A DNA stretch of 63,999 bases, the filler included, from Dimargaris cristalligena (Eukaryota): assembly GCA_003614675.1 (NCBI GenBank). It is 8 parts of 8 records of this genome, joined end to end, with 100 filler letters (N's around TTAATTAATTAA, not from the genome) between each part and the next. Parts side by side here need not be neighbours in the genome. Positions count along the whole stretch, not along the records: positions 16,394 to 24,483 come from ML003360.1; 7 more parts are not named here. The stretch is one strand, 5' to 3'. The translations under genes and the position numbers were made by a program. Shown in pieces: positions 1 through 63,999 of the stretch (positions within the stretch are counted from its first letter, which is position 1; every line of letters begins with the position of its first letter). The notes beneath the pieces were generated by a model. That model was not told the DNA's origin and made no database searches. It saw only the letters and a list, made by a program, of their open reading frames with translations.

Positions 1-3000
1 TCCTCCCTCTGCCGAGACCGTGGTCTACATATTTCAATCGCCCAGGTGTTCAAGTGTAGTAATATCATTGAGCTGGCCGAGTGTGCCTCAGATCAGACCA
101 ACCTTGGTGATACACTAGAAACCCACGTCCCTACCCACTACGAGCCCTATAGCTTACTTGGTGAAGTGGGCGCTCCTTCCCTCGATATGGATTCCCTCCT
201 GCAAGAGGTCTCTTCCCAGCTTAAATTGGGCATGGATGAAATCACTGATATTCTGCCGGTTTCTCGACTTCAGTTGGGGTTCCTCGTCAGTACCCTGAAA
301 GACCCAAGCTCGTATATGGTGCAGGAGTCTTTTGCCATTTCCGGGGACTTGGACTTAGGTCGCCTTCAGAAGGCCTGGCATCAGTTGTCTGAACAACATG
401 ATATCCTGCGGACCAAGTTCTTCCAGCCTGGGTCTCTGCCTAACCACTCTTTCCTTCAGGTTATCACTAAGCGGTGTGATATCGAGTGGTCAATTCATAC
501 TGATGTAGCTGACGACTGGTCTTCCATGGAAAACACTTACTTTGCAACCGACCGTCAACGTGGTTTTACTTTTGAGGGGCCGTTAATACGGATGGCCCTC
601 TTTACCTCGCCATCTACCAACCCCTCCCGGCACCTTTGTTTCTTTACCTTCCACCACGCCCTACTCGATGCCTGGTCCCAGAATATCGTTTTGGCCCAAC
701 TAGTTGACCTATACCACGGCACTGAGCCTGCTCCCACCACCCAGTTTAGTAGCTATATTTCTTATCTTCAAAACACCGACCAATCCCAGCTCCAAGCGTT
801 TTGGCAGGCAGCCCTGGCGAATGCCCAACCTACCCCACCGATTCACTTTCCTGTTTACGCTCCAGGATCCCCAGTATGCAAATATGGCACATACAACTAT
901 ACACTATCATCAAATCTGGCCAGCCTGCACGCATTCTGCCGCCAGCAAGGCATTACGCTCAATTCCCTCCTGCGGGGTGTGTGGGCCCTCACTCTATCCC
1001 GCTACCTGGGCGAGTCTAACGACATTTCCTTTGGTGTGCTTACTTCCGGTCGAAATTCTCCCGTACCCGATGTCCAGAATATGGTGGGCATGTGTATCAA
1101 CACTTTACCATTCCGAGTGTTGCTGAACCTATCGACCACTGTTACTAACTTAGTTCAGTGTATACACCGCCAATCCGGTGAACTGACAGTGTCTGAGCAG
1201 TGCGGTCTTTTAGACATCTACAAATGGGGCCAAATCAGCCCTGAAACCAAGCTCTTCAATTCCCTGGTGGCCTACGATAACTTCCCACCTTCCGCATCCA
1301 GCACTCCTAACCCTGATATCATCTTTGAACTTCATGGTGGGCAAAACTTCACTGAATACGCCTACACTGTTAGTTTTTTGGATAATGGTGATAATCTAGA
1401 CTGTCATATCGTTTTTGATGAGACCCACTGTGATGACATTTATGCCTGTTACTTGGTTCAATTTATTGACCATTGTTTGTCCATGATGGTAAATAATCCA
1501 TCGTCGTCCATAAACAAGATCATGACTCTGCCAACTGGTGAGGCTCAGCGCATTAAGCAATGGGCCCAGGGACCCCTATGTGAGTTCCCTCAGGGACGTT
1601 GGCTGGCCCACCAGCTATTTACTCAGCACGTTGCTAACCAGCCTGGCGCAATTGCCCTTGAGACTACCAACGAACGGTTCACCTACGCCGAAGTTTACCA
1701 TAGATCATGTTGCATCGCTCTGGCACTCCAGCAGGGTGGGTTCAAGCCTGGTAATTTAGCTGCCTTGCTTTTCGTCAAAACAGCAGGGTTTATTTTCAGT
1801 TATCTGGGGGTACTTCTTGCTGGTGGCGTGGTTATCCCAATGGATGCAGCCAATGCCATTGACCGACTGGACTATACATTCAACTTATTAGAGGAGCCTT
1901 GGCTGCTTACTAATTGTTCTCATTCAAATATGTTAAAAGACAGTATCCAATTTAAGGGGGATCGCCTACTCCTTGTGGACACCATCGACTATAGTTGCAT
2001 AGCCACTCACCAATTCCAACCCGACACCACTCGCTCTTCCTCAGATTTAGTCTACATTGTGTTCACCTCAGGAACCACTGGTCGGCCCAAGGGCATACCC
2101 GTGCGACACGAGTCCTTGGTTAATTTCGTCCTAACTAGTTGTGAGACCACTCAAATTAACTCGGATAGCCGCATTCTACAAACCGTAAACATTTCTTTCG
2201 ACGGGTGCCTGTTGGAAATATTTGGCGCCTTCCATTGCGGTGGCACGCTGGTACTCCAGGATGGTGATATTCTTGATACCTTGACCCGCGTCAATACCTG
2301 TCTACTTATATCTTCCATGTTATCGGCTATTGATCCAACGGCCTACCCGAATTTAACAACTGTCTTCACAGGTGGGGAGGCTGTACCGGTCCATGCGGCT
2401 CACCAGTGGTGTAAGCATGTCCGCCTATTCAACTTTTACGGCCCAGTTGAAATCACCATCACGTCCCACATCCATCAAATCAAAGTGAATTCGCTCGTTT
2501 CCATTGGCAACCCTCTAGCTAACATCCAGGGTCATATTCTCGACGACCAACTTCAACCCGTTCCCGTAGGTGTCCCTGGTGAGCTCTGTATCGGCGGCAT
2601 CGGAGTTAGTACTGGGTACTGGAAACAACCTGAACTCACTGTTAAATCATTTATTACCAATCCATTGGGTCCTGGTCTACTATATCGAACCGGTGATCTT
2701 GTCTGTTGGCTTGCTAGTGGCAAGGTTCAGTTCATCTCACGCAAGGACTTCCAGGTCAAACTGCGTGGTTACCGTATCGAACTGGGCGAAATCGAAAACA
2801 CCGCCTCATCAGTGGAGGGTATTACTAACGCCGTCGCGTCTGTCAGCCAACAGCAACTCGTTCTCTACATAGCACCCAACTCGGTTGATACAGTGGCCCT
2901 CAGGATTCACCTTGCTACCAAACTCCCGCCATACATGGTGCCCAACTTTATCGTCCCATTGGACTTTATCCCCATGACCTCTGTGGGCAAGGCTGACCGT

Positions 3001-6000
3001 AAGACCCTTCAGGTCCGACCGCTACCGGTGGACACCACAGACGAAGCCATTGCTACGGACTCCTTATCCCCAACCTTCCTACTTATCCGAGAGGCCCTGG
3101 CTGATACACTCAAGATTGGCGCTCAGCGAATCACACCGCCAGCCTCGTTCCTACAACTAGGTGGCGACTCCATCTCCGCCATTCAGTTTTCCAATCGCTG
3201 TAAACGACTGGGCCTTCGGATTTCGGTAGCGGATATTCTCAAACACACCCAGCTATTGGTTATGGAACAATATGCGCATTTGATTGATTCAGAAGAGCTT
3301 GCGCCAATTCTTTACCAGGATCCGACCGGACCGGTTTCACTGACAGCTGTACAGCGCTATGCCCTAGAGGAATACCGGTTCATCAACCAGTTCAACCAGT
3401 CCATGCTTTTAAAATGCCGCCAGACACTTACCCGTACCGGTCTTATTCAAGCGCTGACTACCTTAATGACTCACCACGATATCCTTCGAATGCGACTTGA
3501 ACTCGTACACGGTCAATGGCAGCAGCGGGTGCTACCCATACCCACTGACTCGGCCTCTTGGCTACGCCAATTCTTTTATATTGAACAGGCCACGCTTACT
3601 CTAGACGAATACCCCGCCTGGGTCAGCCAAATCCAGCGATCTATCTCGATTGAACACGGTCCAGCAGTGATTTGTGGTTTGTTGACTCTGGACGGGGAAC
3701 AACATATTTACCTGACTATTCATCATTTTATGGTAGACTTTGTCTCCTGGCGGATTATCCTCGAAGACCTGGAAGCCCTACTCGCAAACCAGACCTTGCC
3801 CGCCAAGACAATACCGTTCCGCGAGTGGGCCACTCAGGTCCACGCCTATGCACAGACTCTGCCTGACTCCATCTGGCCAGTACCACCCACTCCAGTGGAT
3901 CCTATTCCACTGGACTATCCACTGCTTAGTGGGAGTGGCCAGCCCGTCCCCCCTACGGTGACATACCACACATTCGACGTTCAGCGGACACCACTAGGCC
4001 TCACCCTGTCCAACGCCCTGTACACTGAAGTTGCCCCCGCCGTTGGAGTCTCTCCACAGGAATTTATGATCGCTTCGCTCCTTCTCTCTCTACAGAAAAC
4101 TCTTGGAATCTCTGTGATTGGGCTGGAACTGGAGGGACACGGTCGCCGGCCCTGGGACTCTAGCATCGACATCAGTCGTACAGTTGGCTGGTTTACCTCC
4201 ATCTATCCGGCTGTTTTTGATCTGAACCAAGCGCAGACCTGCTTGACTAGCAGCAATACGTTGTGTGCCCTGGCCCTTGCCAAACAGCGAATGCGCTCGA
4301 TCCCCGACCACGGCTTCCCATATAGTCTGCAGCGCTACCTCAAGGGCACATCGCCACTGGCAGCTCCATTGACTGATAGGGCTACCCCAAAGACAGTGGA
4401 CACACCATCGGCTGATTGGAACCGGGTTGTATTCAATTACTCGGGGCGGTCCGAACAATTAGAGGGCCAGGACGCGTTTTGGTGCACCCGCCACATTGAA
4501 ATGGGCTGGACTGACGATTTGAATAGGGATGAACTATTTAATCGGGCACTCAGTGTGGCCTGCGACTATAATGCTGACAATGGCCTCGTGTTTAGTGTGA
4601 TGTACTCTAGTGAACTACACCACTCTGGTACCATTCAACGAGTAGTCAACCAGTGGCGTAGTTCACTCGAGTGTCTTATGAAAGAGTGTCAGTCCATTCC
4701 TGCACCTTTGATTGTGACAGCTAGTGACTTTTCCTCCGCCACGCTAACTGAGTCAGATTTTTCCAAGTTGGTCCGAGATGACCTGCCCGTACTGGATTTG
4801 ACATTGGCCGATATCGATGATATTTACCCCTGTTTGCCCGTTCAGGAAGGGCTACTGTTTGCCACTCTCCAGGATCCCGCTGCCTATATGGTCCAGATGG
4901 GATTCAACATTACCGGCCCTCTTAATATTGGCCAGTTCCAAAAGGCATGGGAGCAGACCGCTCATGATCACCCTATCCTTCGTACGCGTCTCTTAACTGC
5001 CGGCGGGTGTCGTGCCGATAAAAACCTACAGATTGTGGCCAAGAATTTTGATGCCCATTGGGCCATCGGGAGTTGGGAGAATGACCCCGTCGGCACTGTG
5101 CGCGACCAGTTTTTCCAACAAGAACGGGCCACTGGATTTACTCCCGACCGGCCATGGATCCGGTTTGGCCTTTTCCAGATGGCCTCCGAATCATTCAAAT
5201 TCCTGGTTTCAGTCCACCATGCCTTAGCCGATGGTTGGTCTATTGGACTGTTATTTCAAGATGTTTGTGGTAACTATCTCGGTGGGGCGCTGCCTAAAGC
5301 GGTACCGTACCGTGATTTCGTACACTATATTCTGGACCAAGATCTAAGCGAGGCCGAGCTATTCTGGACCCAGGAGTTTTCTGGGGTTGTGGAGCCAAGC
5401 TTGTTAGTACAGGCACACCACCATCACTCGGTCCATGACCTGAAACCTAGTGATGCCGAGTTTTATGGGATAGTCGAGCGATCTGGGCAGCTCCTCCAGC
5501 AGATCAATAGTCTCATTAGCGACCACGGGGTTACACTTTCAACGCTGTTACGCGTAGCAATGGCGGCGGTACTTCACCACCATACAGGGTCAACCGACCC
5601 AGTCTTTGGCGTGGTGGTCTCGGGTCGGAATGTCCCCGTGGAAGGGGTCGAGAACATTATTGGAGCATGCATCAATACTATCCCCTGTCGAGTGGCACTT
5701 GGCGGAAACCCTTCGGTCCGGGATACTCTTCGGGCTGTATACGCAACAAGCACCCAGGCCCACGGTTTTGAGCACTGCCGACTGACCGATATCCATCGCT
5801 GGAGCGGCCTTGGTCAAGAGCGTCCACTATTCAACACTCTGTTGGTACTGGAGAACTACCCCGAAGCACCCGATAATCCAGAACTACCATTCAAATTAGA
5901 ACTTGACAGTTACTGGGATCCCACTGACTTCCCATTAGCAGCCATTGCCCATACTCAAGGAGACCAGCTTCAGTTTCGAGTTACTTATCGGGCATCGGAC

Positions 6001-7908
6001 TTTAGCCCAGAGTTCATAAACTCGTTTGCCGACCACTACGTGACCATTCTGGAAGCATTGCTTACAGCAGATACCAGTAGTCCTCTTACCGATATCCCTA
6101 TTCTTACCTCGCCTGAACGTGCACGGCTACTAGAAAGCTGGGCCACAAACCCACGCGATACCCCCCGCGTCCTGGCCCACGATCTATTCAAATTACAATG
6201 CGAGAGCATGCCCCACTTCACGGCCCTCACTTACAATGGGCAAAGGTATACCTATGCCCAACTTGATATGGCTGCTAATCGACTAGCTCATTCCATAGCC
6301 CAACGGGTATCCTGTGGGTCCGACCTGATAGTGGCCCTAGTGGCCGATAATTGCCCTGAACTTATTATAGGGCAACTGGCTATTTGGAAGACCGGCTGTG
6401 CGTTTGTGGTTCTGGCCCCTGACTATCCCCTCGAGCGACACCGGTTAATCCTGGAAGACACGGATGCGATTGCCATTCTGAGCAAGCCACCCTGCCTCTC
6501 GGCTCTTGACAGCCTAAGACTGGACATACCCACAATACCAATCGACAATGCTGATCTTTTTGCCAATGGCCCAACTAGTGTTTACCCGTCACCAACCATC
6601 GATCCTTCACACTTGGCCTCAATCATCTACACATCAGGTTCAACTGGTACCCCCAAGGGGGTCATGCACGAGCACCACGCTCTGGCCAACCACTGGCAGG
6701 GCATGGGCAGCATTACGAATATGGCTTCTGGCTCAATCACCCCCACTCTCGTCACGCCTACCTTTGACGTGTCGATGTCCGAAATATGGACCACACTATC
6801 CTTTGGCGGTACCCTTCTGGTAAGCCAAGGAGAGTACGAAAGTGCCCTTGCCCAGGCCACTCGGGCCTGCTGCACTCCTTCGCTGCTCTCTAACTTTGAT
6901 CCGGCCAGTTTCCCCAATCTGCGCCAAGTCATTATCACTGGCGAGTCGGCTAGCCAAGGGATGGTAAATAAATGGGCTAACCGGGTTGAGCTCATCAACT
7001 GGTACGGTCCCACTGAGGTGGCCTGTGGGTCTCACTGGACTCGGCTCCAGGCCAACAGCGAGGTGATACCTATTGGTACTCCACTACCCAACGCCACTGG
7101 GATTATCCTTGACGCCTGCCTGCGCCCAGTTCCCATTGGTGTAGCAGGCCAACTCTACTTGGGCGGCCGCGGCGTGACCCGCGGTTATCTCAATCGCCCT
7201 GAACTTAACCAGGATAAATTTATTTTGAATCCGTTTACGGGTGAACGTATTTACCAGTCGGGTGACCTGGCCCGCTGGTTAACCAATGGTCAAATTGAGT
7301 GTCTCGGCCGGATTGATAACCAGGTCAAGTTGCGGGGGTTCCGCATTGAACTAGGGGAGACCGAGAGTGCTCTTGAACTTCACCCCGCCGTGGACCAGGC
7401 CTGCGTTGTTGTCCAGGATGAAGTCCATTTGGTTGGCTACGTCGTTCCCCTGTCTGGCCAGACAGCCGCAATTCTGGACTCTCTGCGATCTCGTCTCCCC
7501 CACTACATGGTGCCGTCTGCCTTGGTAGAGCTCGCCGAACTTCCCCTGACCCGAGTGGGTAAAGTTGACCGTAAGGCCCTGCCTAGACATAAATTTACAG
7601 CTTGTAATAGCAATGGCGAGATAACCCAGATTAGCCCGGTCGAAGCCCAACTTATTAGTTTAATTGCCGAAACCCTTCAGATTGATGCTAATGCCATCGC
7701 TCCATCAGCCACCTTTTTCCAACTCAGTGGCAACTCACTCTCGGCAATCCAACTAGTATCTTATTGTCACCGGCAAAACCTCGAATTGAGCCTTATGGAT
7801 ATCAACCGGACCAACACCATCGCCTGTCTTGCCAAGTTGGTCTCAACTTCACCCAAACCAGCCGATATATTGATTCCGGAGTTTGAGGATTTCTCGGATT
7901 CTGAATAA
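1..7908 (+). CDS. Multimodular NRPS, 5'-truncated: (T)-C-A-T-E-C-A-T
   Basis: Frame is open from base 1 (SSLCRDRGLHISIAQVF, end of a T domain). C motifs HHALLDAWS and HHALADGWS; A motifs FTSGTTGRPKG/YRTGD and YTSGSTGTPKG; T motifs LGGDSIS and LSGNSLS; E motifs HHFMVDFVSW, LEGHGR, RTVGWFTSIYP, FNYSG. No introns. Confidence 0.97.
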   Translation, partial: SSLCRDRGLHISIAQVFKCSNIIELAECASDQTNLGDTLETHVPTHYEPYSLLGEVGAPSLDMDSLLQEVSSQLKLGMDEITDILPVSRLQLGFLVSTLKDPSSYMVQESFAISGDLDLGRLQKAWHQLSEQHDILRTKFFQPGSLPNHSFLQVITKRCDIEWSIHTDVADDWSSMENTYFATDRQRGFTFEGPLIRMALFTSPSTNPSRHLCFFTFHHALLDAWSQNIVLAQLVDLYHGTEPAPTTQFSSYISYLQNTDQSQLQAFWQAALANAQPTPPIHFPVYAPGSPVCKYGTYNYTLSSNLASLHAFCRQQGITLNSLLRGVWALTLSRYLGESNDISFGVLTSGRNSPVPDVQNMVGMCINTLPFRVLLNLSTTVTNLVQCIHRQSGELTVSEQCGLLDIYKWGQISPETKLFNSLVAYDNFPPSASSTPNPDIIFELHGGQNFTEYAYTVSFLDNGDNLDCHIVFDETHCDDIYACYLVQFIDHCLSMMVNNPSSSINKIMTLPTGEAQRIKQWAQGPLCEFPQGRWLAHQLFTQHVANQPGAIALETTNERFTYAEVYHRSCCIALALQQGGFKPGNLAALLFVKTAGFIFSYLGVLLAGGVVIPMDAANAIDRLDYTFNLLEEPWLLTNCSHSNMLKDSIQFKGDRLLLVDTIDYSCIATHQFQPDTTRSSSDLVYIVFTSGTTGRPKGIPVRHESLVNFVLTSCETTQINSDSRILQTVNISFDGCLLEIFGAFHCGGTLVLQDGDILDTLTRVNTCLLISSMLSAIDPTAYPNLTTVFTGGEAVPVHAAHQWCKHVRLFNFYGPVEITITSHIHQIKVNSLVSIGNPLANIQGHILDDQLQPVPVGVPGELCIGGIGVSTGYWKQPELTVKSFITNPLGPGLLYRTGDLVCWLASGKVQFISRKDFQVKLRGYRIELGEIENTASSVEGITNAVASVSQQQLVLYIAPNSVDTVALRIHLATKLPPYMVPNFIVPLDFIPMTSVGKADRKTLQVRPLPVDTTDEAIATDSLSPTFLLIREALADTLKIGAQRITPPASFLQLGGDSISAIQFSNRCKRLGLRISVADILKHTQLLVMEQYAHLIDSEELAPILYQDPTGPVSLTAVQRYALEEYRFINQFNQSMLLKCRQTLTRTGLIQALTTLMTHHDILRMRLELVHGQWQQRVLPIPTDSASWLRQFFYIEQATLTLDEYPAWVSQIQRSISIEHGPAVICGLLTLDGEQHIYLTIHHFMVDFVSWRIILEDLEALLANQTLPAKTIPFREWATQVHAYAQTLPDSIWPVPPTPVDPIPLDYPLLSGSGQPVPPTVTYHTFDVQRTPLGLTLSNALYTEVAPAVGVSPQEFMIASLLLSLQKTLGISVIGLELEGHGRRPWDSSIDISRTVGWFTSIYPAVFDLNQAQTCLTSSNTLCALALAKQRMRSIPDHGFPYSLQRYLKGTSPLAAPLTDRATPKTVDTPSADWNRVVFNYSGRSEQLEGQDAFWCTRHIEMGWTDDLNRDELFNRALSVACDYNADNGLVFSVMYSSELHHSGTIQRVVNQWRSSLECLMKECQSIPAPLIVTASDFSSATLTESDFSKLVRDDLPVLDLTLADIDDIYPCLPVQEGLLFATLQDPAAYMVQMGFNITGPLNIGQFQKAWEQTAHDHPILRTRLLTAGGCRADKNLQIVAKNFDAHWAIGSWENDPVGTVRDQFFQQERATGFTPDRPWIRFGLFQMASESFKFLVSVHHALADGWSIGLLFQDVCGNYLGGALPKAVPYRDFVHYILDQDLSEAELFWTQEFSGVVEPSLLVQAHHHHSVHDLKPSDAEFYGIVERSGQLLQQINSLISDHGVTLSTLLRVAMAAVLHHHTGSTDPVFGVVVSGRNVPVEGVENIIGACINTIPCRVALGGNPSVRDTLRAVYATSTQAHGFEHCRLTDIHRWSGLGQERPLFNTLLVLENYPEAPDNPELPFKLELDSYWDPTDFPLAAIAHTQGDQLQFRVTYRASDFSPEFINSFADHYVTILEALLTADTSSPLTDIPILTSPERARLLESWATNPRDTPRVLAHDLFKLQCESMPHFTALTYNGQRYTYAQLDMAANRLAHSIAQRVSCGSDLIVALVADNCPELIIGQLAIWKTGCAFVVLAPDYPLERHRLILEDTDAIAILSKPPCLSALDSLRLDIPTIPIDNADLFANGPTSVYPSPTIDPSHLASIIYTSGSTGTPKGVMHEHHALANHWQGMGSITNMASGSITPTLVTPTFDVSMSEIWTTLSFGGTLLVSQGEYESALAQATRACCTPSLLSNFDPASFPNLRQVIITGESASQGMVNKWANRVELINWYGPTEVACGSHWTRLQANSEVIPIGTPLPNATGIILDACLRPVPIGVAGQLYLGGRGVTRGYLNRPELNQDKFILNPFTGERIYQSGDLARWLTNGQIECLGRIDNQVKLRGFRIELGETESALELHPAVDQACVVVQDEVHLVGYVVPLSGQTAAILDSLRSRLPHYMVPSALVELAELPLTRVGKVDRKALPRHKFTACNSNGEITQISPVEAQLISLIAETLQIDANAIAPSATFFQLSGNSLSAIQLVSYCHRQNLELSLMDINRTNTIACLAKLVSTSPKPADILIPEFEDFSDSE

Positions 7909-8099
7909 GGGATAGTGTATAGTATTGCATATTAGTTAAGGCACTACTGTAAGCCCAACAGTTTTTATTTTCGAAATAATAACTGATAGGTGAGCCATTA
8001 TCACAGTATCTATTGTTTGAGGGTTATTCACAGTTACATTAATAAAGCAATGTGATACTAATCATGCTAATAATACTATTTCAAATTGGGTTATAGGTG

Positions 8100-8199
8100 N
8101 NNNNNNNNNNNNNNNNNNNNNNNNNNNNNNNNNNNNNNNNNNNTTAATTAATTAANNNNNNNNNNNNNNNNNNNNNNNNNNNNNNNNNNNNNNNNNNNN
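8100..8199. other. Artificial contig linker
   Basis: N44-TTAATTAATTAA-N44 six-frame stop spacer. Confidence 0.99.
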
Positions 8200-8270
8200 G
8201 CGCAGATGGTTTAGTGGTATAATTACCGCCTGCCACGCGGTAGACCCGGGTTCGATTCCCGGTCTGCGCA
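8200..8270 (+). tRNA. tRNA-Gly(GCC)
   Basis: GCGCAGA/TCTGCGC acceptor stem, anticodon arm ACCGC-CTGCCAC-GCGGT, GGTTCGATTCC T-arm, T-run terminator immediately downstream. Confidence 0.96.
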
Positions 8271-9806
8271 TCTTTTTGAACCATATCCTTTGTGCCGTTC
8301 GGCTTGCAAGTGAGTTGGCACTTTTGGAGAACACGGTATAGTTTTGGGGCTTTGGATTTTCGTGTTCGGAAGGTGCTAGAGAATGCACAAACTATCGGAT
8401 TGAGTTTGAATGGCTTAGTTCCCATATGCCATCCCTCGGGGGCATGAGTAGCTCTTACAATTGAAAGGCCAGCCCCAACTAGTCTAAACATTATTTTGGG
8501 TATTTGACGAGTTTGGGGATACACTGTACCCTATAGGGATTGGAAGTTTTAATACAATCATCTTGGTTTGGGAGGGGAAAAAAGCGAATTTGATAGTCCC
8601 CCCCCACAGGCCTGGCTGTCGCATAGTAATATAGGGGAGTAAGGTCACAACGTTAGTGGACTGTCAGCCTTACAGTTGTTAAAGCCGGCTTAGCAATACA
8701 TCCGATGGACTGGTGACCTTGAAAGAGGTGTATTTGAATAAGTAATGGGGGGAAATAAGTGTTATTGGGGTTGTCGGGCCTTTGCATCAATTGGAGGGAG
8801 AGCGATTTACTAGTGATAAGTTTCTACTCCGATACATTGAATTTACTGAAATCGAAAGGTGAATTTATATGCGTGTTTATGGTTATTCTATTTCTCAGCC
8901 TTCTGTGCCAATGAAAAATAAAATTATTCGCATCGAGTGGCTTAATTATAAATTACCGCAAAGTGACGAGGGCTTTTTAATCCGGGGGCATGGCCAACCA
9001 AGCCAATGTCGAGGAGGAAAGGGGGTGGTGGCTTCATCCAGGGCTTCCCCTATAATAAGTGGTACCCTCATTGAAGTTCCTGTCCCAGATAATCTATCCG
9101 GTCCCTTACCCATGTCCCCGACCCATAAGGCGGGTCCCCTATCCAGCACAGGGCCCATGAACTCCGCCTGGTTTTGGAGATAATCAGGGCCAGATGAAAC
9201 TGGCCAATTAACCCCCAAAGAACCACCATGGTGTTTTGCCTCAGGTTGATATTGTTCAAACCCCGCCAGGAAAGTGGCCAGCCTCTCAATCTAGTGGGCT
9301 CGAGTGCATTGCTACTCGGCTTCTAGAACTCAGTGCCGCCCGTGAAGACAGTATGGTCAGCAAAAGAATTGTTACAAGCCGGCAACTGGAATCGATAGGT
9401 TCATGCCTTTTCAATATTCTTTAAGCAGTAACGCAAACCCATCTCCCGGTCGGGTCCCAGCTGCATAGACCTGGGCTTATTAACCAGCGAGACAGCTAGA
9501 GACAGCGATTGAAAAGAAAAAGGGAAAGGGAGGCCAGGGTAATAAGAAAGCTGCATACTGCTAATAGCTGATGAGCTGAGTGGGAAAGGCTTCTTTGGCC
9601 AACCCACCTCCTCCCATCTGCCTTTAAGCGGTGGGATCCAGTAGTCCTGGCACGACTTACCAGCACCCCCTCTTCTCTTTGTAATGCTTGTCATCTTTTA
9701 GTCGGCCTTTAGCTACCCATCTCCAGCTTTATTCGTTTCTTCTTTCCTCAATCATCATTGTCGCCCTTGACTCTCATCGGAATCCCCTCTACGGCACTTG
9801 CCCACA

Positions 9807-10594
9807 ATGCGCTCACTCGTTCTCCTCCCATTCCTGGCCGGCCTCACTGCTGTGTTTGTGACCCCAGCGCAGCCGCTTCACTTTTATCTCCATAATACTG
9901 AACGCAAATGCTTCCTCGAGGAGTTGCCGAAACATACCGTCGTGACTGGTGAGTGGCCGTGATGTTACAGTCTATCTGCCAATACTAACCTCTTCCTATA
10001 GCTCATTTCATTTAAAACGCTGCTCCAGAATCAAAGCTAACCCACCTGCATGTTTATGACTGACCGTTCGTTCCCCTTTCCCCAGGTCACTTCATCGCCA
10101 AGGAATGGATTGAGCAGGAGAAGCGGTTGATCGACAACCCCTCCATTGGTATCCAGGTCACGGCCATTGAGCTGCCTTCGAACCACGAAATTATGAATCA
10201 GAAGGCCGCCAATCAGGGCAGATTCACCTTCACGTCCGCCATTCAGGGCCAGCACTATGTCTGTTTGCAGGGCAACTCGAGCAACTGGTTTAATCCCCAG
10301 ACCATCCAGGTTGAATACGACATGACTTTCGGTAAGACCGACGCTGATGATAAGGCGGCCGTCAAGCTCGACTCGCTATCCGGCCGGGTGCGGGAGCTCA
10401 ACACTCGTACCAATGCCCTCCAATTGGAGCTGGAGCAGCAACGCGAGCGTGAGGCGGAGTTCCGCGACTTGAGCGAGACCGTCAACTCCCATGTGGTCTG
10501 GTACGTGGTGCTTCAACTGGTGGTGCTTTCGTTGACGTGTGTGTGGCAAGTGCGCTACCTCAAGGGCTTCTTCGAAAAGAAAAAGCTCGTGTGA
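9807..10594 (+). CDS. p24/emp24/gp25L cargo receptor (ERP1-like); exons 9807-9948, 10086-10594; 216 aa
   Basis: Signal peptide, GOLD motif KCFLEELP, coiled coil REREAEFRDLSE, TM helix, FFEKKKLV ER-retrieval tail; GTGAGT..CAG intron keeps frame. Confidence 0.93.
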
Positions 10595-13317
10595 TCCCGG
10601 CCGGCGTAAGTGCGCTCCGATGGCCACCATTTAAGCACTCTCGATCCGCACTTTGGCCAGTGTTGTTGCCCATACTCTATCTTAGCACCACCGCTGACTT
10701 CCAGCCTCTGACCTGCTCCTGCGATTCTTAAATGATTTGCGACCGGGACGTGCTATACAGCAAATTTTTCGCCCGCTCCGTGCTTCTTTATTTCCTACCG
10801 CCCTTACTGAAGTCTCGTAAATATACATGGCGTCTTCGTGCGTCGAAATTGCTCGCGAGTTGAGTGATCGTGGTGGTGGTTACGGAACTTTTTAAATAAA
10901 TTATTGGTATTAAAATAGTCAGCTGCCCATTTTGGCTGCCTATAGATGCTGGTGGGGTCGATATGTGCACACATGAAATTGCTACGTGGTGGTGTCAGAC
11001 ACCTCCAACCACTGTGCCCGGCCGAGGGGGAGGGTATGGTTTTACTGTCAGTGCACTGCATGGACTTATGTGTTTTTAGGCAGCCCCGCCATGTCCACAT
11101 TCCACCACTTGGTGACTGGAGGGCTGGTTGGCCGTGACGAAGGGGCGCCCGCAGTGAAGTGAGAGAAAGAGCCATAATGCTATCCGGCATTTATCAGGGT
11201 GATTCAGCTTATTAGTGAGTAAATGAAAGACGGGGGAGCAGTTCACTACACCAGCTTTGATGGCGGGCGCAGGGTGAGAGAGATGCCCATGCTGCTGCGA
11301 GAAAGAAGCGAAACGAAGACGATGGGTGTGATGGGGGGGATACCTTCAACGGAGGGGAAAATCTCGTCGGGGGCCGGCGACAGGAACTAGGCAGAGAATG
11401 GAGGTCCCAGGCAACATAATCACCTACCGTGGGCTGGGGCGTCCTTAATAGCGCTATTTGGCCTAGGCGAAGAGCGGCGAGGCCCATTAGTCCCGCGCCA
11501 CCAGGTTTGTGTGGGCCTTGGTCTGTATATGCACTGTTGAAATATATGCGCCCTCGCATCGGTACTACTAGCTTCGGATACATACATATATATATATATT
11601 TCAGGGCCTAGGCCTCCTGGTATACGGTTCTCCTCTCCCATTTACCTCTCTATGTTATAATAATCCAACCTGTAGTTATTTCCATTAATCTTTTAAAACC
11701 AGCAGCGATTCACCTGCTGCGTAGTATCTGCCTCCGGCAACTTGACCTCGTGAGCGCCTTGTAGGGTCTTCGACTCTCTCTCTCTCTCCTCCTTTCTCCA
11801 CGTTATTACTTGAAACCTACCCCTTTCGTTTAAGTATCTCAGGGTAGTCTCTGTCCAATAGGGCTTTGCGTGTAGTAGCTTCGGTTTCGTTAGTGCAATT
11901 CGGGGTCCACCACCTCCTGCCTGCTTTTAGTTTCAACGTCGCAACGACAAGGCCTTCTTCCCTACTACCTACGCACCTTGGCCCTTCCGCCCATTCCGAG
12001 CCCAGGCGGTAGCAACCCTCGCTCGGCGCCTAGTCCCGGCCGGTACAGAGCACCGTGCGACTACATAACCCTTTAACCCCTCCCAGTGGCCGTGTTTCAT
12101 TTGGAGGAGCTGTCCCAGGTCGCCCCCGTTGTGCATGCGACCCCTCGCTCATACTTAGTGGGTCTCAGTTGGCGTTTCGCCTTGTATTTCCTTTGTGAAG
12201 GGGATAGTAGTTTTATAGACTTATTGTTAAGCTTTTTGGGCACAGCGAAAGCGGGCTCCAGCTCTTCTCATCCCGTGTCTTTTTTGTTCCCCTTTTCCTC
12301 CTTTATCTTGTGTAGTTCCCTCTCTCCCTCCCCCCTCTTTCCCCCCCTCCTCTAACCCTTCACGTATTGGGCGATTCTCATTGAGGGCCCGTCCATCTTA
12401 TCCCCCCCTTCTTGCTTCTCCGCTCTTTGGCGGTTATTTTTTTGTTTGCAGTTGCCCCATTCACCCTTGCTTTGGCTCCATCCCCCCGCCCGTTCCGTCG
12501 TATATTCCGTCTTTAACCATTCTTTAGCTTTCTTTCCCTAATCTCTCTCTAACTCACTGTACCTATAGAACCCGAGCGTTCGTTTTAATTTTTTCGTTTC
12601 ACTTCCTATCGGAGCCCTTGGCTGTTGCACCACCTTTGTTTCCCCCTCGTTTATTCCATTTGCTACCTCATATACCCCCACCTATATCCCCCCTGTTCTC
12701 GACCCTTGGCCGTGTATCGCCTACTATCTTCGGTAGTTAACAATTGTCTAGTTCGGGTCGGTTTCCCTTCTAATTTTAGTCACTTGTAAAGCCGAAGTGA
12801 GCCGCGGGTACCGTGTTTAGTGTGTGCAGCCCAACCGGCCCCTATTCTACTTTTCCCTGAGGTAAGCATTCCCTAATCCACCCCTTGCCCACATACCCGC
12901 TCAACCCCGAGGTCCCCTCTCTATTATTCTTCTCGTGGCTATACGCCGTGAGAGGTTGGTATTTGCGGCCTACCCGCTACTATCCCTGCTCCCCACCATT
13001 CCTATTATTGAACGGGATCGCGCTTTAAGTACGAGCTTGTTTAACTCGGCTCTCCAGCCGAGGGGGGCACATACGCCACCGTCTAGGTTGAACAAGGGGC
13101 GAGTTTGGATGCCGTTCCTAGGAGGGGGTATAACCAGATGCCTCGTTTTGTGTAATTCCCTTTCTCGGTCCTAGCGAACCCTCTCTCCCTGTATGGGCAG
13201 CGCCCCTCGCCTCACCTTCCCTTTCTCACCACCCCTTTCCAGCGGCTGTTACCCCCTCCCCTTGAATAATATACATTCCCTCCCTTATTAGTACGTCGGA
13301 CCCAAATTCCAACCAGC

Positions 13318-15148
13318 ATGGGGTTATGCATGTCCCTTGACGACTCCGAGGAGTCCGCCCGGAGCGCTGCCATAGATAAAATGATCGAAGAGGACCGGAG
13401 TAAACTATCCCGGGAGTGCAAAATTCTGCTTCTCGGCAGCGGAGAGTCCGGCAAGTCGACCATCGTAAAGCAAATGAAGATCATCCACCAAAACGGCTAC
13501 ACGCTCGAAGAACTGGGCCTTTTCCGGATGACCATATACAAGAACCTCATTGACTCCGCACAGGATCTTATCCTCGGCATGAAGCGAATTGGTCTGCATC
13601 CCCAACTCAAGCCAAATCGGGTAAGTGTCTCGTGCCGCATTCACTATCTTCCACCCCTTGGGTTCTAGTTCCAGCCGCCTGCTCCCCAGATTATACCTCC
13701 TTCCTTAGGACCCCGGTATCCTAAGCCATGAGCCGTTATTTAATTGGTTTTCGAGAAAGGCACTGCCCTCGGCGGGTCGGTATTAACCACGGCTTACCCC
13801 ACTCACGCGTCTTCTCCTTCGCTTTGCCATTGTTCATTTGTTGCTCTACCATTGCCGTATTTAGGATTTTGCCTCGGTGCTTATGGAATATCGAATGGGC
13901 AATGCCTTCACTGTCAAGCTCCCGACCGAGCTTGTGGCGGGTATCGAATCCCTGTGGCATGACCCGGTAATACCGAAGGTCATGGATCGGTCCAACGAGT
14001 TTTATCTTATGGACTCTGCGTCTTAGTAAGTGCTTTATCTTATTTTCCTCCCTCCCTTAACTTCCGCTCCAATCACTCCCCTTTGGTGCTGGCCAATCCC
14101 CGGTTCCGGCTCAATCGCATGCCCATCCCCTATTTGCTGGGTTATCTATTAGCTGATGATGATTACTCACCTCCTCCCCAATCGCTTTACCCTCAAATGC
14201 ACCGTCATTGTATTTGCGAACTATATAACCCCCCTTAATAGCTTCTTTAATAATGTCAAGCGGATTGGCGAGACCAATTACGTACCAACCGAAGCCGACG
14301 TATTACGAGCCCGATCGAAAACCACGGGTATCATCGAAACCCGGTTTAATATGGGCCTACTTAGTATTCAGTAAGTCGGCATTCCAAACTACGCCAGCAG
14401 CGGAATACTTGGCACTCTATTTTGCCCCGTTCATCTTTCCTCCCCTGCCGCCAATTTTAATCCACTAACCTCTTCCACTTTCCACCTCTTCCTATTTTTA
14501 ACATTCACCCGGCTGATGATGAACCCTGTCACCAGCATGTTTGACGTAGGCGGTCAGCGGTCAGAACGTAAAAAGTGGATTCATTGTTTTGAAGGAGTAA
14601 CCTCCATTATCTTTTGTGTGGCCCTCAGCGAATACGATCAGGTTTTGCTGGAAGAATCAAAACAGGTAAGTTATCAGGACCTGGGTTAATACTCGGCGTA
14701 ACAACTGTCTCTTCTTTTGAACCACTGTTCGCCATCCCCCATATACAACTAGTATCTAATTTGTTTTTACCTAACCCCACCTTTTTTTTTCGTTCACTTT
14801 GCTTTGTAGAACCGGATGGAAGAAAGTCTTGTCCTCTTTGGGTCAGTCATTAATAGTCGGTGGTTTTTACGGACATCGATTATCCTTTTCCTCAATAAGA
14901 TTGACCTTTTCCGGGAGAAGATCCCCAAGATTCCCCTTAGTCGGATCTTTCCTGAGTACACTGGTGGACCTGATGTCAACAAAGCGGCCAAATATATTCT
15001 ATGGCGGTTCACCCAAAAGAACCGTGCGAAGCTGTATATTTACCCCCACCTCACACAAGCTACCGACACTTCCAATATCCGGCTAGTCTTCGCGGCCGTT
15101 AAGGAAACCATTCTACAGAACGCTCTAAAAGATTCGGGTATACTATAG
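13318..15148 (+). CDS. Heterotrimeric G protein alpha subunit, fungal group III (cAMP pathway; Gpa2/GNA-3-like); exons 13318-13620, 13865-14025, 14242-14370, 14536-14665, 14810-15148; 353 aa
   Basis: MGLCMS lipidation start, [40 protein letters not shown]-terminus [11 protein letters not shown]; four GT-AG introns splice in frame. Confidence 0.96.
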
Positions 15149-15902
15149 GTGCCTTATGGGGCTGGAGTTTAATCCCGCCTTTTGGTTTACCTATAATCCC
15201 TACTTGGTCTATAACTGGGGCGTACCCTCCCCTATACCTTACTATATCTCACCCTTCTCCAAAACTAATAAAGCCATCCATTACCTTTCTTCCCGCGTCT
15301 CACTTTCGGTTGCGTTTGCTCGGCCCACTTGCCTGCCATTCCAATTAGGTTATTTTTGCCATTAATATGATCTACGCACGATTGTCATCTTGCCGTGGTG
15401 TATCACTATTTTTCAAGCTATACTTTCAGCTATACGGTTATGTTGATGATATGCCCAACCCACTCGTGTTTAACCTACAGTCAACGTTCATCGTTTTACC
15501 AGTTGTTGATACCACCGACCTTCTATAGAGTTACATGTTTTGCTGGTCAATTGTCCATCTTGATGACCCCTACCCTTATTAAAACTATAGATTTCACTAT
15601 TTGAATTTTGGTGAATTAACATTGGTATGGTTGGGATTACCTAAGTGTGACTTGTTACCTAAACAGTGGCCTTTAGTGAGCAGAAGAACGGCTGGGCAAT
15701 AAAGCGAACAATAATGGGGTGCTCAGCTGAATTAAAGGGTCCATTGCAATGGTCCCGTGTTATAGAGTATATAATTCTACTACTAATATTAAAGTTATGT
15801 GCTTGAGTGAATGAATGTCGGGGATGACCCTAAACCGACCGACTGTATTCTGGGACTCACTGACAGTATTCGTGAATAGAATTATTGTGCATCGTCGAAT
15901 TA

Positions 15903-16046
15903 ATATGGAAGAAATTCAAACCAGCTGTATAAGGTTTTACATAATACATGTATAGACGAATATATACAAGAATATCTTTTAACCAGTAATCTTGGCCTCA
16001 TCCAACGGATTTTTAGTTTTACAGCCTGAATGAACTTCTCCCATAT
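15903..16046 (-). mobile_element. MITE family A, complete copy
   Basis: Imperfect TIRs ATATGG(G/A)AGAA(G/A)TTCA..CTGTA; aligns by eye with 42016-42158 and 49385-49518. Confidence 0.8.
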
Positions 16047-16079
16047 TGTAAGGCAAAGGGCATGATGATAAAATGGATT

Positions 16080-16150
16080 TACGCAGACCGGGAATCGAAC
16101 CCGGGTCTACCGCGTGGCAGGCGGTAATTATACCACTAAACCATCTGCGC
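16080..16150 (-). tRNA. tRNA-Gly(GCC), second copy
   Basis: Reverse complement identical to 8200-8270 except one C>T in the acceptor stem (G1-U72 pair). Confidence 0.95.
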
Positions 16151-16293
16151 TACATGTTTTTGTTGTGGTGTGGCAGAGCGACTAATATAATAATAGGCGA
16201 GAATGCCTTATTGTCAAAAGATATAATAAAATCGGACTCAAGATAACTGTAGGCAAAACTGCCGGTACAGTTCAGAAGAATGAAAAAAGAGAT

Positions 16294-16393
16294 NNNNNNN
16301 NNNNNNNNNNNNNNNNNNNNNNNNNNNNNNNNNNNNNTTAATTAATTAANNNNNNNNNNNNNNNNNNNNNNNNNNNNNNNNNNNNNNNNNNNN
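16294..16393. other. Artificial contig linker
   Basis: N-TTAATTAATTAA-N spacer. Confidence 0.99.
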
Positions 16394-16604
16394 GGAAGAC
16401 TCTCATGGGAACTGGAAGAGTCTTGGATCAGCAAGTTGAGTGTTTGGGGTGCAAAGCACTGGGGTCAAATGGGCAGGGTTATATAATAAATAATGACCCC
16501 ATAGTACCGGGGGGTGACTATGGGAAGGTTAATAGGGTACTATAAGGCCTAATAAAGATGGGTGATCATTAGGTCTGGATTAAGTCAGATTAGGAGGGCC
16601 GACA
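16394..16604 (+). mobile_element. LTR family B, terminal fragment cut by contig start
   Basis: Matches the end of 57407-58275 and of revcomp 62810-63393 (CTATAAGGCCTA..AGTCAGATTAGGAGGGCCGACA). Confidence 0.75.
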
Positions 16605-16720
16605 TCCCCTTATTATTATCTATAAAGCACCCTTTATATCAACTGCTTGTGTATTATCTCTTGTAAACTCGTCTAAGGCATAGCTATTTAACCATATCTT
16701 GGATTATTGCCTACGACAAA

Positions 16721-16809
16721 TACTACTAGTTGAAAATAAACACCCTGCCGATTTTCCCGTATACATACCAGTTTAATACATTTACAGCCAAGCCAAACTT
16801 TGCCCATAT
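16721..16809 (+). mobile_element. MITE family A, partial copy
   Basis: TACTACTAGTTGAAAATAAACA...GCCCATAT matches the right half of the copy at 32773-32919. Confidence 0.65.
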
Positions 16810-17250
16810 GTTTGTTGAACTATGTCATCCCCCCCCCCAAGTGTCATCTACCATATTGGGCATTTGGAGTGATCATATTAATCGAAAACATGTCAAATAA
16901 ATACCACTGCAGAGTGCTTAATTATCTCTTTGCAGATCTTCCTTCTTTTTATCTATTTCGGTATAATATCCTTTGAGAGAATCTGCGGTTATCCCAATAA
17001 TATATAGGTATCGATCCCCCCTATTTTCCATCATAGTATGCCCCCCCCAATGTACTTACTAGTGAACGTTGTCGCATTTGTATCGGTTCATTAATATTTT
17101 CAAACATACACCATTCATTTAACGGTGACATTACAGTATTATGGCCAATTAATGTGGTTCACTGTTCTTTATTTTTATTTTCGGTTTTGTTTCCGCCAAT
17201 ACTCATCAACTGTTCACCTTCATCAATATCATTTAAGCAGCTATCCTAAA

Positions 17251-18573
17251 ATGCGTATGTTCAAACCAGTCGATCTTGCCTTGGCATTTTTCTCCCTAGT
17301 CCATGCCTCTGAAGTACGCAATTTCGAGTTCAATCTAGATGACCACATCAACTATATTGATGATTTTCCGCTTAGTACTGACGACGCTGGCACTAGTACT
17401 GTCCTAGAACCTCTCATCAACGATCCAGCACTCTTTGGGGCCAGTTTTCATATAAGTCAATTAGACTGGAGTGGGCTAGAACAACTCATTGACGCGAACA
17501 AGTAGATCATGAATGATAGTGACGTCAACGAGCTCCCCAAAATAGAAAAATATCCTGACGTAGACTACCCTGGCAATCAACTCGCGTCAATCGGAAGGTT
17601 TTCCTATTCAGAGGAAAGCAGCCTATATGGTATGATGAACACCGGTAGTTATCAAGGCAGTCCCGTCATAGACCCAAAGTTGCTTCGCGATCAGTCTGGT
17701 ATAGATTGGGATCCTGCTGTTGCAAGTATATTGGATCCTGGAGATTATTCGCTCCTGCGACAAGTAAAGGAAGCAGCGGAAATTGATTCCAACGGCCAAC
17801 ATTACCAACAACCCCCGCCTGCGGAACCCATTCGCCAGGACAATCACTCAGTAATGCCCAACAAGAGGAAGCTACTGGTCAGTGATCCAGTTGAAAGTTC
17901 AACCACGGTCCCGTAGCAACACAGGACGGTTTTAAAAACACCGTTTAAAAAGACGCTTCACATTTGTGGGGAATGTCTTCGATCCTTCGAGTCTCCCCAT
18001 CACCTCGAATATCATAAGCGAATACACAACAGAGAGAGGCATATTCCCTGTCAGAGTTGCTCTAAATCGTTTCGACGGAATAATACTCTCAAAACGGATA
18101 AGCCCATGCACTCTGTGGAAAATTATTTTATCAGTCAGATTTGCTTTAAGGCGTTTCGACGGAATAATGAACTCAAAGTGCATATGCGAGCACACACTAG
18201 GGAGAGTCCTTTTAAGTGCAATGACTGCTCTTTAGCGTTTAAACAGAAAAATGCCCTCAATTTCCATATCCTAAAGCACGCCAAGGAAAAGCCTAATACC
18301 TGCGATCATTGCGAGTAGGGGTTTGTTTGGAGGAGTAGTCCCTCAGAGCATGGAGGAGGTCGCCATGGGGAGTAGCTAATCACTTGTGATTACTGTGAGC
18401 ATTCATCTACGAGTCTTGGCAGCATAAATCACCACTATATAATATATACATATATATATATATATGTGTGTGTGGAACCCATTCAATTATTTGAATTTAA
18501 TAAATATCACACTACACACCGCACTCGTCTTATCCGGAGTCCCTCAATAAATAAATACATTTTAGTCTTGTAA
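17251..18573 (+). pseudogene. Signal-peptide-bearing multi-C2H2 zinc-finger gene with four in-frame TAG codons
   Basis: One continuous frame: MRMFKPVDLALAFFSLVHA, acidic region, PNKRKL, then fingers CGECLRSF..HKRIH, CQSCSKSF, ICFKAFRRNNELKVHMRAH, CNDCSLAF..HILKH, CDHC, CDYC. TAG at 17503, 17914, 18316, 18373; some zinc ligands degenerate; true 3' end uncertain. Confidence 0.75.
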
Positions 18574-19072
18574 TTAGAGCTATTACGATGATGGTTTTTC
18601 ATGGATAATAAATATACCAGGGCTTAATCATCCCCAGCGATAAGTCCAGAAACCATAAATAACATGGCCTACTGATCACCCTCTATAGTGAATGTGGTAG
18701 ATAGCTTTAGAAATTTGAATGTCCCTAACATTCTTCACCTGAATAATAGGAAATACGGAATAACAGTTGGAGGTACACCAGTTCGCAATATTGAAGGTAT
18801 AAATTAGACGATAAAACGCGAGGTCTTCCTTAATCAACCTAAGACGATATTGAAAGAGAAAATGAGTCGCCAGTATCAGGTATATACCCGTGGTTGGTTT
18901 TGTGGACAAAGATTAAATATACGGTCAAGTTAAATTGGCACAGTGTGTTGTGCCGCAGCCTCAAGCGGATGATACTCATATAACTCTTCAATTTATTCAT
19001 TTATTTCCTGTATACCATATGCCTGCTTAGATTTTGCTCTTCGGAACAAATACAATGCTGTTCAACGGTACA

Positions 19073-19205
19073 CACGGGTGAAATTCGGCCCAACTGTATA
19101 AGGCTATAAATGCTGTGTGTAGGGGAAAATGAGCAGTTCATTTATTTTTAAGCTGCTGTATTTGCCTCATCCAATAGATTGTTCGTAAACAACCCAGTGG
19201 ATTTG
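19073..19205 (-). mobile_element. MITE family A, degenerate copy
   Basis: GGGTGAAATTC..CAACTGTATAAGG...GCCTCATCCAATAGATT resembles 15903-16046. Confidence 0.55.
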
Positions 19206-20400
19206 AATAGTGTAAGAACACGCGGCCAGTGAATCGTTTTCTGTTCCCGTTTTTAGGGGGATCCTATAGCTGATATTAAGGTGCCTCACAGTCCTACCGT
19301 ATCTGGTGGTCGAATAAATGGCAATAGATCTAGATTATATAATGACATTCCACTTTTGCTTTCCATAAACAGCTGTTCCGATACTACAACTGCCGTAGTC
19401 GCGATCCTGAATTAAAGTCTCATGGCTAGATAATACGGTGATGAGTTCTACTGGTGGGACTGCGGCTCTTTAGGCCTGTGACTTACTCTTGCTTAGTCAA
19501 CGTTTACAATTGCTTAAAAGGTCGATTTGATTGGAGGCGACGATGCTTTGGAGCAGTTAAACTTAGGGCTTTGGGGCTTGCTCTTTAGTATCTGTGGCCC
19601 TAGGGGTTTGAAGGTAACACAGAGTGCCTTTGGCTGGCTATTTATCACTCGGAGAATACAGAGACGAAATGTATACAGGAGAACGGGCTCATTAACCCCA
19701 TACCGAATCAGTTCATTGAATGGATGGGCCATAACCTCCCATCCCTCCCCCCAATCCGCAATCCACAATATACACACCCGGCCCTATTTTCACCCAAACC
19801 AAACCAACCCCATCTCATACACCGTTGTTTGGTATGGCCGATTGGGTATAATTGCTCTACCGAATTTAAGCGGATGGGAAGGAACTAAGGCATGTCTGGT
19901 AGATAGGGGAGCTTGCCATTCAAATGCAAATCTAAAGGTGCAAAGCACTGGGTGTGAGTGAGGGGGGGACTCCTCCCCCTATCCGCAACAATGCATCGAA
20001 ATCGCCAATGCGACGCCCCTCCGAAACCCATCACTATTCGCCAGACTGGTCAGAAGCTGGACACACCGGAACACATTGTCCCACTTACTCAGCAGGTAAA
20101 AGGGTACTGCGATTACTATATCTGGATATATATATATATAGGCATTGGGGAAGACCGACCCTCCTTCCCCTTGTTAGTCATACCCCAGTGTCTTCGTGTC
20201 TTATATACCTGCTCTCGTTTAATCACGGTTCCGTACTTGGTGAAACCTGTTTCATCAATCTCAGCTACTATTAATTTTATTCATCATTATCAACTAGAAC
20301 CTGGATTACTCTAGCTCTATCACCTTTCTCGATCGAATTTCAACTTTCCTACTTAGCAACCACCTCCCCCCCGTTCCCGCTCATCAACCTCGCCGCCCAA

Positions 20401-21008
20401 ATGTGTATGCGTACCACCTGTTCGGAGTGCAATAAGCCCACCTATAAGGGTTGCGGACGCCATGTCGAGCAAGGTAGGCCTTATAGCCCAGTTCATGAGG
20501 GAATTTATCTCTGAAGTAGCCGGAGGGAAATCGGTGGACCCACGACTTTCTGGGAATACCATAACGATATCCGGTGAAGGCGGTGTTTGATAGGAAGAGG
20601 CCTCCATAAAACCCCGCGGCTATAGTCTATCCATCGAGTAGTCGCCCGCTTACCTCGACTCCCCTATAAAGCTACATGGCTAATCGTATTCACCAACTAC
20701 GGACTCTATAATAACCTTACAACTGATTGGCCTCTGATTAATCCATATCCATATTCGCTTCATTCTCGCGTCGACCATATACCTCCGCCCCTGCGCCCAT
20801 TCCTCATGGTTGTCATTTTGCGTTGCAACGTGTAGTCCTCGGCGACGTCCCAATGGAACAGCGCTGCCACTGCCGCGAGGATCAGGCCAAGAAAGGCGCT
20901 ACTGGGGCTAACCCTACGCAATCGACGGGTGAGTCCATAGTTGGCAAAATTGCCATGGCGGCCATTGTTACTGGCCTTATTTACGCGGTTCGCAACTTTC
21001 TTCTCTAG
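20401..21008 (+). CDS. 81-aa Cys/His-rich protein with C-terminal hydrophobic helix; exons 20401-20473, 20836-21008
   Basis: Spliced product MCMRTTCSECNKPTYKGCGRHVEQVLGDVPMEQRCHCRE...IVGKIAMAAIVTGLIYAVRNFLL; GTAGG..TAG phase-1 intron; recognisable CxxC-K-T-GCGxH-CxC pattern. Confidence 0.8.
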
Positions 21009-22003
21009 GATGCGATGGAGTGTTGGTAATATATGTGCAGAATGACTAGGCGAGATGGGGGTGGACAATACGGTTTATAAGTTTGCCTTCACCCAACCTC
21101 CCCTGCTGCAGATCTACCACGTCTACACCCTGCTCTGTGGACTTTCGGTTTGTCCATTCCCTAAATATATATATAATTATAGCAAGCGAGTATGGGCATG
21201 TGAAAGGCCGACTACATCAGATAAACGGATACATCAAACATTTGGGCGTAATTGGGGCAGCAATTTTCCCCATCTTTAATGGTGTGCTGTTCCCATTGCC
21301 CCAATCGCCAGTGTATATTTCTGGATATATTTTATGATGCCAATACTGCTTATAAAAATACAACTCGGTTTTATTAAATGTTAGTGTCATTTCTCACCCT
21401 CCCTGGCCTACCTATACCCACAATCATGCGAATTTGGGCAATCCATCAACCTTTTCAACTTATCTAATGACGAACCTTCTATTTTTGTTTGTTTCATTAT
21501 GGATTTGAATATTGCCTCATCCGCGATTGGTCTGAATATCGTTACTTCGCTCGTGGTGTCTCATTATCTCTCCCCGTCCCCATCCCACAGTGTCCCCCAA
21601 AGCCTCCACTGAACAACAACAAAAGCAGCAGCTGCCACAACAACAAAACTAAGGGTATATTCACCAACTCGCTCAGTTGAAAGCCCTGTTTAACGCGCAT
21701 TAGGTCCCTTTCTGCGAATATTTTTGTGGTCCAAATAAAGACCATTGGTCTTAGCACCCATGATCGCAGACCCCATTAAGCATCAACACTGTATTTTGAA
21801 AAATCACACCACAATACACCCACTCGCGGTCCATTAGACCTAGCCCAATTAATAGGTAAATAAATTCATTAAATTAGTAATGAATTATGCCAGTGCTCTA
21901 AATGGTTTAGACAGTCTAGCCCCACTCGCCAATCTAGGGTGGTCGTGCCATGGGTATTTTAGGGAAACCGGCAATGTTATTATGAGCAGCCTGTGATTTT
22001 GTT

Positions 22004-24261
22004 TCAAGATGCGCCTATGTGGGAGGGAGTAATGTTCCGCCAGTGATTGATGATTTGGGAATTGCTCGACTGAAATGACCATGTGATACAATAGTGATCC
22101 CCTAGAAGGTTGAATTCTTCCAGCTCGTCTAAGAATTCCAATCGATTAATTCTATTGCCGGATAGGTACCAGCGTTGGATAATCGAAGTCGCGGAAATAA
22201 TACAGACCAGACGGATCAGTCGAGGGTTAAGAATCATAAACACGTACAAAGGGCCAAGATAAGTTGGTGGTATATTAACACTAGTGATCCGAGGTGTGTG
22301 GGGAGGGGGGCATCCTGGGAGCCGATGGAGGAGAAGACGGCATTCTCAGTAAAGTGGGGCAACACCTCGTAAAATCCGCCAGACTATGTATGGAGGAGTC
22401 CCAGTTGCCAAAGAGCTGTGCCAATAGGCCCTGCTAAAGATAATCATATAAAACTAACAGCCCCGGTCGGGGCTACTTACCTCTGTATTTCGGACACTGG
22501 AAGCTCTCTGTGAAGCTGGGCTATGCTCTTTGAGTTGGCCTGTTGCCAACCCAGACTTAAATACCTTTGACGCTGGCTCTCTAGGTCCGGGTAAGTTGCA
22601 ATACTGTGCAGCTGTAGGCCGCGCGACTGAATTTGAGAAATAAACATACGCGAAGAAAATGCCCAATATTTAAAAAAAGATAATTTCAGAAATTAAGCGC
22701 AATGAAAATGTTGCGTTAGACTACGGTGAAGGGGAGGGGTGACTTCTTATAGCAAATAATGGTGAGGGGCTATAATACTGCCTGGCAACGCTAACGTACC
22801 TGAAGGTTCTGGGTCATCATTTGGCCGAACGCATCATGGGGCTGAATCTGCTCGTAGGTTACGAAAAAGGCCGAAGGCCACTGTTGGCTGACCGAAGCGA
22901 TAAGGCGATCGGAAAACTGGGGGTCTAAATAAATCAGGACACACTCGGATAGAAACAAAGTGGGCACGTCTGATCGTAGGCCCGTCTCGAGTAGGCGAGG
23001 TACAATGTCGCTTTCAAATTGACGAAGGTCTCCGGCCAGGATAGTATACTGGTCGGAGTAAAGTTCAGCCCCACCACGACCTGGGAGATAGTTGGGCAAA
23101 AAACAGAGTCATGGTGGTAAATAGATTTGAACGCCAGTGGGTTAAATAAGATGGGTTGCTTTAAATGTAAATAGGTATATAGGGTTGGTAGATAGATGGG
23201 ATGCAATGGTGCCAGCTGAATAGGTTGATCACCGTAAAGTAAATATAAGGTCTACTTACCGGTTTGGCAGCCCTCGGGCAACAAACTCCGTAGTCGGCTG
23301 TTCCGGTGGAGTTTCATGCATTTGACCGAAGTGATTTCCGGAAAATCAATCTCAACGAAACGGGTCGGTGCATAGTCAGTCTCCTGAAGTGCAGTCCCAA
23401 TGTTTAATAAAATAATGCCACATAGTGAATGGATGGTGGTGGGTATGGAAGATGCCAATCTTCTATTGATCGATATTTGGCGGAGGTATATTATCTACCG
23501 TATGTAAGTAGGTAAAGATGGCGGGTGACCTGGGTCGATTATATTCAACTGACCTTGAGGAGAAAGTAGGTGGTGTCCGACCCTGAGCCAAGCACTACAA
23601 TTTGCGATGATAAGTCACACTGTTTACAGGCCCGGAGAAACTGCTGGATTACGTTTTGGATACCAATGAACCGACAGTAGGATCCTAGAGACGGAATAGG
23701 TGTCGTTAATTGACCCAGAAGAATAACATCACCCCACCCAGGGGTTGAATTAAGAATTGGTGGTTGGAACATTCCTCGAGCGGGTTTCCATACGACTCAT
23801 TGTCGCCTGAGTCAGATTCTATGGCACATAGCTGGATAATGGGTGGAATGGGAAAGAGGGGGGCTGCTATGGCGCACAAAGGCGACTGATATAGAACGGC
23901 GGACTGGCTTACCTCGATTAATAACTGGTGAGCGGCGTTCGGCTCGCTTGACGAAAAGCGGGATAAAAGGGTCAGCAAAATAACCCGCTTTACTCGCTGA
24001 GCTGGACGATTCGGATGGTGAATAGCCCCGAGTTTATAGGGAGGTGCAGGAATCGCTTAGAATGGCAGAAAAATTGTTATACACCCTCGACTTGACTTGG
24101 GCTGCTTGTTGGCATTCCCCTGGCCTGCGGGAATCCATGGGACTAGGGGATGGAGTGTGGTAGTCTGCGAATGTGGGGAATGGCGGTGGCACTTACCAGC
24201 GACTGACGGCGGCGTCGTCATTGGTGGCACGAATGTGAACGTCTTCACCTGCGTACTCCAT
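22004..24261 (-). CDS. PPM1: Leucine carboxyl methyltransferase 1 (PP2A methyltransferase); exons 24261-24197, 24001-23913, 23684-23554, 23383-23260, 23080-22800, 22626-22481, 22151-22004; 327 aa
   Basis: ATNDDA, GYFADPF, RRSPVINRGSY, QIVVLGSGSDT, EIDFPE, PTLFLSECVLIY, YEQI..DAFGQMM, LEFLDELEEF..HYC; all junctions GT-AG and in frame. Confidence 0.94.
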
Positions 24262-24483
24262 GTTTCCCGACGGCTAAGGAATGAAGAGAAAGCGCTGGCT
24301 ATTCCTAGAGTAAGAATGGAGGGAGATAAAGTAAGGCGAGTGAAGCTGGAAGGGTGAATTGGGCCGTGAGATAGGAAGATAATTCGTTTTTAAAAAACTC
24401 ATTATGTTAATAGAGGGGAAAGAAAAATTTTTCCGTAAAAATATTACTTTCCCCGAAGTAGAAAGGAAAAATTTCCATGCGAA

Positions 24484-24583
24484 NNNNNNNNNNNNNNNNN
24501 NNNNNNNNNNNNNNNNNNNNNNNNNNNTTAATTAATTAANNNNNNNNNNNNNNNNNNNNNNNNNNNNNNNNNNNNNNNNNNNN
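24484..24583. other. Artificial contig linker
   Basis: N-TTAATTAATTAA-N spacer. Confidence 0.99.
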
Positions 24584-27500
24584 TGGAGGATACCATTCAT
24601 CTCAGATTTTCAACGCGGGTCTTTCTAGAGGCGGTCTCTACTTTAATGACGATTATATTGTCAATGCGTATTCATCTACCTGTATTTGGCGAAAATTTAA
24701 CTAGATTTTTTACAGCAGATATGCCCATAGTTTCTCCAATCATTGAAATCCATTTTTTAAAGAACGTCTCGATGTATTATTTATTAATTGATTGTTAATA
24801 TTAAGGGCCCTTTAAGAGTGTACAATTGAACCGGCCCGTAGTAGTACTTTAAACGAATATTCTGTGCTAAAGCATTGTCAAATAAATAAAATTAATAGAT
24901 AGTTCAACCATCCTTATTCTTTTCGGGACTATTTGTAAATATGTCCAGTTCAAATAACCGTGGCGACTGGTTTATTATATCTGAAAATGTGGTAAATTAA
25001 GGAAGGCGGGTGTGAGAGTACATTTCGTGCAAGAAGAGTAGTCTGTGGGGAGAGCGTTTGGGCAGCATGCGGTTTATCTACTCAACAGACATCCCAAATT
25101 ATCTCCGACCATGGGTCTAGTTTGATAGGGCCCTCCCTTCGAACACCGATGGGCAGAGCACCGTTTGATGACTACAGTTCATCACTTGGGGGCGTCGAGT
25201 TCTTCTGTCGTGTCATTAGGCATCCGAGTCCGCATGGCCGCACGTGCCTACGGGTAGGTGATGTAATTAGATGAACCGACGTGCTCCTATTTGCGACTAC
25301 CATGTAAACCCGTGCGATGCGCATTTCTCAGGCGAAGCATAATTAGTGCGGCCGAATCATGCAGTGAGGTGTTGTCTCATGAGTGGACTTCTTTAAAGTG
25401 AATGGCGGCTATAAGAGCCCCTCACCTTGCATTTTTCCGCCTAATCATTTGGCACCGGGCCTTTTACCACTCTTTGCAGGAGGCCCTTAAAATAGAGCGG
25501 GTCCGCAGTGAGTAATTTTTCGAACACCGCGATTGCCCTTGGGACTATCCCTTCCATCCCATCTTATCAACTCATCAGTGACCCAGATGCTGGTTTTAGG
25601 GTCTACATGGGCTTAATGGCCGCAAGCGGACGCCGCCGTTCGAATAGGCGGAAAAAATAACCGCAGTAGCGGGATTTTTGGATGGCGGAGTTCTCTCCCA
25701 AAACGTGTGGTTAAAGTGGGTCGAAAGACATTCTATACCGTTCTCTCTTTCAGCCAGGTCATTCATGAATCATTCATTAGTGGCCACTGAGCTGTATGTA
25801 GTCAGCAAACCACCCATTCTCACCACCTCTCGTGAATGGCTAACTACAGGCTATTCTAGACCACTTCACTTCCCCCAGATTATTCAGCTGATGGCTGGTA
25901 CACGTGCAGCCCATTTTGCCCTTCGTCATTGTCGTTACACAGCACGTATTGCTTTTGGTCTACAGGTTTATCTGGATTGGCCAGCTTTACGCCTCTTTAA
26001 ACCTTGCTTACCTATTGGGGTGCCCACCTAGTTTCGGTATCTACTGTTTTCTGAGCTATAGTTTGTGTTTGGCGTTGCGATGGCCGTTTTGTTTTTCCTA
26101 AGGACATATTGCGTTCTAAATCGCGCTTCTGACATCGAACGATGTTTCCCATGGTGGGTTCCCTTTTTAGATTCTCGAAACCTCTAAAACCAAATTGGTG
26201 CAAGCCAAGTGGACTTTAAGCCTAAGTTGTTAGTGGGTCGAATGTTCCATCATTCTATTCTTTCCATTCGAATTTTAATGGGCATATTGGTGCCATTTCA
26301 CTATACCTTAAGCCGTTAAGTTGGGCGGTACGTATAGCAAAACTAATGATAATAAGGTCAAGTAAAAAACGGAACTAAGCTGGCATGAGGCCTTGGTGTG
26401 TTGCAGCTGAACCAGAGCATTCCATGGAATTGTCGCTGTAGCCTATAATAGGTACTATGATCGAAAAGCCTTCTTTCTCCTTGATTCATGCATGGGTAGT
26501 GCTCAAAATTTCAGCCCGAGACCTCTCTACTAGGACAGATTCTCCTGCATTGCAGTGCCTGTGGTGTTTTAGGTCGAGTGCCAAAACGTACCTACGAATG
26601 AACGAGCGGCCTAGACCCTAGCATGTTTGAGTATCAGCTGGTATCAGATGGCTAAATTAATATCCTTACGTCCCTTTATAAGAAGCTAAAAATACACCAT
26701 GCGCTTTGATATTTCTAAATATTTGATCGGGTATTGAGCAATGCAAGGGTGTATATTCAGTTACTTCCCCCTGTCCCTTTTCCCGTTCTATAAGTGTTTC
26801 ATCGCACTATACCCCAGTCCAGCTGACCTACTCGTAGAACATTCAGTTCTTGTGACTAGACGGCTGCGGATGAGCACTGGGCACATCCGTTTAGCTGGGC
26901 GTCAATTCTCACTCTGATTTTCCATCGCTTTCCACTTAGTGATATGATGCCAAGGCCTTGTCCCCTCATTTGACCCCTGACTCTTGGGCCGGCTGGGGAT
27001 ATGGCTTTGGGGCCCTCTCCACGGATAAATATTGCCGAGGCAGCATGGTGTCCCTATTATAAATATCCTCTTTTCCCCTCCTAGCCTTTTCTCTAGAATC
27101 CAGTCACCAACCCCCATCTTCGCTCTTGACGGCTCAACCCTATCCACTCTCCCTATCCGCCGCTGTTTGGTTTGCACATACACTGGGCGGCCAGTCGCCG
27201 CCGATACACATCATATAACCAACCTACGGCGCCATCATTTGTAGTACGGTGTCCACCGCTATAATCGTCTTTCCTCATACTTCGGTCTATGTCCCGGGAA
27301 ATCTATTCAAAGCCCTTTACCCCTATAGACCCCCTGCTCTCTTGGCGACCCGTTTTTACGTCACTCACCTATTAATATCGGTCACTTGTCCACAGATCAC
27401 ACTACCTCGCAAATACGCCCCTTCCCAATCCTCTTAGTTTTCGGCTGCCACTCAAAACAGTCCATTTCCAGCATTCGTGACTTAATCTTCACCAGTCTCT

Positions 27501-28172
27501 GACCAACATCGGTCACCCAATTCTGCCTACCCACCTCGTGATACCACTCCCATTTTATGCTACCGGGTCTTTATTATCCCCCCATTCACGACTCCATCTC
27601 CGCCGCCCCACTCAAAATATTTGAATTGTCTCCTCAAAGCCAGTTTGGTATCATCGGCGCCACCCCTCTATTGTGCTACTCCACTTCGCCTTTGAATCAC
27701 TGTACTTTGGACTTAGCTTAATCTATTCATAGTCATCGTCGGATACCAATTCCTCCTCCGCTTCCAAGGATAATCATACTTTCTTCATACAGGCCCTTTT
27801 CCAGGTTCCCTTTCCTACTGCACCCACTACTTAAGGATATTATTTTTAGCCACCTGCCTTATAAGGCCTTTTCCACCGGCAACCGGGGTCAGATCGAAAT
27901 ACTGCTTCTTTAACCGCTCCGCCACTTGTATGTCCAATTTTTATACTTTCTTGGCGTGGGCTACCTATTTATTAACGGCAATCTACCCCCCCTGCAGAGT
28001 ACTAAATCCCGCTCCTATTTATTTCAGCGTCATTTCCCTGCTTATATTGTGCCAAGCACTTTTAGCTCCACTTCGGCCACGTTCAGCTCGCCTATTTTTA
28101 TTAAGGGGATCCCTATCCTCTTACTCCCTCTCTTCCTTCTCCTCCCCTTCGTACTCTTTCCAACCCTCCACC

Positions 28173-28457
28173 ATGGTGTGCAGTTCGTGTTTTTTCCGGT
28201 CTTGTGCCAATTCGGCCTACTGCTCCTGCCCCTGCCATACTACGTGTTCCTGCTCCGCATGTGAGGAGCGTACGTACCGGAATGGGGCTCGCTACTCCAC
28301 CGACACCTACGAAGGCTCGCCGTTGATTTTCTCGGCGAACTACGGATCCTATTCGCGGCCATCCAACAGCACCTACACGAGTTCCTCGGCGCGGGAGAAG
28401 TGGCCGCGGTCAATCAAGCCCTTCTGGAAGCGATGGCTGGCCAAACTGTGCTGCTAG
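28173..28457 (+). CDS. 94-aa protein, metallothionein-like Cys-rich N-terminus and basic C-terminus ending in CC
   Basis: CCACCATGG start after a pyrimidine-rich leader; 9 Cys in first 30 aa; GC3-rich codons; ends IKPFWKRWLAKLCC. Confidence 0.6.
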   Translation: MVCSSCFFRSCANSAYCSCPCHTTCSCSACEERTYRNGARYSTDTYEGSPLIFSANYGSYSRPSNSTYTSSSAREKWPRSIKPFWKRWLAKLCC

Positions 28458-31012
28458 ACCTTGGTTAGGTACTATACACCAGGTTCGGGCAACATACTTC
28501 CCCCGCCAATTCAATACCGTCATTCCCGACGTACAGACTGGCCAGTCACTCGCCACAGTAGCCTACACGAATAGAAACTCGCCGATTCCAAGCCGCTCAA
28601 GACTTAGAATATTACTTCATCAAATTAACGACCAAGCTATCAGTTCTGCTATATCATGCCACTATTAGTATCCCATGTATTTAATGCATTAAGTCAATCC
28701 GACGATTTTACTTCCCTAGAAGCATTTATTTTTCTCGCATTTGTATTGTAATATAATGCACATAAATATACCCAAACTCATGACCCGACTTTTCAACATT
28801 ATATTACGAGCTGGTCTCAAGACTATATTACAATCAGCACTTATATGTCTATATAACTTTATATTCCTATCATGGACCTCAGTACATACTTACATTATAT
28901 ATTTATCCGTTCCATCTCATTTCTTTTCTGCTGACCAAATTTAATTGCAGCGATAGTTTAAATCATACCATAAAGCCAATAAAGTTATCTACTAAAAACC
29001 AAATAAATCCACAGCGACAATAATATTGTACTGAAAAACAGTATTTTAGCCCTTTGCCAAGGCATGCTATTATCTGACTGGGAGTTTCTTCATCGTAATT
29101 TATTATAGTTCGTCATTTGGCCGCCCTGCTCTTCTAACCCAGAAAATGGACCATGGCATCCGTTCGGGTTGACAGCCAAGCCCTGGCCTATTATTTTTCC
29201 GAAGACTGCTGTGTACTTTACTATCATCTTTTTGATTCGGAATTGGCCTTTACCGCCCCTTTCCTCTGTGATGTCATTTATAACGGGCATTTTCCTGGAC
29301 TTGTTGATGGGGTATTATGATACTCTCTATGCGGATCTGCGTTGTGGGTCATGGTATTCAATTAGCCACAATTTCCGTCTACAGCTTGTCGCACAATCCC
29401 GTCCATCGAGGTCATATAAATTAAACTTTAATCCACAAAGCCACATACTTCTATTCATGCGCGCCATTGAGTGGATTGTTAACAACAACTCCATCCCTTA
29501 ATTGTCCGTTTTACCGCGTCAAATCGCGGTGGACCGATAGGTTTGGGGACTACGTTTTTTGGTCCTGGAGCTGGTATTGCCGATAGGAGCCGGGAACCAC
29601 GTATATTTTGATTCCGAGTCCTTTGGACTGGTGCCATCGGATGGATGGGAAACCCCCCCCCCATGTTGTTTTTGGTGGGGTTCACTTAGTTGACCACGCC
29701 CCTAATCGAATATGCAAAGTAAAGGGTATACTAGGCTCACCAAGCGCTGTCGACTCTAAAATTGTAGCGTATTGTTATTTAACCACAGGAATACCCACCG
29801 GCATTGTCGCCCTATTATCAGCCAGCCGGAAAATGGAGTATTGACTCAAGGGCCTACATACAGTTAGGCGGCAAGCACCTAGACCGATAAAGTATGCAGG
29901 ATAGGTCGTGTGACTTGAGGTAGCACTTAAATAACAATTTGAGGGTCTTTGCCAACTGTGGCATACTTAACCCATGTATTATTCAACTGTAGGACAAACC
30001 ACGACAAGGGTATGTGTTCAAGTATTGCGGCAGTGGTAGTACACCAAGGGTATACTTTATTTGTGGAGCCACTCCAAAATATGTTGGGCTGTTCAATAAT
30101 ATAATCTATTGAATAGAATAGCACTCTCTCCCCGGTGCCATTCAACACTAGTTTTCCCCTGTTACTACGCCAAATCTCAAACTTTGATGTTCCTTAGGGA
30201 AGGAAAGTATTAGGTACCTGTGAACATGTACCACCTGTGGCTATTCCAAACGTTTGAAAGGGTGAAAAAAGGGGGACCTCCAAAGCCCTTGAAACGAGAG
30301 CCTAGGTCCCCTATGCCTTCAGCGAGGCCAAACAGTGCCAGGATATGTAGGTAGCAACTTCTCAGTAGGACACGAAGGCATTCTCATCTTATCCCCCCTA
30401 AAACAGGGCTACCCAGGCTAATAAGTCTTGGTACTCGACCCTAGTGTTTTTGAGCTAAGTGTATAACCTACAGTCCAAACATCGGAGTCGGGGAACGAAC
30501 AAAGTCCATATTTGGACAGTTATCCAGCTTACAAGAATCCCCGGGTAGCGCAAGGTACACTAAACCAATCCCCCACCAATGGCCTATTGACAACGGGAAT
30601 AGTACTACAGGGCCAACAAATTGGCCACATTCCCTAATATTAAATGGGCCACAAAGGATATCCAGGCGAAACTCAACATAGCTGAAAAAGAAACGGCAAA
30701 ATGAAATGTAAACGGGAGGACTAAGCAAGCTATTTAGCGCCGACCGGCTACACTCATCTCCTTGAATGGGTTACCCATAAGGCAGCTGGGCAGAACTGTT
30801 CCCATATATAAACCCGGCATCTGCGTTCCGTTTAATGTCAGTTGTACTTCAGATAACCTTGTCTTCGCCTGTACATCTACACCCCCGACTTATATAGCCC
30901 CGTCTATTTTGGAGATACACCCTCATTTCTCCAACCCGTTCTTTAAAAACCACGACTTCTGTTTGTCCACAGCCTCTACTTCAGCCGACCAGTTGGATAC
31001 TTCATCGAAGAT

Positions 31013-32595
31013 ATGGTTACCAAGGTTCGTCTAAGCACTGTTGCGCTAGTGTTCTTGGTCATCGGGGCCCATTCGGTCAACATTTGGGGACCGGCTACAA
31101 TCAACAACGTCCTCGATGAAGTCCTCGCCATAATTCTTGGGTGGGTTCCTCCGTTAGAACGTATGCGAAGAGGTCCTGTGTCTCAAATCTGGGATAAATT
31201 TGAACTTGACCCATTTACAAGAAAGACTAACAAGGCAATTTCAAGAGGTTTTTCTGCCGAGTTGGCTTATAAATTGATACTCCCCAACCCCTAGCAACCG
31301 CCTTATTGGATCCTTTACACTCTACATGGGCCATTATATTTACAATAATATTGTTATCAAACCTCAACTAACTAAAATATATCCACTTACACCCAATATG
31401 GCTTTTCAATAATACACATATTTACTCTGCATTATTCTAGGCTGAGGATGCATTTTTTGCCCACCCCACGAGCTACAGTGCCCCGAATCTGGGCCCTGCG
31501 GAGGCCGACACCAAATTGGCTGCGTTCATGCCCCTGGTGGGGATTACCATCCTTCCCGCCTTCGTCCACCTCATCTATCAGAACCTGGATGCACTGGGCT
31601 ATGACAGGTTGGGCCAGCCCTTATTAGCAAGTCGACCCCCCAGTTCCCTTGTGGCTAATAATATGATCCTTCGGGAGGCCCTTCAGACCTTTGGGCCCGA
31701 GCTACAATGGTTGAAAATGAATGCTCAAGTCCAGCAATTCGACGCAGCTACCGAAATCTCCCGGAAGACCTTCTTTCCTTTCCATGACCGAATCATGAAG
31801 GGCGAGCTAGAACAGGCCCAAACCATGTCCGGGAACTTCCTGAGCAATCCCTTTGGCAAAGCGCTGAGCCGAAATTTCTACAAGTACGTCCCGGAGAGCT
31901 ACGTCCAGTTTCTGGCAACCCTGTTATACATACGCCAGGGCTTAGATCCTCGGATCATCAATCCTCTAACTTTGGAGGAATACGTCGAGTACGCTAAAAA
32001 CCAGGAGTTCCACAAGGCTCGATACATGACCGTCTTTTTAGGGTACATTATGCTTCTGGCCGGCAAAGGCTCCTTCGATACCTTGTATCGTGCTATTGGA
32101 TTCGGGAACGCATCTAGTCTGCTAGAAGCTAAGGAACATCAGCTAGCTCTTCTGGTCGCAAGTTTCCAGGGCAATGTCGGGCTTGCTCAGGCCTTAATGG
32201 AACCGTCTCATATGACTGCCTCCATCCATAAATTAGGAGCGTGTGCCGTGCAGCGAGGCTGGATTAGCAGAGTGCAAATTACCCCTACCTTAGTTGGCGA
32301 TGGCGACCCAAATCCATCCAATTGCGAGCTGTCTATGTTCCGGGCCATGTATCCGATTCACTTGGATGCCACCGGAAAAACGGCCTTCCATCTCTACCAG
32401 AAAAACCAAAGCCCGGTGGATTATAAGGTTCCGACTGTCGGCCCGCTGGCACCCCCGGTTGCACAGTTAGATTTGGAGGATGAAGATGAGGTGTACAATT
32501 CGCTAGAGTGGTATATGGATGATTTTTATATCCCTAACCGCACTCCTGTCAGTACCCCACAAAGCATGATTGATGACAGTAATGAACATGGGTGA
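31013..32595 (+). CDS. Secreted orphan protein (candidate effector); first exon from 31013, main exon 31441-32595, donor site unresolved
   Basis: Signal peptide MVTKVRLSTVALVFLVIGAHS; branch CTAAC near 31368 and acceptor TTCTAG at 31440 in frame with the 359-aa ORF; TATA box near 30805. Confidence 0.7.
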
Positions 32596-32672
32596 AGTTC
32601 AGCTTGGCTGTATAAGAGTTTAACTGATATGTGTATGGGAAAATCGGTGGGATGTTTATTTTCAACCAGCGT
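32588..32672 (-). mobile_element. MITE family A, partial copy at contig end, overlapping the stop codon of the upstream gene
   Basis: ATGGGTGAAGTTCAGCTTGGCTGTATAAG..GGGAAAATCGGTGGGATGTTTATTTTCAACCAG is the revcomp of the family right arm. Confidence 0.8.
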
Positions 32673-32772
32673 NNNNNNNNNNNNNNNNNNNNNNNNNNNN
32701 NNNNNNNNNNNNNNNNTTAATTAATTAANNNNNNNNNNNNNNNNNNNNNNNNNNNNNNNNNNNNNNNNNNNN
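32673..32772. other. Artificial contig linker
   Basis: N-TTAATTAATTAA-N spacer. Confidence 0.99.
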
Positions 32773-32919
32773 ATGGGAGTAGTTCAACAAGGCTGTATAA
32801 CGAAAAATCCATTTGATGAGGCAAGTAAAGTACTACTGGTTGAAAATAAACATCCCACCAATTTTCCCATACACATATCGGTTAAAACCTTATTCAACCA
32901 AACTGAATTTCACCCATAT
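32773..32919 (+). mobile_element. MITE family A, near-complete copy at contig start
   Basis: ATGGGAGTAGTTCAACAAGGCTGTATAACGAAAAATCC...GAATTTCACCCATAT. Confidence 0.8.
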
Positions 32920-33137
32920 ATACTTTACCTGTCCGGTTCCGATACGAGTTGGCCCCATATTGGTCATCTTCGTGGCGTCGTTTACCCGTAAATGGGCGAG
33001 CGGAGTAATTCCTAAACAATAAATAAATCCAACCAGGTAGGTAGATAAAGAGTAGTGTCAAAAAAACATATGCAACGTAGATAGGTAAGTATACATAGAT
33101 AGTAGCATGAATAACTGGGGGTGCAACGTTTGAAAGT

Positions 33138-33174
<37 letters not shown>

Positions 33175-33306
33175 CAATCCCAGGACTGCTCAACCATGGT
33201 TCGCCCTCCTCCATTATCGCGCGACCGTCAATGGTACAAAATTAACGACTCTACCACTATTGCCACTTATTAAAAAAGTCCCCACTCATATAAACCAAAG
33301 GCTAAC

Positions 33307-36300
33307 TTACTCTTGGCGCGACTGGTCTGGGCGCATTCTCGCCTGGTTGCCCTGTACATTCACTGGTGGAAGTAATTAATGGCAAACATTATCCCGAGCC
33401 GGAGGTATCATAGCCAAGGAATAATAGTTAGCGGGAAAGTCACCAAGCAAGGTAGTCTCTGTCTCTAGTAATCCGTAACTGTTGTTATAGATAGTACCAG
33501 TAGAGCTACTCAGCGCAATATAAATACATATCCTCTATACATATCATCAACTAATTATAATTAGTTTAAATACTTACTTCCCATGCCAGCGGCGGACATC
33601 ATTCCCGGGTTCATCATCATATTAGGGTACGCCATCTGGGACATCCCCATCATATTCATATTATAGGGTCGGCTGGGCGGATACCCCTGGAAATTACCCA
33701 TGCCCCCAAAGTTGGGGTTTTGACCTCCACCCATCATGGCAAAATTGCCATTCGGCCCACCCATCCCCCCCGCGTACCCTTGGTTAGGGTTATTGACCAT
33801 CCCGGGGAAGCCCTGCGGCATAGTATGGTGTTGCTGTTGTTGTTGTTGATGCTGCTGCTGATGGTGGCTATGGTGATGGTTACCACCCATGTTAGAATAG
33901 GAAGAGTTCGGCTTTCGTGGCCCATTGTTATTTCGGTGGGTCCCATTAATATTGTCATTAGTATTCGAAGTGTTCGATTCTGGTAAGGAGCGGTAGTGGT
34001 ATCCCGGAAATAATAATAATAAGATGAGTGAGTAATTAATTAATTAATTAATTAATTATTCCAATGTATAAAAGAAAGTCACTCAATCCATCCCCAGATG
34101 TATTTTACCCACTGTCACCTTGAAATACACTTACGAGAGGCGGTGTTGCCTTTAGTAACGGTTGTGCGGAAGGGAGTTTCCGATACGGCCGTGGTCTTTA
34201 CCACCCATTGGCGGCCTTTAGATTCCCTAGAGAAAATGTCGCAGTAAAACATTCATTCATAGCAATCGGGTTAGAAGCCTGGCAAGCCAATGTACACACC
34301 ATAGTAGAATATATCCACTAAGTAGGGGTCGGAGGGATAGGTTAGCGCGGCAATGATGTAATGCAGTACTTACGTCTTTTGCAGAATGTCCTTCGCCCGT
34401 GCAGCCGACTTGGCGTTTAAGAAGTCGATGTAGGCAATCCTAAACGGGGTATGGCGTATAACAGGGATTCCCAATATAGGCTAATCGGGATTAGAAGCCG
34501 GCCGAGAGGTTCAGTGGGATCTGTAGGAGTCCAGGGCAATTAACTATAGATTAGCAACGCGGAGTATATTTACAATGTCCGGTCACTTACCCTAGCGATT
34601 TGCCATTCGACTTATTTTCGTTGAATATTACATTGTTGATGTCGCTACGCACGTTGTCATTGTCTATATTGGCCCGGATATCATCTTCCGAGGTGTACTA
34701 AAGGGGGTCGAAATAAATGGGTGAGGGGGCGGGAATAACAATAGTCAAAAGGAATGGGGGCATACGGTGAGGGATAAGCAGTCATGCTGAGGGAGGAGAA
34801 TGCAGTTAATGCAGGAAACGTATCATCAGTGAATATTGGATGGGTTACTGAAGGAATTGTAGTACAGAGGACAGTCCCTAACCAACCTAGCCACTCCAAA
34901 GATAATACAAGACATAAAAGTTAAATGAAATATACGGGTAGGACGTTGGAATCCTAGCGATTCCTAAAAATATCCGACACTAAAGCAGAGTATGAGCCAA
35001 AATTAAGCACCCCATCTTGGTGGGCTTAGGCTAGGGAAATAATGGGAAATGATTAATGATAGGTAGCTTGGAAAATACGTGGATGGGTATGCTTTGGCTA
35101 GGAAGCGGTAACGATGAACTCACCCAGTGCATATTGGAGACGAGAATAGCAGCCATGGGGCGGGCAGTGGAATCTGAAATCACAAAAGGTAGGGCACGGT
35201 TTGTTTGGTTGTTGTTTTTTTAAAAGAATAAATAAATAAATGGTGGTAACCGCGAATGCAAGCTGGGTGAGTAATGGGGTCGTACGAAATAGATTACGGA
35301 GAGGGGAGCGAGAGAAAATACGACTAATTGATGTAGATTAGGAGAGAGAAAAAAAGAGTACGAGATGGGTTGAAAACACCTCGCAACTCTGCCGCTACAG
35401 TATCAACTCGTCCATTAGGGTATGGCGAAAGATTGATAAAATCCGGCTGAACAACAGACCAGGGTCGCGGACTGGGCCGTTCTTGGGTATGCAAAGGGTA
35501 GTAGTGAGTGGGGCGGGGTGATTTACGCCCGGAAAGCAGAGGGCGGGTACAGCGTACATTCGAACCCTAGAGCGAGGAGAGGGATCCCTTGTCGTGGCCA
35601 TTGGGATTATGGGTAAGAAGGAGGGCGGGATAGGTACACGCGAAGTGCAAACTTACTGTTGGGCTGGTCACTCGGACTGGATTTAGCATGCACCGGACTG
35701 CCCGTAACCGGCGGGAGATCCGTGCGAGGTTTTTTGGGACTCGTTGCGTCCTTGGAGGGATGCTGGGTCACCTCGCGATGGAACGGGGCGGGGCGATGGT
35801 TGGGAGACGAGGGGGTGGAGGACGTAAAAGTAGCATCGACATACGCCTGGGAGTTCTTCCTCGTGTGGGAGGGGTCCAGCGGCTAAGGTCATTTTTGGTA
35901 GATGATATATGTACGCATGTTAATACATATATATATATCAGTGCCAGAATGAAGGGCGAAAGCAGGCAACACGCGTCAGGCCTATTCGAAGGGCCGAGCC
36001 CCCCTCCCTTCCCCACATTCCGCCGGAAAAGAAATTTTTTCCAAGTGAATTCTAACGCATGGCCCGCAGCAAGTGCGAAAAGCTGGCCTCCCGCATTCCC
36101 CCAATCAAGCAGGGCATGCTACCACCCTGTGACACGCTTACGCCAAAGCTTGTAGTCGCATCGGGAAAGCCCCACGCGACCATGTTTAGACTATGAGAGG
36201 GGAGGGGCTGGATAAATAGGGAATCCTATTGCAGCACTTACCATTTCCTGGTCAGCCTCAATGGCGAAGGATTCCTCGCCGTAAATATCGACGGATTCAC

Positions 36301-36310
36301 TGTCTGACAT
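33307..36310 (-). CDS. RRM protein, CPSF6/CPSF7 (CFIm large subunit)-like; exons approx. 36310-36242, 35882-35657, 35173-35124, 34697-34591, 34439-34374, 34226-34135, 33979-33578, 33362-33307
   Basis: N-terminal VDIYGE; spliced RRM AILVSNMHW|YTSEDDIR...IFNENKSNGKSLG|IAYIDF; Gly/Met/Asn/Gln-rich tail; junction phases consistent, last exon uncertain. Confidence 0.8.
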
Positions 36311-37343
36311 GGTTTTACACGCTAAGTAGGATCGGTGCGAAAGTAGATGAAATGCCGGGTCAGTAGTGGATGAAGAGGAGCGACTGTCACAAAACAAAAA
36401 AAGAACACTAATGCGAGGCGGAGGACTGCTAATAATGCAGCGTTGAATGATATGTATAATAAGTATGTGGTTGCAAAGAAGCAAGTAAGAGAACGAATAA
36501 TAATAACAGGAGGGGGGGAATCAAGGAAAAGGACAAAGGAGGAGAAGAGGGCAGAAATAGAAGGTGGTGGGAGATTGAGTAGTATTCACATAGTGGGCGG
36601 GGTGCACCATCATCATCATCATCATCATAATGGGGCAGGGTGAATAAGCTCGTGTGTATGGGGAGTTTATTCAAAGGTAATAGTGGAAATATAATGTTGG
36701 GCTAATCAAGCTGAAGAGCACCGGTTAAAAGGATCGTCGCCACTATATACTTACTATACACGCCATCTCTCTTTAATGAAAGGTGGACTAAGGTCCCCCA
36801 ATTCTACAATAAACCAGCGTATTTTGCCCCCTCCCTAGCCAAATTCGCCATCAATTAAGCCTGTTTACCTCTCCTAATAGCTAGGAGAGAGATGGTGGTT
36901 CATGCCAACCAACATTAATTCCCGAGTTCCCCCTTCACTTTACCTTGATTCATCTGGATCGATTGATGACACCTCTCCCCCATTGTATAGCCCTGGGGAT
37001 TCAGCAGGAAAAAGGAGTGGGTGCCCTCCCCTCTTCCATCTAAGTGAAACGATCCACGAAAGTGATCTACCCAGAATAACCAAATCTGGCCAACCAATAC
37101 GTCATTAGACCCCAATGGATTTACCACTGCGGTTTATTGGGTTTAAGTATACTAAACTAAAGAAAAGCAATCTAAACAATATACAAAGTACTTGTAATTT
37201 AACCATGCATCAAAGAGGGCAACGAGGACCAGATTCAGGCGAACCGTTGCGATAATATACATATATATATATATCGCTTTTTTTTTAAGAAAAAATAAAT
37301 GGTCGTGCAAGAAACCCTACAAGGAAGTAGGGTGGAGGGGGAG

Positions 37344-40300
37344 TTAGTCGAATGAAATGGCCTGAGGAATGTCCCTCACCACGACCGACGAGGCCGTCGA
37401 AGATGGCTCTGATGGCGGGGATAGCGGAGAAGGTATGTCCTCTGATAAAGGATCAGCGAAAATCACTGTTTTTTTCGGGTGACCACTGCCGCTAGCCACG
37501 GCGGCCGAATTGACCAGGAGGGAGGTATCGTAATTGCCGGTCCCGAATGGCACCGTATGCGGGGGTGGGGTAGGAGGAGATGTGTCGTAACTACCGGGTC
37601 CGAATGGTACCGTATGCGGCGGCGGAGTAGGAGGAGGGGGAAGAGTGGCGTCGTAATCACCGGCCCCGAATGGCACCGTATGTGGAGGTGGGGTTGGGGG
37701 GGTAGCCCGTCGAGGAGGCACATTGGACGGCCCAGTCAGATAAGGAAATGCCGACACCACGAGTGGGGGAGGAAACTGGAAGACCGAGTTGGACGACGAC
37801 GACGACGACAATGATCCCGCGGACGAACTGGGCAGATCTGCGGGGTGGGTTTGAGAGAATGGTATTGTCTGACCGGGTTGTTGGGAAATACTGGAGTAGT
37901 AGGTGCTCGGCGAATCGACGACGGACATGATCTCCGGTTCAACTTCCACGGCCTTAACTTCCGTCACCGGCAGCTTATCCTCCGCCTCTACTTCCTCCTC
38001 CTCCTCCGACTCCTCATCCTCTTCCTCTATGGCCTTTAACTTGGATTTCCGCTGGTTGCTATAGACTTGGTTGGGTGCTGGCGCGGGGGGTCCGGAGTTC
38101 AGGAGGGCAGGTGGGGTAGAGGACGAGGACGAGTCTTCGACCCCGAGATTTTCCGAATCCGCGGCCCACGAATGAAGATGAGGAGAAGGAGGTGGTGGGG
38201 GGGGTAGTTGTTGTTGTTGGAACGTCACCGATGGCTCCCTTTCCGGATGGGCCGGGACTTCGGGAGTCCAGTCGGGTCTTAGCCAGTCCAGGCCCGCCAT
38301 TGGTACTCTGGGCTGTGGCATGAAAAGGGGTGGTGGTGTGATCGAGGGGCGCTCGGAGAAGTTTGTCTGCTTACGATTCGGGTCGGTATAGTTCACCGGT
38401 GCCTCCTCGGAAGGGGGTACAAACGTGGTTTCTTCGTAATGAGTACCGGCGGTAGCATCATCCTCCCCCTCTGCGCCACCGTTACTACTACTACTATTGG
38501 CTTGCTGACTTGGGTTGATTTGGTGGCGAGGAGGTTTCGGGGGGGGACTGGAGGACCGGTCGGAGTTTTGAACCAGCTGGAGTGGGTCGGTCGGTGGGTG
38601 GGTGTGTGGAGTTCCTGGCATTCCATCACTACCATCGTCGCTGCCAGAGTCATCTACGCCGTTCCCTACGGTGTTTGGGTAGATAGCGGTCAGTAGGTGG
38701 GGGTATTGCAGTTGATCATCCTCCTTGGGTAAAAGGGGCATGCTTTGGTCAGCATACGTACTACTAACGTCGCTTCCGACTTCACTTCTGGAATACGTAC
38801 TGTCATTGTCGCTATTACTACCACTATTACCACCACTATCATCAACTTGGCGGGTAGGGATGTAACGGCTGTCAGTGGGTTGTTGATAAGGTAGCACTTG
38901 GGACTGGTTAGTGTTTTGAACCGACTGGAGTGGGCGAACCGGGAGTGGAGGTGGACCTCCAGATACTCCATTGCTACCATGGCTATTGTCATGGTTGTAA
39001 CCATCGTTTCCTGCGGGGGCGGAAAAGCGATTGGTCGGTGGGCGGGAGTATTTCCATTGTTCATTCTGGTGGAAAGGTGGCAAATTGTCGTCAGCATACA
39101 TACTACTATCATCGTTTCCACCTTCACTGCCGGTATAAATACTGGCATTGTCGTGGTTACTACCACTGCCATAGGCTTGCTGAAGGGGGATGGTTCGGCT
39201 GTGGGAGGGTTGTTGATGGGATGACATTTGGGGCTGGTTAGTGTTTTGAACCAACTGGAGGGGGCGAACCGGGAGTGGAGGTGGACCTCCAGATACCCCA
39301 TTACTACTATGGCTATTGTCATGGTTGTAACCGTCGCTCCCTACGGGGGCGGAAAAAAGACTGGTCGGTGGGCGGGAGTATCTCCATTGCTCATTTTTAG
39401 GTAAAAGCGGTGCGTTTTCGTCAGAATACATATTACTGTCGTGGTCACTACCCCTACCATAGGCTTGCTGGGGAGGGAAAGTTCGGCTGTGAGAGGGTTG
39501 TTGGTGGGATGGCATTTGGGGGTAGCCCGAGTTTTGATTCGGATAGGGTGGATACATTTGGTGCGGTGGTGGACCTACAAATACCCCATTGCTACTCTGG
39601 CTATTGTCATAGTTGTAACCGTCGTTCCCTGTGGGGGCGTAAAAGGGATCGGTCGGCGGTTGAGGAGGGTATTGCCCTGGGTAAGCCTGGGGAATCGGCG
39701 GTGCACCTTCGAAGGTCGGCCCACTAGTGCCATACCCACGACGGCCGTCATTTCCATCGCCATTATCAGCACTGCCACCATTACCAGAATTGGCACTATC
39801 GCTACTGCTGTCACTGCCACTGCCACTGCCACTGTCACTATCACTGTCGCTGCTGATAGAGGCATTGGTCCAGCTCGGATTCCAGTGCTTGTTGTAGCCC
39901 GCGTATTTATCCGACCATTGTCCCGCCCAATTGGCCGCACGTCCGACCGTCTGTTGTTTAATCCGTTGGGTCCAGGACGGTTGGCTTGCCTCCGCCTTCT
40001 TCTTATTCTTCTCCTCATCCGTTGCGGCGCCATCACTGCTTCCCAAAGTAGTAGTAGTAGCGGTACTCGGAGCCGCTTTAGAACCGTATCGTCCGGCGAA
40101 TCGACTAGCTAAATTCGCGGACCGACCGAGTGTCTGTTGCTTCGCCCATTCCTTCCGGCTACCGAGCATCGACCACTGAATGACCCGTCGAGCATCGCGG
40201 GGATCCCAGTCTTCTTCGACAATGGCCAGTTGGGCGGGTGTGAGGAAGTAGGGATCATTCGGGGCCACCCCGACCAAATTACGGCCCTGCTCAATACGGT

Positions 40301-40514
40301 GGAGCGAATTGAGGTAGCGGTGGGCGAGGGGGATATCGCGATTGAAAATAAGGCCCTTTAAAGCCCGGGTGGAGTCGTCAAAAGAGTTGGGGGTCGTGTC
40401 GATGGATGATGGTTCAGGGGAAATCTGGCGGTGAACGAGGGTGGGTCGGGATTGGACCCCCGCGAGGGTCCCGATAAAGGCCACGAGGAGAGTGCACCAC
40501 AAAACGGCTCGCAT
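37344..40514 (-). CDS. 1056-aa secreted low-complexity repeat protein
   Basis: Long intronless ORF with signal peptide MRAVLWCTLLVAFIGTLAGVQS; Ser/Pro/Asn-rich; internal repeats; TATA box near 40742. Confidence 0.8.
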   Translation of the reverse strand: MRAVLWCTLLVAFIGTLAGVQSRPTLVHRQISPEPSSIDTTPNSFDDSTRALKGLIFNRDIPLAHRYLNSLHRIEQGRNLVGVAPNDPYFLTPAQLAIVEEDWDPRDARRVIQWSMLGSRKEWAKQQTLGRSANLASRFAGRYGSKAAPSTATTTTLGSSDGAATDEEKNKKKAEASQPSWTQRIKQQTVGRAANWAGQWSDKYAGYNKHWNPSWTNASISSDSDSDSGSGSGSDSSSDSANSGNGGSADNGDGNDGRRGYGTSGPTFEGAPPIPQAYPGQYPPQPPTDPFYAPTGNDGYNYDNSQSSNGVFVGPPPHQMYPPYPNQNSGYPQMPSHQQPSHSRTFPPQQAYGRGSDHDSNMYSDENAPLLPKNEQWRYSRPPTSLFSAPVGSDGYNHDNSHSSNGVSGGPPPLPVRPLQLVQNTNQPQMSSHQQPSHSRTIPLQQAYGSGSNHDNASIYTGSEGGNDDSSMYADDNLPPFHQNEQWKYSRPPTNRFSAPAGNDGYNHDNSHGSNGVSGGPPPLPVRPLQSVQNTNQSQVLPYQQPTDSRYIPTRQVDDSGGNSGSNSDNDSTYSRSEVGSDVSSTYADQSMPLLPKEDDQLQYPHLLTAIYPNTVGNGVDDSGSDDGSDGMPGTPHTHPPTDPLQLVQNSDRSSSPPPKPPRHQINPSQQANSSSSNGGAEGEDDATAGTHYEETTFVPPSEEAPVNYTDPNRKQTNFSERPSITPPPLFMPQPRVPMAGLDWLRPDWTPEVPAHPEREPSVTFQQQQLPPPPPPSPHLHSWAADSENLGVEDSSSSSTPPALLNSGPPAPAPNQVYSNQRKSKLKAIEEEDEESEEEEEVEAEDKLPVTEVKAVEVEPEIMSVVDSPSTYYSSISQQPGQTIPFSQTHPADLPSSSAGSLSSSSSSNSVFQFPPPLVVSAFPYLTGPSNVPPRRATPPTPPPHTVPFGAGDYDATLPPPPTPPPHTVPFGPGSYDTSPPTPPPHTVPFGTGNYDTSLLVNSAAVASGSGHPKKTVIFADPLSEDIPSPLSPPSEPSSTASSVVVRDIPQAISFD
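38560..39640 (-). repeat. Coding tandem repeats, 3 units plus a degenerate one (periods 288 and 330 nt)
   Basis: GxDGYNxDNSxxSNGVxxGPPP recurs at nt ~39607, 39319 and 38989. Confidence 0.85.
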
Positions 40515-40859
40515 GGTGGTGGTGGTGATGATGATGATGATTGTTTTGGGGAGTGTAAGAAAAGTTCAAAGAGCTGGTTTGTCAAAGAGGAGCTATACAA
40601 TTGAGAGAGATATACAATTATATATATATATATATGTATATAAGATTGGAAAAATGTCAATCAGAAGAGGGAGAGAGTGTCTGTTGAAATCCCGAATACT
40701 GTGCAGTTATTAGTAAAAACAGATTGACAGGGCTGCCTTTTTATATATAATATGGAGTGGATTATTATAAGGCTGAAACGAAAGTGGGGCTATCGGGGGG
40801 GGGGGGGGGATTTCGCGATTGAAAATAAGGCCCTTTAAAGCCCGGGTGGAGTCGTCAGG

Positions 40860-40959
40860 NNNNNNNNNNNNNNNNNNNNNNNNNNNNNNNNNNNNNNNNN
40901 NNNTTAATTAATTAANNNNNNNNNNNNNNNNNNNNNNNNNNNNNNNNNNNNNNNNNNNN
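40860..40959. other. Artificial contig linker
   Basis: N-TTAATTAATTAA-N spacer. Confidence 0.99.
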
Positions 40960-42015
40960 GAACGGGGCTAAAGAGCGGTCGCCCACTGGGTGCCGTCGCC
41001 CGACCGAGCTGGGGCCGATGGACGGTAGGACGGAGAATGGCGGGCGGGGCGCTGCTTAGTTCGGAGTTGGGAGGGTGGGTGGACTTGGACATGGGTAATG
41101 CTGTAACGCTGGGATGGACGGAGGAGGGGACTCCGAGTGAACCCTTATCCAGAGGGGGGCCAGACACGGGTGACACTGCGGACAATGGAACGGACAAAGC
41201 AAAAGAAATGGAGAACGTTTCAACGCAACTGGACAAAATAAACATGCATTTGAATATGAAATGAAAGGAGCTGAATGGGAATCATCGTGCATTGGAACAG
41301 CGCGAAACAAGGGGCCCGGTGCGCCATGGCGTGGGTAGATTCCCCAAACGCGAAAATATATTTTGGGGTTGGTTGGTCAACGTGCCCATTCTTTGGACCC
41401 AGAGCTATCCCTTGGAATGCCGTCTGCTGGCGTGTGGCTGCTATACTATATGGGAAGGCGCCTAAGCGCTAGGCACGGCAAAGGGCTGCGCGTAAACTCC
41501 CCATTTACGACAATGCTGGTGGGGTGATATTGGCGGTTCATTTGAAGGGGAACGGGGGGAGGTGCTATTTATACGGGCCTGGAATACCGCCAGCCGAGAA
41601 AAAGCCGGTTGACGTTACCTGGAGCGCCGCGGTGGTGGAGAGGCCCACCACCCTCAATCGACTCAGTTCATCACGGTTGGCCTGATTATACCTCAGCCGG
41701 GTATCGCACGCGATAATTAATTGGCCATGGGCCATGTCTGGTTACTGCAAGACCCGACTGGTTGGCGGTCCCTTGTGTTCGATCCCTTTATCTATATACT
41801 CTCCTAGACCAGCCCCTTGCGAGTCACAAACACCTCTGTGCACGGCCACTGTCAATGTCCAAGACTCGCTTAGGACGGTAATGACTATAATTATCCACCC
41901 TCTCGGGCGGAGTAGGCCGTCAGGGCATCATGCTGTCTAGGTGTGGCGGAAAAGCCCGCACCAAGTCCATGTGGTTGACGAGGTCGAAACGACCACTCAG
42001 GTAGCCGAAGTTAGT

Positions 42016-42158
42016 ATATGGGAGAAGTTCATTCAGGCTGTATAATGAAAAATCCATTGGATGGGGCCAATATTAGTGGTTAAAAGCTATTCTCACATAT
42101 ATTCGCCCATACACTATTATGTAAAACCTTGTACAGCTGGTTTGAATTTCACCTATAT
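42016..42158 (+). mobile_element. MITE family A, complete copy
   Basis: ATATGGGAGAAGTTCATTCAGGCTGTATA...TACAGCTGGTTTGAATTTCACCTATAT. Confidence 0.82.
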
Positions 42159-43139
42159 GGAAGTAATGAAGTTCCCATTGATGGCTGGGACCGAACCCAC
42201 TACTGGGCCACTCTAACCCTAAATAAATCACCACCCCACGGGACCCAGATGAAGTAGAGTTTTATTTAAAGTAAATGTAAGGCAGGCGACCTTTTGGTCA
42301 TAAATTTGCCATCCACGGGGGACCCAGGTCTTCCCCCCCCCGGCTTTGAGGCGATGCCTCAGGGGTAAGGTATACAGTTAGTTTCCAGCTGTACGGACAG
42401 GCGATCCATTGGGCCACCGGGTCTGGGGGCTGGTTATGGAATCCATCCTATAACTAACTAGAGGGGCATTCTTCCAGGGCCAAGCTAATTGGGTTTTTGA
42501 TGTAAAAAGGCACCAACGGTATATTAGATAAAGAATACATGTAACCGCGGGGGGCCACTTTCACAGTGGTGTCTGGCCCATTATGGCAGGCAGAGACAGT
42601 CTTTTGGTGCGGAAAAACCTGAAGGGGAAGTGTGAGAGAGTCGTGCTTGGTGATGAAAGGTGAGGGAAGAATGGCCCAAGTGTTCAGTGAGCATCTTTGC
42701 GGAAACGCTGTTGAAAAGGGTTAATGAGTGCTGGTCCAGATATAAAAACGGCCGCGCGACGGACTCCTTGGGGGTTTTATACGCATAACATTCTTTTCGG
42801 AAGAATCCTGTTGATATTTGTTTCTAACTAGTCCAACTAAGCCACTCGCCTCTTCACAGCTTAGCCTTTGCTTGTCTTTTTTCCCCCTACACCTCGTCGC
42901 CTATTTCGCCCATGAACCTCTCCCCGCATATGGTTGCAGGCACCTCATTTACTCGTCTAGCTATCCCACTTGCTTTTTTGCTTGGTTCTCTCTTTTATTT
43001 CTTGGTCCTGGCCATGCCCTTCGCTAGGACAGGCTCCTTGTATTATTTATTGCAGTTGCTTTAATTTCGGCCACTCCGTTGCGAACATTGCCATTCCTAC
43101 TATTCCACTAGTCCGTCCCCTTAACCCTCTAATATAACC

Positions 43140-46100
43140 ATGGCCGACCCGTTGCCCGAGGCCACTGCTCTATTGTGTCGCCTATACAAGGATACCGCCG
43201 GCCCCGCTCTTCGGCAAAGTCTGTCAAAGAGGGCCCAGAGTCCCGAGTTGACGCCGCTGCCCAGAGATCCCCGACAACAGGTAAGTTAACCCTAACTAAC
43301 CCTCGCAATTGGCCTGGGCCACTATAGCCCAGCCGTTTCACATTCTAGCGCATACATTTTGTTCTGTTATTAGGCCAAGCCCGAGTAACCATCCCTAAAA
43401 TACCGTGCGGGCCGCTGTGTTCAACCCACCTGTACTTGTCCATATTCCTCCCTGTATTACCCTCTAAGATTAAACGGACCATCTCGAGCGCCCCGCCTAC
43501 TGCCGCGGAAATTGATGTGCAGCTCGAAGAGCAATTTCACCACGGAGTTGTACCCGTCCCGAACTCGCCCGGGTCGGACGAGTCCCTTATTTCCGGCCAC
43601 TTGGTCGAAAACTCGCCCTTCATTTGCGATGCCGCCATGAAGCGCGAAATCCTAGCCTTTATCCGCCTCGACAAGACGGTGCCCATCGATCCCGCCCAAT
43701 TTCCCTTGTTGAACAAAGCCCACCAGTGGTTTTTCCAAATCAAGGATGTGCCGCAGAATCAGTCCCGGTCCCTGCCGGGCAGTATCTACATTTCACTCGA
43801 AACCAACCCGCCCCGGACCTCCGCCTTCTTCATCTCGGACAGTGTCGCCCGAGTGCTGGCCCCCCGCTTCGCCGCCATCTACAGTCGGTTCTTGCGGAGT
43901 CCCGAGTTTAATTTCCTGGCCACTTCCAAGGGCCACATTTGGCGCATTGGCAAGTCCACTCAGGCCGGTCCCTCGGATCAATCCACCCAAATCCCGCGAC
44001 ACCCGGCGGGGCAGGGCTCCTCCGATAGTTCGCGCGTGGTGGCCCCGTCAATCCCCCTGCAGTCGTCCCCCAGGCCCCGGCCCAGCCCCGTTTCCCGAAA
44101 GTCGGAGTCGACTCTCTACCGCTCAACTATGGCGGCAACTCCCAGTGGCCGCGCATCGTCCACCCCGCTCAACGGCCAGGGTGGTGATCCTGAAGAGGGT
44201 GAAATTGCTGCTACACCTCCTGGGGAACCGCCCATTCCTCCTCCGCCGGCCAAGCGCCCCCGAGCCACGGCCGAGCGAAAATCCATTGTGTTATCGAACC
44301 TAAGTGGGCTTCGCAGTACCCCCGGCAGCTCCATGCTACCCCAGCGTCCGACGGTATCCCCCTCGTCCCCCGTACAGCCCTCCGAAATTGTCATGCAGGG
44401 CAAAGTCCCCTTTCCCTTCCCCCCTCCCCTGCTTCAGACGAACCTTTTAAACTCTGGAGCGACCACTCCTGCCCGATCATCGCCCACGCGCCACTCGCTG
44501 GCCTCCACAACCAGGGCGGTAAGGTCGTCCGCTTCGGCCTCAGCCAAGCCCCGGCCCGGCCCAGCATCCAAAGTCCAGCGACCCAATCTGGTCCTACCCA
44601 CTGGTTCACTTGCCGGTACGTCTTGTGTTTCCCCGATTGCGTCCGCCAGTCCCACCCTTACCCAGCACCCAGAGCCACCCTCCGATCCGAAGCCCAGCCC
44701 GATCGCGTTGGTGGTCCCCACCGCAGGGAACCACACGGCCCCGGCTCCCTCGTCGCCGACCTTTCTCCCTCCACCCGGGAATTCCACCCCCACGCGGCCA
44801 TTATTAGTAGTCAAGCTGGGGGAGAGGCCCTCCCCCAATCTCACGTCCTCGTCCCCTCCGGTTGCCGCCCCATTGCGGCCGTCCTCGCCTACTCGGTCTC
44901 CGTACCTTCCACCGCCGGCCTCGTCGGGCGCCGGGGTACCATTAAGCGGCCCTCCTGGCCCCGTTCCCACCCCTACCGCATCTGAATTAAATCACCACCG
45001 GGAAAAGGATCGGGCGGATTCCTCTGCGCCAACGCTCGCTTTGGATACAACGGCTGCCTTCTCTTCGCTAGCGTCGCCCCCCGGAACCCCCTATTCGGGT
45101 TCCCGCACCACGCCGGTTCACCAGGCCCCTCCTGCTCGGCTGGCCATGGAGGAGCCCGTTGGTGGGGCCACCCTGCCACATCCTCAGCCAACGGGGCTAC
45201 AGGCGAGCGTACCTACTCCCCAATCGGCCACTTTTACTCATGCGCTTTCTGCTCCGACGGGCTGGTCCTCCGGTCCTCCCGCTCCTTCGGTGCCACTTGC
45301 CGCACCCTCGGCCCACTCGACCGCCAGCCTTCCCTTCAACTCTCATACTCTGGCGGTCGAATCCGGTATCGGGCATGCGGCCCATTCGGTTCCCGCCTCC
45401 GCGGCTGGGGGTCACCCTATGTCCCCCTTTGTGGCGCCATCAACGGGGGCCTTGCAAACTGGCAGCGACCTGGTGGAGCAACCCTGCCTAGTCCCGAAAA
45501 ACGGCGCGGTACAGCCCCAAAGTGAGAATCCGGCCTTACAGCAGCAGTGGTTGAATCTTCAGCAGCAGATTCACCAACAACAGCTGCAGCACCAAAGCCG
45601 GCAGCTTCAGCAGCACCAACAACAGCAGTTTCAGCAGCAATTACAGCGACAGATGCAAGTCCTGCAGCAGGCGCAGCTGGTGCAACAGGGACAGCAACAC
45701 CTTCGGGAACTCGGGCAATTTAATGCGCGGGTGGTCCTTAACCCTCAAGGTGAATTGCAGTCCGTCCACCAACATCCACTTCAGCAGTTGAAGTCGGCCG
45801 CCGCGGCCAGCCCCGCTTCGCAACCGCCCAGTCACAGCCCCGCCTTGGTCACCTCCCAGTCGATTTCCCTCGCCGACCTACAGAATAGCGGAGGGCAGTT
45901 CCAGTATCCAAGCCCCTATGCCGTTCTCCAGTCATCGGTCAGCTCGGTTACTCAGAAAGCGGCGGCGGCGGCGATTGCAAGTGCGACCATTCCCGCCTCG
46001 CACGGTGCCCATTCTGCGATAATATCGAGCCAGGGCCATGTCATGGGCAGTAGTGGTCATGGCAGCAGGCCCTCCAAATCCGGGGCCACGGGCGATCGTG

Positions 46101-46501
46101 CTGGCAGCACTCATGCTCGACCAACCGCTGCCGCTGCCCATGGTTTATCGACCGAGGTGGTTAAGTATATTGATGGCAAGCTCAACAATATGCGCGGGTT
46201 CTTTGAGAATGAACTGCGGCTGGTCGAAGAGCGCCAACTGGCCCATCAGCAGGCCAGCGACCAGCGATTCCGTAATCTGGAGAAGTCGGTGGCCGGTATA
46301 ATGGTGGCTGTCCGCCGCTTGACCCAGCCCCAGGTACCCGTTGCCCCGCAGGTGTACCGGCAACACCCCGGCCTCCCCCAATCATCGCTGCCGCTAGCGA
46401 CCTTCCCAGCTGGGTCAACTTACCCACCTTCGCAGGCGTCTCCGACGTATCCTCCCTCCTCCGCTCCTCCCCACCCCTTCTCCAACCACCCGCCCATGTA
46501 A
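43140..46501 (+). CDS. ~1057-aa Pro/Ser/Gln-rich, probably nuclear protein with C-terminal coiled coil; exons 43140-43280, 43469-46501
   Basis: ACCATGG start, CAG|GTAAGT donor, AG acceptor in frame with the 1021-aa ORF; PPAKRPR NLS-like motif, poly-Q tract, heptad-like segment near the end. Confidence 0.78.
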
Positions 46502-48082
46502 AATAATTGCATTCCATTTCACCAGTTGCCCTTATTGCGCGCCTTTTGTACCTTTAGTTACCTCTTTTTATGTGAACCGCATTTGCATCTAGGGAATCTC
46601 GCTTCAACCATTCCATTGGATATATTATATAGTATTTTGCTTTTCGCCTTATGCTGGTTTTATGTTTAGTTGATGATAATCTCTGAATACGAAGTGGTTA
46701 AACTGTAATTATTCTCGTAGCATCATCGCGCTACCCAATCTTCACGAATTACGCAATACCGTCGGTCCAGACTAACGAATGCATATATATATATTTACAT
46801 AAAGTTTTCGAATGAACCAGCGAATATAATTATTTCTAGATGCCCTTGTCGCATCATTGTTTTGGCCCTGGGCGATGTCGAAGCACTAGGGTTACTTTAA
46901 GGCTAGACTCGATCCTAAATAGCAACATGCTACCTGTCCCCCCTGTGTAGCCCCATTTCGTTTCCATGACGGGCGGTGTCCATGATATTTAATACCAGCT
47001 ACTTCGAATGGCCATTTATGAGTGTGTTTTGATCAACGCGTTATCCTAGGCGGTGATTATGAACCAGGCCCACCTCTTTATAATAGTTAGGCAATCCATA
47101 CTTCTTTTCAATGCAGATCTAGTGATACTATTCCACATTAGCAAACAAGTTGATCGTAACGGGGATGATAACTTTCTAAATAGGGCGATTTGGGCACGAA
47201 TATACCTCTGAATATTATAGTTGGGAGGGGGGATACAAAATAGGTGCAAATAGTAAAAGCATAGGTACTGTTGGGGCAGAACTTAATGCGACGCAAGGAC
47301 AAAGTCAATAGCCCTATATCAACACCAGATGGAGCAGTGGCAGCCCGGTGGAAACGGAGGTCTCTGAAAAAACCCGTACTCAGCAGTGACAATTCTTGTC
47401 GGGACTTTAGATAGAGATAACTCGACAACCGGGGATCAGGGAAACTAATAGTAAAATTCAGATGTTGTAAAAATGAGTGATTTTAATGGGGGAATAACCA
47501 GTGGGCATTTATAGAAAAACGGATTTGCAGGAGAGAACATAAATATAATGGCCTACCGGTGCCACTCTAATACCAGAGTGTCCAATGGGTGGCAATGGAT
47601 AATGAAGATAGCTAACTAGAAGAATGGATGAACATAATGAAGGTTGCGAATGCTAGTGGCTTGGTGATACTAAGACTGAGAATACAGCTGAACCTTCTGT
47701 CACTTGGAAGTCATCCTAATAAAATAATGAATGATGGAAGATGGGCCCAGGCCACCGAAATATCAGTCTGGGTGGGAAATAGTGAAGGCCAACCTGCAGT
47801 AATGTTCTTTATCTTTTCCAAAACTAAAGATGGTTGGGGTGGGGTATGTTGTTAAGGTTTAAGCAGCCCCAGCCCCAATGGAGGTTTTTATTAAGTATTG
47901 CATTAAGGCAATGGTTACATCTCTGTGTGTTGGTGTTGGGGTCATCTAATCCACCACTAGGATTCGAAATACAAGTTAGTGTACCCTGCTCAGGTACAGA
48001 CCACTGGGGTGTGGATGGCAATGTGCCCGGGCTGGAGGAAGGTGGGATGCTAGGTCCAGAGGAACAAATGGGGAGGTGCTAC

Positions 48083-48527
48083 ATTGAAGAGAAAGTTTTA
48101 AGTATTTATGTATTTTTGAGTGAAGAAATAGATTATTAGTTTTTATTGTTGATAGTAACAATCATGAAGGAAAATAGGAATTATGAATAAAATATTGTTT
48201 TCATTGCAGGAAGAGGGCTCCTCAAACTGAGGTTGTAAATCAGCTGTTATAAATAATACCAAGTCTCATAAAATAATCCAAAATATTGTCACAAAGCTGT
48301 TATAGCACATGGCTGTTGTCATGAATATCAAATAATAAATTGGCAGCTGACTTCCCAAAAGGCATGGAATAGTTCTAATAAAATTTGTTATATCAATCAT
48401 CATCATTAATATTTGATAAAATAACAGTCATAATTATTGTAATATTCAATAATCATCAGGTTAACATAAGAACCAGTGGGTAAATAGAAAGCTGGATACT
48501 GAAAGCTGTCATCCGACATTCTCACAG
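48083..48527 (-). repeat. Unclassified dispersed repeat C (partner of 63555-63999)
   Basis: Revcomp aligns by eye with 63555-63999, e.g. GAGGAGCCCTCTTCCTGCAATGAAAACAATATTTTATTCATAATTCCTATTTTCCTTCA shared. Confidence 0.85.
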
Positions 48528-48866
48528 CACTACAATTATTCCCCCAGCCTGAATTGAACTATACCTAGTTCAAACATTAATCAGCAAAAAGTAGGGCCAT
48601 AAATGCAATCCAGAAATTTAGTTTTGGTTTTCACTACTATCAAGTTTGCAAATGGTGTACACATCATTAGGATAAACAATACCAATAGTATATAATCCAA
48701 GCCATTGGTCCCAGAGTTTACCACCAACCTTGGTCAATCAGCTGTTCTTTAAGAGGACTAAATCATCACACATTGAAAGGCAATTTAAGAATCTGGAACT
48801 TCCTCTCAAAGTACATATCAGCTTATTCTCAAAGCCATGAATTTAGGAGTAACTGGATGGCTAGTA

Positions 48867-49034
48867 TAAAGAACTGAAATCAAATCCTTGAAAACTGAAC
48901 TTTATTTGAAAAGATAGATAATAATAAGGAAAAGGTGATGATAGACTTGCTGTAAAGAATTGAACTCAAATCCTTGAAAACTGAACTTTATTCGAAAAGA
49001 TAGGTGATAAAAAGGGAAAGGTGATGATAGACTT
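48867..49034. repeat. 86-bp tandem duplication at contig end
   Basis: CAAATCCTTGAAAACTGAACTTTATT..AAGGTGATGATAGACTT occurs twice, 86 bp apart. Confidence 0.85.
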
Positions 49035-49134
49035 NNNNNNNNNNNNNNNNNNNNNNNNNNNNNNNNNNNNNNNNNNNNTTAATTAATTAANNNNNNNNNN
49101 NNNNNNNNNNNNNNNNNNNNNNNNNNNNNNNNNN
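49035..49134. other. Artificial contig linker
   Basis: N-TTAATTAATTAA-N spacer. Confidence 0.99.
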
Positions 49135-49240
49135 CCATTTGATGAGGTAAATATTACTGGTCAAAAGTCATTCTCCCACATATTCCCCCATACATATATT
49201 GTGTAAAATCTTATACAGTTGGGTTGAAGTTCACCCATAT
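49135..49240 (+). mobile_element. MITE family A, partial copy at contig start
   Basis: CCATTTGATGAGG..ATTACTGG...TATACAGTTGGGTTGAAGTTCACCCATAT. Confidence 0.78.
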
Positions 49241-49384
49241 GGTATCGATCATGCCGTCCACCCCCATTACGGTTGCACCAGGCCGTATATTTGGCCCAAG
49301 TCGGGAAGTTGCTCCGTTGTGCTCCGGTATCACTACTGTCTCACAAATCCCGCCTTGGCAATATCCGATTTACCGTTGGCATCA

Positions 49385-49518
49385 ATATGGGGGAAGTTCA
49401 TCCAAGCTGTATAACGAAAAATCCATTAGATGGGGCCAACATTACTGGTTAAAATGGTTACTCTCCCATACACAAATCATGTAAAATGGTATACAGCTGG
49501 CTTGAATTTCACCCATAT
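49385..49518 (+). mobile_element. MITE family A, complete copy
   Basis: ATATGGGGGAAGTTCATCCAAGCTGTATA...TATACAGCTGGCTTGAATTTCACCCATAT. Confidence 0.82.
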
Positions 49519-50058
49519 TAATTGGTGCGGCGGCTCCTCAGGCTGGGCAATTAAATACATTTGTCAAGTAAGCTTAAAGACAGCCTTATTCGGTGCCCGC
49601 AGTTAAACTGTGCCGTGCCTCCCATATGTACACCAGACACCCTTTCTTCTCGGGTGTTAGCGTGATCACACACACCGTGCCTCTACCGGCATTGGTCACG
49701 GCTAATTTTGGATCATTCATTAGAAGCCCCTCTTGGCCAATTTTGGGGGCAAGAAAATGTGTAGCTGTGTCTATGGTGGTGGTTGTTATGGGTCAGCCGA
49801 TCCCTCGTTGTTATAGGTTGCCTCCGCCCCTGGTTCCAACTGTTGCTGCTAAGCCTTGAAGTGGTAGAACTCTCTCCGCTTGCATGTCCTTTGCCATCGT
49901 ATTTCTTAGTCCATCCGGTATACGCCCGCGTATTTACTAATTCGTATCAAGTCGTTTGCCTTGACACCTTTATCCCTTTCTAGGTTACTTAGTCCAGTTT
50001 CTTAGTCGCATTCCCCCCTTTTGTGCTCCCTACCACTACTTCTAGAGTTTCTCCCACC

Positions 50059-51501
50059 ATGACCACCATCTCTCCAGCTCCCGGCCACGTCGGCAATCTC
50101 TCTCCCACCCAGGAGCGCCTTCTACGGGCCCTGTGGGCCAAACTCTTTGAATATTTTGGCGAAAAGCCACTGGACATCAAGTTGCCCAACGGTGGGGATG
50201 CCGAGACCATCTCGGAGGCGACTACTTCCACCCCCGCTACCCCCACACCCGAATCGGCCGATGGGGCCAAACCCGCCAAAGCCAACCTCAAGTTCCTTAA
50301 GCTGAAGAAGGGCAAGGCCGGGTCTACCAAGAGCGACGCTTCCTCGCAATCCGACCTTGCTGGTCTGGCCAAGGCCGACTCCGCCGCTTCCGAGGCCGGC
50401 GATTCGGTGGACGCGGCCGCTGCCGCTCTCGAAGGAGTTGCCCTGACGGACTCACCGAAATCGACCACCTCCGCCTCCAGCCCCAAGCCCGCTGAGACGC
50501 TGCGGGAGGCCTTTTGGGGGGTGGTCCAGGCCGACCATCCGGACGGTATGGTCCTCCGCTTCCTGCGCGCCCGTAAGTGGAACGTGGACCGGGCTCTGGA
50601 AATGATGCTGACGGCCCTGCGCTGGCGAATTGAGACCCAAGTGGACCAGATTATTAATGAGGGCGAAGGCGGCCTGGACGATAGCATCCTCCGCAAGGGT
50701 ATTTCCTTCCTGCACGGCGAAGACCGCAAGGGCCGCCCCATCATCATCACCCGCGTCTGTTTGCACCGTAAGGAGGACCAGACCGTCGAAGAGATGACCA
50801 AATTCCTGGTGTGGACCATCGAAACCGTCCGGTTGGTCTTCAAGGCCCCCACGGAAACCGCCACCATCATCTTTGATTTGAGTGATTTTACCCTGGCCAA
50901 TATGGACTTCAACTTCGTTAAGATCCTGATCCGTTGTCTGGAGGCCTACTACCCCGAATCGCTGGGTTCCCTGCTTATCTACAACGCCCCCTGGATCTTC
51001 TCCGGTATCTGGCGGATGATTTCGCCCCTCCTGGACTCGGTAGTGGCTTCCAAGATCAACTTCGTTAACAACAAGAAACAGTTCACCGAATTCATTGATC
51101 CTGAGCATCTGGTCGACTGGCTCGGTGGCTCGTCCAAATTCAAGTACGAATATGTGGGCCCCGCCGTGGACGAAAACCATCGTATCCAGGACGCCGCCGG
51201 CCGACAGGCCCTGCTGGATCAACGGTCTGCTCTCGCTAACGAGCTGGAGGCCGCTACCCGGGAGTGGATTAAGCTTTGCGAGGCCAAGGACGCCGAGGCG
51301 GTCGATGTTCCCAAAGACAACGCCGAGGTCAAGGCCATTCAAGATAAGCGGCAGAAGGTGGTTGAGGAGATGCGGGATGTTTGCCAGAAGTTGGATCCGT
51401 TCATTCGGGCCCGTACCTTCTACCACCGTATTGGCGTAATTGAAGGACACGGTCAAATCGACTGGGATCCTATGTTTTCAAACGGATACGCCTTGAAATA
51501 A
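50059..51501 (+). CDS. Sec14-family CRAL-TRIO lipid transfer protein (CSR1/SFH2-like)
   Basis: DHPDGMVLRFLRARKWNVDRA, DLSDFTLANMD, EAYYPESLG, APWIFSGIW, LDPFIRARTFYHRIGVI; CCACCATG at 50059. Confidence 0.93.
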   Translation: MTTISPAPGHVGNLSPTQERLLRALWAKLFEYFGEKPLDIKLPNGGDAETISEATTSTPATPTPESADGAKPAKANLKFLKLKKGKAGSTKSDASSQSDLAGLAKADSAASEAGDSVDAAAAALEGVALTDSPKSTTSASSPKPAETLREAFWGVVQADHPDGMVLRFLRARKWNVDRALEMMLTALRWRIETQVDQIINEGEGGLDDSILRKGISFLHGEDRKGRPIIITRVCLHRKEDQTVEEMTKFLVWTIETVRLVFKAPTETATIIFDLSDFTLANMDFNFVKILIRCLEAYYPESLGSLLIYNAPWIFSGIWRMISPLLDSVVASKINFVNNKKQFTEFIDPEHLVDWLGGSSKFKYEYVGPAVDENHRIQDAAGRQALLDQRSALANELEAATREWIKLCEAKDAEAVDVPKDNAEVKAIQDKRQKVVEEMRDVCQKLDPFIRARTFYHRIGVIEGHGQIDWDPMFSNGYALK

Positions 51502-53229
51502 GGCCCCTCTTCCCAAGTAACGCTATTTTTCAATTGGTTGCGATTGGACTTACCTTTTTCTCATTTGCTTTCGTACACTCTCATTATATACCCCACTTTA
51601 TTATTTTCGGCCCCATATTTCTTTTCAGTTTAAGTATTCATTGTGATCATAGCCTGGTACAGTTGCGAATGGCCCAGAGTTGTCACCAGAATGCCGGCGA
51701 GTCGACCCGTCCGGAAATGATCGACTCGGTGGTCTACTAATGAATATCCGATTCCTCCTCGTGTGGAACCTAAACTCCTTGGTATCAAAACGCCAGTCAT
51801 TTGGCTAATGAAATTCTTGTAGTATCCGAAATCCCTAATTGTGCACTTGTTGTATGGTTGTTATTATACCATTTTCTTAACGTTCCCCCTTCTTTTCGGT
51901 TCTACGGGTGGGTTGGACTTCAGTTGGATAATAAAATATCCTAGCTACCAATCTGCAATTTCGAGAAATAAGCAAACAATCCGTGAGCTACTGGTTATTA
52001 AACGGATCTCAAGTCGTGTCTCTCTTATGCCTATAAAAAAGTATACTAACCGAGACGGATTATGGTAAGGATGCACCGAGTTTTGGGATGTTCCGGGCAA
52101 TTTAAAATGAAATTGGCAAGCCATGCATGTGAGTATCATACACGGTGAACTTAGCATGTTCCCCCTTATCCTCGATTTGCTTTGGCAGGTGAAGCAAGGG
52201 GCTGGGTGATCCAGGAGGTTTACATTGGGCTACCCGTGCATTGGTATAATCTGTTAAGGAGTGCAACACTCCACCGATTTACAGGTAGCGCCAACCGTTG
52301 TTAATGTAAATATTGTCGAATCAGTCGGTTTCCATTAACCCGTCGGAAACGCCCCATTAAGGTCACCCCTACCACCAGAGCCAGTCCCCCCTATTCATAA
52401 AAACTCCAACCACTCGTGATCTGGTAACACCCTCAACAAGTGCCACCTCTTCGCATACTCCCCAATCATCCCCCTCCAAGCTCTAGTTCGTAGTACACTC
52501 GCGTAGGCCACCACACCCTCTTCCTTTTGGTGGTTGCTGGGTACATGCCGAAAGGGTTGATTTTAGTAGTGAACTATTTTTGGGTCAATGTGTATATATA
52601 GTTCTAGTGGATTTTGAAACACCGCATGAGGTAGACCACCGGGACTTTGTCTGGCCAAGTTTAGAGAGAGAGAGAGACCATATGAGTTAGTGGTAAGAGT
52701 GCACGTACATTTCGGTTCAGGTCGCCTAGTTTAATGGGGAGTGCCCTATTTCCTGATCGGTGGATGTGCTCTTCTATTCCTCCTCCAAATACGTTCGTTG
52801 CCTTACTGTCTATACTATAGTGGGGTACAGGGGTTGTACAGCGGCGCCTATACACACACACACCAAGCGTAGACTGCCTTGTCTTTGAGCTGTCTTCCAG
52901 ATGAATTAGGCTGTACTTTTGACCCAGTCGCCGTTATCCAATGCCTATCCAATGACTTGGTCGCCTGATATTTCCCCTCCTTCAAAGAAACCCGTCTTTG
53001 TATTCCTAAAACATAAACAAACCATGAAAATTGTTCAAACACGCTGGTCATATCCTTAATGCATTCAGTCCTTCAAACCATTTTAGTAAAGCGGCGACTT
53101 GGTAATGTAATTCATATAAATAGGGAGTATTTTCCCGAGGATTTAATCTTGTTTTGTACCTCCGGTCATTTCAGTTTTCGTTTAAGGCTTGATTTTTCCG
53201 TCATTCACCATTTACCCCGAATTCCAACC

Positions 53230-54632
53230 ATGGCACCAAATCCATTATCCTGCATCATTATCCTCGGATTACTGTCCAGTGGCTTATTGGAAGGCCGGGA
53301 AACAGTTAAAAGCCAAAAAACCACCAATGTACCCGATTCTCCAACCCATGGTCGATGGGCAGATTCTCCACTTCAACGACGAGGACTAACGTACACCTTC
53401 AGGGATGATAATGGGCGAACTGTAACCGTACCAGTAAGATCAGTTATATATATACGACAAGACTACCCGATCCCAACGGCCAGTATGGTCCATTTCGAGG
53501 CATTTAATTTTTTCCCATATATTCAAGGCTATTCACACAGTCTCGAGTATTACTAACTTGCCGAATTTCGGTCATTTTGCGCCCACCCAACAACACTTCC
53601 TCGTTCGTGTCCGTTTAGAGTGGCATATCCTATCATGTCCAGGACCGGTTCAGAGACAAACAATGGATCCATGACCTCACCTCAACGTCGGCCGATGGTA
53701 GTGCATCAAATAGTGATAATTATAGGTTCTTTATGGTACAAGCCCATTCCATGTTGACCACCGAACTGCTGTCCTGGCTTACTTTACATCACATTGGACG
53801 TTATAGCCGCGGCGCTATTGCCGCAAACTACCAGCGAAGCGCTGATTGGCGGTCACAAGTGTTGGCCATAGCCCCTGAAATAGAACGGGCTCGGGAAGCG
53901 CAGAAATATGTCATCTACAGCGAGCTTAGCAACCATGAGCGTTCTACACTATTCCCGGCTCTTGATTTGGTAAACCGAAACCGATGGGACACCGGCCTAG
54001 TGCTTTGGATCGAGGATATGTTCCAGGAAGATGAAGTCATGGATTATATTGAGGTGGTGGCGGGCCGGTTCTACCCCCCGTATTTACTCACCCCCGAACT
54101 ACGGGCTCTTGCGGGGGAAAGTTTCAGCCCCCGCCGGCTCGTTGGCCCGCGCTGGATGGACGTCTGGTTGAGCACGGTTATTGCCACCTTTGTGGCGGAG
54201 AATAAGCCCGCCGATCTCATGGATTTTTTATCTGCCTTCAGCCATTCCAGCTCCGATTTAACCCGCTTTATATGGTTTGCCTTTGCCTTTATCACCGAAG
54301 TGTATTACGATCCAGGTCGAGAAGGCCATTTCCCCGAGCCATTCCTTGCCCCCATACGCGTCTTACGGATAGCCTTGGGATGGCGAAGGGTGGGGTTGAC
54401 CGAACTTGCCGCTTGCGCCCGCTATAAGGGCCTAGGCAATTCTGAGGCCTATATCCGGCGTCTGATGGAAGTCGTGCCGAACAGTCACACTTTGCTGCTG
54501 TTATGTAGGGAGGAGTTCCGGATTAGTTCATCCATTGTATTGACCCAGCACTCGCCTTTGGCTATTTTGGTGGACTCGGACTTTGCCGAATCCTTAACCA
54601 AAACCACGCTGGTATATACTTCTACTTCCTAA
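53230..54632 (+). CDS. Secreted orphan protein (candidate effector); exons 53230-53433, 53619-54632; ~405 aa
   Basis: Signal peptide MAPNPLSCIIILGLLSSGLLEG; GTAAGA donor, TACTAAC branch at 53551, TTTAG acceptor; phase-0 join in frame with the 299-aa ORF. Confidence 0.75.
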
Positions 54633-57203
54633 GGGCTCCTGTTTTACACTTGGTCCGCTTTGTACTCGGAAGTGCACTTCTATCTTCAGTGGTCATCGAA
54701 TACCATGGATCCCCTCCCACATATATAAATGTATTCTTTTTTAAACTGGTATTGTTAGAAATAATTGCCCATATGGGGCAAAAAAAATGGGATAAACGGG
54801 TGGCTGTCTTGGTATTTATTAATTTTTAATTCAGGGGGTTCATGAAGACCAGCGTTAATGATATACTGATTTTTTTCTTGACAGCTGTTGGCTCTATCCT
54901 ATATTAATCTACGCGGTTTACTATTACCCCTTTTGATATTATAACCTCATTACAACCCTATCTAACTGGGTTGTAGGGTGTGAATTTACCATCACAAGTA
55001 CTCTTAATTGGTACCCTTTTCTACAGCATAATTGCAATACTCATGTACTTGGCTATATGATTAAATACATGACATCCCTATATTAATGTTTTAGTAAAAA
55101 ATATGGCAATGCTGCACCCACTAATCCCACTTAATGGGGTCATGTCCTTTCCATGTAATTCATCTATGTTAGGCTTTATTATAGCACAGAACATTCCCTA
55201 GGAAACACCTACTACTATCAGACCCCATTCTCCTCACTCAAGTGTAAATCTGAAGTCTTGCCTACCCCCATTAGTCTTCCAGACACCAATAACATTCAAC
55301 CAGTCTTTTTTTTCCCTTTCACAATAATAATGCAGTATTATTTTGATGTAAATATGAGTGAGGTGTGGGCCAACTGTAAAAAGTTTTAATTGATATGTGT
55401 ATGGAATAGTAGATGGAAGATTCATTTTCTGTCCATAATGTTTACCTCATCTAACAGAATTTTGTTATATAGGCTTTTGGAATGAGTTATCAAAGGTAAA
55501 ATTGGCGGAAACTAAATTTTAAACCAACAAAACCAGCCCCACTAAATGAATTGTTATCATGCAGCTTGACTAAACTTATATTTTCAGATAATGGACTGCC
55601 TTTAATATTCCAGCCCTTTATGCTAACCTTATAATGATATAGGTGTACTACTTGGGAAGTCCAGCCTATTGCCAGCAGCCTTTGGGTTTTGCAAGAGGGC
55701 AGCAGCCTCCTTATCAGTATGACCAAAAGTCGTGGTGGCCAGCTCCCTGGTTTTTGAAGATGGGAGGTTTGCAGAGTTAGAGGAGACAGGGGTAGAGTTG
55801 GGCATTGTCATGTTGGGGTTACAGAGGGGCAGATGGTTCACAAACCAGATGGGGAACAGGAGGATAAATGAGGATAAATGAGGAGTGTCAAAGTTTATGG
55901 AGAAATAATAAAAACAAGGGAGTTGATAATTAATAATCAATAAAAGTCATCACTGAGTTCAAGGAATATAAAAATGAGTTTGAAATTTAAATGAGTGATG
56001 ATTGTTTTTTTTTTTCAATCAAGCGGGAATTTGCTGGTTACTTATATAACCATCCCATGGGCCTTAGGGACTGTTGGATATAAGGGAAGGGATGTAGAAA
56101 AAAGGTTAAGAATGGAATGAGATGGAATGACAAGGAATCCACTGAAAAATAGGTCAGACTTTTAAATGCAAGGAAGAATGGTGGACTTTTTTAATGCAAA
56201 CCATGAGTATAAAGAAATAAATAATAGTTTGTTAGTTTTTTGTGTATGCCACAGTATAGGCAGTATATTTTTTTTGTGGGTAAATGACAGTAATGATACC
56301 ACCATTGCATATCATGGCATATTCTGTCCTCTGACAATGAGGACTGGCTGCCCATAGTCCAGGGATAAGTGCTGACCTCTGGATGGCACTACATAGGTAA
56401 AGTCTTCTTCAGTGGTAATGCTAATGTTCTATATGCCTTGGAACATTGGTAGTAACAACCTGAAGTAGATTGCAATTGTCGTGAAATAATTACAGTGGGA
56501 ATTCTAACTAGGATTGTTATAATTTCTATGCAAGTTGCAGTTGAAGCTACCAGCACCAACCAAAGTTGAATTTGAATATATTTACCCAATGTGTTTATTC
56601 AGTATATTTCTATATTTACTAAGGTTATGATGTGGAAATTATGGATAATATAATTAGTGTCCAAATGCCCTTCTGCAAAGTATCAAAAATAATCCGTAAG
56701 GATTACTCCATCAGCTGTTATAACAGCAGAATAGGCAGTCCTGCTAGTAGGTAATTGTTGGTCTAGTACCAGATGGCAATGCTGGCTACTGTTCCCTTGA
56801 CCTGAAGTCATTAAGGTTACTCGGGTTTTGTCACAACAATCATTGGGATATCAACTTTAGGGGTAGGTTGAGTGGTTTTGCCTGTAAACTTCCTATAGTA
56901 CTTCTTTACAAGTGTCTTCACTCTAGATATGCCCCGGTGTCACAGTGTGGTGGTGTTAGGCTACTAAAATGAACAACAAAAATATATCAAAAGGGCAGGG
57001 TGGCTTCTCCAGGCAAACTGGTTTGTCACTCAAATGAAACTATTAATAAAATCAACTGTATAAAGTTTTTAACCAAAGTAATCCAATATGAAAAATACTT
57101 GTTTGGAAGCCCAAAAGGTCGGTCCTTGGTAACCACAACTTGAAGTATAAATCCCAATAACCAGAGTAGTAATAAAGATAGGTTTTATTATAAAAGAAAA
57201 GAT

Positions 57204-57303
57204 NNNNNNNNNNNNNNNNNNNNNNNNNNNNNNNNNNNNNNNNNNNNTTAATTAATTAANNNNNNNNNNNNNNNNNNNNNNNNNNNNNNNNNNNNNNNNN
57301 NNN
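57204..57303. other. Artificial contig linker
   Basis: N-TTAATTAATTAA-N spacer. Confidence 0.99.
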
Positions 57304-57400
57304 CATGGGAAAATATATGGGAAATTTATTTTTAACTAGTAATATTGGCCGAATCTAATGGATTTTTCGTTATACAGCTTGGATGAACTTCTCCCATATT
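57304..57400 (-). mobile_element. MITE family A, partial copy at contig start
   Basis: GGATTTTTCGTTATACAGCTTGGATGAACTTCTCCCATAT is the revcomp of the family left arm. Confidence 0.8.
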
Positions 57401-57406
57401 CATAGC

Positions 57407-58275
57407 TGTCACCCAGGTTTACCACTCTTAGTCCATCAAGAGTCCCAGGGATAGGCTTCTAATAGTTAGGTGGGGCTTAGACTTGGCCAAGTGGGTCCTA
57501 GCATTAGGTGAGGAGCACAGTACTTAACTAATAAAAACTCTAAAATGCAGGTTCAGGCCAGGGATGTACAGGGGGCATACTTACTAGTTAAATATAAGGG
57601 GATGAGCATATATAGAGTTTATTGGGGGTAAACTAAGGGGGTAAGAATTAAGCTAAGGAATCAAACTAGTCCTAATGGGGCCCAGTTATATATATACAGG
57701 GACAGCTCTAGAGGGAGGTCCCCAAGGGAAATACTACTTAGACTAAGGTATACTAAATAAGCCAACCAGATGGTCATGTAATGGGGTCATGGGGGACTGT
57801 GGGTTTACCTATTGTGCTTTGATCTGAGGGGGGATAGGTGGAGTCTGAGTGATTCCAGTAAGGCAAATTATTTATAGTTTAAAATTAGTTATTTTATTAA
57901 AACATAAATTTTTCCTGATTCCCAGGTCGGTCTAATTATTTTATACTCTTGGTTCAGTCATAGTTTCTGTAGTGATGGCTATTGTGCTCACTTTACTTGG
58001 TGTGGGCTTGGATAGAATTTGGTCACATAATAGCAGGGGGTGTCGAGATGGGGATTCATTGTGTGGTTGCAGTTGTAAGAGTCTAGAAGAGTCTTCAGAT
58101 CAGCAGGTTGAGTGTTTGGTGTGAAGCATTGGGGGCCAGAAGGAGGAGGGTTATATAATAAATGATGATTCCATAGTACCAGGGGTAACTATGGGAGGGT
58201 TAATATGGCACTATAAGGCCTATTAAGGGTGGACAATTATTAAGTCCAGATTAGGTCAGATTAGGAGGGCTGATA
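57407..58275 (+). mobile_element. LTR family B copy with ~300-bp internal insertion (~57778-58080)
   Basis: Starts TGTCAC, ends GCTGATA; collinear with revcomp of 62810-63393 apart from the insertion; flanks (ATAGC / AAGAT) are not a TSD. Confidence 0.75.
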
Positions 58276-60977
58276 AAGATTTTTTTTTTAAAAAAAAAGA
58301 AATATCTGCCTCAGTTGCTAATTATCAAACAGGCCCCATAACCATAGCTACATGAAGAGAATAGGCAAACTGTACAGCTTTTTAAGGGTAACAAGGTCAT
58401 TTCTTTCCATGCGCAGCCATTCCATAGTATTTACATTTTGTTAAGTGTAAAGTTGACAGTTTAGTATAGTTATAATATTTATGTGCTAAGAAGAAAAAGG
58501 AAACCTCCTTGAACTATTTTGGAGCAAGGTAGCAACTATATAGAGATCTACGTTGGGGTTCACAATATAATAGATAAGACGCTGATGGCTCTAATTGGCC
58601 GCTAACAGTAATGAATATAATTGGAGGTTTTGGCCGTTACAATTTCAATAATGCTGTGATTTCATATGTGGCGTAGCTCTTCTGATAATTTTAATACTCC
58701 CATTTACACGGAGGGTGAAATAATGTACAGGTGGAAATGTGATTGGCAGTGCACCATTTTAACTTAACTGATTGGACGATGTCCCTCTTATTCCCAAAAC
58801 AAGCGCCCTTAATCGGACAAATGCAGCCCCTGAGGGGGTCGGTCACACAGGCATATGGGCCATTTAATGCGGTAGTACTGCTATATCGAAAACTAAATTC
58901 TAGAGTATCGCTCGTCGACATGACTTATTTTACAGATCAATAGCTGAAACTGTACAACGGGCATTGTGTGTATTAACCAATGACATTTTGCTCAAAAGGT
59001 ACGCGAGAAATCCGTGAAAGTAGACTGGCCATCACGATTCGGTTCGGAGCGTTACACTAGGTTTAAAGGGAGCAATGCAGACCAACAGTTAAACATTATT
59101 GTCTAATGCGCCCATTTACTCTATACCTAATACCTCTCTATCGGCTCCATCGAGGATTACATTTGCCACTGCCCCAACCCGCTTCAGCGACTTACTCATT
59201 TACTAACACCAAAAGGGAAGCTGGGCCCATTTAAGTCGAAGTTTACAAATATAAGCCCCCTCCTCTCATTCGGTTGAAGGACTACTCCGACCCTCCGTCC
59301 TGCCAAGTATGGTAGGCTTACTAATATTGTGGGTCCATGAAATTATTCTAGTTTTGGGAAAATAAAAAATGGGTCTATAGATCATTATACTAGGGTATTC
59401 ATGGTGTGTTACTTTGTTTTCGCACTCCTATCCCCACCGCCCCTCGTGCGCGTTCGCGGCATCAAATATACATAAACTTACCATTTCCTTATAATGGATG
59501 TTGAAATAGACTAGGAAGAAAATATCCCAAATAACTCGTGGTAAAAGGGTCGATGTGGTGGTAAATGATATCCAATATTAATGGAAGGTGGGATAACTGC
59601 TGACTGATACTCTGAGCTGTCCTAAAATCCACGAGTATAACTCGTGTTTACCGTTCGACAGTGAATGTTTATAGATGACCGAATTACAGTGTTTTGGACA
59701 GCATGGTATGTTAACCTGGAACCAATACCCTTAATAATACACACTAATATAAGAAATCCAATGAGCATAAAAATATGGTGCGACGTAAATAAATTGGTTT
59801 ATTTCAATATAGCGGCGAAAGTATACTTTTAGGTGCATGGCTGCACTCGGAGAAAAATTGCCAACCTAGGGTACATAGTTGAGATGCTCTAATGGCACAT
59901 TGGCCAGAATATCCACTATCGAATGTGTCAATTGCATCGGTTTATTTTCAACGACGGCGAAGAAGGGACAGGTATACGGGCGAGGAATGGAAGTCGGTAA
60001 TTTGAAGCAGGTCAGCTGTATAAGGAATATGGGTGTGAAGGTCCACTGTCACTGGACACAGGGTATTCCCCGACTCATAAGGGGACCCAGGCCAATTTGG
60101 GAGAGGGTCTGCTCTCAACGCCCACAATCGCTTCTATTCCAATACAAAAATTAAAAGAAATAACTTGATATACTGCAAACGAACGAAGGAAGTAAGGAAG
60201 GAAGGGAAATATGACAATCGAAGACTCAAGGGTGTGTGGTTTACAAGAGATACATCTATTGGTGAGCAGAGGAGCGAGGGAGTATGATATGGAAGGAGGG
60301 ATAATCCCCAGCCTAGTCAACCCGCTCGACCAATTCAATACAAAGGGTCGGAGGGCTCGATTTAACCTGGCAGTGGACCCGGGCCTTATCCCTTTACCCA
60401 TCCTGTTGCCTAGCTCTCCTGTAATACATTGTATTTGACAAGGGTATAGCCAGCGAAACATAGTGGCGACCAATGCCCCCGGTCTCTTGGCGCTGTTATT
60501 CCCAAATCCCTCATTTAATCTATATTCTGATATACTGAAGAAAAATAGCGCAGAAGTCGGCTTGCCTACTGCTATGCTACGAACTAGTCCTACCCTGCCC
60601 TAAAGTTGATGGCGCCAGGGGAATTCATGGAGAATATATAAAGGCAGTCATTAGCCTCCACCCTTATCTTTCATCACTCTACTCCACCTTCCCAGCCGAA
60701 CTATCTTTCTGATTGGATTTCTCAATATCAGTTGCCTTCATCACTATTTATCTACAGTCGTACTCCTTACTACTCTCACTTACTTTAAATTATACTTGTA
60801 CGTATATAACTGATACTGGGAAATTTGCTGACTATCAGATAAAACCACATTGGTTCGATTGGATTTGCTCTATATCGTATTTCACTCCTTTTTTTAAAAA
60901 TTCCACCCACGGGTCCACCGCTCAGTTTCACCTATATTCCCTCTATTCGCCCACTTCACCACACCAAGTTCACCACC

Positions 60978-61907
60978 ATGGCCCTTCAAATTATGAAGTC
61001 CCTTTCGCTCATGATGATGGCCCTAGCTTCAGCGCAGGCTCACTTCAGCATCTGGTCACCCTGTATTATGAACTCCGACAACCCCGCTTGTAAGGGCTGG
61101 GGTAAAATAGACTACAACCTTGCTGCTCCAACGGGCCAAGCGCACCAGTATGACGACAAGGAGGGAGTGACTAATCTCAATGGGGGTGTGTGCCGCACTA
61201 TGCCTGACAATAAGTACTCGGCCACGTGGGCCTCCGGTTCCAGTAACCAAATCGTCTTCGCCAACCATGGCAGTCATAAGGGGGGCTACTGCGAGTGGGC
61301 CGCTTCCTACAACGGGGGTAAAACGTTCGTATCTTTCCAGTTCGAGCCCAATTGCCTGACCAATGCCCCCTCCAATGGTGGTCAATACAAATCACAATTA
61401 AAGCTTCCGGTCACTCTCCCGGGCGGTAATGTGATTATTTCGTGGACCTGGGTTAATAAGGAAGGGTTCCGCGAATTCTACTGGAATTGCATGCGTATCA
61501 ATCTGACCGGTAGTAAAGCAACCTCATTCACCGGTCCTCCGTTGGCCATCTTCAACTTCGCTTTCAAGCACAATGGTAAGACCATGGCCTACGTACTACC
61601 CGAGTTTACTGGGACTGACGACGCCAAGAATTACGCCAATTATTTCACTTCCCGACCTAAGATTACGATTTCCGGGACTAAAGTATCGGGCGGCGCCGGC
61701 AGTATTTTCCCCATTAACCTGGAAGGTGCCAAGGGCCTTAAGGCTTCATATTCGAGCTGTGTTTACATCAAAAAGGGTGCTACTATCCCTGCTCTCGGCG
61801 GCCAGACTTCGAGTACCTCTGCCGGCACCAAGCGCTCAAGTGATCAGATTTCTGGTGACGCTGCTACGACCCAGTCCCCTACGAAAAAGGCCAAAACGAG
61901 CAAATAA
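60978..61907 (+). CDS. Secreted lytic polysaccharide monooxygenase, AA11-like (chitin-active by family)
   Basis: Signal peptide ending AQA directly before His1; HKGGYCEWAASYNGG; SWTWVNKEGFREFYWNC with the conserved Tyr. Confidence 0.85.
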   Translation: MALQIMKSLSLMMMALASAQAHFSIWSPCIMNSDNPACKGWGKIDYNLAAPTGQAHQYDDKEGVTNLNGGVCRTMPDNKYSATWASGSSNQIVFANHGSHKGGYCEWAASYNGGKTFVSFQFEPNCLTNAPSNGGQYKSQLKLPVTLPGGNVIISWTWVNKEGFREFYWNCMRINLTGSKATSFTGPPLAIFNFAFKHNGKTMAYVLPEFTGTDDAKNYANYFTSRPKITISGTKVSGGAGSIFPINLEGAKGLKASYSSCVYIKKGATIPALGGQTSSTSAGTKRSSDQISGDAATTQSPTKKAKTSK

Positions 61908-62809
61908 ATAATAGATTGATGTGTGCTCCCTTTCGATTGCATTTCTCCCTAATGGAATGGCAGGAGAACAGCGGAAAGGTGATGAGGCCCATGAATCTCC
62001 ATGCTTTGTGATTCACCAACTATTGTGGATAGCTTGTTTCTCATTCCATCACCATTGATACAATGCCAATGTGACCGCTGATCATGAGTACTTCCATTAT
62101 TTTAGTGCTCGATAATTTTCTTGCCAATTCATTCCAAATTGCTGTCCATTTTGTAGTAACATACCATGAAATTCTGACTGGTGTTTCCTGTAGCTATTGC
62201 TTACCATCACTGCATTCCCCAACTTTGTATGGTGGGGAACAACCAAAAAATGCCTCTTTCTTTCCTTTGTCTTTGTTTATGATCTATCTAGGCTAGCTGG
62301 CTGGTCTCCATTTTTACCAATACTTTTTCAATACTCAAATGGTGCTGTCCCGGTTGGATATAGTACCCATCTTAGTTTTTTTAAAATAAATGTTTTTTAC
62401 TTCATGAAGTCAGGGATATCCCCGGTCAGTTGGAGCAACCCACTAGCCCATATATGTCTCTACCTGTCAGGCTTAATCAGATGAAGTCTTCACTTTCTTG
62501 TGGTGGCCCTCTCCTCAACTTCTGCAGATCCACCAACTGCCAGTCAAGTCACCAATACCACTTCCTTCTGTACATTAATATAATGCACAGCTATTTCAGT
62601 ATGTCTTTACTCCTATATTACTACTGGACTATGGATAAACCAGAACTTTAGCTCTTGGCCCTTTCAGTTGATTTAAATTTTGGTGGTGGGGTTTTAGAGC
62701 CCATTCTTATGATTTTGTCAGTCTCTGGCCTATCCTAATTCCATGATATAGCTTATGATACTATTATTATCCATTAGACCTTTTTCCATTACAATTATTG
62801 TAAAATCTG

Positions 62810-63393
62810 TGTCAGACCTTATAATCTGACTTAATCTAGATACCATTCTGTCCATCCCTATTAGGCCTTATAGTACCATATTAACCTTCCCATGGTCACC
62901 CCTGGTACTTTAGGATCACCCTATATTATATAATGGTTCCCCTTCCAGACTCCTTGGTTCACATTAATCACTCCAGTATTGATCTGAAGACTCTTCCAGC
63001 TACCAGCAGGGTCTTCCAAGTCCTCATAGCTATTTGGTTAGCTTATTTATCCTACCTTAGCCTTAGTAGTATCCTCCTCTGGGGACCTCCCTCTGGAGTT
63101 ACCCCTGTATATATATAACCAGCCCCCATTAGGACTAGTTCAATTCCTTAGCTTATTTCTTACCCCCTGGTCTATCCCAATAAACTATATATATACTCAT
63201 CCCCTTTGTATTAACTAGTAAGTGTACCCACTGCACATCCCTTGCCTATACCTATATCTAATAACCTTTATTAGTTAATACTATGCCCCCAACCTAATAC
63301 TAGGACCCACTTAGCTGAGCCTAAGCCCCATCTACCATTAGAAGCCTATCCTCAGGACTCTTGAGGGACTAAGAGTGGTCAACCCAGGTGACA
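62810..63393 (-). mobile_element. Solo LTR, family B, 584 bp
   Basis: TGTCA...TGACA termini flanked by perfect direct repeat ATCTG (62805-62809 and 63394-63398). Confidence 0.85.
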
Positions 63394-63554
63394 ATCTGCA
63401 ACACTTTCTGTACTAGGCTTTACAATTTTTTGATATTCTCTATGTTATTTAAATATAAGGCAAAATTCACAGACTCTAGACTGATTAAACTTAGTAGCTA
63501 ATTATTTAGAGATATACTGATGTTCATTAGATCACTATAGGGTATATATGTAGT

Positions 63555-63999
63555 GCCATGGGAATGTTGGCTAACAGCCTTCAGTATCCAGCCGTCAATT
63601 CATCTGCCAATTCTTATGTTAACCTGACGATCATCAAATATTACAATACTTATGACTGTTTTTTTAATCAAATATTAACGATTACAATTGATGACGAATT
63701 TTATGAGAAATATTACTCGCCTTTTGGGAAGTCAACTCCCGATTTGTTATTTCATACTCATGTTAACGGCCATGTGTTGTGATGATATTATGACGGTATT
63801 CAAACCTGTTAATGGCATTCTGTATTATTTATAATGACCAATTTATGACCTCAGTTAGAGGAGCCCTCTTCCTGCAATGAAAACAATATTTTATTCATAA
63901 TTCCTATTTTCCTTCACGATTACTACTATTAAAAATAAAAAACCAATACTCTATTTCTTCACTCAAAAGTACATAAACACTTAAAATTTCCTTTTCAAT
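63555..63999 (+). repeat. Unclassified dispersed repeat C
   Basis: Inverted match to 48083-48527; runs off the window. Confidence 0.85.

Follow-up and report, generated by a model that had tools for sequence, protein, structure and literature searches.

Does the stretch at 17251-18573 (+) hold one gene in which a signal peptide, an NLS and an array of C2H2 zinc fingers are joined, and, if it does, what could the product of that gene be? The question was raised by the original prediction, made on the window (the whole stretch of 63,999 nucleotides of DNA that was analysed), in which the locus was taken for the relic or the member of a family secreted by a haustorial parasite to reprogram host transcription. 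The features on which the answer depends are collected in Table 1.

One reading frame with four internal TAG codons

The translation of 17251-18573 (+) is one uninterrupted frame with four internal stops, all of which are TAG. The original prediction, that the separately listed ORFs and the gaps between them form one reading frame without frameshift, was therefore right. In the portion 17251-18441 this frame contains 4 stops, while the remaining five frames contain 17-32, and 2,000 base shuffles of the same portion gave a mean of 21.7 stops with a minimum of 9. An open frame of this kind is far beyond chance, and the difference between 4 stops and the 17-32 of the other frames indicates that the zinc-finger frame was under coding constraint until recently.

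Contigs from 4 DNA runs, belonging to 2 studies, were compared with the window over positions 16400-21400. Among the contig differences listed for these 4 runs and 2 studies, none was at any of the four TAGs. Since the TAGs are present in the contigs of two studies, we concluded that the stops are real DNA. The contig of an independent run covering 16575-18432 has 3 differing letters, of which 2 are among the differences listed: 17321 A>G, which changes Asn24 to Ser (N24S), and 17507 T>C, which changes Ile86 to Thr (I86T). Both of these polymorphisms placed in the gene are residue-changing.

Table 1. Features of the zinc-finger locus and of its surroundings, in window coordinates
Feature	Position	Strand	Basis or remark
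Stop-to-stop ORFs in one shared frame	17095-17505, 17506-17916, 17917-18318, 18376-18573	+	ORF listing
Upstream in-frame stretch, 21 codons	17188-17250	+	Ungapped alignment to the N-terminal extension of P0005/P0010
Signal-peptide-like leader, 19 residues (1-19)	17251-17307	+	Read by eye; kept in P0005, P0006 and P0010
Acidic region, holds TAG no. 1	17308-17856	+	0 Pfam families; homologous to P0006, P0009 and P0010
TAG no. 1	17503-17505	+	G before; aligned residue is Gln in P0006, Val in P0009
Middle ORF	17509-17913	+	Library protein P0004, 135 residues, 100% identical
Basic patch PNKRKL, NLS-like by eye	17857-17874	+	Sequence read
TAG no. 2	17914-17916	+	G before; aligned to Lys in the second basic cluster of P0005
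Finger 1 (F1), complete C-x2-C-x12-H-x3-H	17959-18027	+	Homologue of the one finger in P0005
Finger 2 (F2), Asp for first His	18043-18111	+	Sequence read
Finger 3 (F3), Ser for first Cys; still Pfam-matched	18124-18195	+	Sequence read, Pfam
Finger 4 (F4), complete	18211-18279	+	Sequence read, Pfam
Finger 5 (F5), all ligands, H-x4-H spacing, TAG no. 3 inside	18295-18366	+	Sequence read
TAG no. 3	18316-18318	+	G before; two residues past the second Cys of finger 5
TAG no. 4	18373-18375	+	G before; linker of fingers 5 and 6
Finger 6 (F6), Tyr for last His where (TA)n starts	18379-18447	+	Sequence read
(TA)n(TG)n microsatellite over the 3' end of the finger array	18436-18475		Period 2 called at 18436-18465
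High-copy dispersed repeat, upstream	16400-16900		Summed contig depth 10^4 to 2x10^5, against 16-163 over the gene
High-copy dispersed repeat, downstream	19072-19238		Depth 2000-4300; contig joints connect about 16554-16767 with 19076
NRPS frame, 2635 codons open	1-7908		Condensation, AMP-binding and PP-binding domains (Pfam)
p24/emp24 gene	10064-10591		Pfam
G-alpha gene, three exon-like ORFs	13270-15145		Pfam
tRNA-Gly(GCC)	16080-16150	-	tRNA scan, Rfam
Unannotated ORFs	19518-20311
Leucine carboxyl methyltransferase fragment	about 22794-23108	-
Sec14/CRAL-TRIO gene	49993-51498		Pfam

An acidic region, a basic patch and a decayed finger array

Behind the hydrophobic leader, which ends in VHA as had been claimed and is treated below, the frame reads into an acidic region; a hand count gives 13 D/E against 2 K/R in residues 20-84, in agreement with the original prediction. 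The region was modelled at pLDDT under 50. The basic PNKRKL is present where it was expected. In P0005, a relative described below, the counterpart of PNKRKL has a second basic cluster, KRPRK, behind it; the window copy shows this cluster in a decayed form.

The original prediction counted about six C2H2 fingers. By the criterion of C-x2-4-C-x12-H-x3-5-H spacing, six units are indeed readable, but only three of them, F1, F4 and F5, have all four zinc ligands, and F5 carries a TAG; F2, F3 and F6 are each short of one. The zf-C2H2 HMM search called for in the prediction was positive, with three zinc-finger profiles above their curated cut-offs in 17917-18315: zf-H2C2_2 (E 5.8e-15, 55.1 bits, cut-off 40), zf-C2H2 (3.4e-11, 43.4 bits, cut-off 25.2) and zf-C2H2_4 (5.1e-10, 39.6 bits, cut-off 27). 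No Pfam family was matched in the other three ORF pieces of the frame. A structure model, for which the input alignment comprised just 5 sequences and the mean pLDDT was 39.1, is confident for finger 1 alone (pLDDT 72, 92 and 90 in 10-residue blocks), where it predicts a helix along with two short strands; the remaining finger units are under pLDDT 50. The contigs of two runs break at the microsatellite that lies over the 3' end of the array.

A small family of relatives

A 221-residue N-terminal query, in which X was set at the TAG, was run by HMMER in an exhaustive scan against 1.84 billion representative proteins, with E up to 0.001. Seven proteins matched. P0004 is the window's own middle ORF, and P0007 (1846 residues, repetitive) and P0008 (531 residues, with internal repeats) match short stretches only and were rejected as unrelated. 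The colinear relatives are P0005 (211 residues), P0006 (192), P0010 (129) and P0009 (116), and beyond these four no relatives of the N-terminal 220 residues were found among the 1.84 billion representatives. A profile search of a 5.8-billion-protein library, over lengths of 63-510 residues, returned only P0005, P0010, P0009 and P0004 from 4,769 candidates. The locus can thus be regarded as a member of a family, as had been proposed, with colinear relatives of which three out of four keep the leader, and its architecture is no product of chance. P0005, P0010 and P0009 are named by their source as hypothetical proteins of Dimargaris cristalligena, and two of them bear one locus-tag prefix, which indicates that they come from the same assembly and are therefore paralogues. 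The suggestion of a haustorial parasite fits these sole named relatives: Dimargaris cristalligena is placed in Kickxellomycotina, and the Dimargaritales are described as parasitising fungi by means of an appressorium and a haustorium (PMC9866270).

The most informative relative is P0005, whose single gene model comprises the leader, the acidic part, the basic patch, the KRPRK cluster and one C2H2 finger; the finger matches zf-C2H2 with E 1.3e-4 and 22.7 bits, under the cut-off of 25.2. When P0005 was aligned to the window by tblastn, it was colinear at 17185-17397 and 17638-18051, with its residues 1-70 matching 17185-17397 at 54.9% identity (E 1.4e-16). Because leader, basic patch and finger are joined in one model of P0005, the 5' part and the fingers belong to one unit, and the proposal that had treated them as a single gene holds on this point.

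An intact protein with both leader and finger array was not found in the searches over proteins of 218-695 residues, of 63-510 residues and, with the fingers only, of 96-307 residues. The whole-protein search (218-695 residues) gave only two generic C2H2 proteins, P0002 and P0003, which align to the finger part with 29-35% identity over 35-40% of the query, and the finger-only search (96-307 residues) gave zero matches. With P0005 as query, the protein atlas returned generic C2H2 clusters only, with a recognition value of 1848, below the mark of 2300. All four relatives are short models of 116-211 residues with differing start and end points. To judge from these sequences, either all copies of the family may have decayed, or what misled the annotation of the window copy may have misled theirs as well.

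A probable pseudogene

We concluded that 17251-18441 (+) is quite probably a single-copy, fairly recently inactivated pseudogene of a small lineage-specific Dimargaris family with leader, acidic, basic and finger parts. It is considered a pseudogene because it has four stops, three fingers short of a zinc ligand, a decayed second basic cluster and a microsatellite in place of the end of the array, and because both polymorphisms placed in the gene alter the residue; these lesions bear out the part of the original prediction that called the locus a relic. Translation from the conserved Met would stop after 84 residues. Given this early stop, the three later TAGs, the ligand deficiency of three of the six fingers and the microsatellite at the 3' end, no DNA-binding protein is possible, and an intact frame joining leader, basic patch and fingers is not present in the window copy. 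The copy is single within the window, and the contigs are continuous with unique flanks. Four nonsense changes and 2-3 ligand losses would fit one modest dose of neutral change. The library entry P0004, read in the same light, appears to be an annotation artefact from a piece of the pseudogene, and this separate entry for the middle ORF is worth correcting.

The leader and the translation start

The leader begins with two basic residues, which are followed by an apolar core of 12 residues and by V-H-A and then Ser. The core of the window copy includes one Asp, whereas the cores of P0005, P0006 and P0010 are free of any charge; in these three relatives the leader ends in A-R-A or T-R-A, followed by Ser-Glu-Glu. 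Judged by eye, the leader is signal-peptide-like, and secretion is putative.

C2H2 proteins are overwhelmingly nuclear, and another origin of the pseudogene has to be weighed here, namely that it is what remains of an ordinary C2H2 transcription factor of the nucleus, in which the hydrophobic stretch was no secretion signal, translation started elsewhere and nothing was exported. The annotated start of P0005 and P0010, which lies 21 residues farther upstream than the leader Met, speaks for this, as does the fact that the corresponding stretch is kept in frame in the window (17188-17250), where it shares 10 of 21 residues with the extension of P0005 without a gap (hand count). The frame is moreover open up to 17095 and contains an in-frame ATG at 17152, although in a poor context (T at -3), and the Met at 17509 is kept in P0006 and P0009. 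On the other hand, an ATG is absent from the window at the codon that matches the first residue of P0005 and P0010, while the leader-initial Met, whose ATG at 17251 has A at -3, is the sole start common to the window, P0005, P0006 and P0010. In each of these four sequences the leader is built in the classic three parts and has small residues at both -3 and -1. Together with the next 25 or so residues it is also the best-conserved part of the family (63-71% identity, against 30-44% overall, by hand count). If the N-terminus were the longer one, the apolar stretch would still lie inside the first 41 residues. The stretch at 17188-17250 may be a 5' leader or an alternative N-terminus.

Ordinary multi-finger C2H2 transcription factors (Pfam PF00096, PF13465) have tandem fingers and seven-residue linkers, which are likewise seen in the window. 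Unlike them, the window locus has a leader of signal-peptide build that is conserved among paralogues, and its canonical linker motif is decayed. Taking both sides into account, we regard an origin from such a factor as unlikely, though as one to be reckoned with.

Why are all the stops TAG?

The stops of the pseudogene show a pattern that was noticed post hoc and of which each element is weak by itself. The chance that all stops are TAG is about 0.010-0.016, again a post hoc figure, when it is computed with simple one-step models of mutation that differ in their transition bias and GC-to-AT bias. All four TAGs are preceded by a codon ending in G, a letter that makes up 0.20 of the third positions, and there is no frameshift along 1.2 kb of frame. 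A low ratio of indels to substitutions is known from mutation-accumulation work in yeast, and such a ratio would make the missing frameshifts unremarkable. The TAG-only, G-preceded and frameshift-free pattern is a little unusual for decay at random, and a gene with bypassed TAGs would fit it as well.

Several explanations of the stops were tried and rejected. RIP is not indicated, as TpA/ApT and (CpA+TpG)/(ApC+GpT) were 0.77 and 1.16 at 17001-18000 and 0.87 and 1.20 at 18001-19000, with a negative composite index, whereas RIP is marked by a high first and a low second ratio. As to an altered code, when TAG, TAA or TGA is taken for a sense codon, this locus is the only one in the window where pieces are joined into a long frame; elsewhere ORFs are merely extended or overlapping frames opened, and the NRPS frame of 2635 codons has zero TAG. 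Introns over the stops do not account for them either, because homology or finger spacing runs on through every TAG, which takes the place of one residue; a GT is found at 17502, without an acceptor at a workable distance.

There remains the proposal that the gene is live and that its four UAGs are bypassed, by A-to-I editing to UGG, by a suppressor or by readthrough, so that full-length protein is made under particular conditions. The four TAGs, the zero TAA and TGA and the lack of any frameshift are what it would lead one to expect, and a known system gives it a model: in Fusarium and Neurospora, A-to-I editing turns UAG into UGG in sexual development, premature-stop-correction (PSC) editing acts on UAG only, and F. 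graminearum is described as having 71 such pseudogenes with 77 sites, whose TAGs often arose from non-Trp codons (PMC10776026). Like the window locus, PSC pseudogenes have an ORF broken by TAG alone and otherwise in frame. However, the editing system, as described in PMC10776026 and PMC11156358, is confined to filamentous ascomycetes, and the TAGs of the edited pseudogenes arose within Sordariomycetes, whereas the named relatives of the window locus are assigned to a Zoopagomycota fungus (PMC9866270), a lineage in which that editing system is not known. At the two comparable sites the relatives have Gln or Val (site 1) and Lys (site 2) and not Trp. When the surroundings were folded locally with three flank sizes, one of the four in-frame TAGs fell in a hairpin loop each time and two more with some of the sizes, a placement no better than that of the 16 out-of-frame TAGs. 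A suppressor tRNA was not found in the window, whose only tRNA genes are two for tRNA-Gly(GCC), and an Rfam search of 15000-20000 gave tRNA only. The missense losses of zinc ligands and the 3' microsatellite would persist after any bypass, being beyond the reach of editing, and four readthroughs in series would presumably leave almost no product. We consider bypass highly improbable. If it were true, it would be a case of recoding in a fungal lineage where none such is known. Slighter still are the prospects of its combination with export, in which the family would be secreted into fungal-host nuclei and the window locus would itself be live, with its G-preceded UAGs bypassed and its expression limited to a stage.

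Genomic setting

The window resembles fungal nuclear DNA, and several of its genes were recognised (Table 1). In window order, the zinc-finger locus sits between the G-alpha gene and the unannotated ORFs at 19518-20311, in a 4.4-kb AT-richer stretch with a GC content of 0.40-0.42. Paired runs of 44 N, which have the look of masking rather than of biology, occur about every 8190 bases.

The high-copy repeats on either side of the locus, two weak colinear direct matches (15911-16017 and 19080-19186, 3169 bases apart in window coordinates, with 73-78% identity and E values of 0.02 and 0.08) and the several fragmentary paralogues might suggest that the ORF degenerated from a transposable element or another kind of repeat and does not belong to a host gene family, but this is very improbable, as the coding part is at single-copy depth in contigs continuous with unique flanks, the window has no second copy, the frame gave no match to a transposase, integrase or reverse-transcriptase family, and the exhaustive scan yielded only 4 relatives.

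Resemblance to secreted C2H2 effectors and meaning for the family

With the locus taken as a decayed member of its family, the further question is what an intact member would do. It would encode, in this order, a cleavable-looking leader, a probably disordered acidic region, one or two NLS-like patches and tandem C2H2 fingers. The leader would direct the growing chain into the ER, with cleavage after the small-x-small site, and the mature protein would consist of the acidic, probably disordered region, the basic patches and the fingers. An exported protein with an NLS and a DNA-binding domain would make most sense in a nucleus other than that of its producer. To go by the build of their leader, intact proteins would enter the secretory pathway, and they would act in a nucleus, which by analogy with the MoHTR proteins would be that of the host. 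Secretion of intact family members is possible, although we hold it to be rather doubtful, and targeting of the host nucleus is more doubtful than secretion.

Such a protein would not be the first of its kind. The statement in the original prediction that C2H2 DNA-binding proteins normally lack signal peptides proved too strong, since Magnaporthe oryzae has nuclear effectors of the C2H2 type that are described as secreted (PMC7672089, PMC10189765). In the account of PMC7672089, this fungus has 20 secreted proteins with DNA-binding domains, half of them C2H2, and MoHTR1 and MoHTR2, which have a signal peptide and a C2H2 domain, accumulate in rice nuclei; MoHTR3 is presented as a small secreted C2H2 protein (PMC10189765). 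The architecture of MoHTR1-3, namely an N-terminal secretion signal, an NLS and a C2H2 DNA-binding domain (PMC7672089, PMC10189765, PMC11555045), matches that of a signal-peptide-like leader, an NLS-like patch and fingers proposed here, and both they and the Dimargaris family are lineage-restricted and come from a biotrophic or haustorial fungus. They differ in that MoHTR1-3 belong to Ascomycota with a plant host and the Dimargaris family to Zoopagomycota with a presumed fungal host, and in that the window locus has a six-unit finger array, a long acidic region and a broken copy. The likeness is one of architecture.

The literature search returned no paper that, to go by title and abstract, ties Dimargaris to effectors of this kind, which the secretome tables for Kickxellomycotina may nevertheless list, and none in which mycoparasite, C2H2 and nuclear effector occur together. 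The kind itself, a secreted C2H2 protein with a nuclear role, is known; the novelty would lie in a multi-finger form from a mycoparasite of the Zoopagomycota, with a fungus as the host acted upon. The locus itself is best seen as a dead copy, and the effector reading as a precedented hypothesis about the family. Being a pseudogene, the window copy by itself adds little, and the family would be more telling if an intact member exists. Effectors of haustorial fungi that parasitise other fungi have hardly been described, and the family, if real, would be a concrete candidate for the manipulation of a host nucleus outside plant pathology, in parallel to the MoHTR proteins of Magnaporthe.

Repeats flanking the pseudogene

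The C2H2 zinc-finger pseudogene lies between very-high-copy dispersed repeats, at which the contig depth (summed over the assembled contigs of the DNA runs) ranged from 10^3 to 2x10^5, compared with 16-163 in unique sequence. Contig joints connected approximately 16554-16767 directly to 19076, as if these parts adjoin in other copies of the repeat.

Other features of the window

The features located in the window are summarized in the table. The NRPS frame, which ends with a TAA stop codon, contains four Condensation, two AMP-binding and two PP-binding stretches; in an excerpt of a published study, D. cristalligena is described as rich, for its phylum, in predicted secondary-metabolite genes (PMC9866270). 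Paired 44-base N runs recur with a spacing of about 8190 bases (8100-8199, 16294-16393, 24484-24583 and onward); they look like masking and not like a sequence feature.

Features located in the window
Feature	Position	Strand	Remarks
Multi-module NRPS, open frame of 2635 codons	1-7908	+	5' side truncated by window start
tRNA-Gly(GCC)	8199-8272	+	Adjoins N mask
tRNA-Gly(GCC)	16080-16150	-	
Very-high-copy dispersed repeats	16400-16900 and 19072-19238		Flank pseudogene locus; from contig depth
Middle piece of pseudogene	17509-17913	+	In protein library as separate 135-residue protein P0004
1073-codon ORF	37347-40565	-	No Pfam match
1050-codon ORF	43349-46498	+	No Pfam match

Counted from its first Met, the 1073-codon ORF begins with a textbook-looking putative signal peptide, and the leader is followed by a Ser/Pro/Gly/Asn-rich region with internal repeats of about 90 residues and by Pro-rich C-terminal repeats; the product is possibly secreted, as a cell-wall or mucin-like protein. 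The 1050-codon ORF lies where the GC content of the window is highest (44-46 kb has a value of 0.64). It encodes a Pro/Ser/Ala-rich protein that includes a block rich in Gln and ends in a short segment resembling a coiled coil.

Annotated fragments and relatives of the pseudogene

As a stand-alone protein, P0004 is likely to be an annotation artefact. The colinear relatives of the N-terminal part of the pseudogene, P0005, P0006, P0009 and P0010, are all short gene models of 116-211 residues, and the points at which they break off in the shared architecture differ from model to model. P0010 is near-identical to P0006, and the two begin to diverge 4 residues before the site aligned to the first TAG of the window copy. 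The paralogous loci may carry interruptions like those of the copy in the window.
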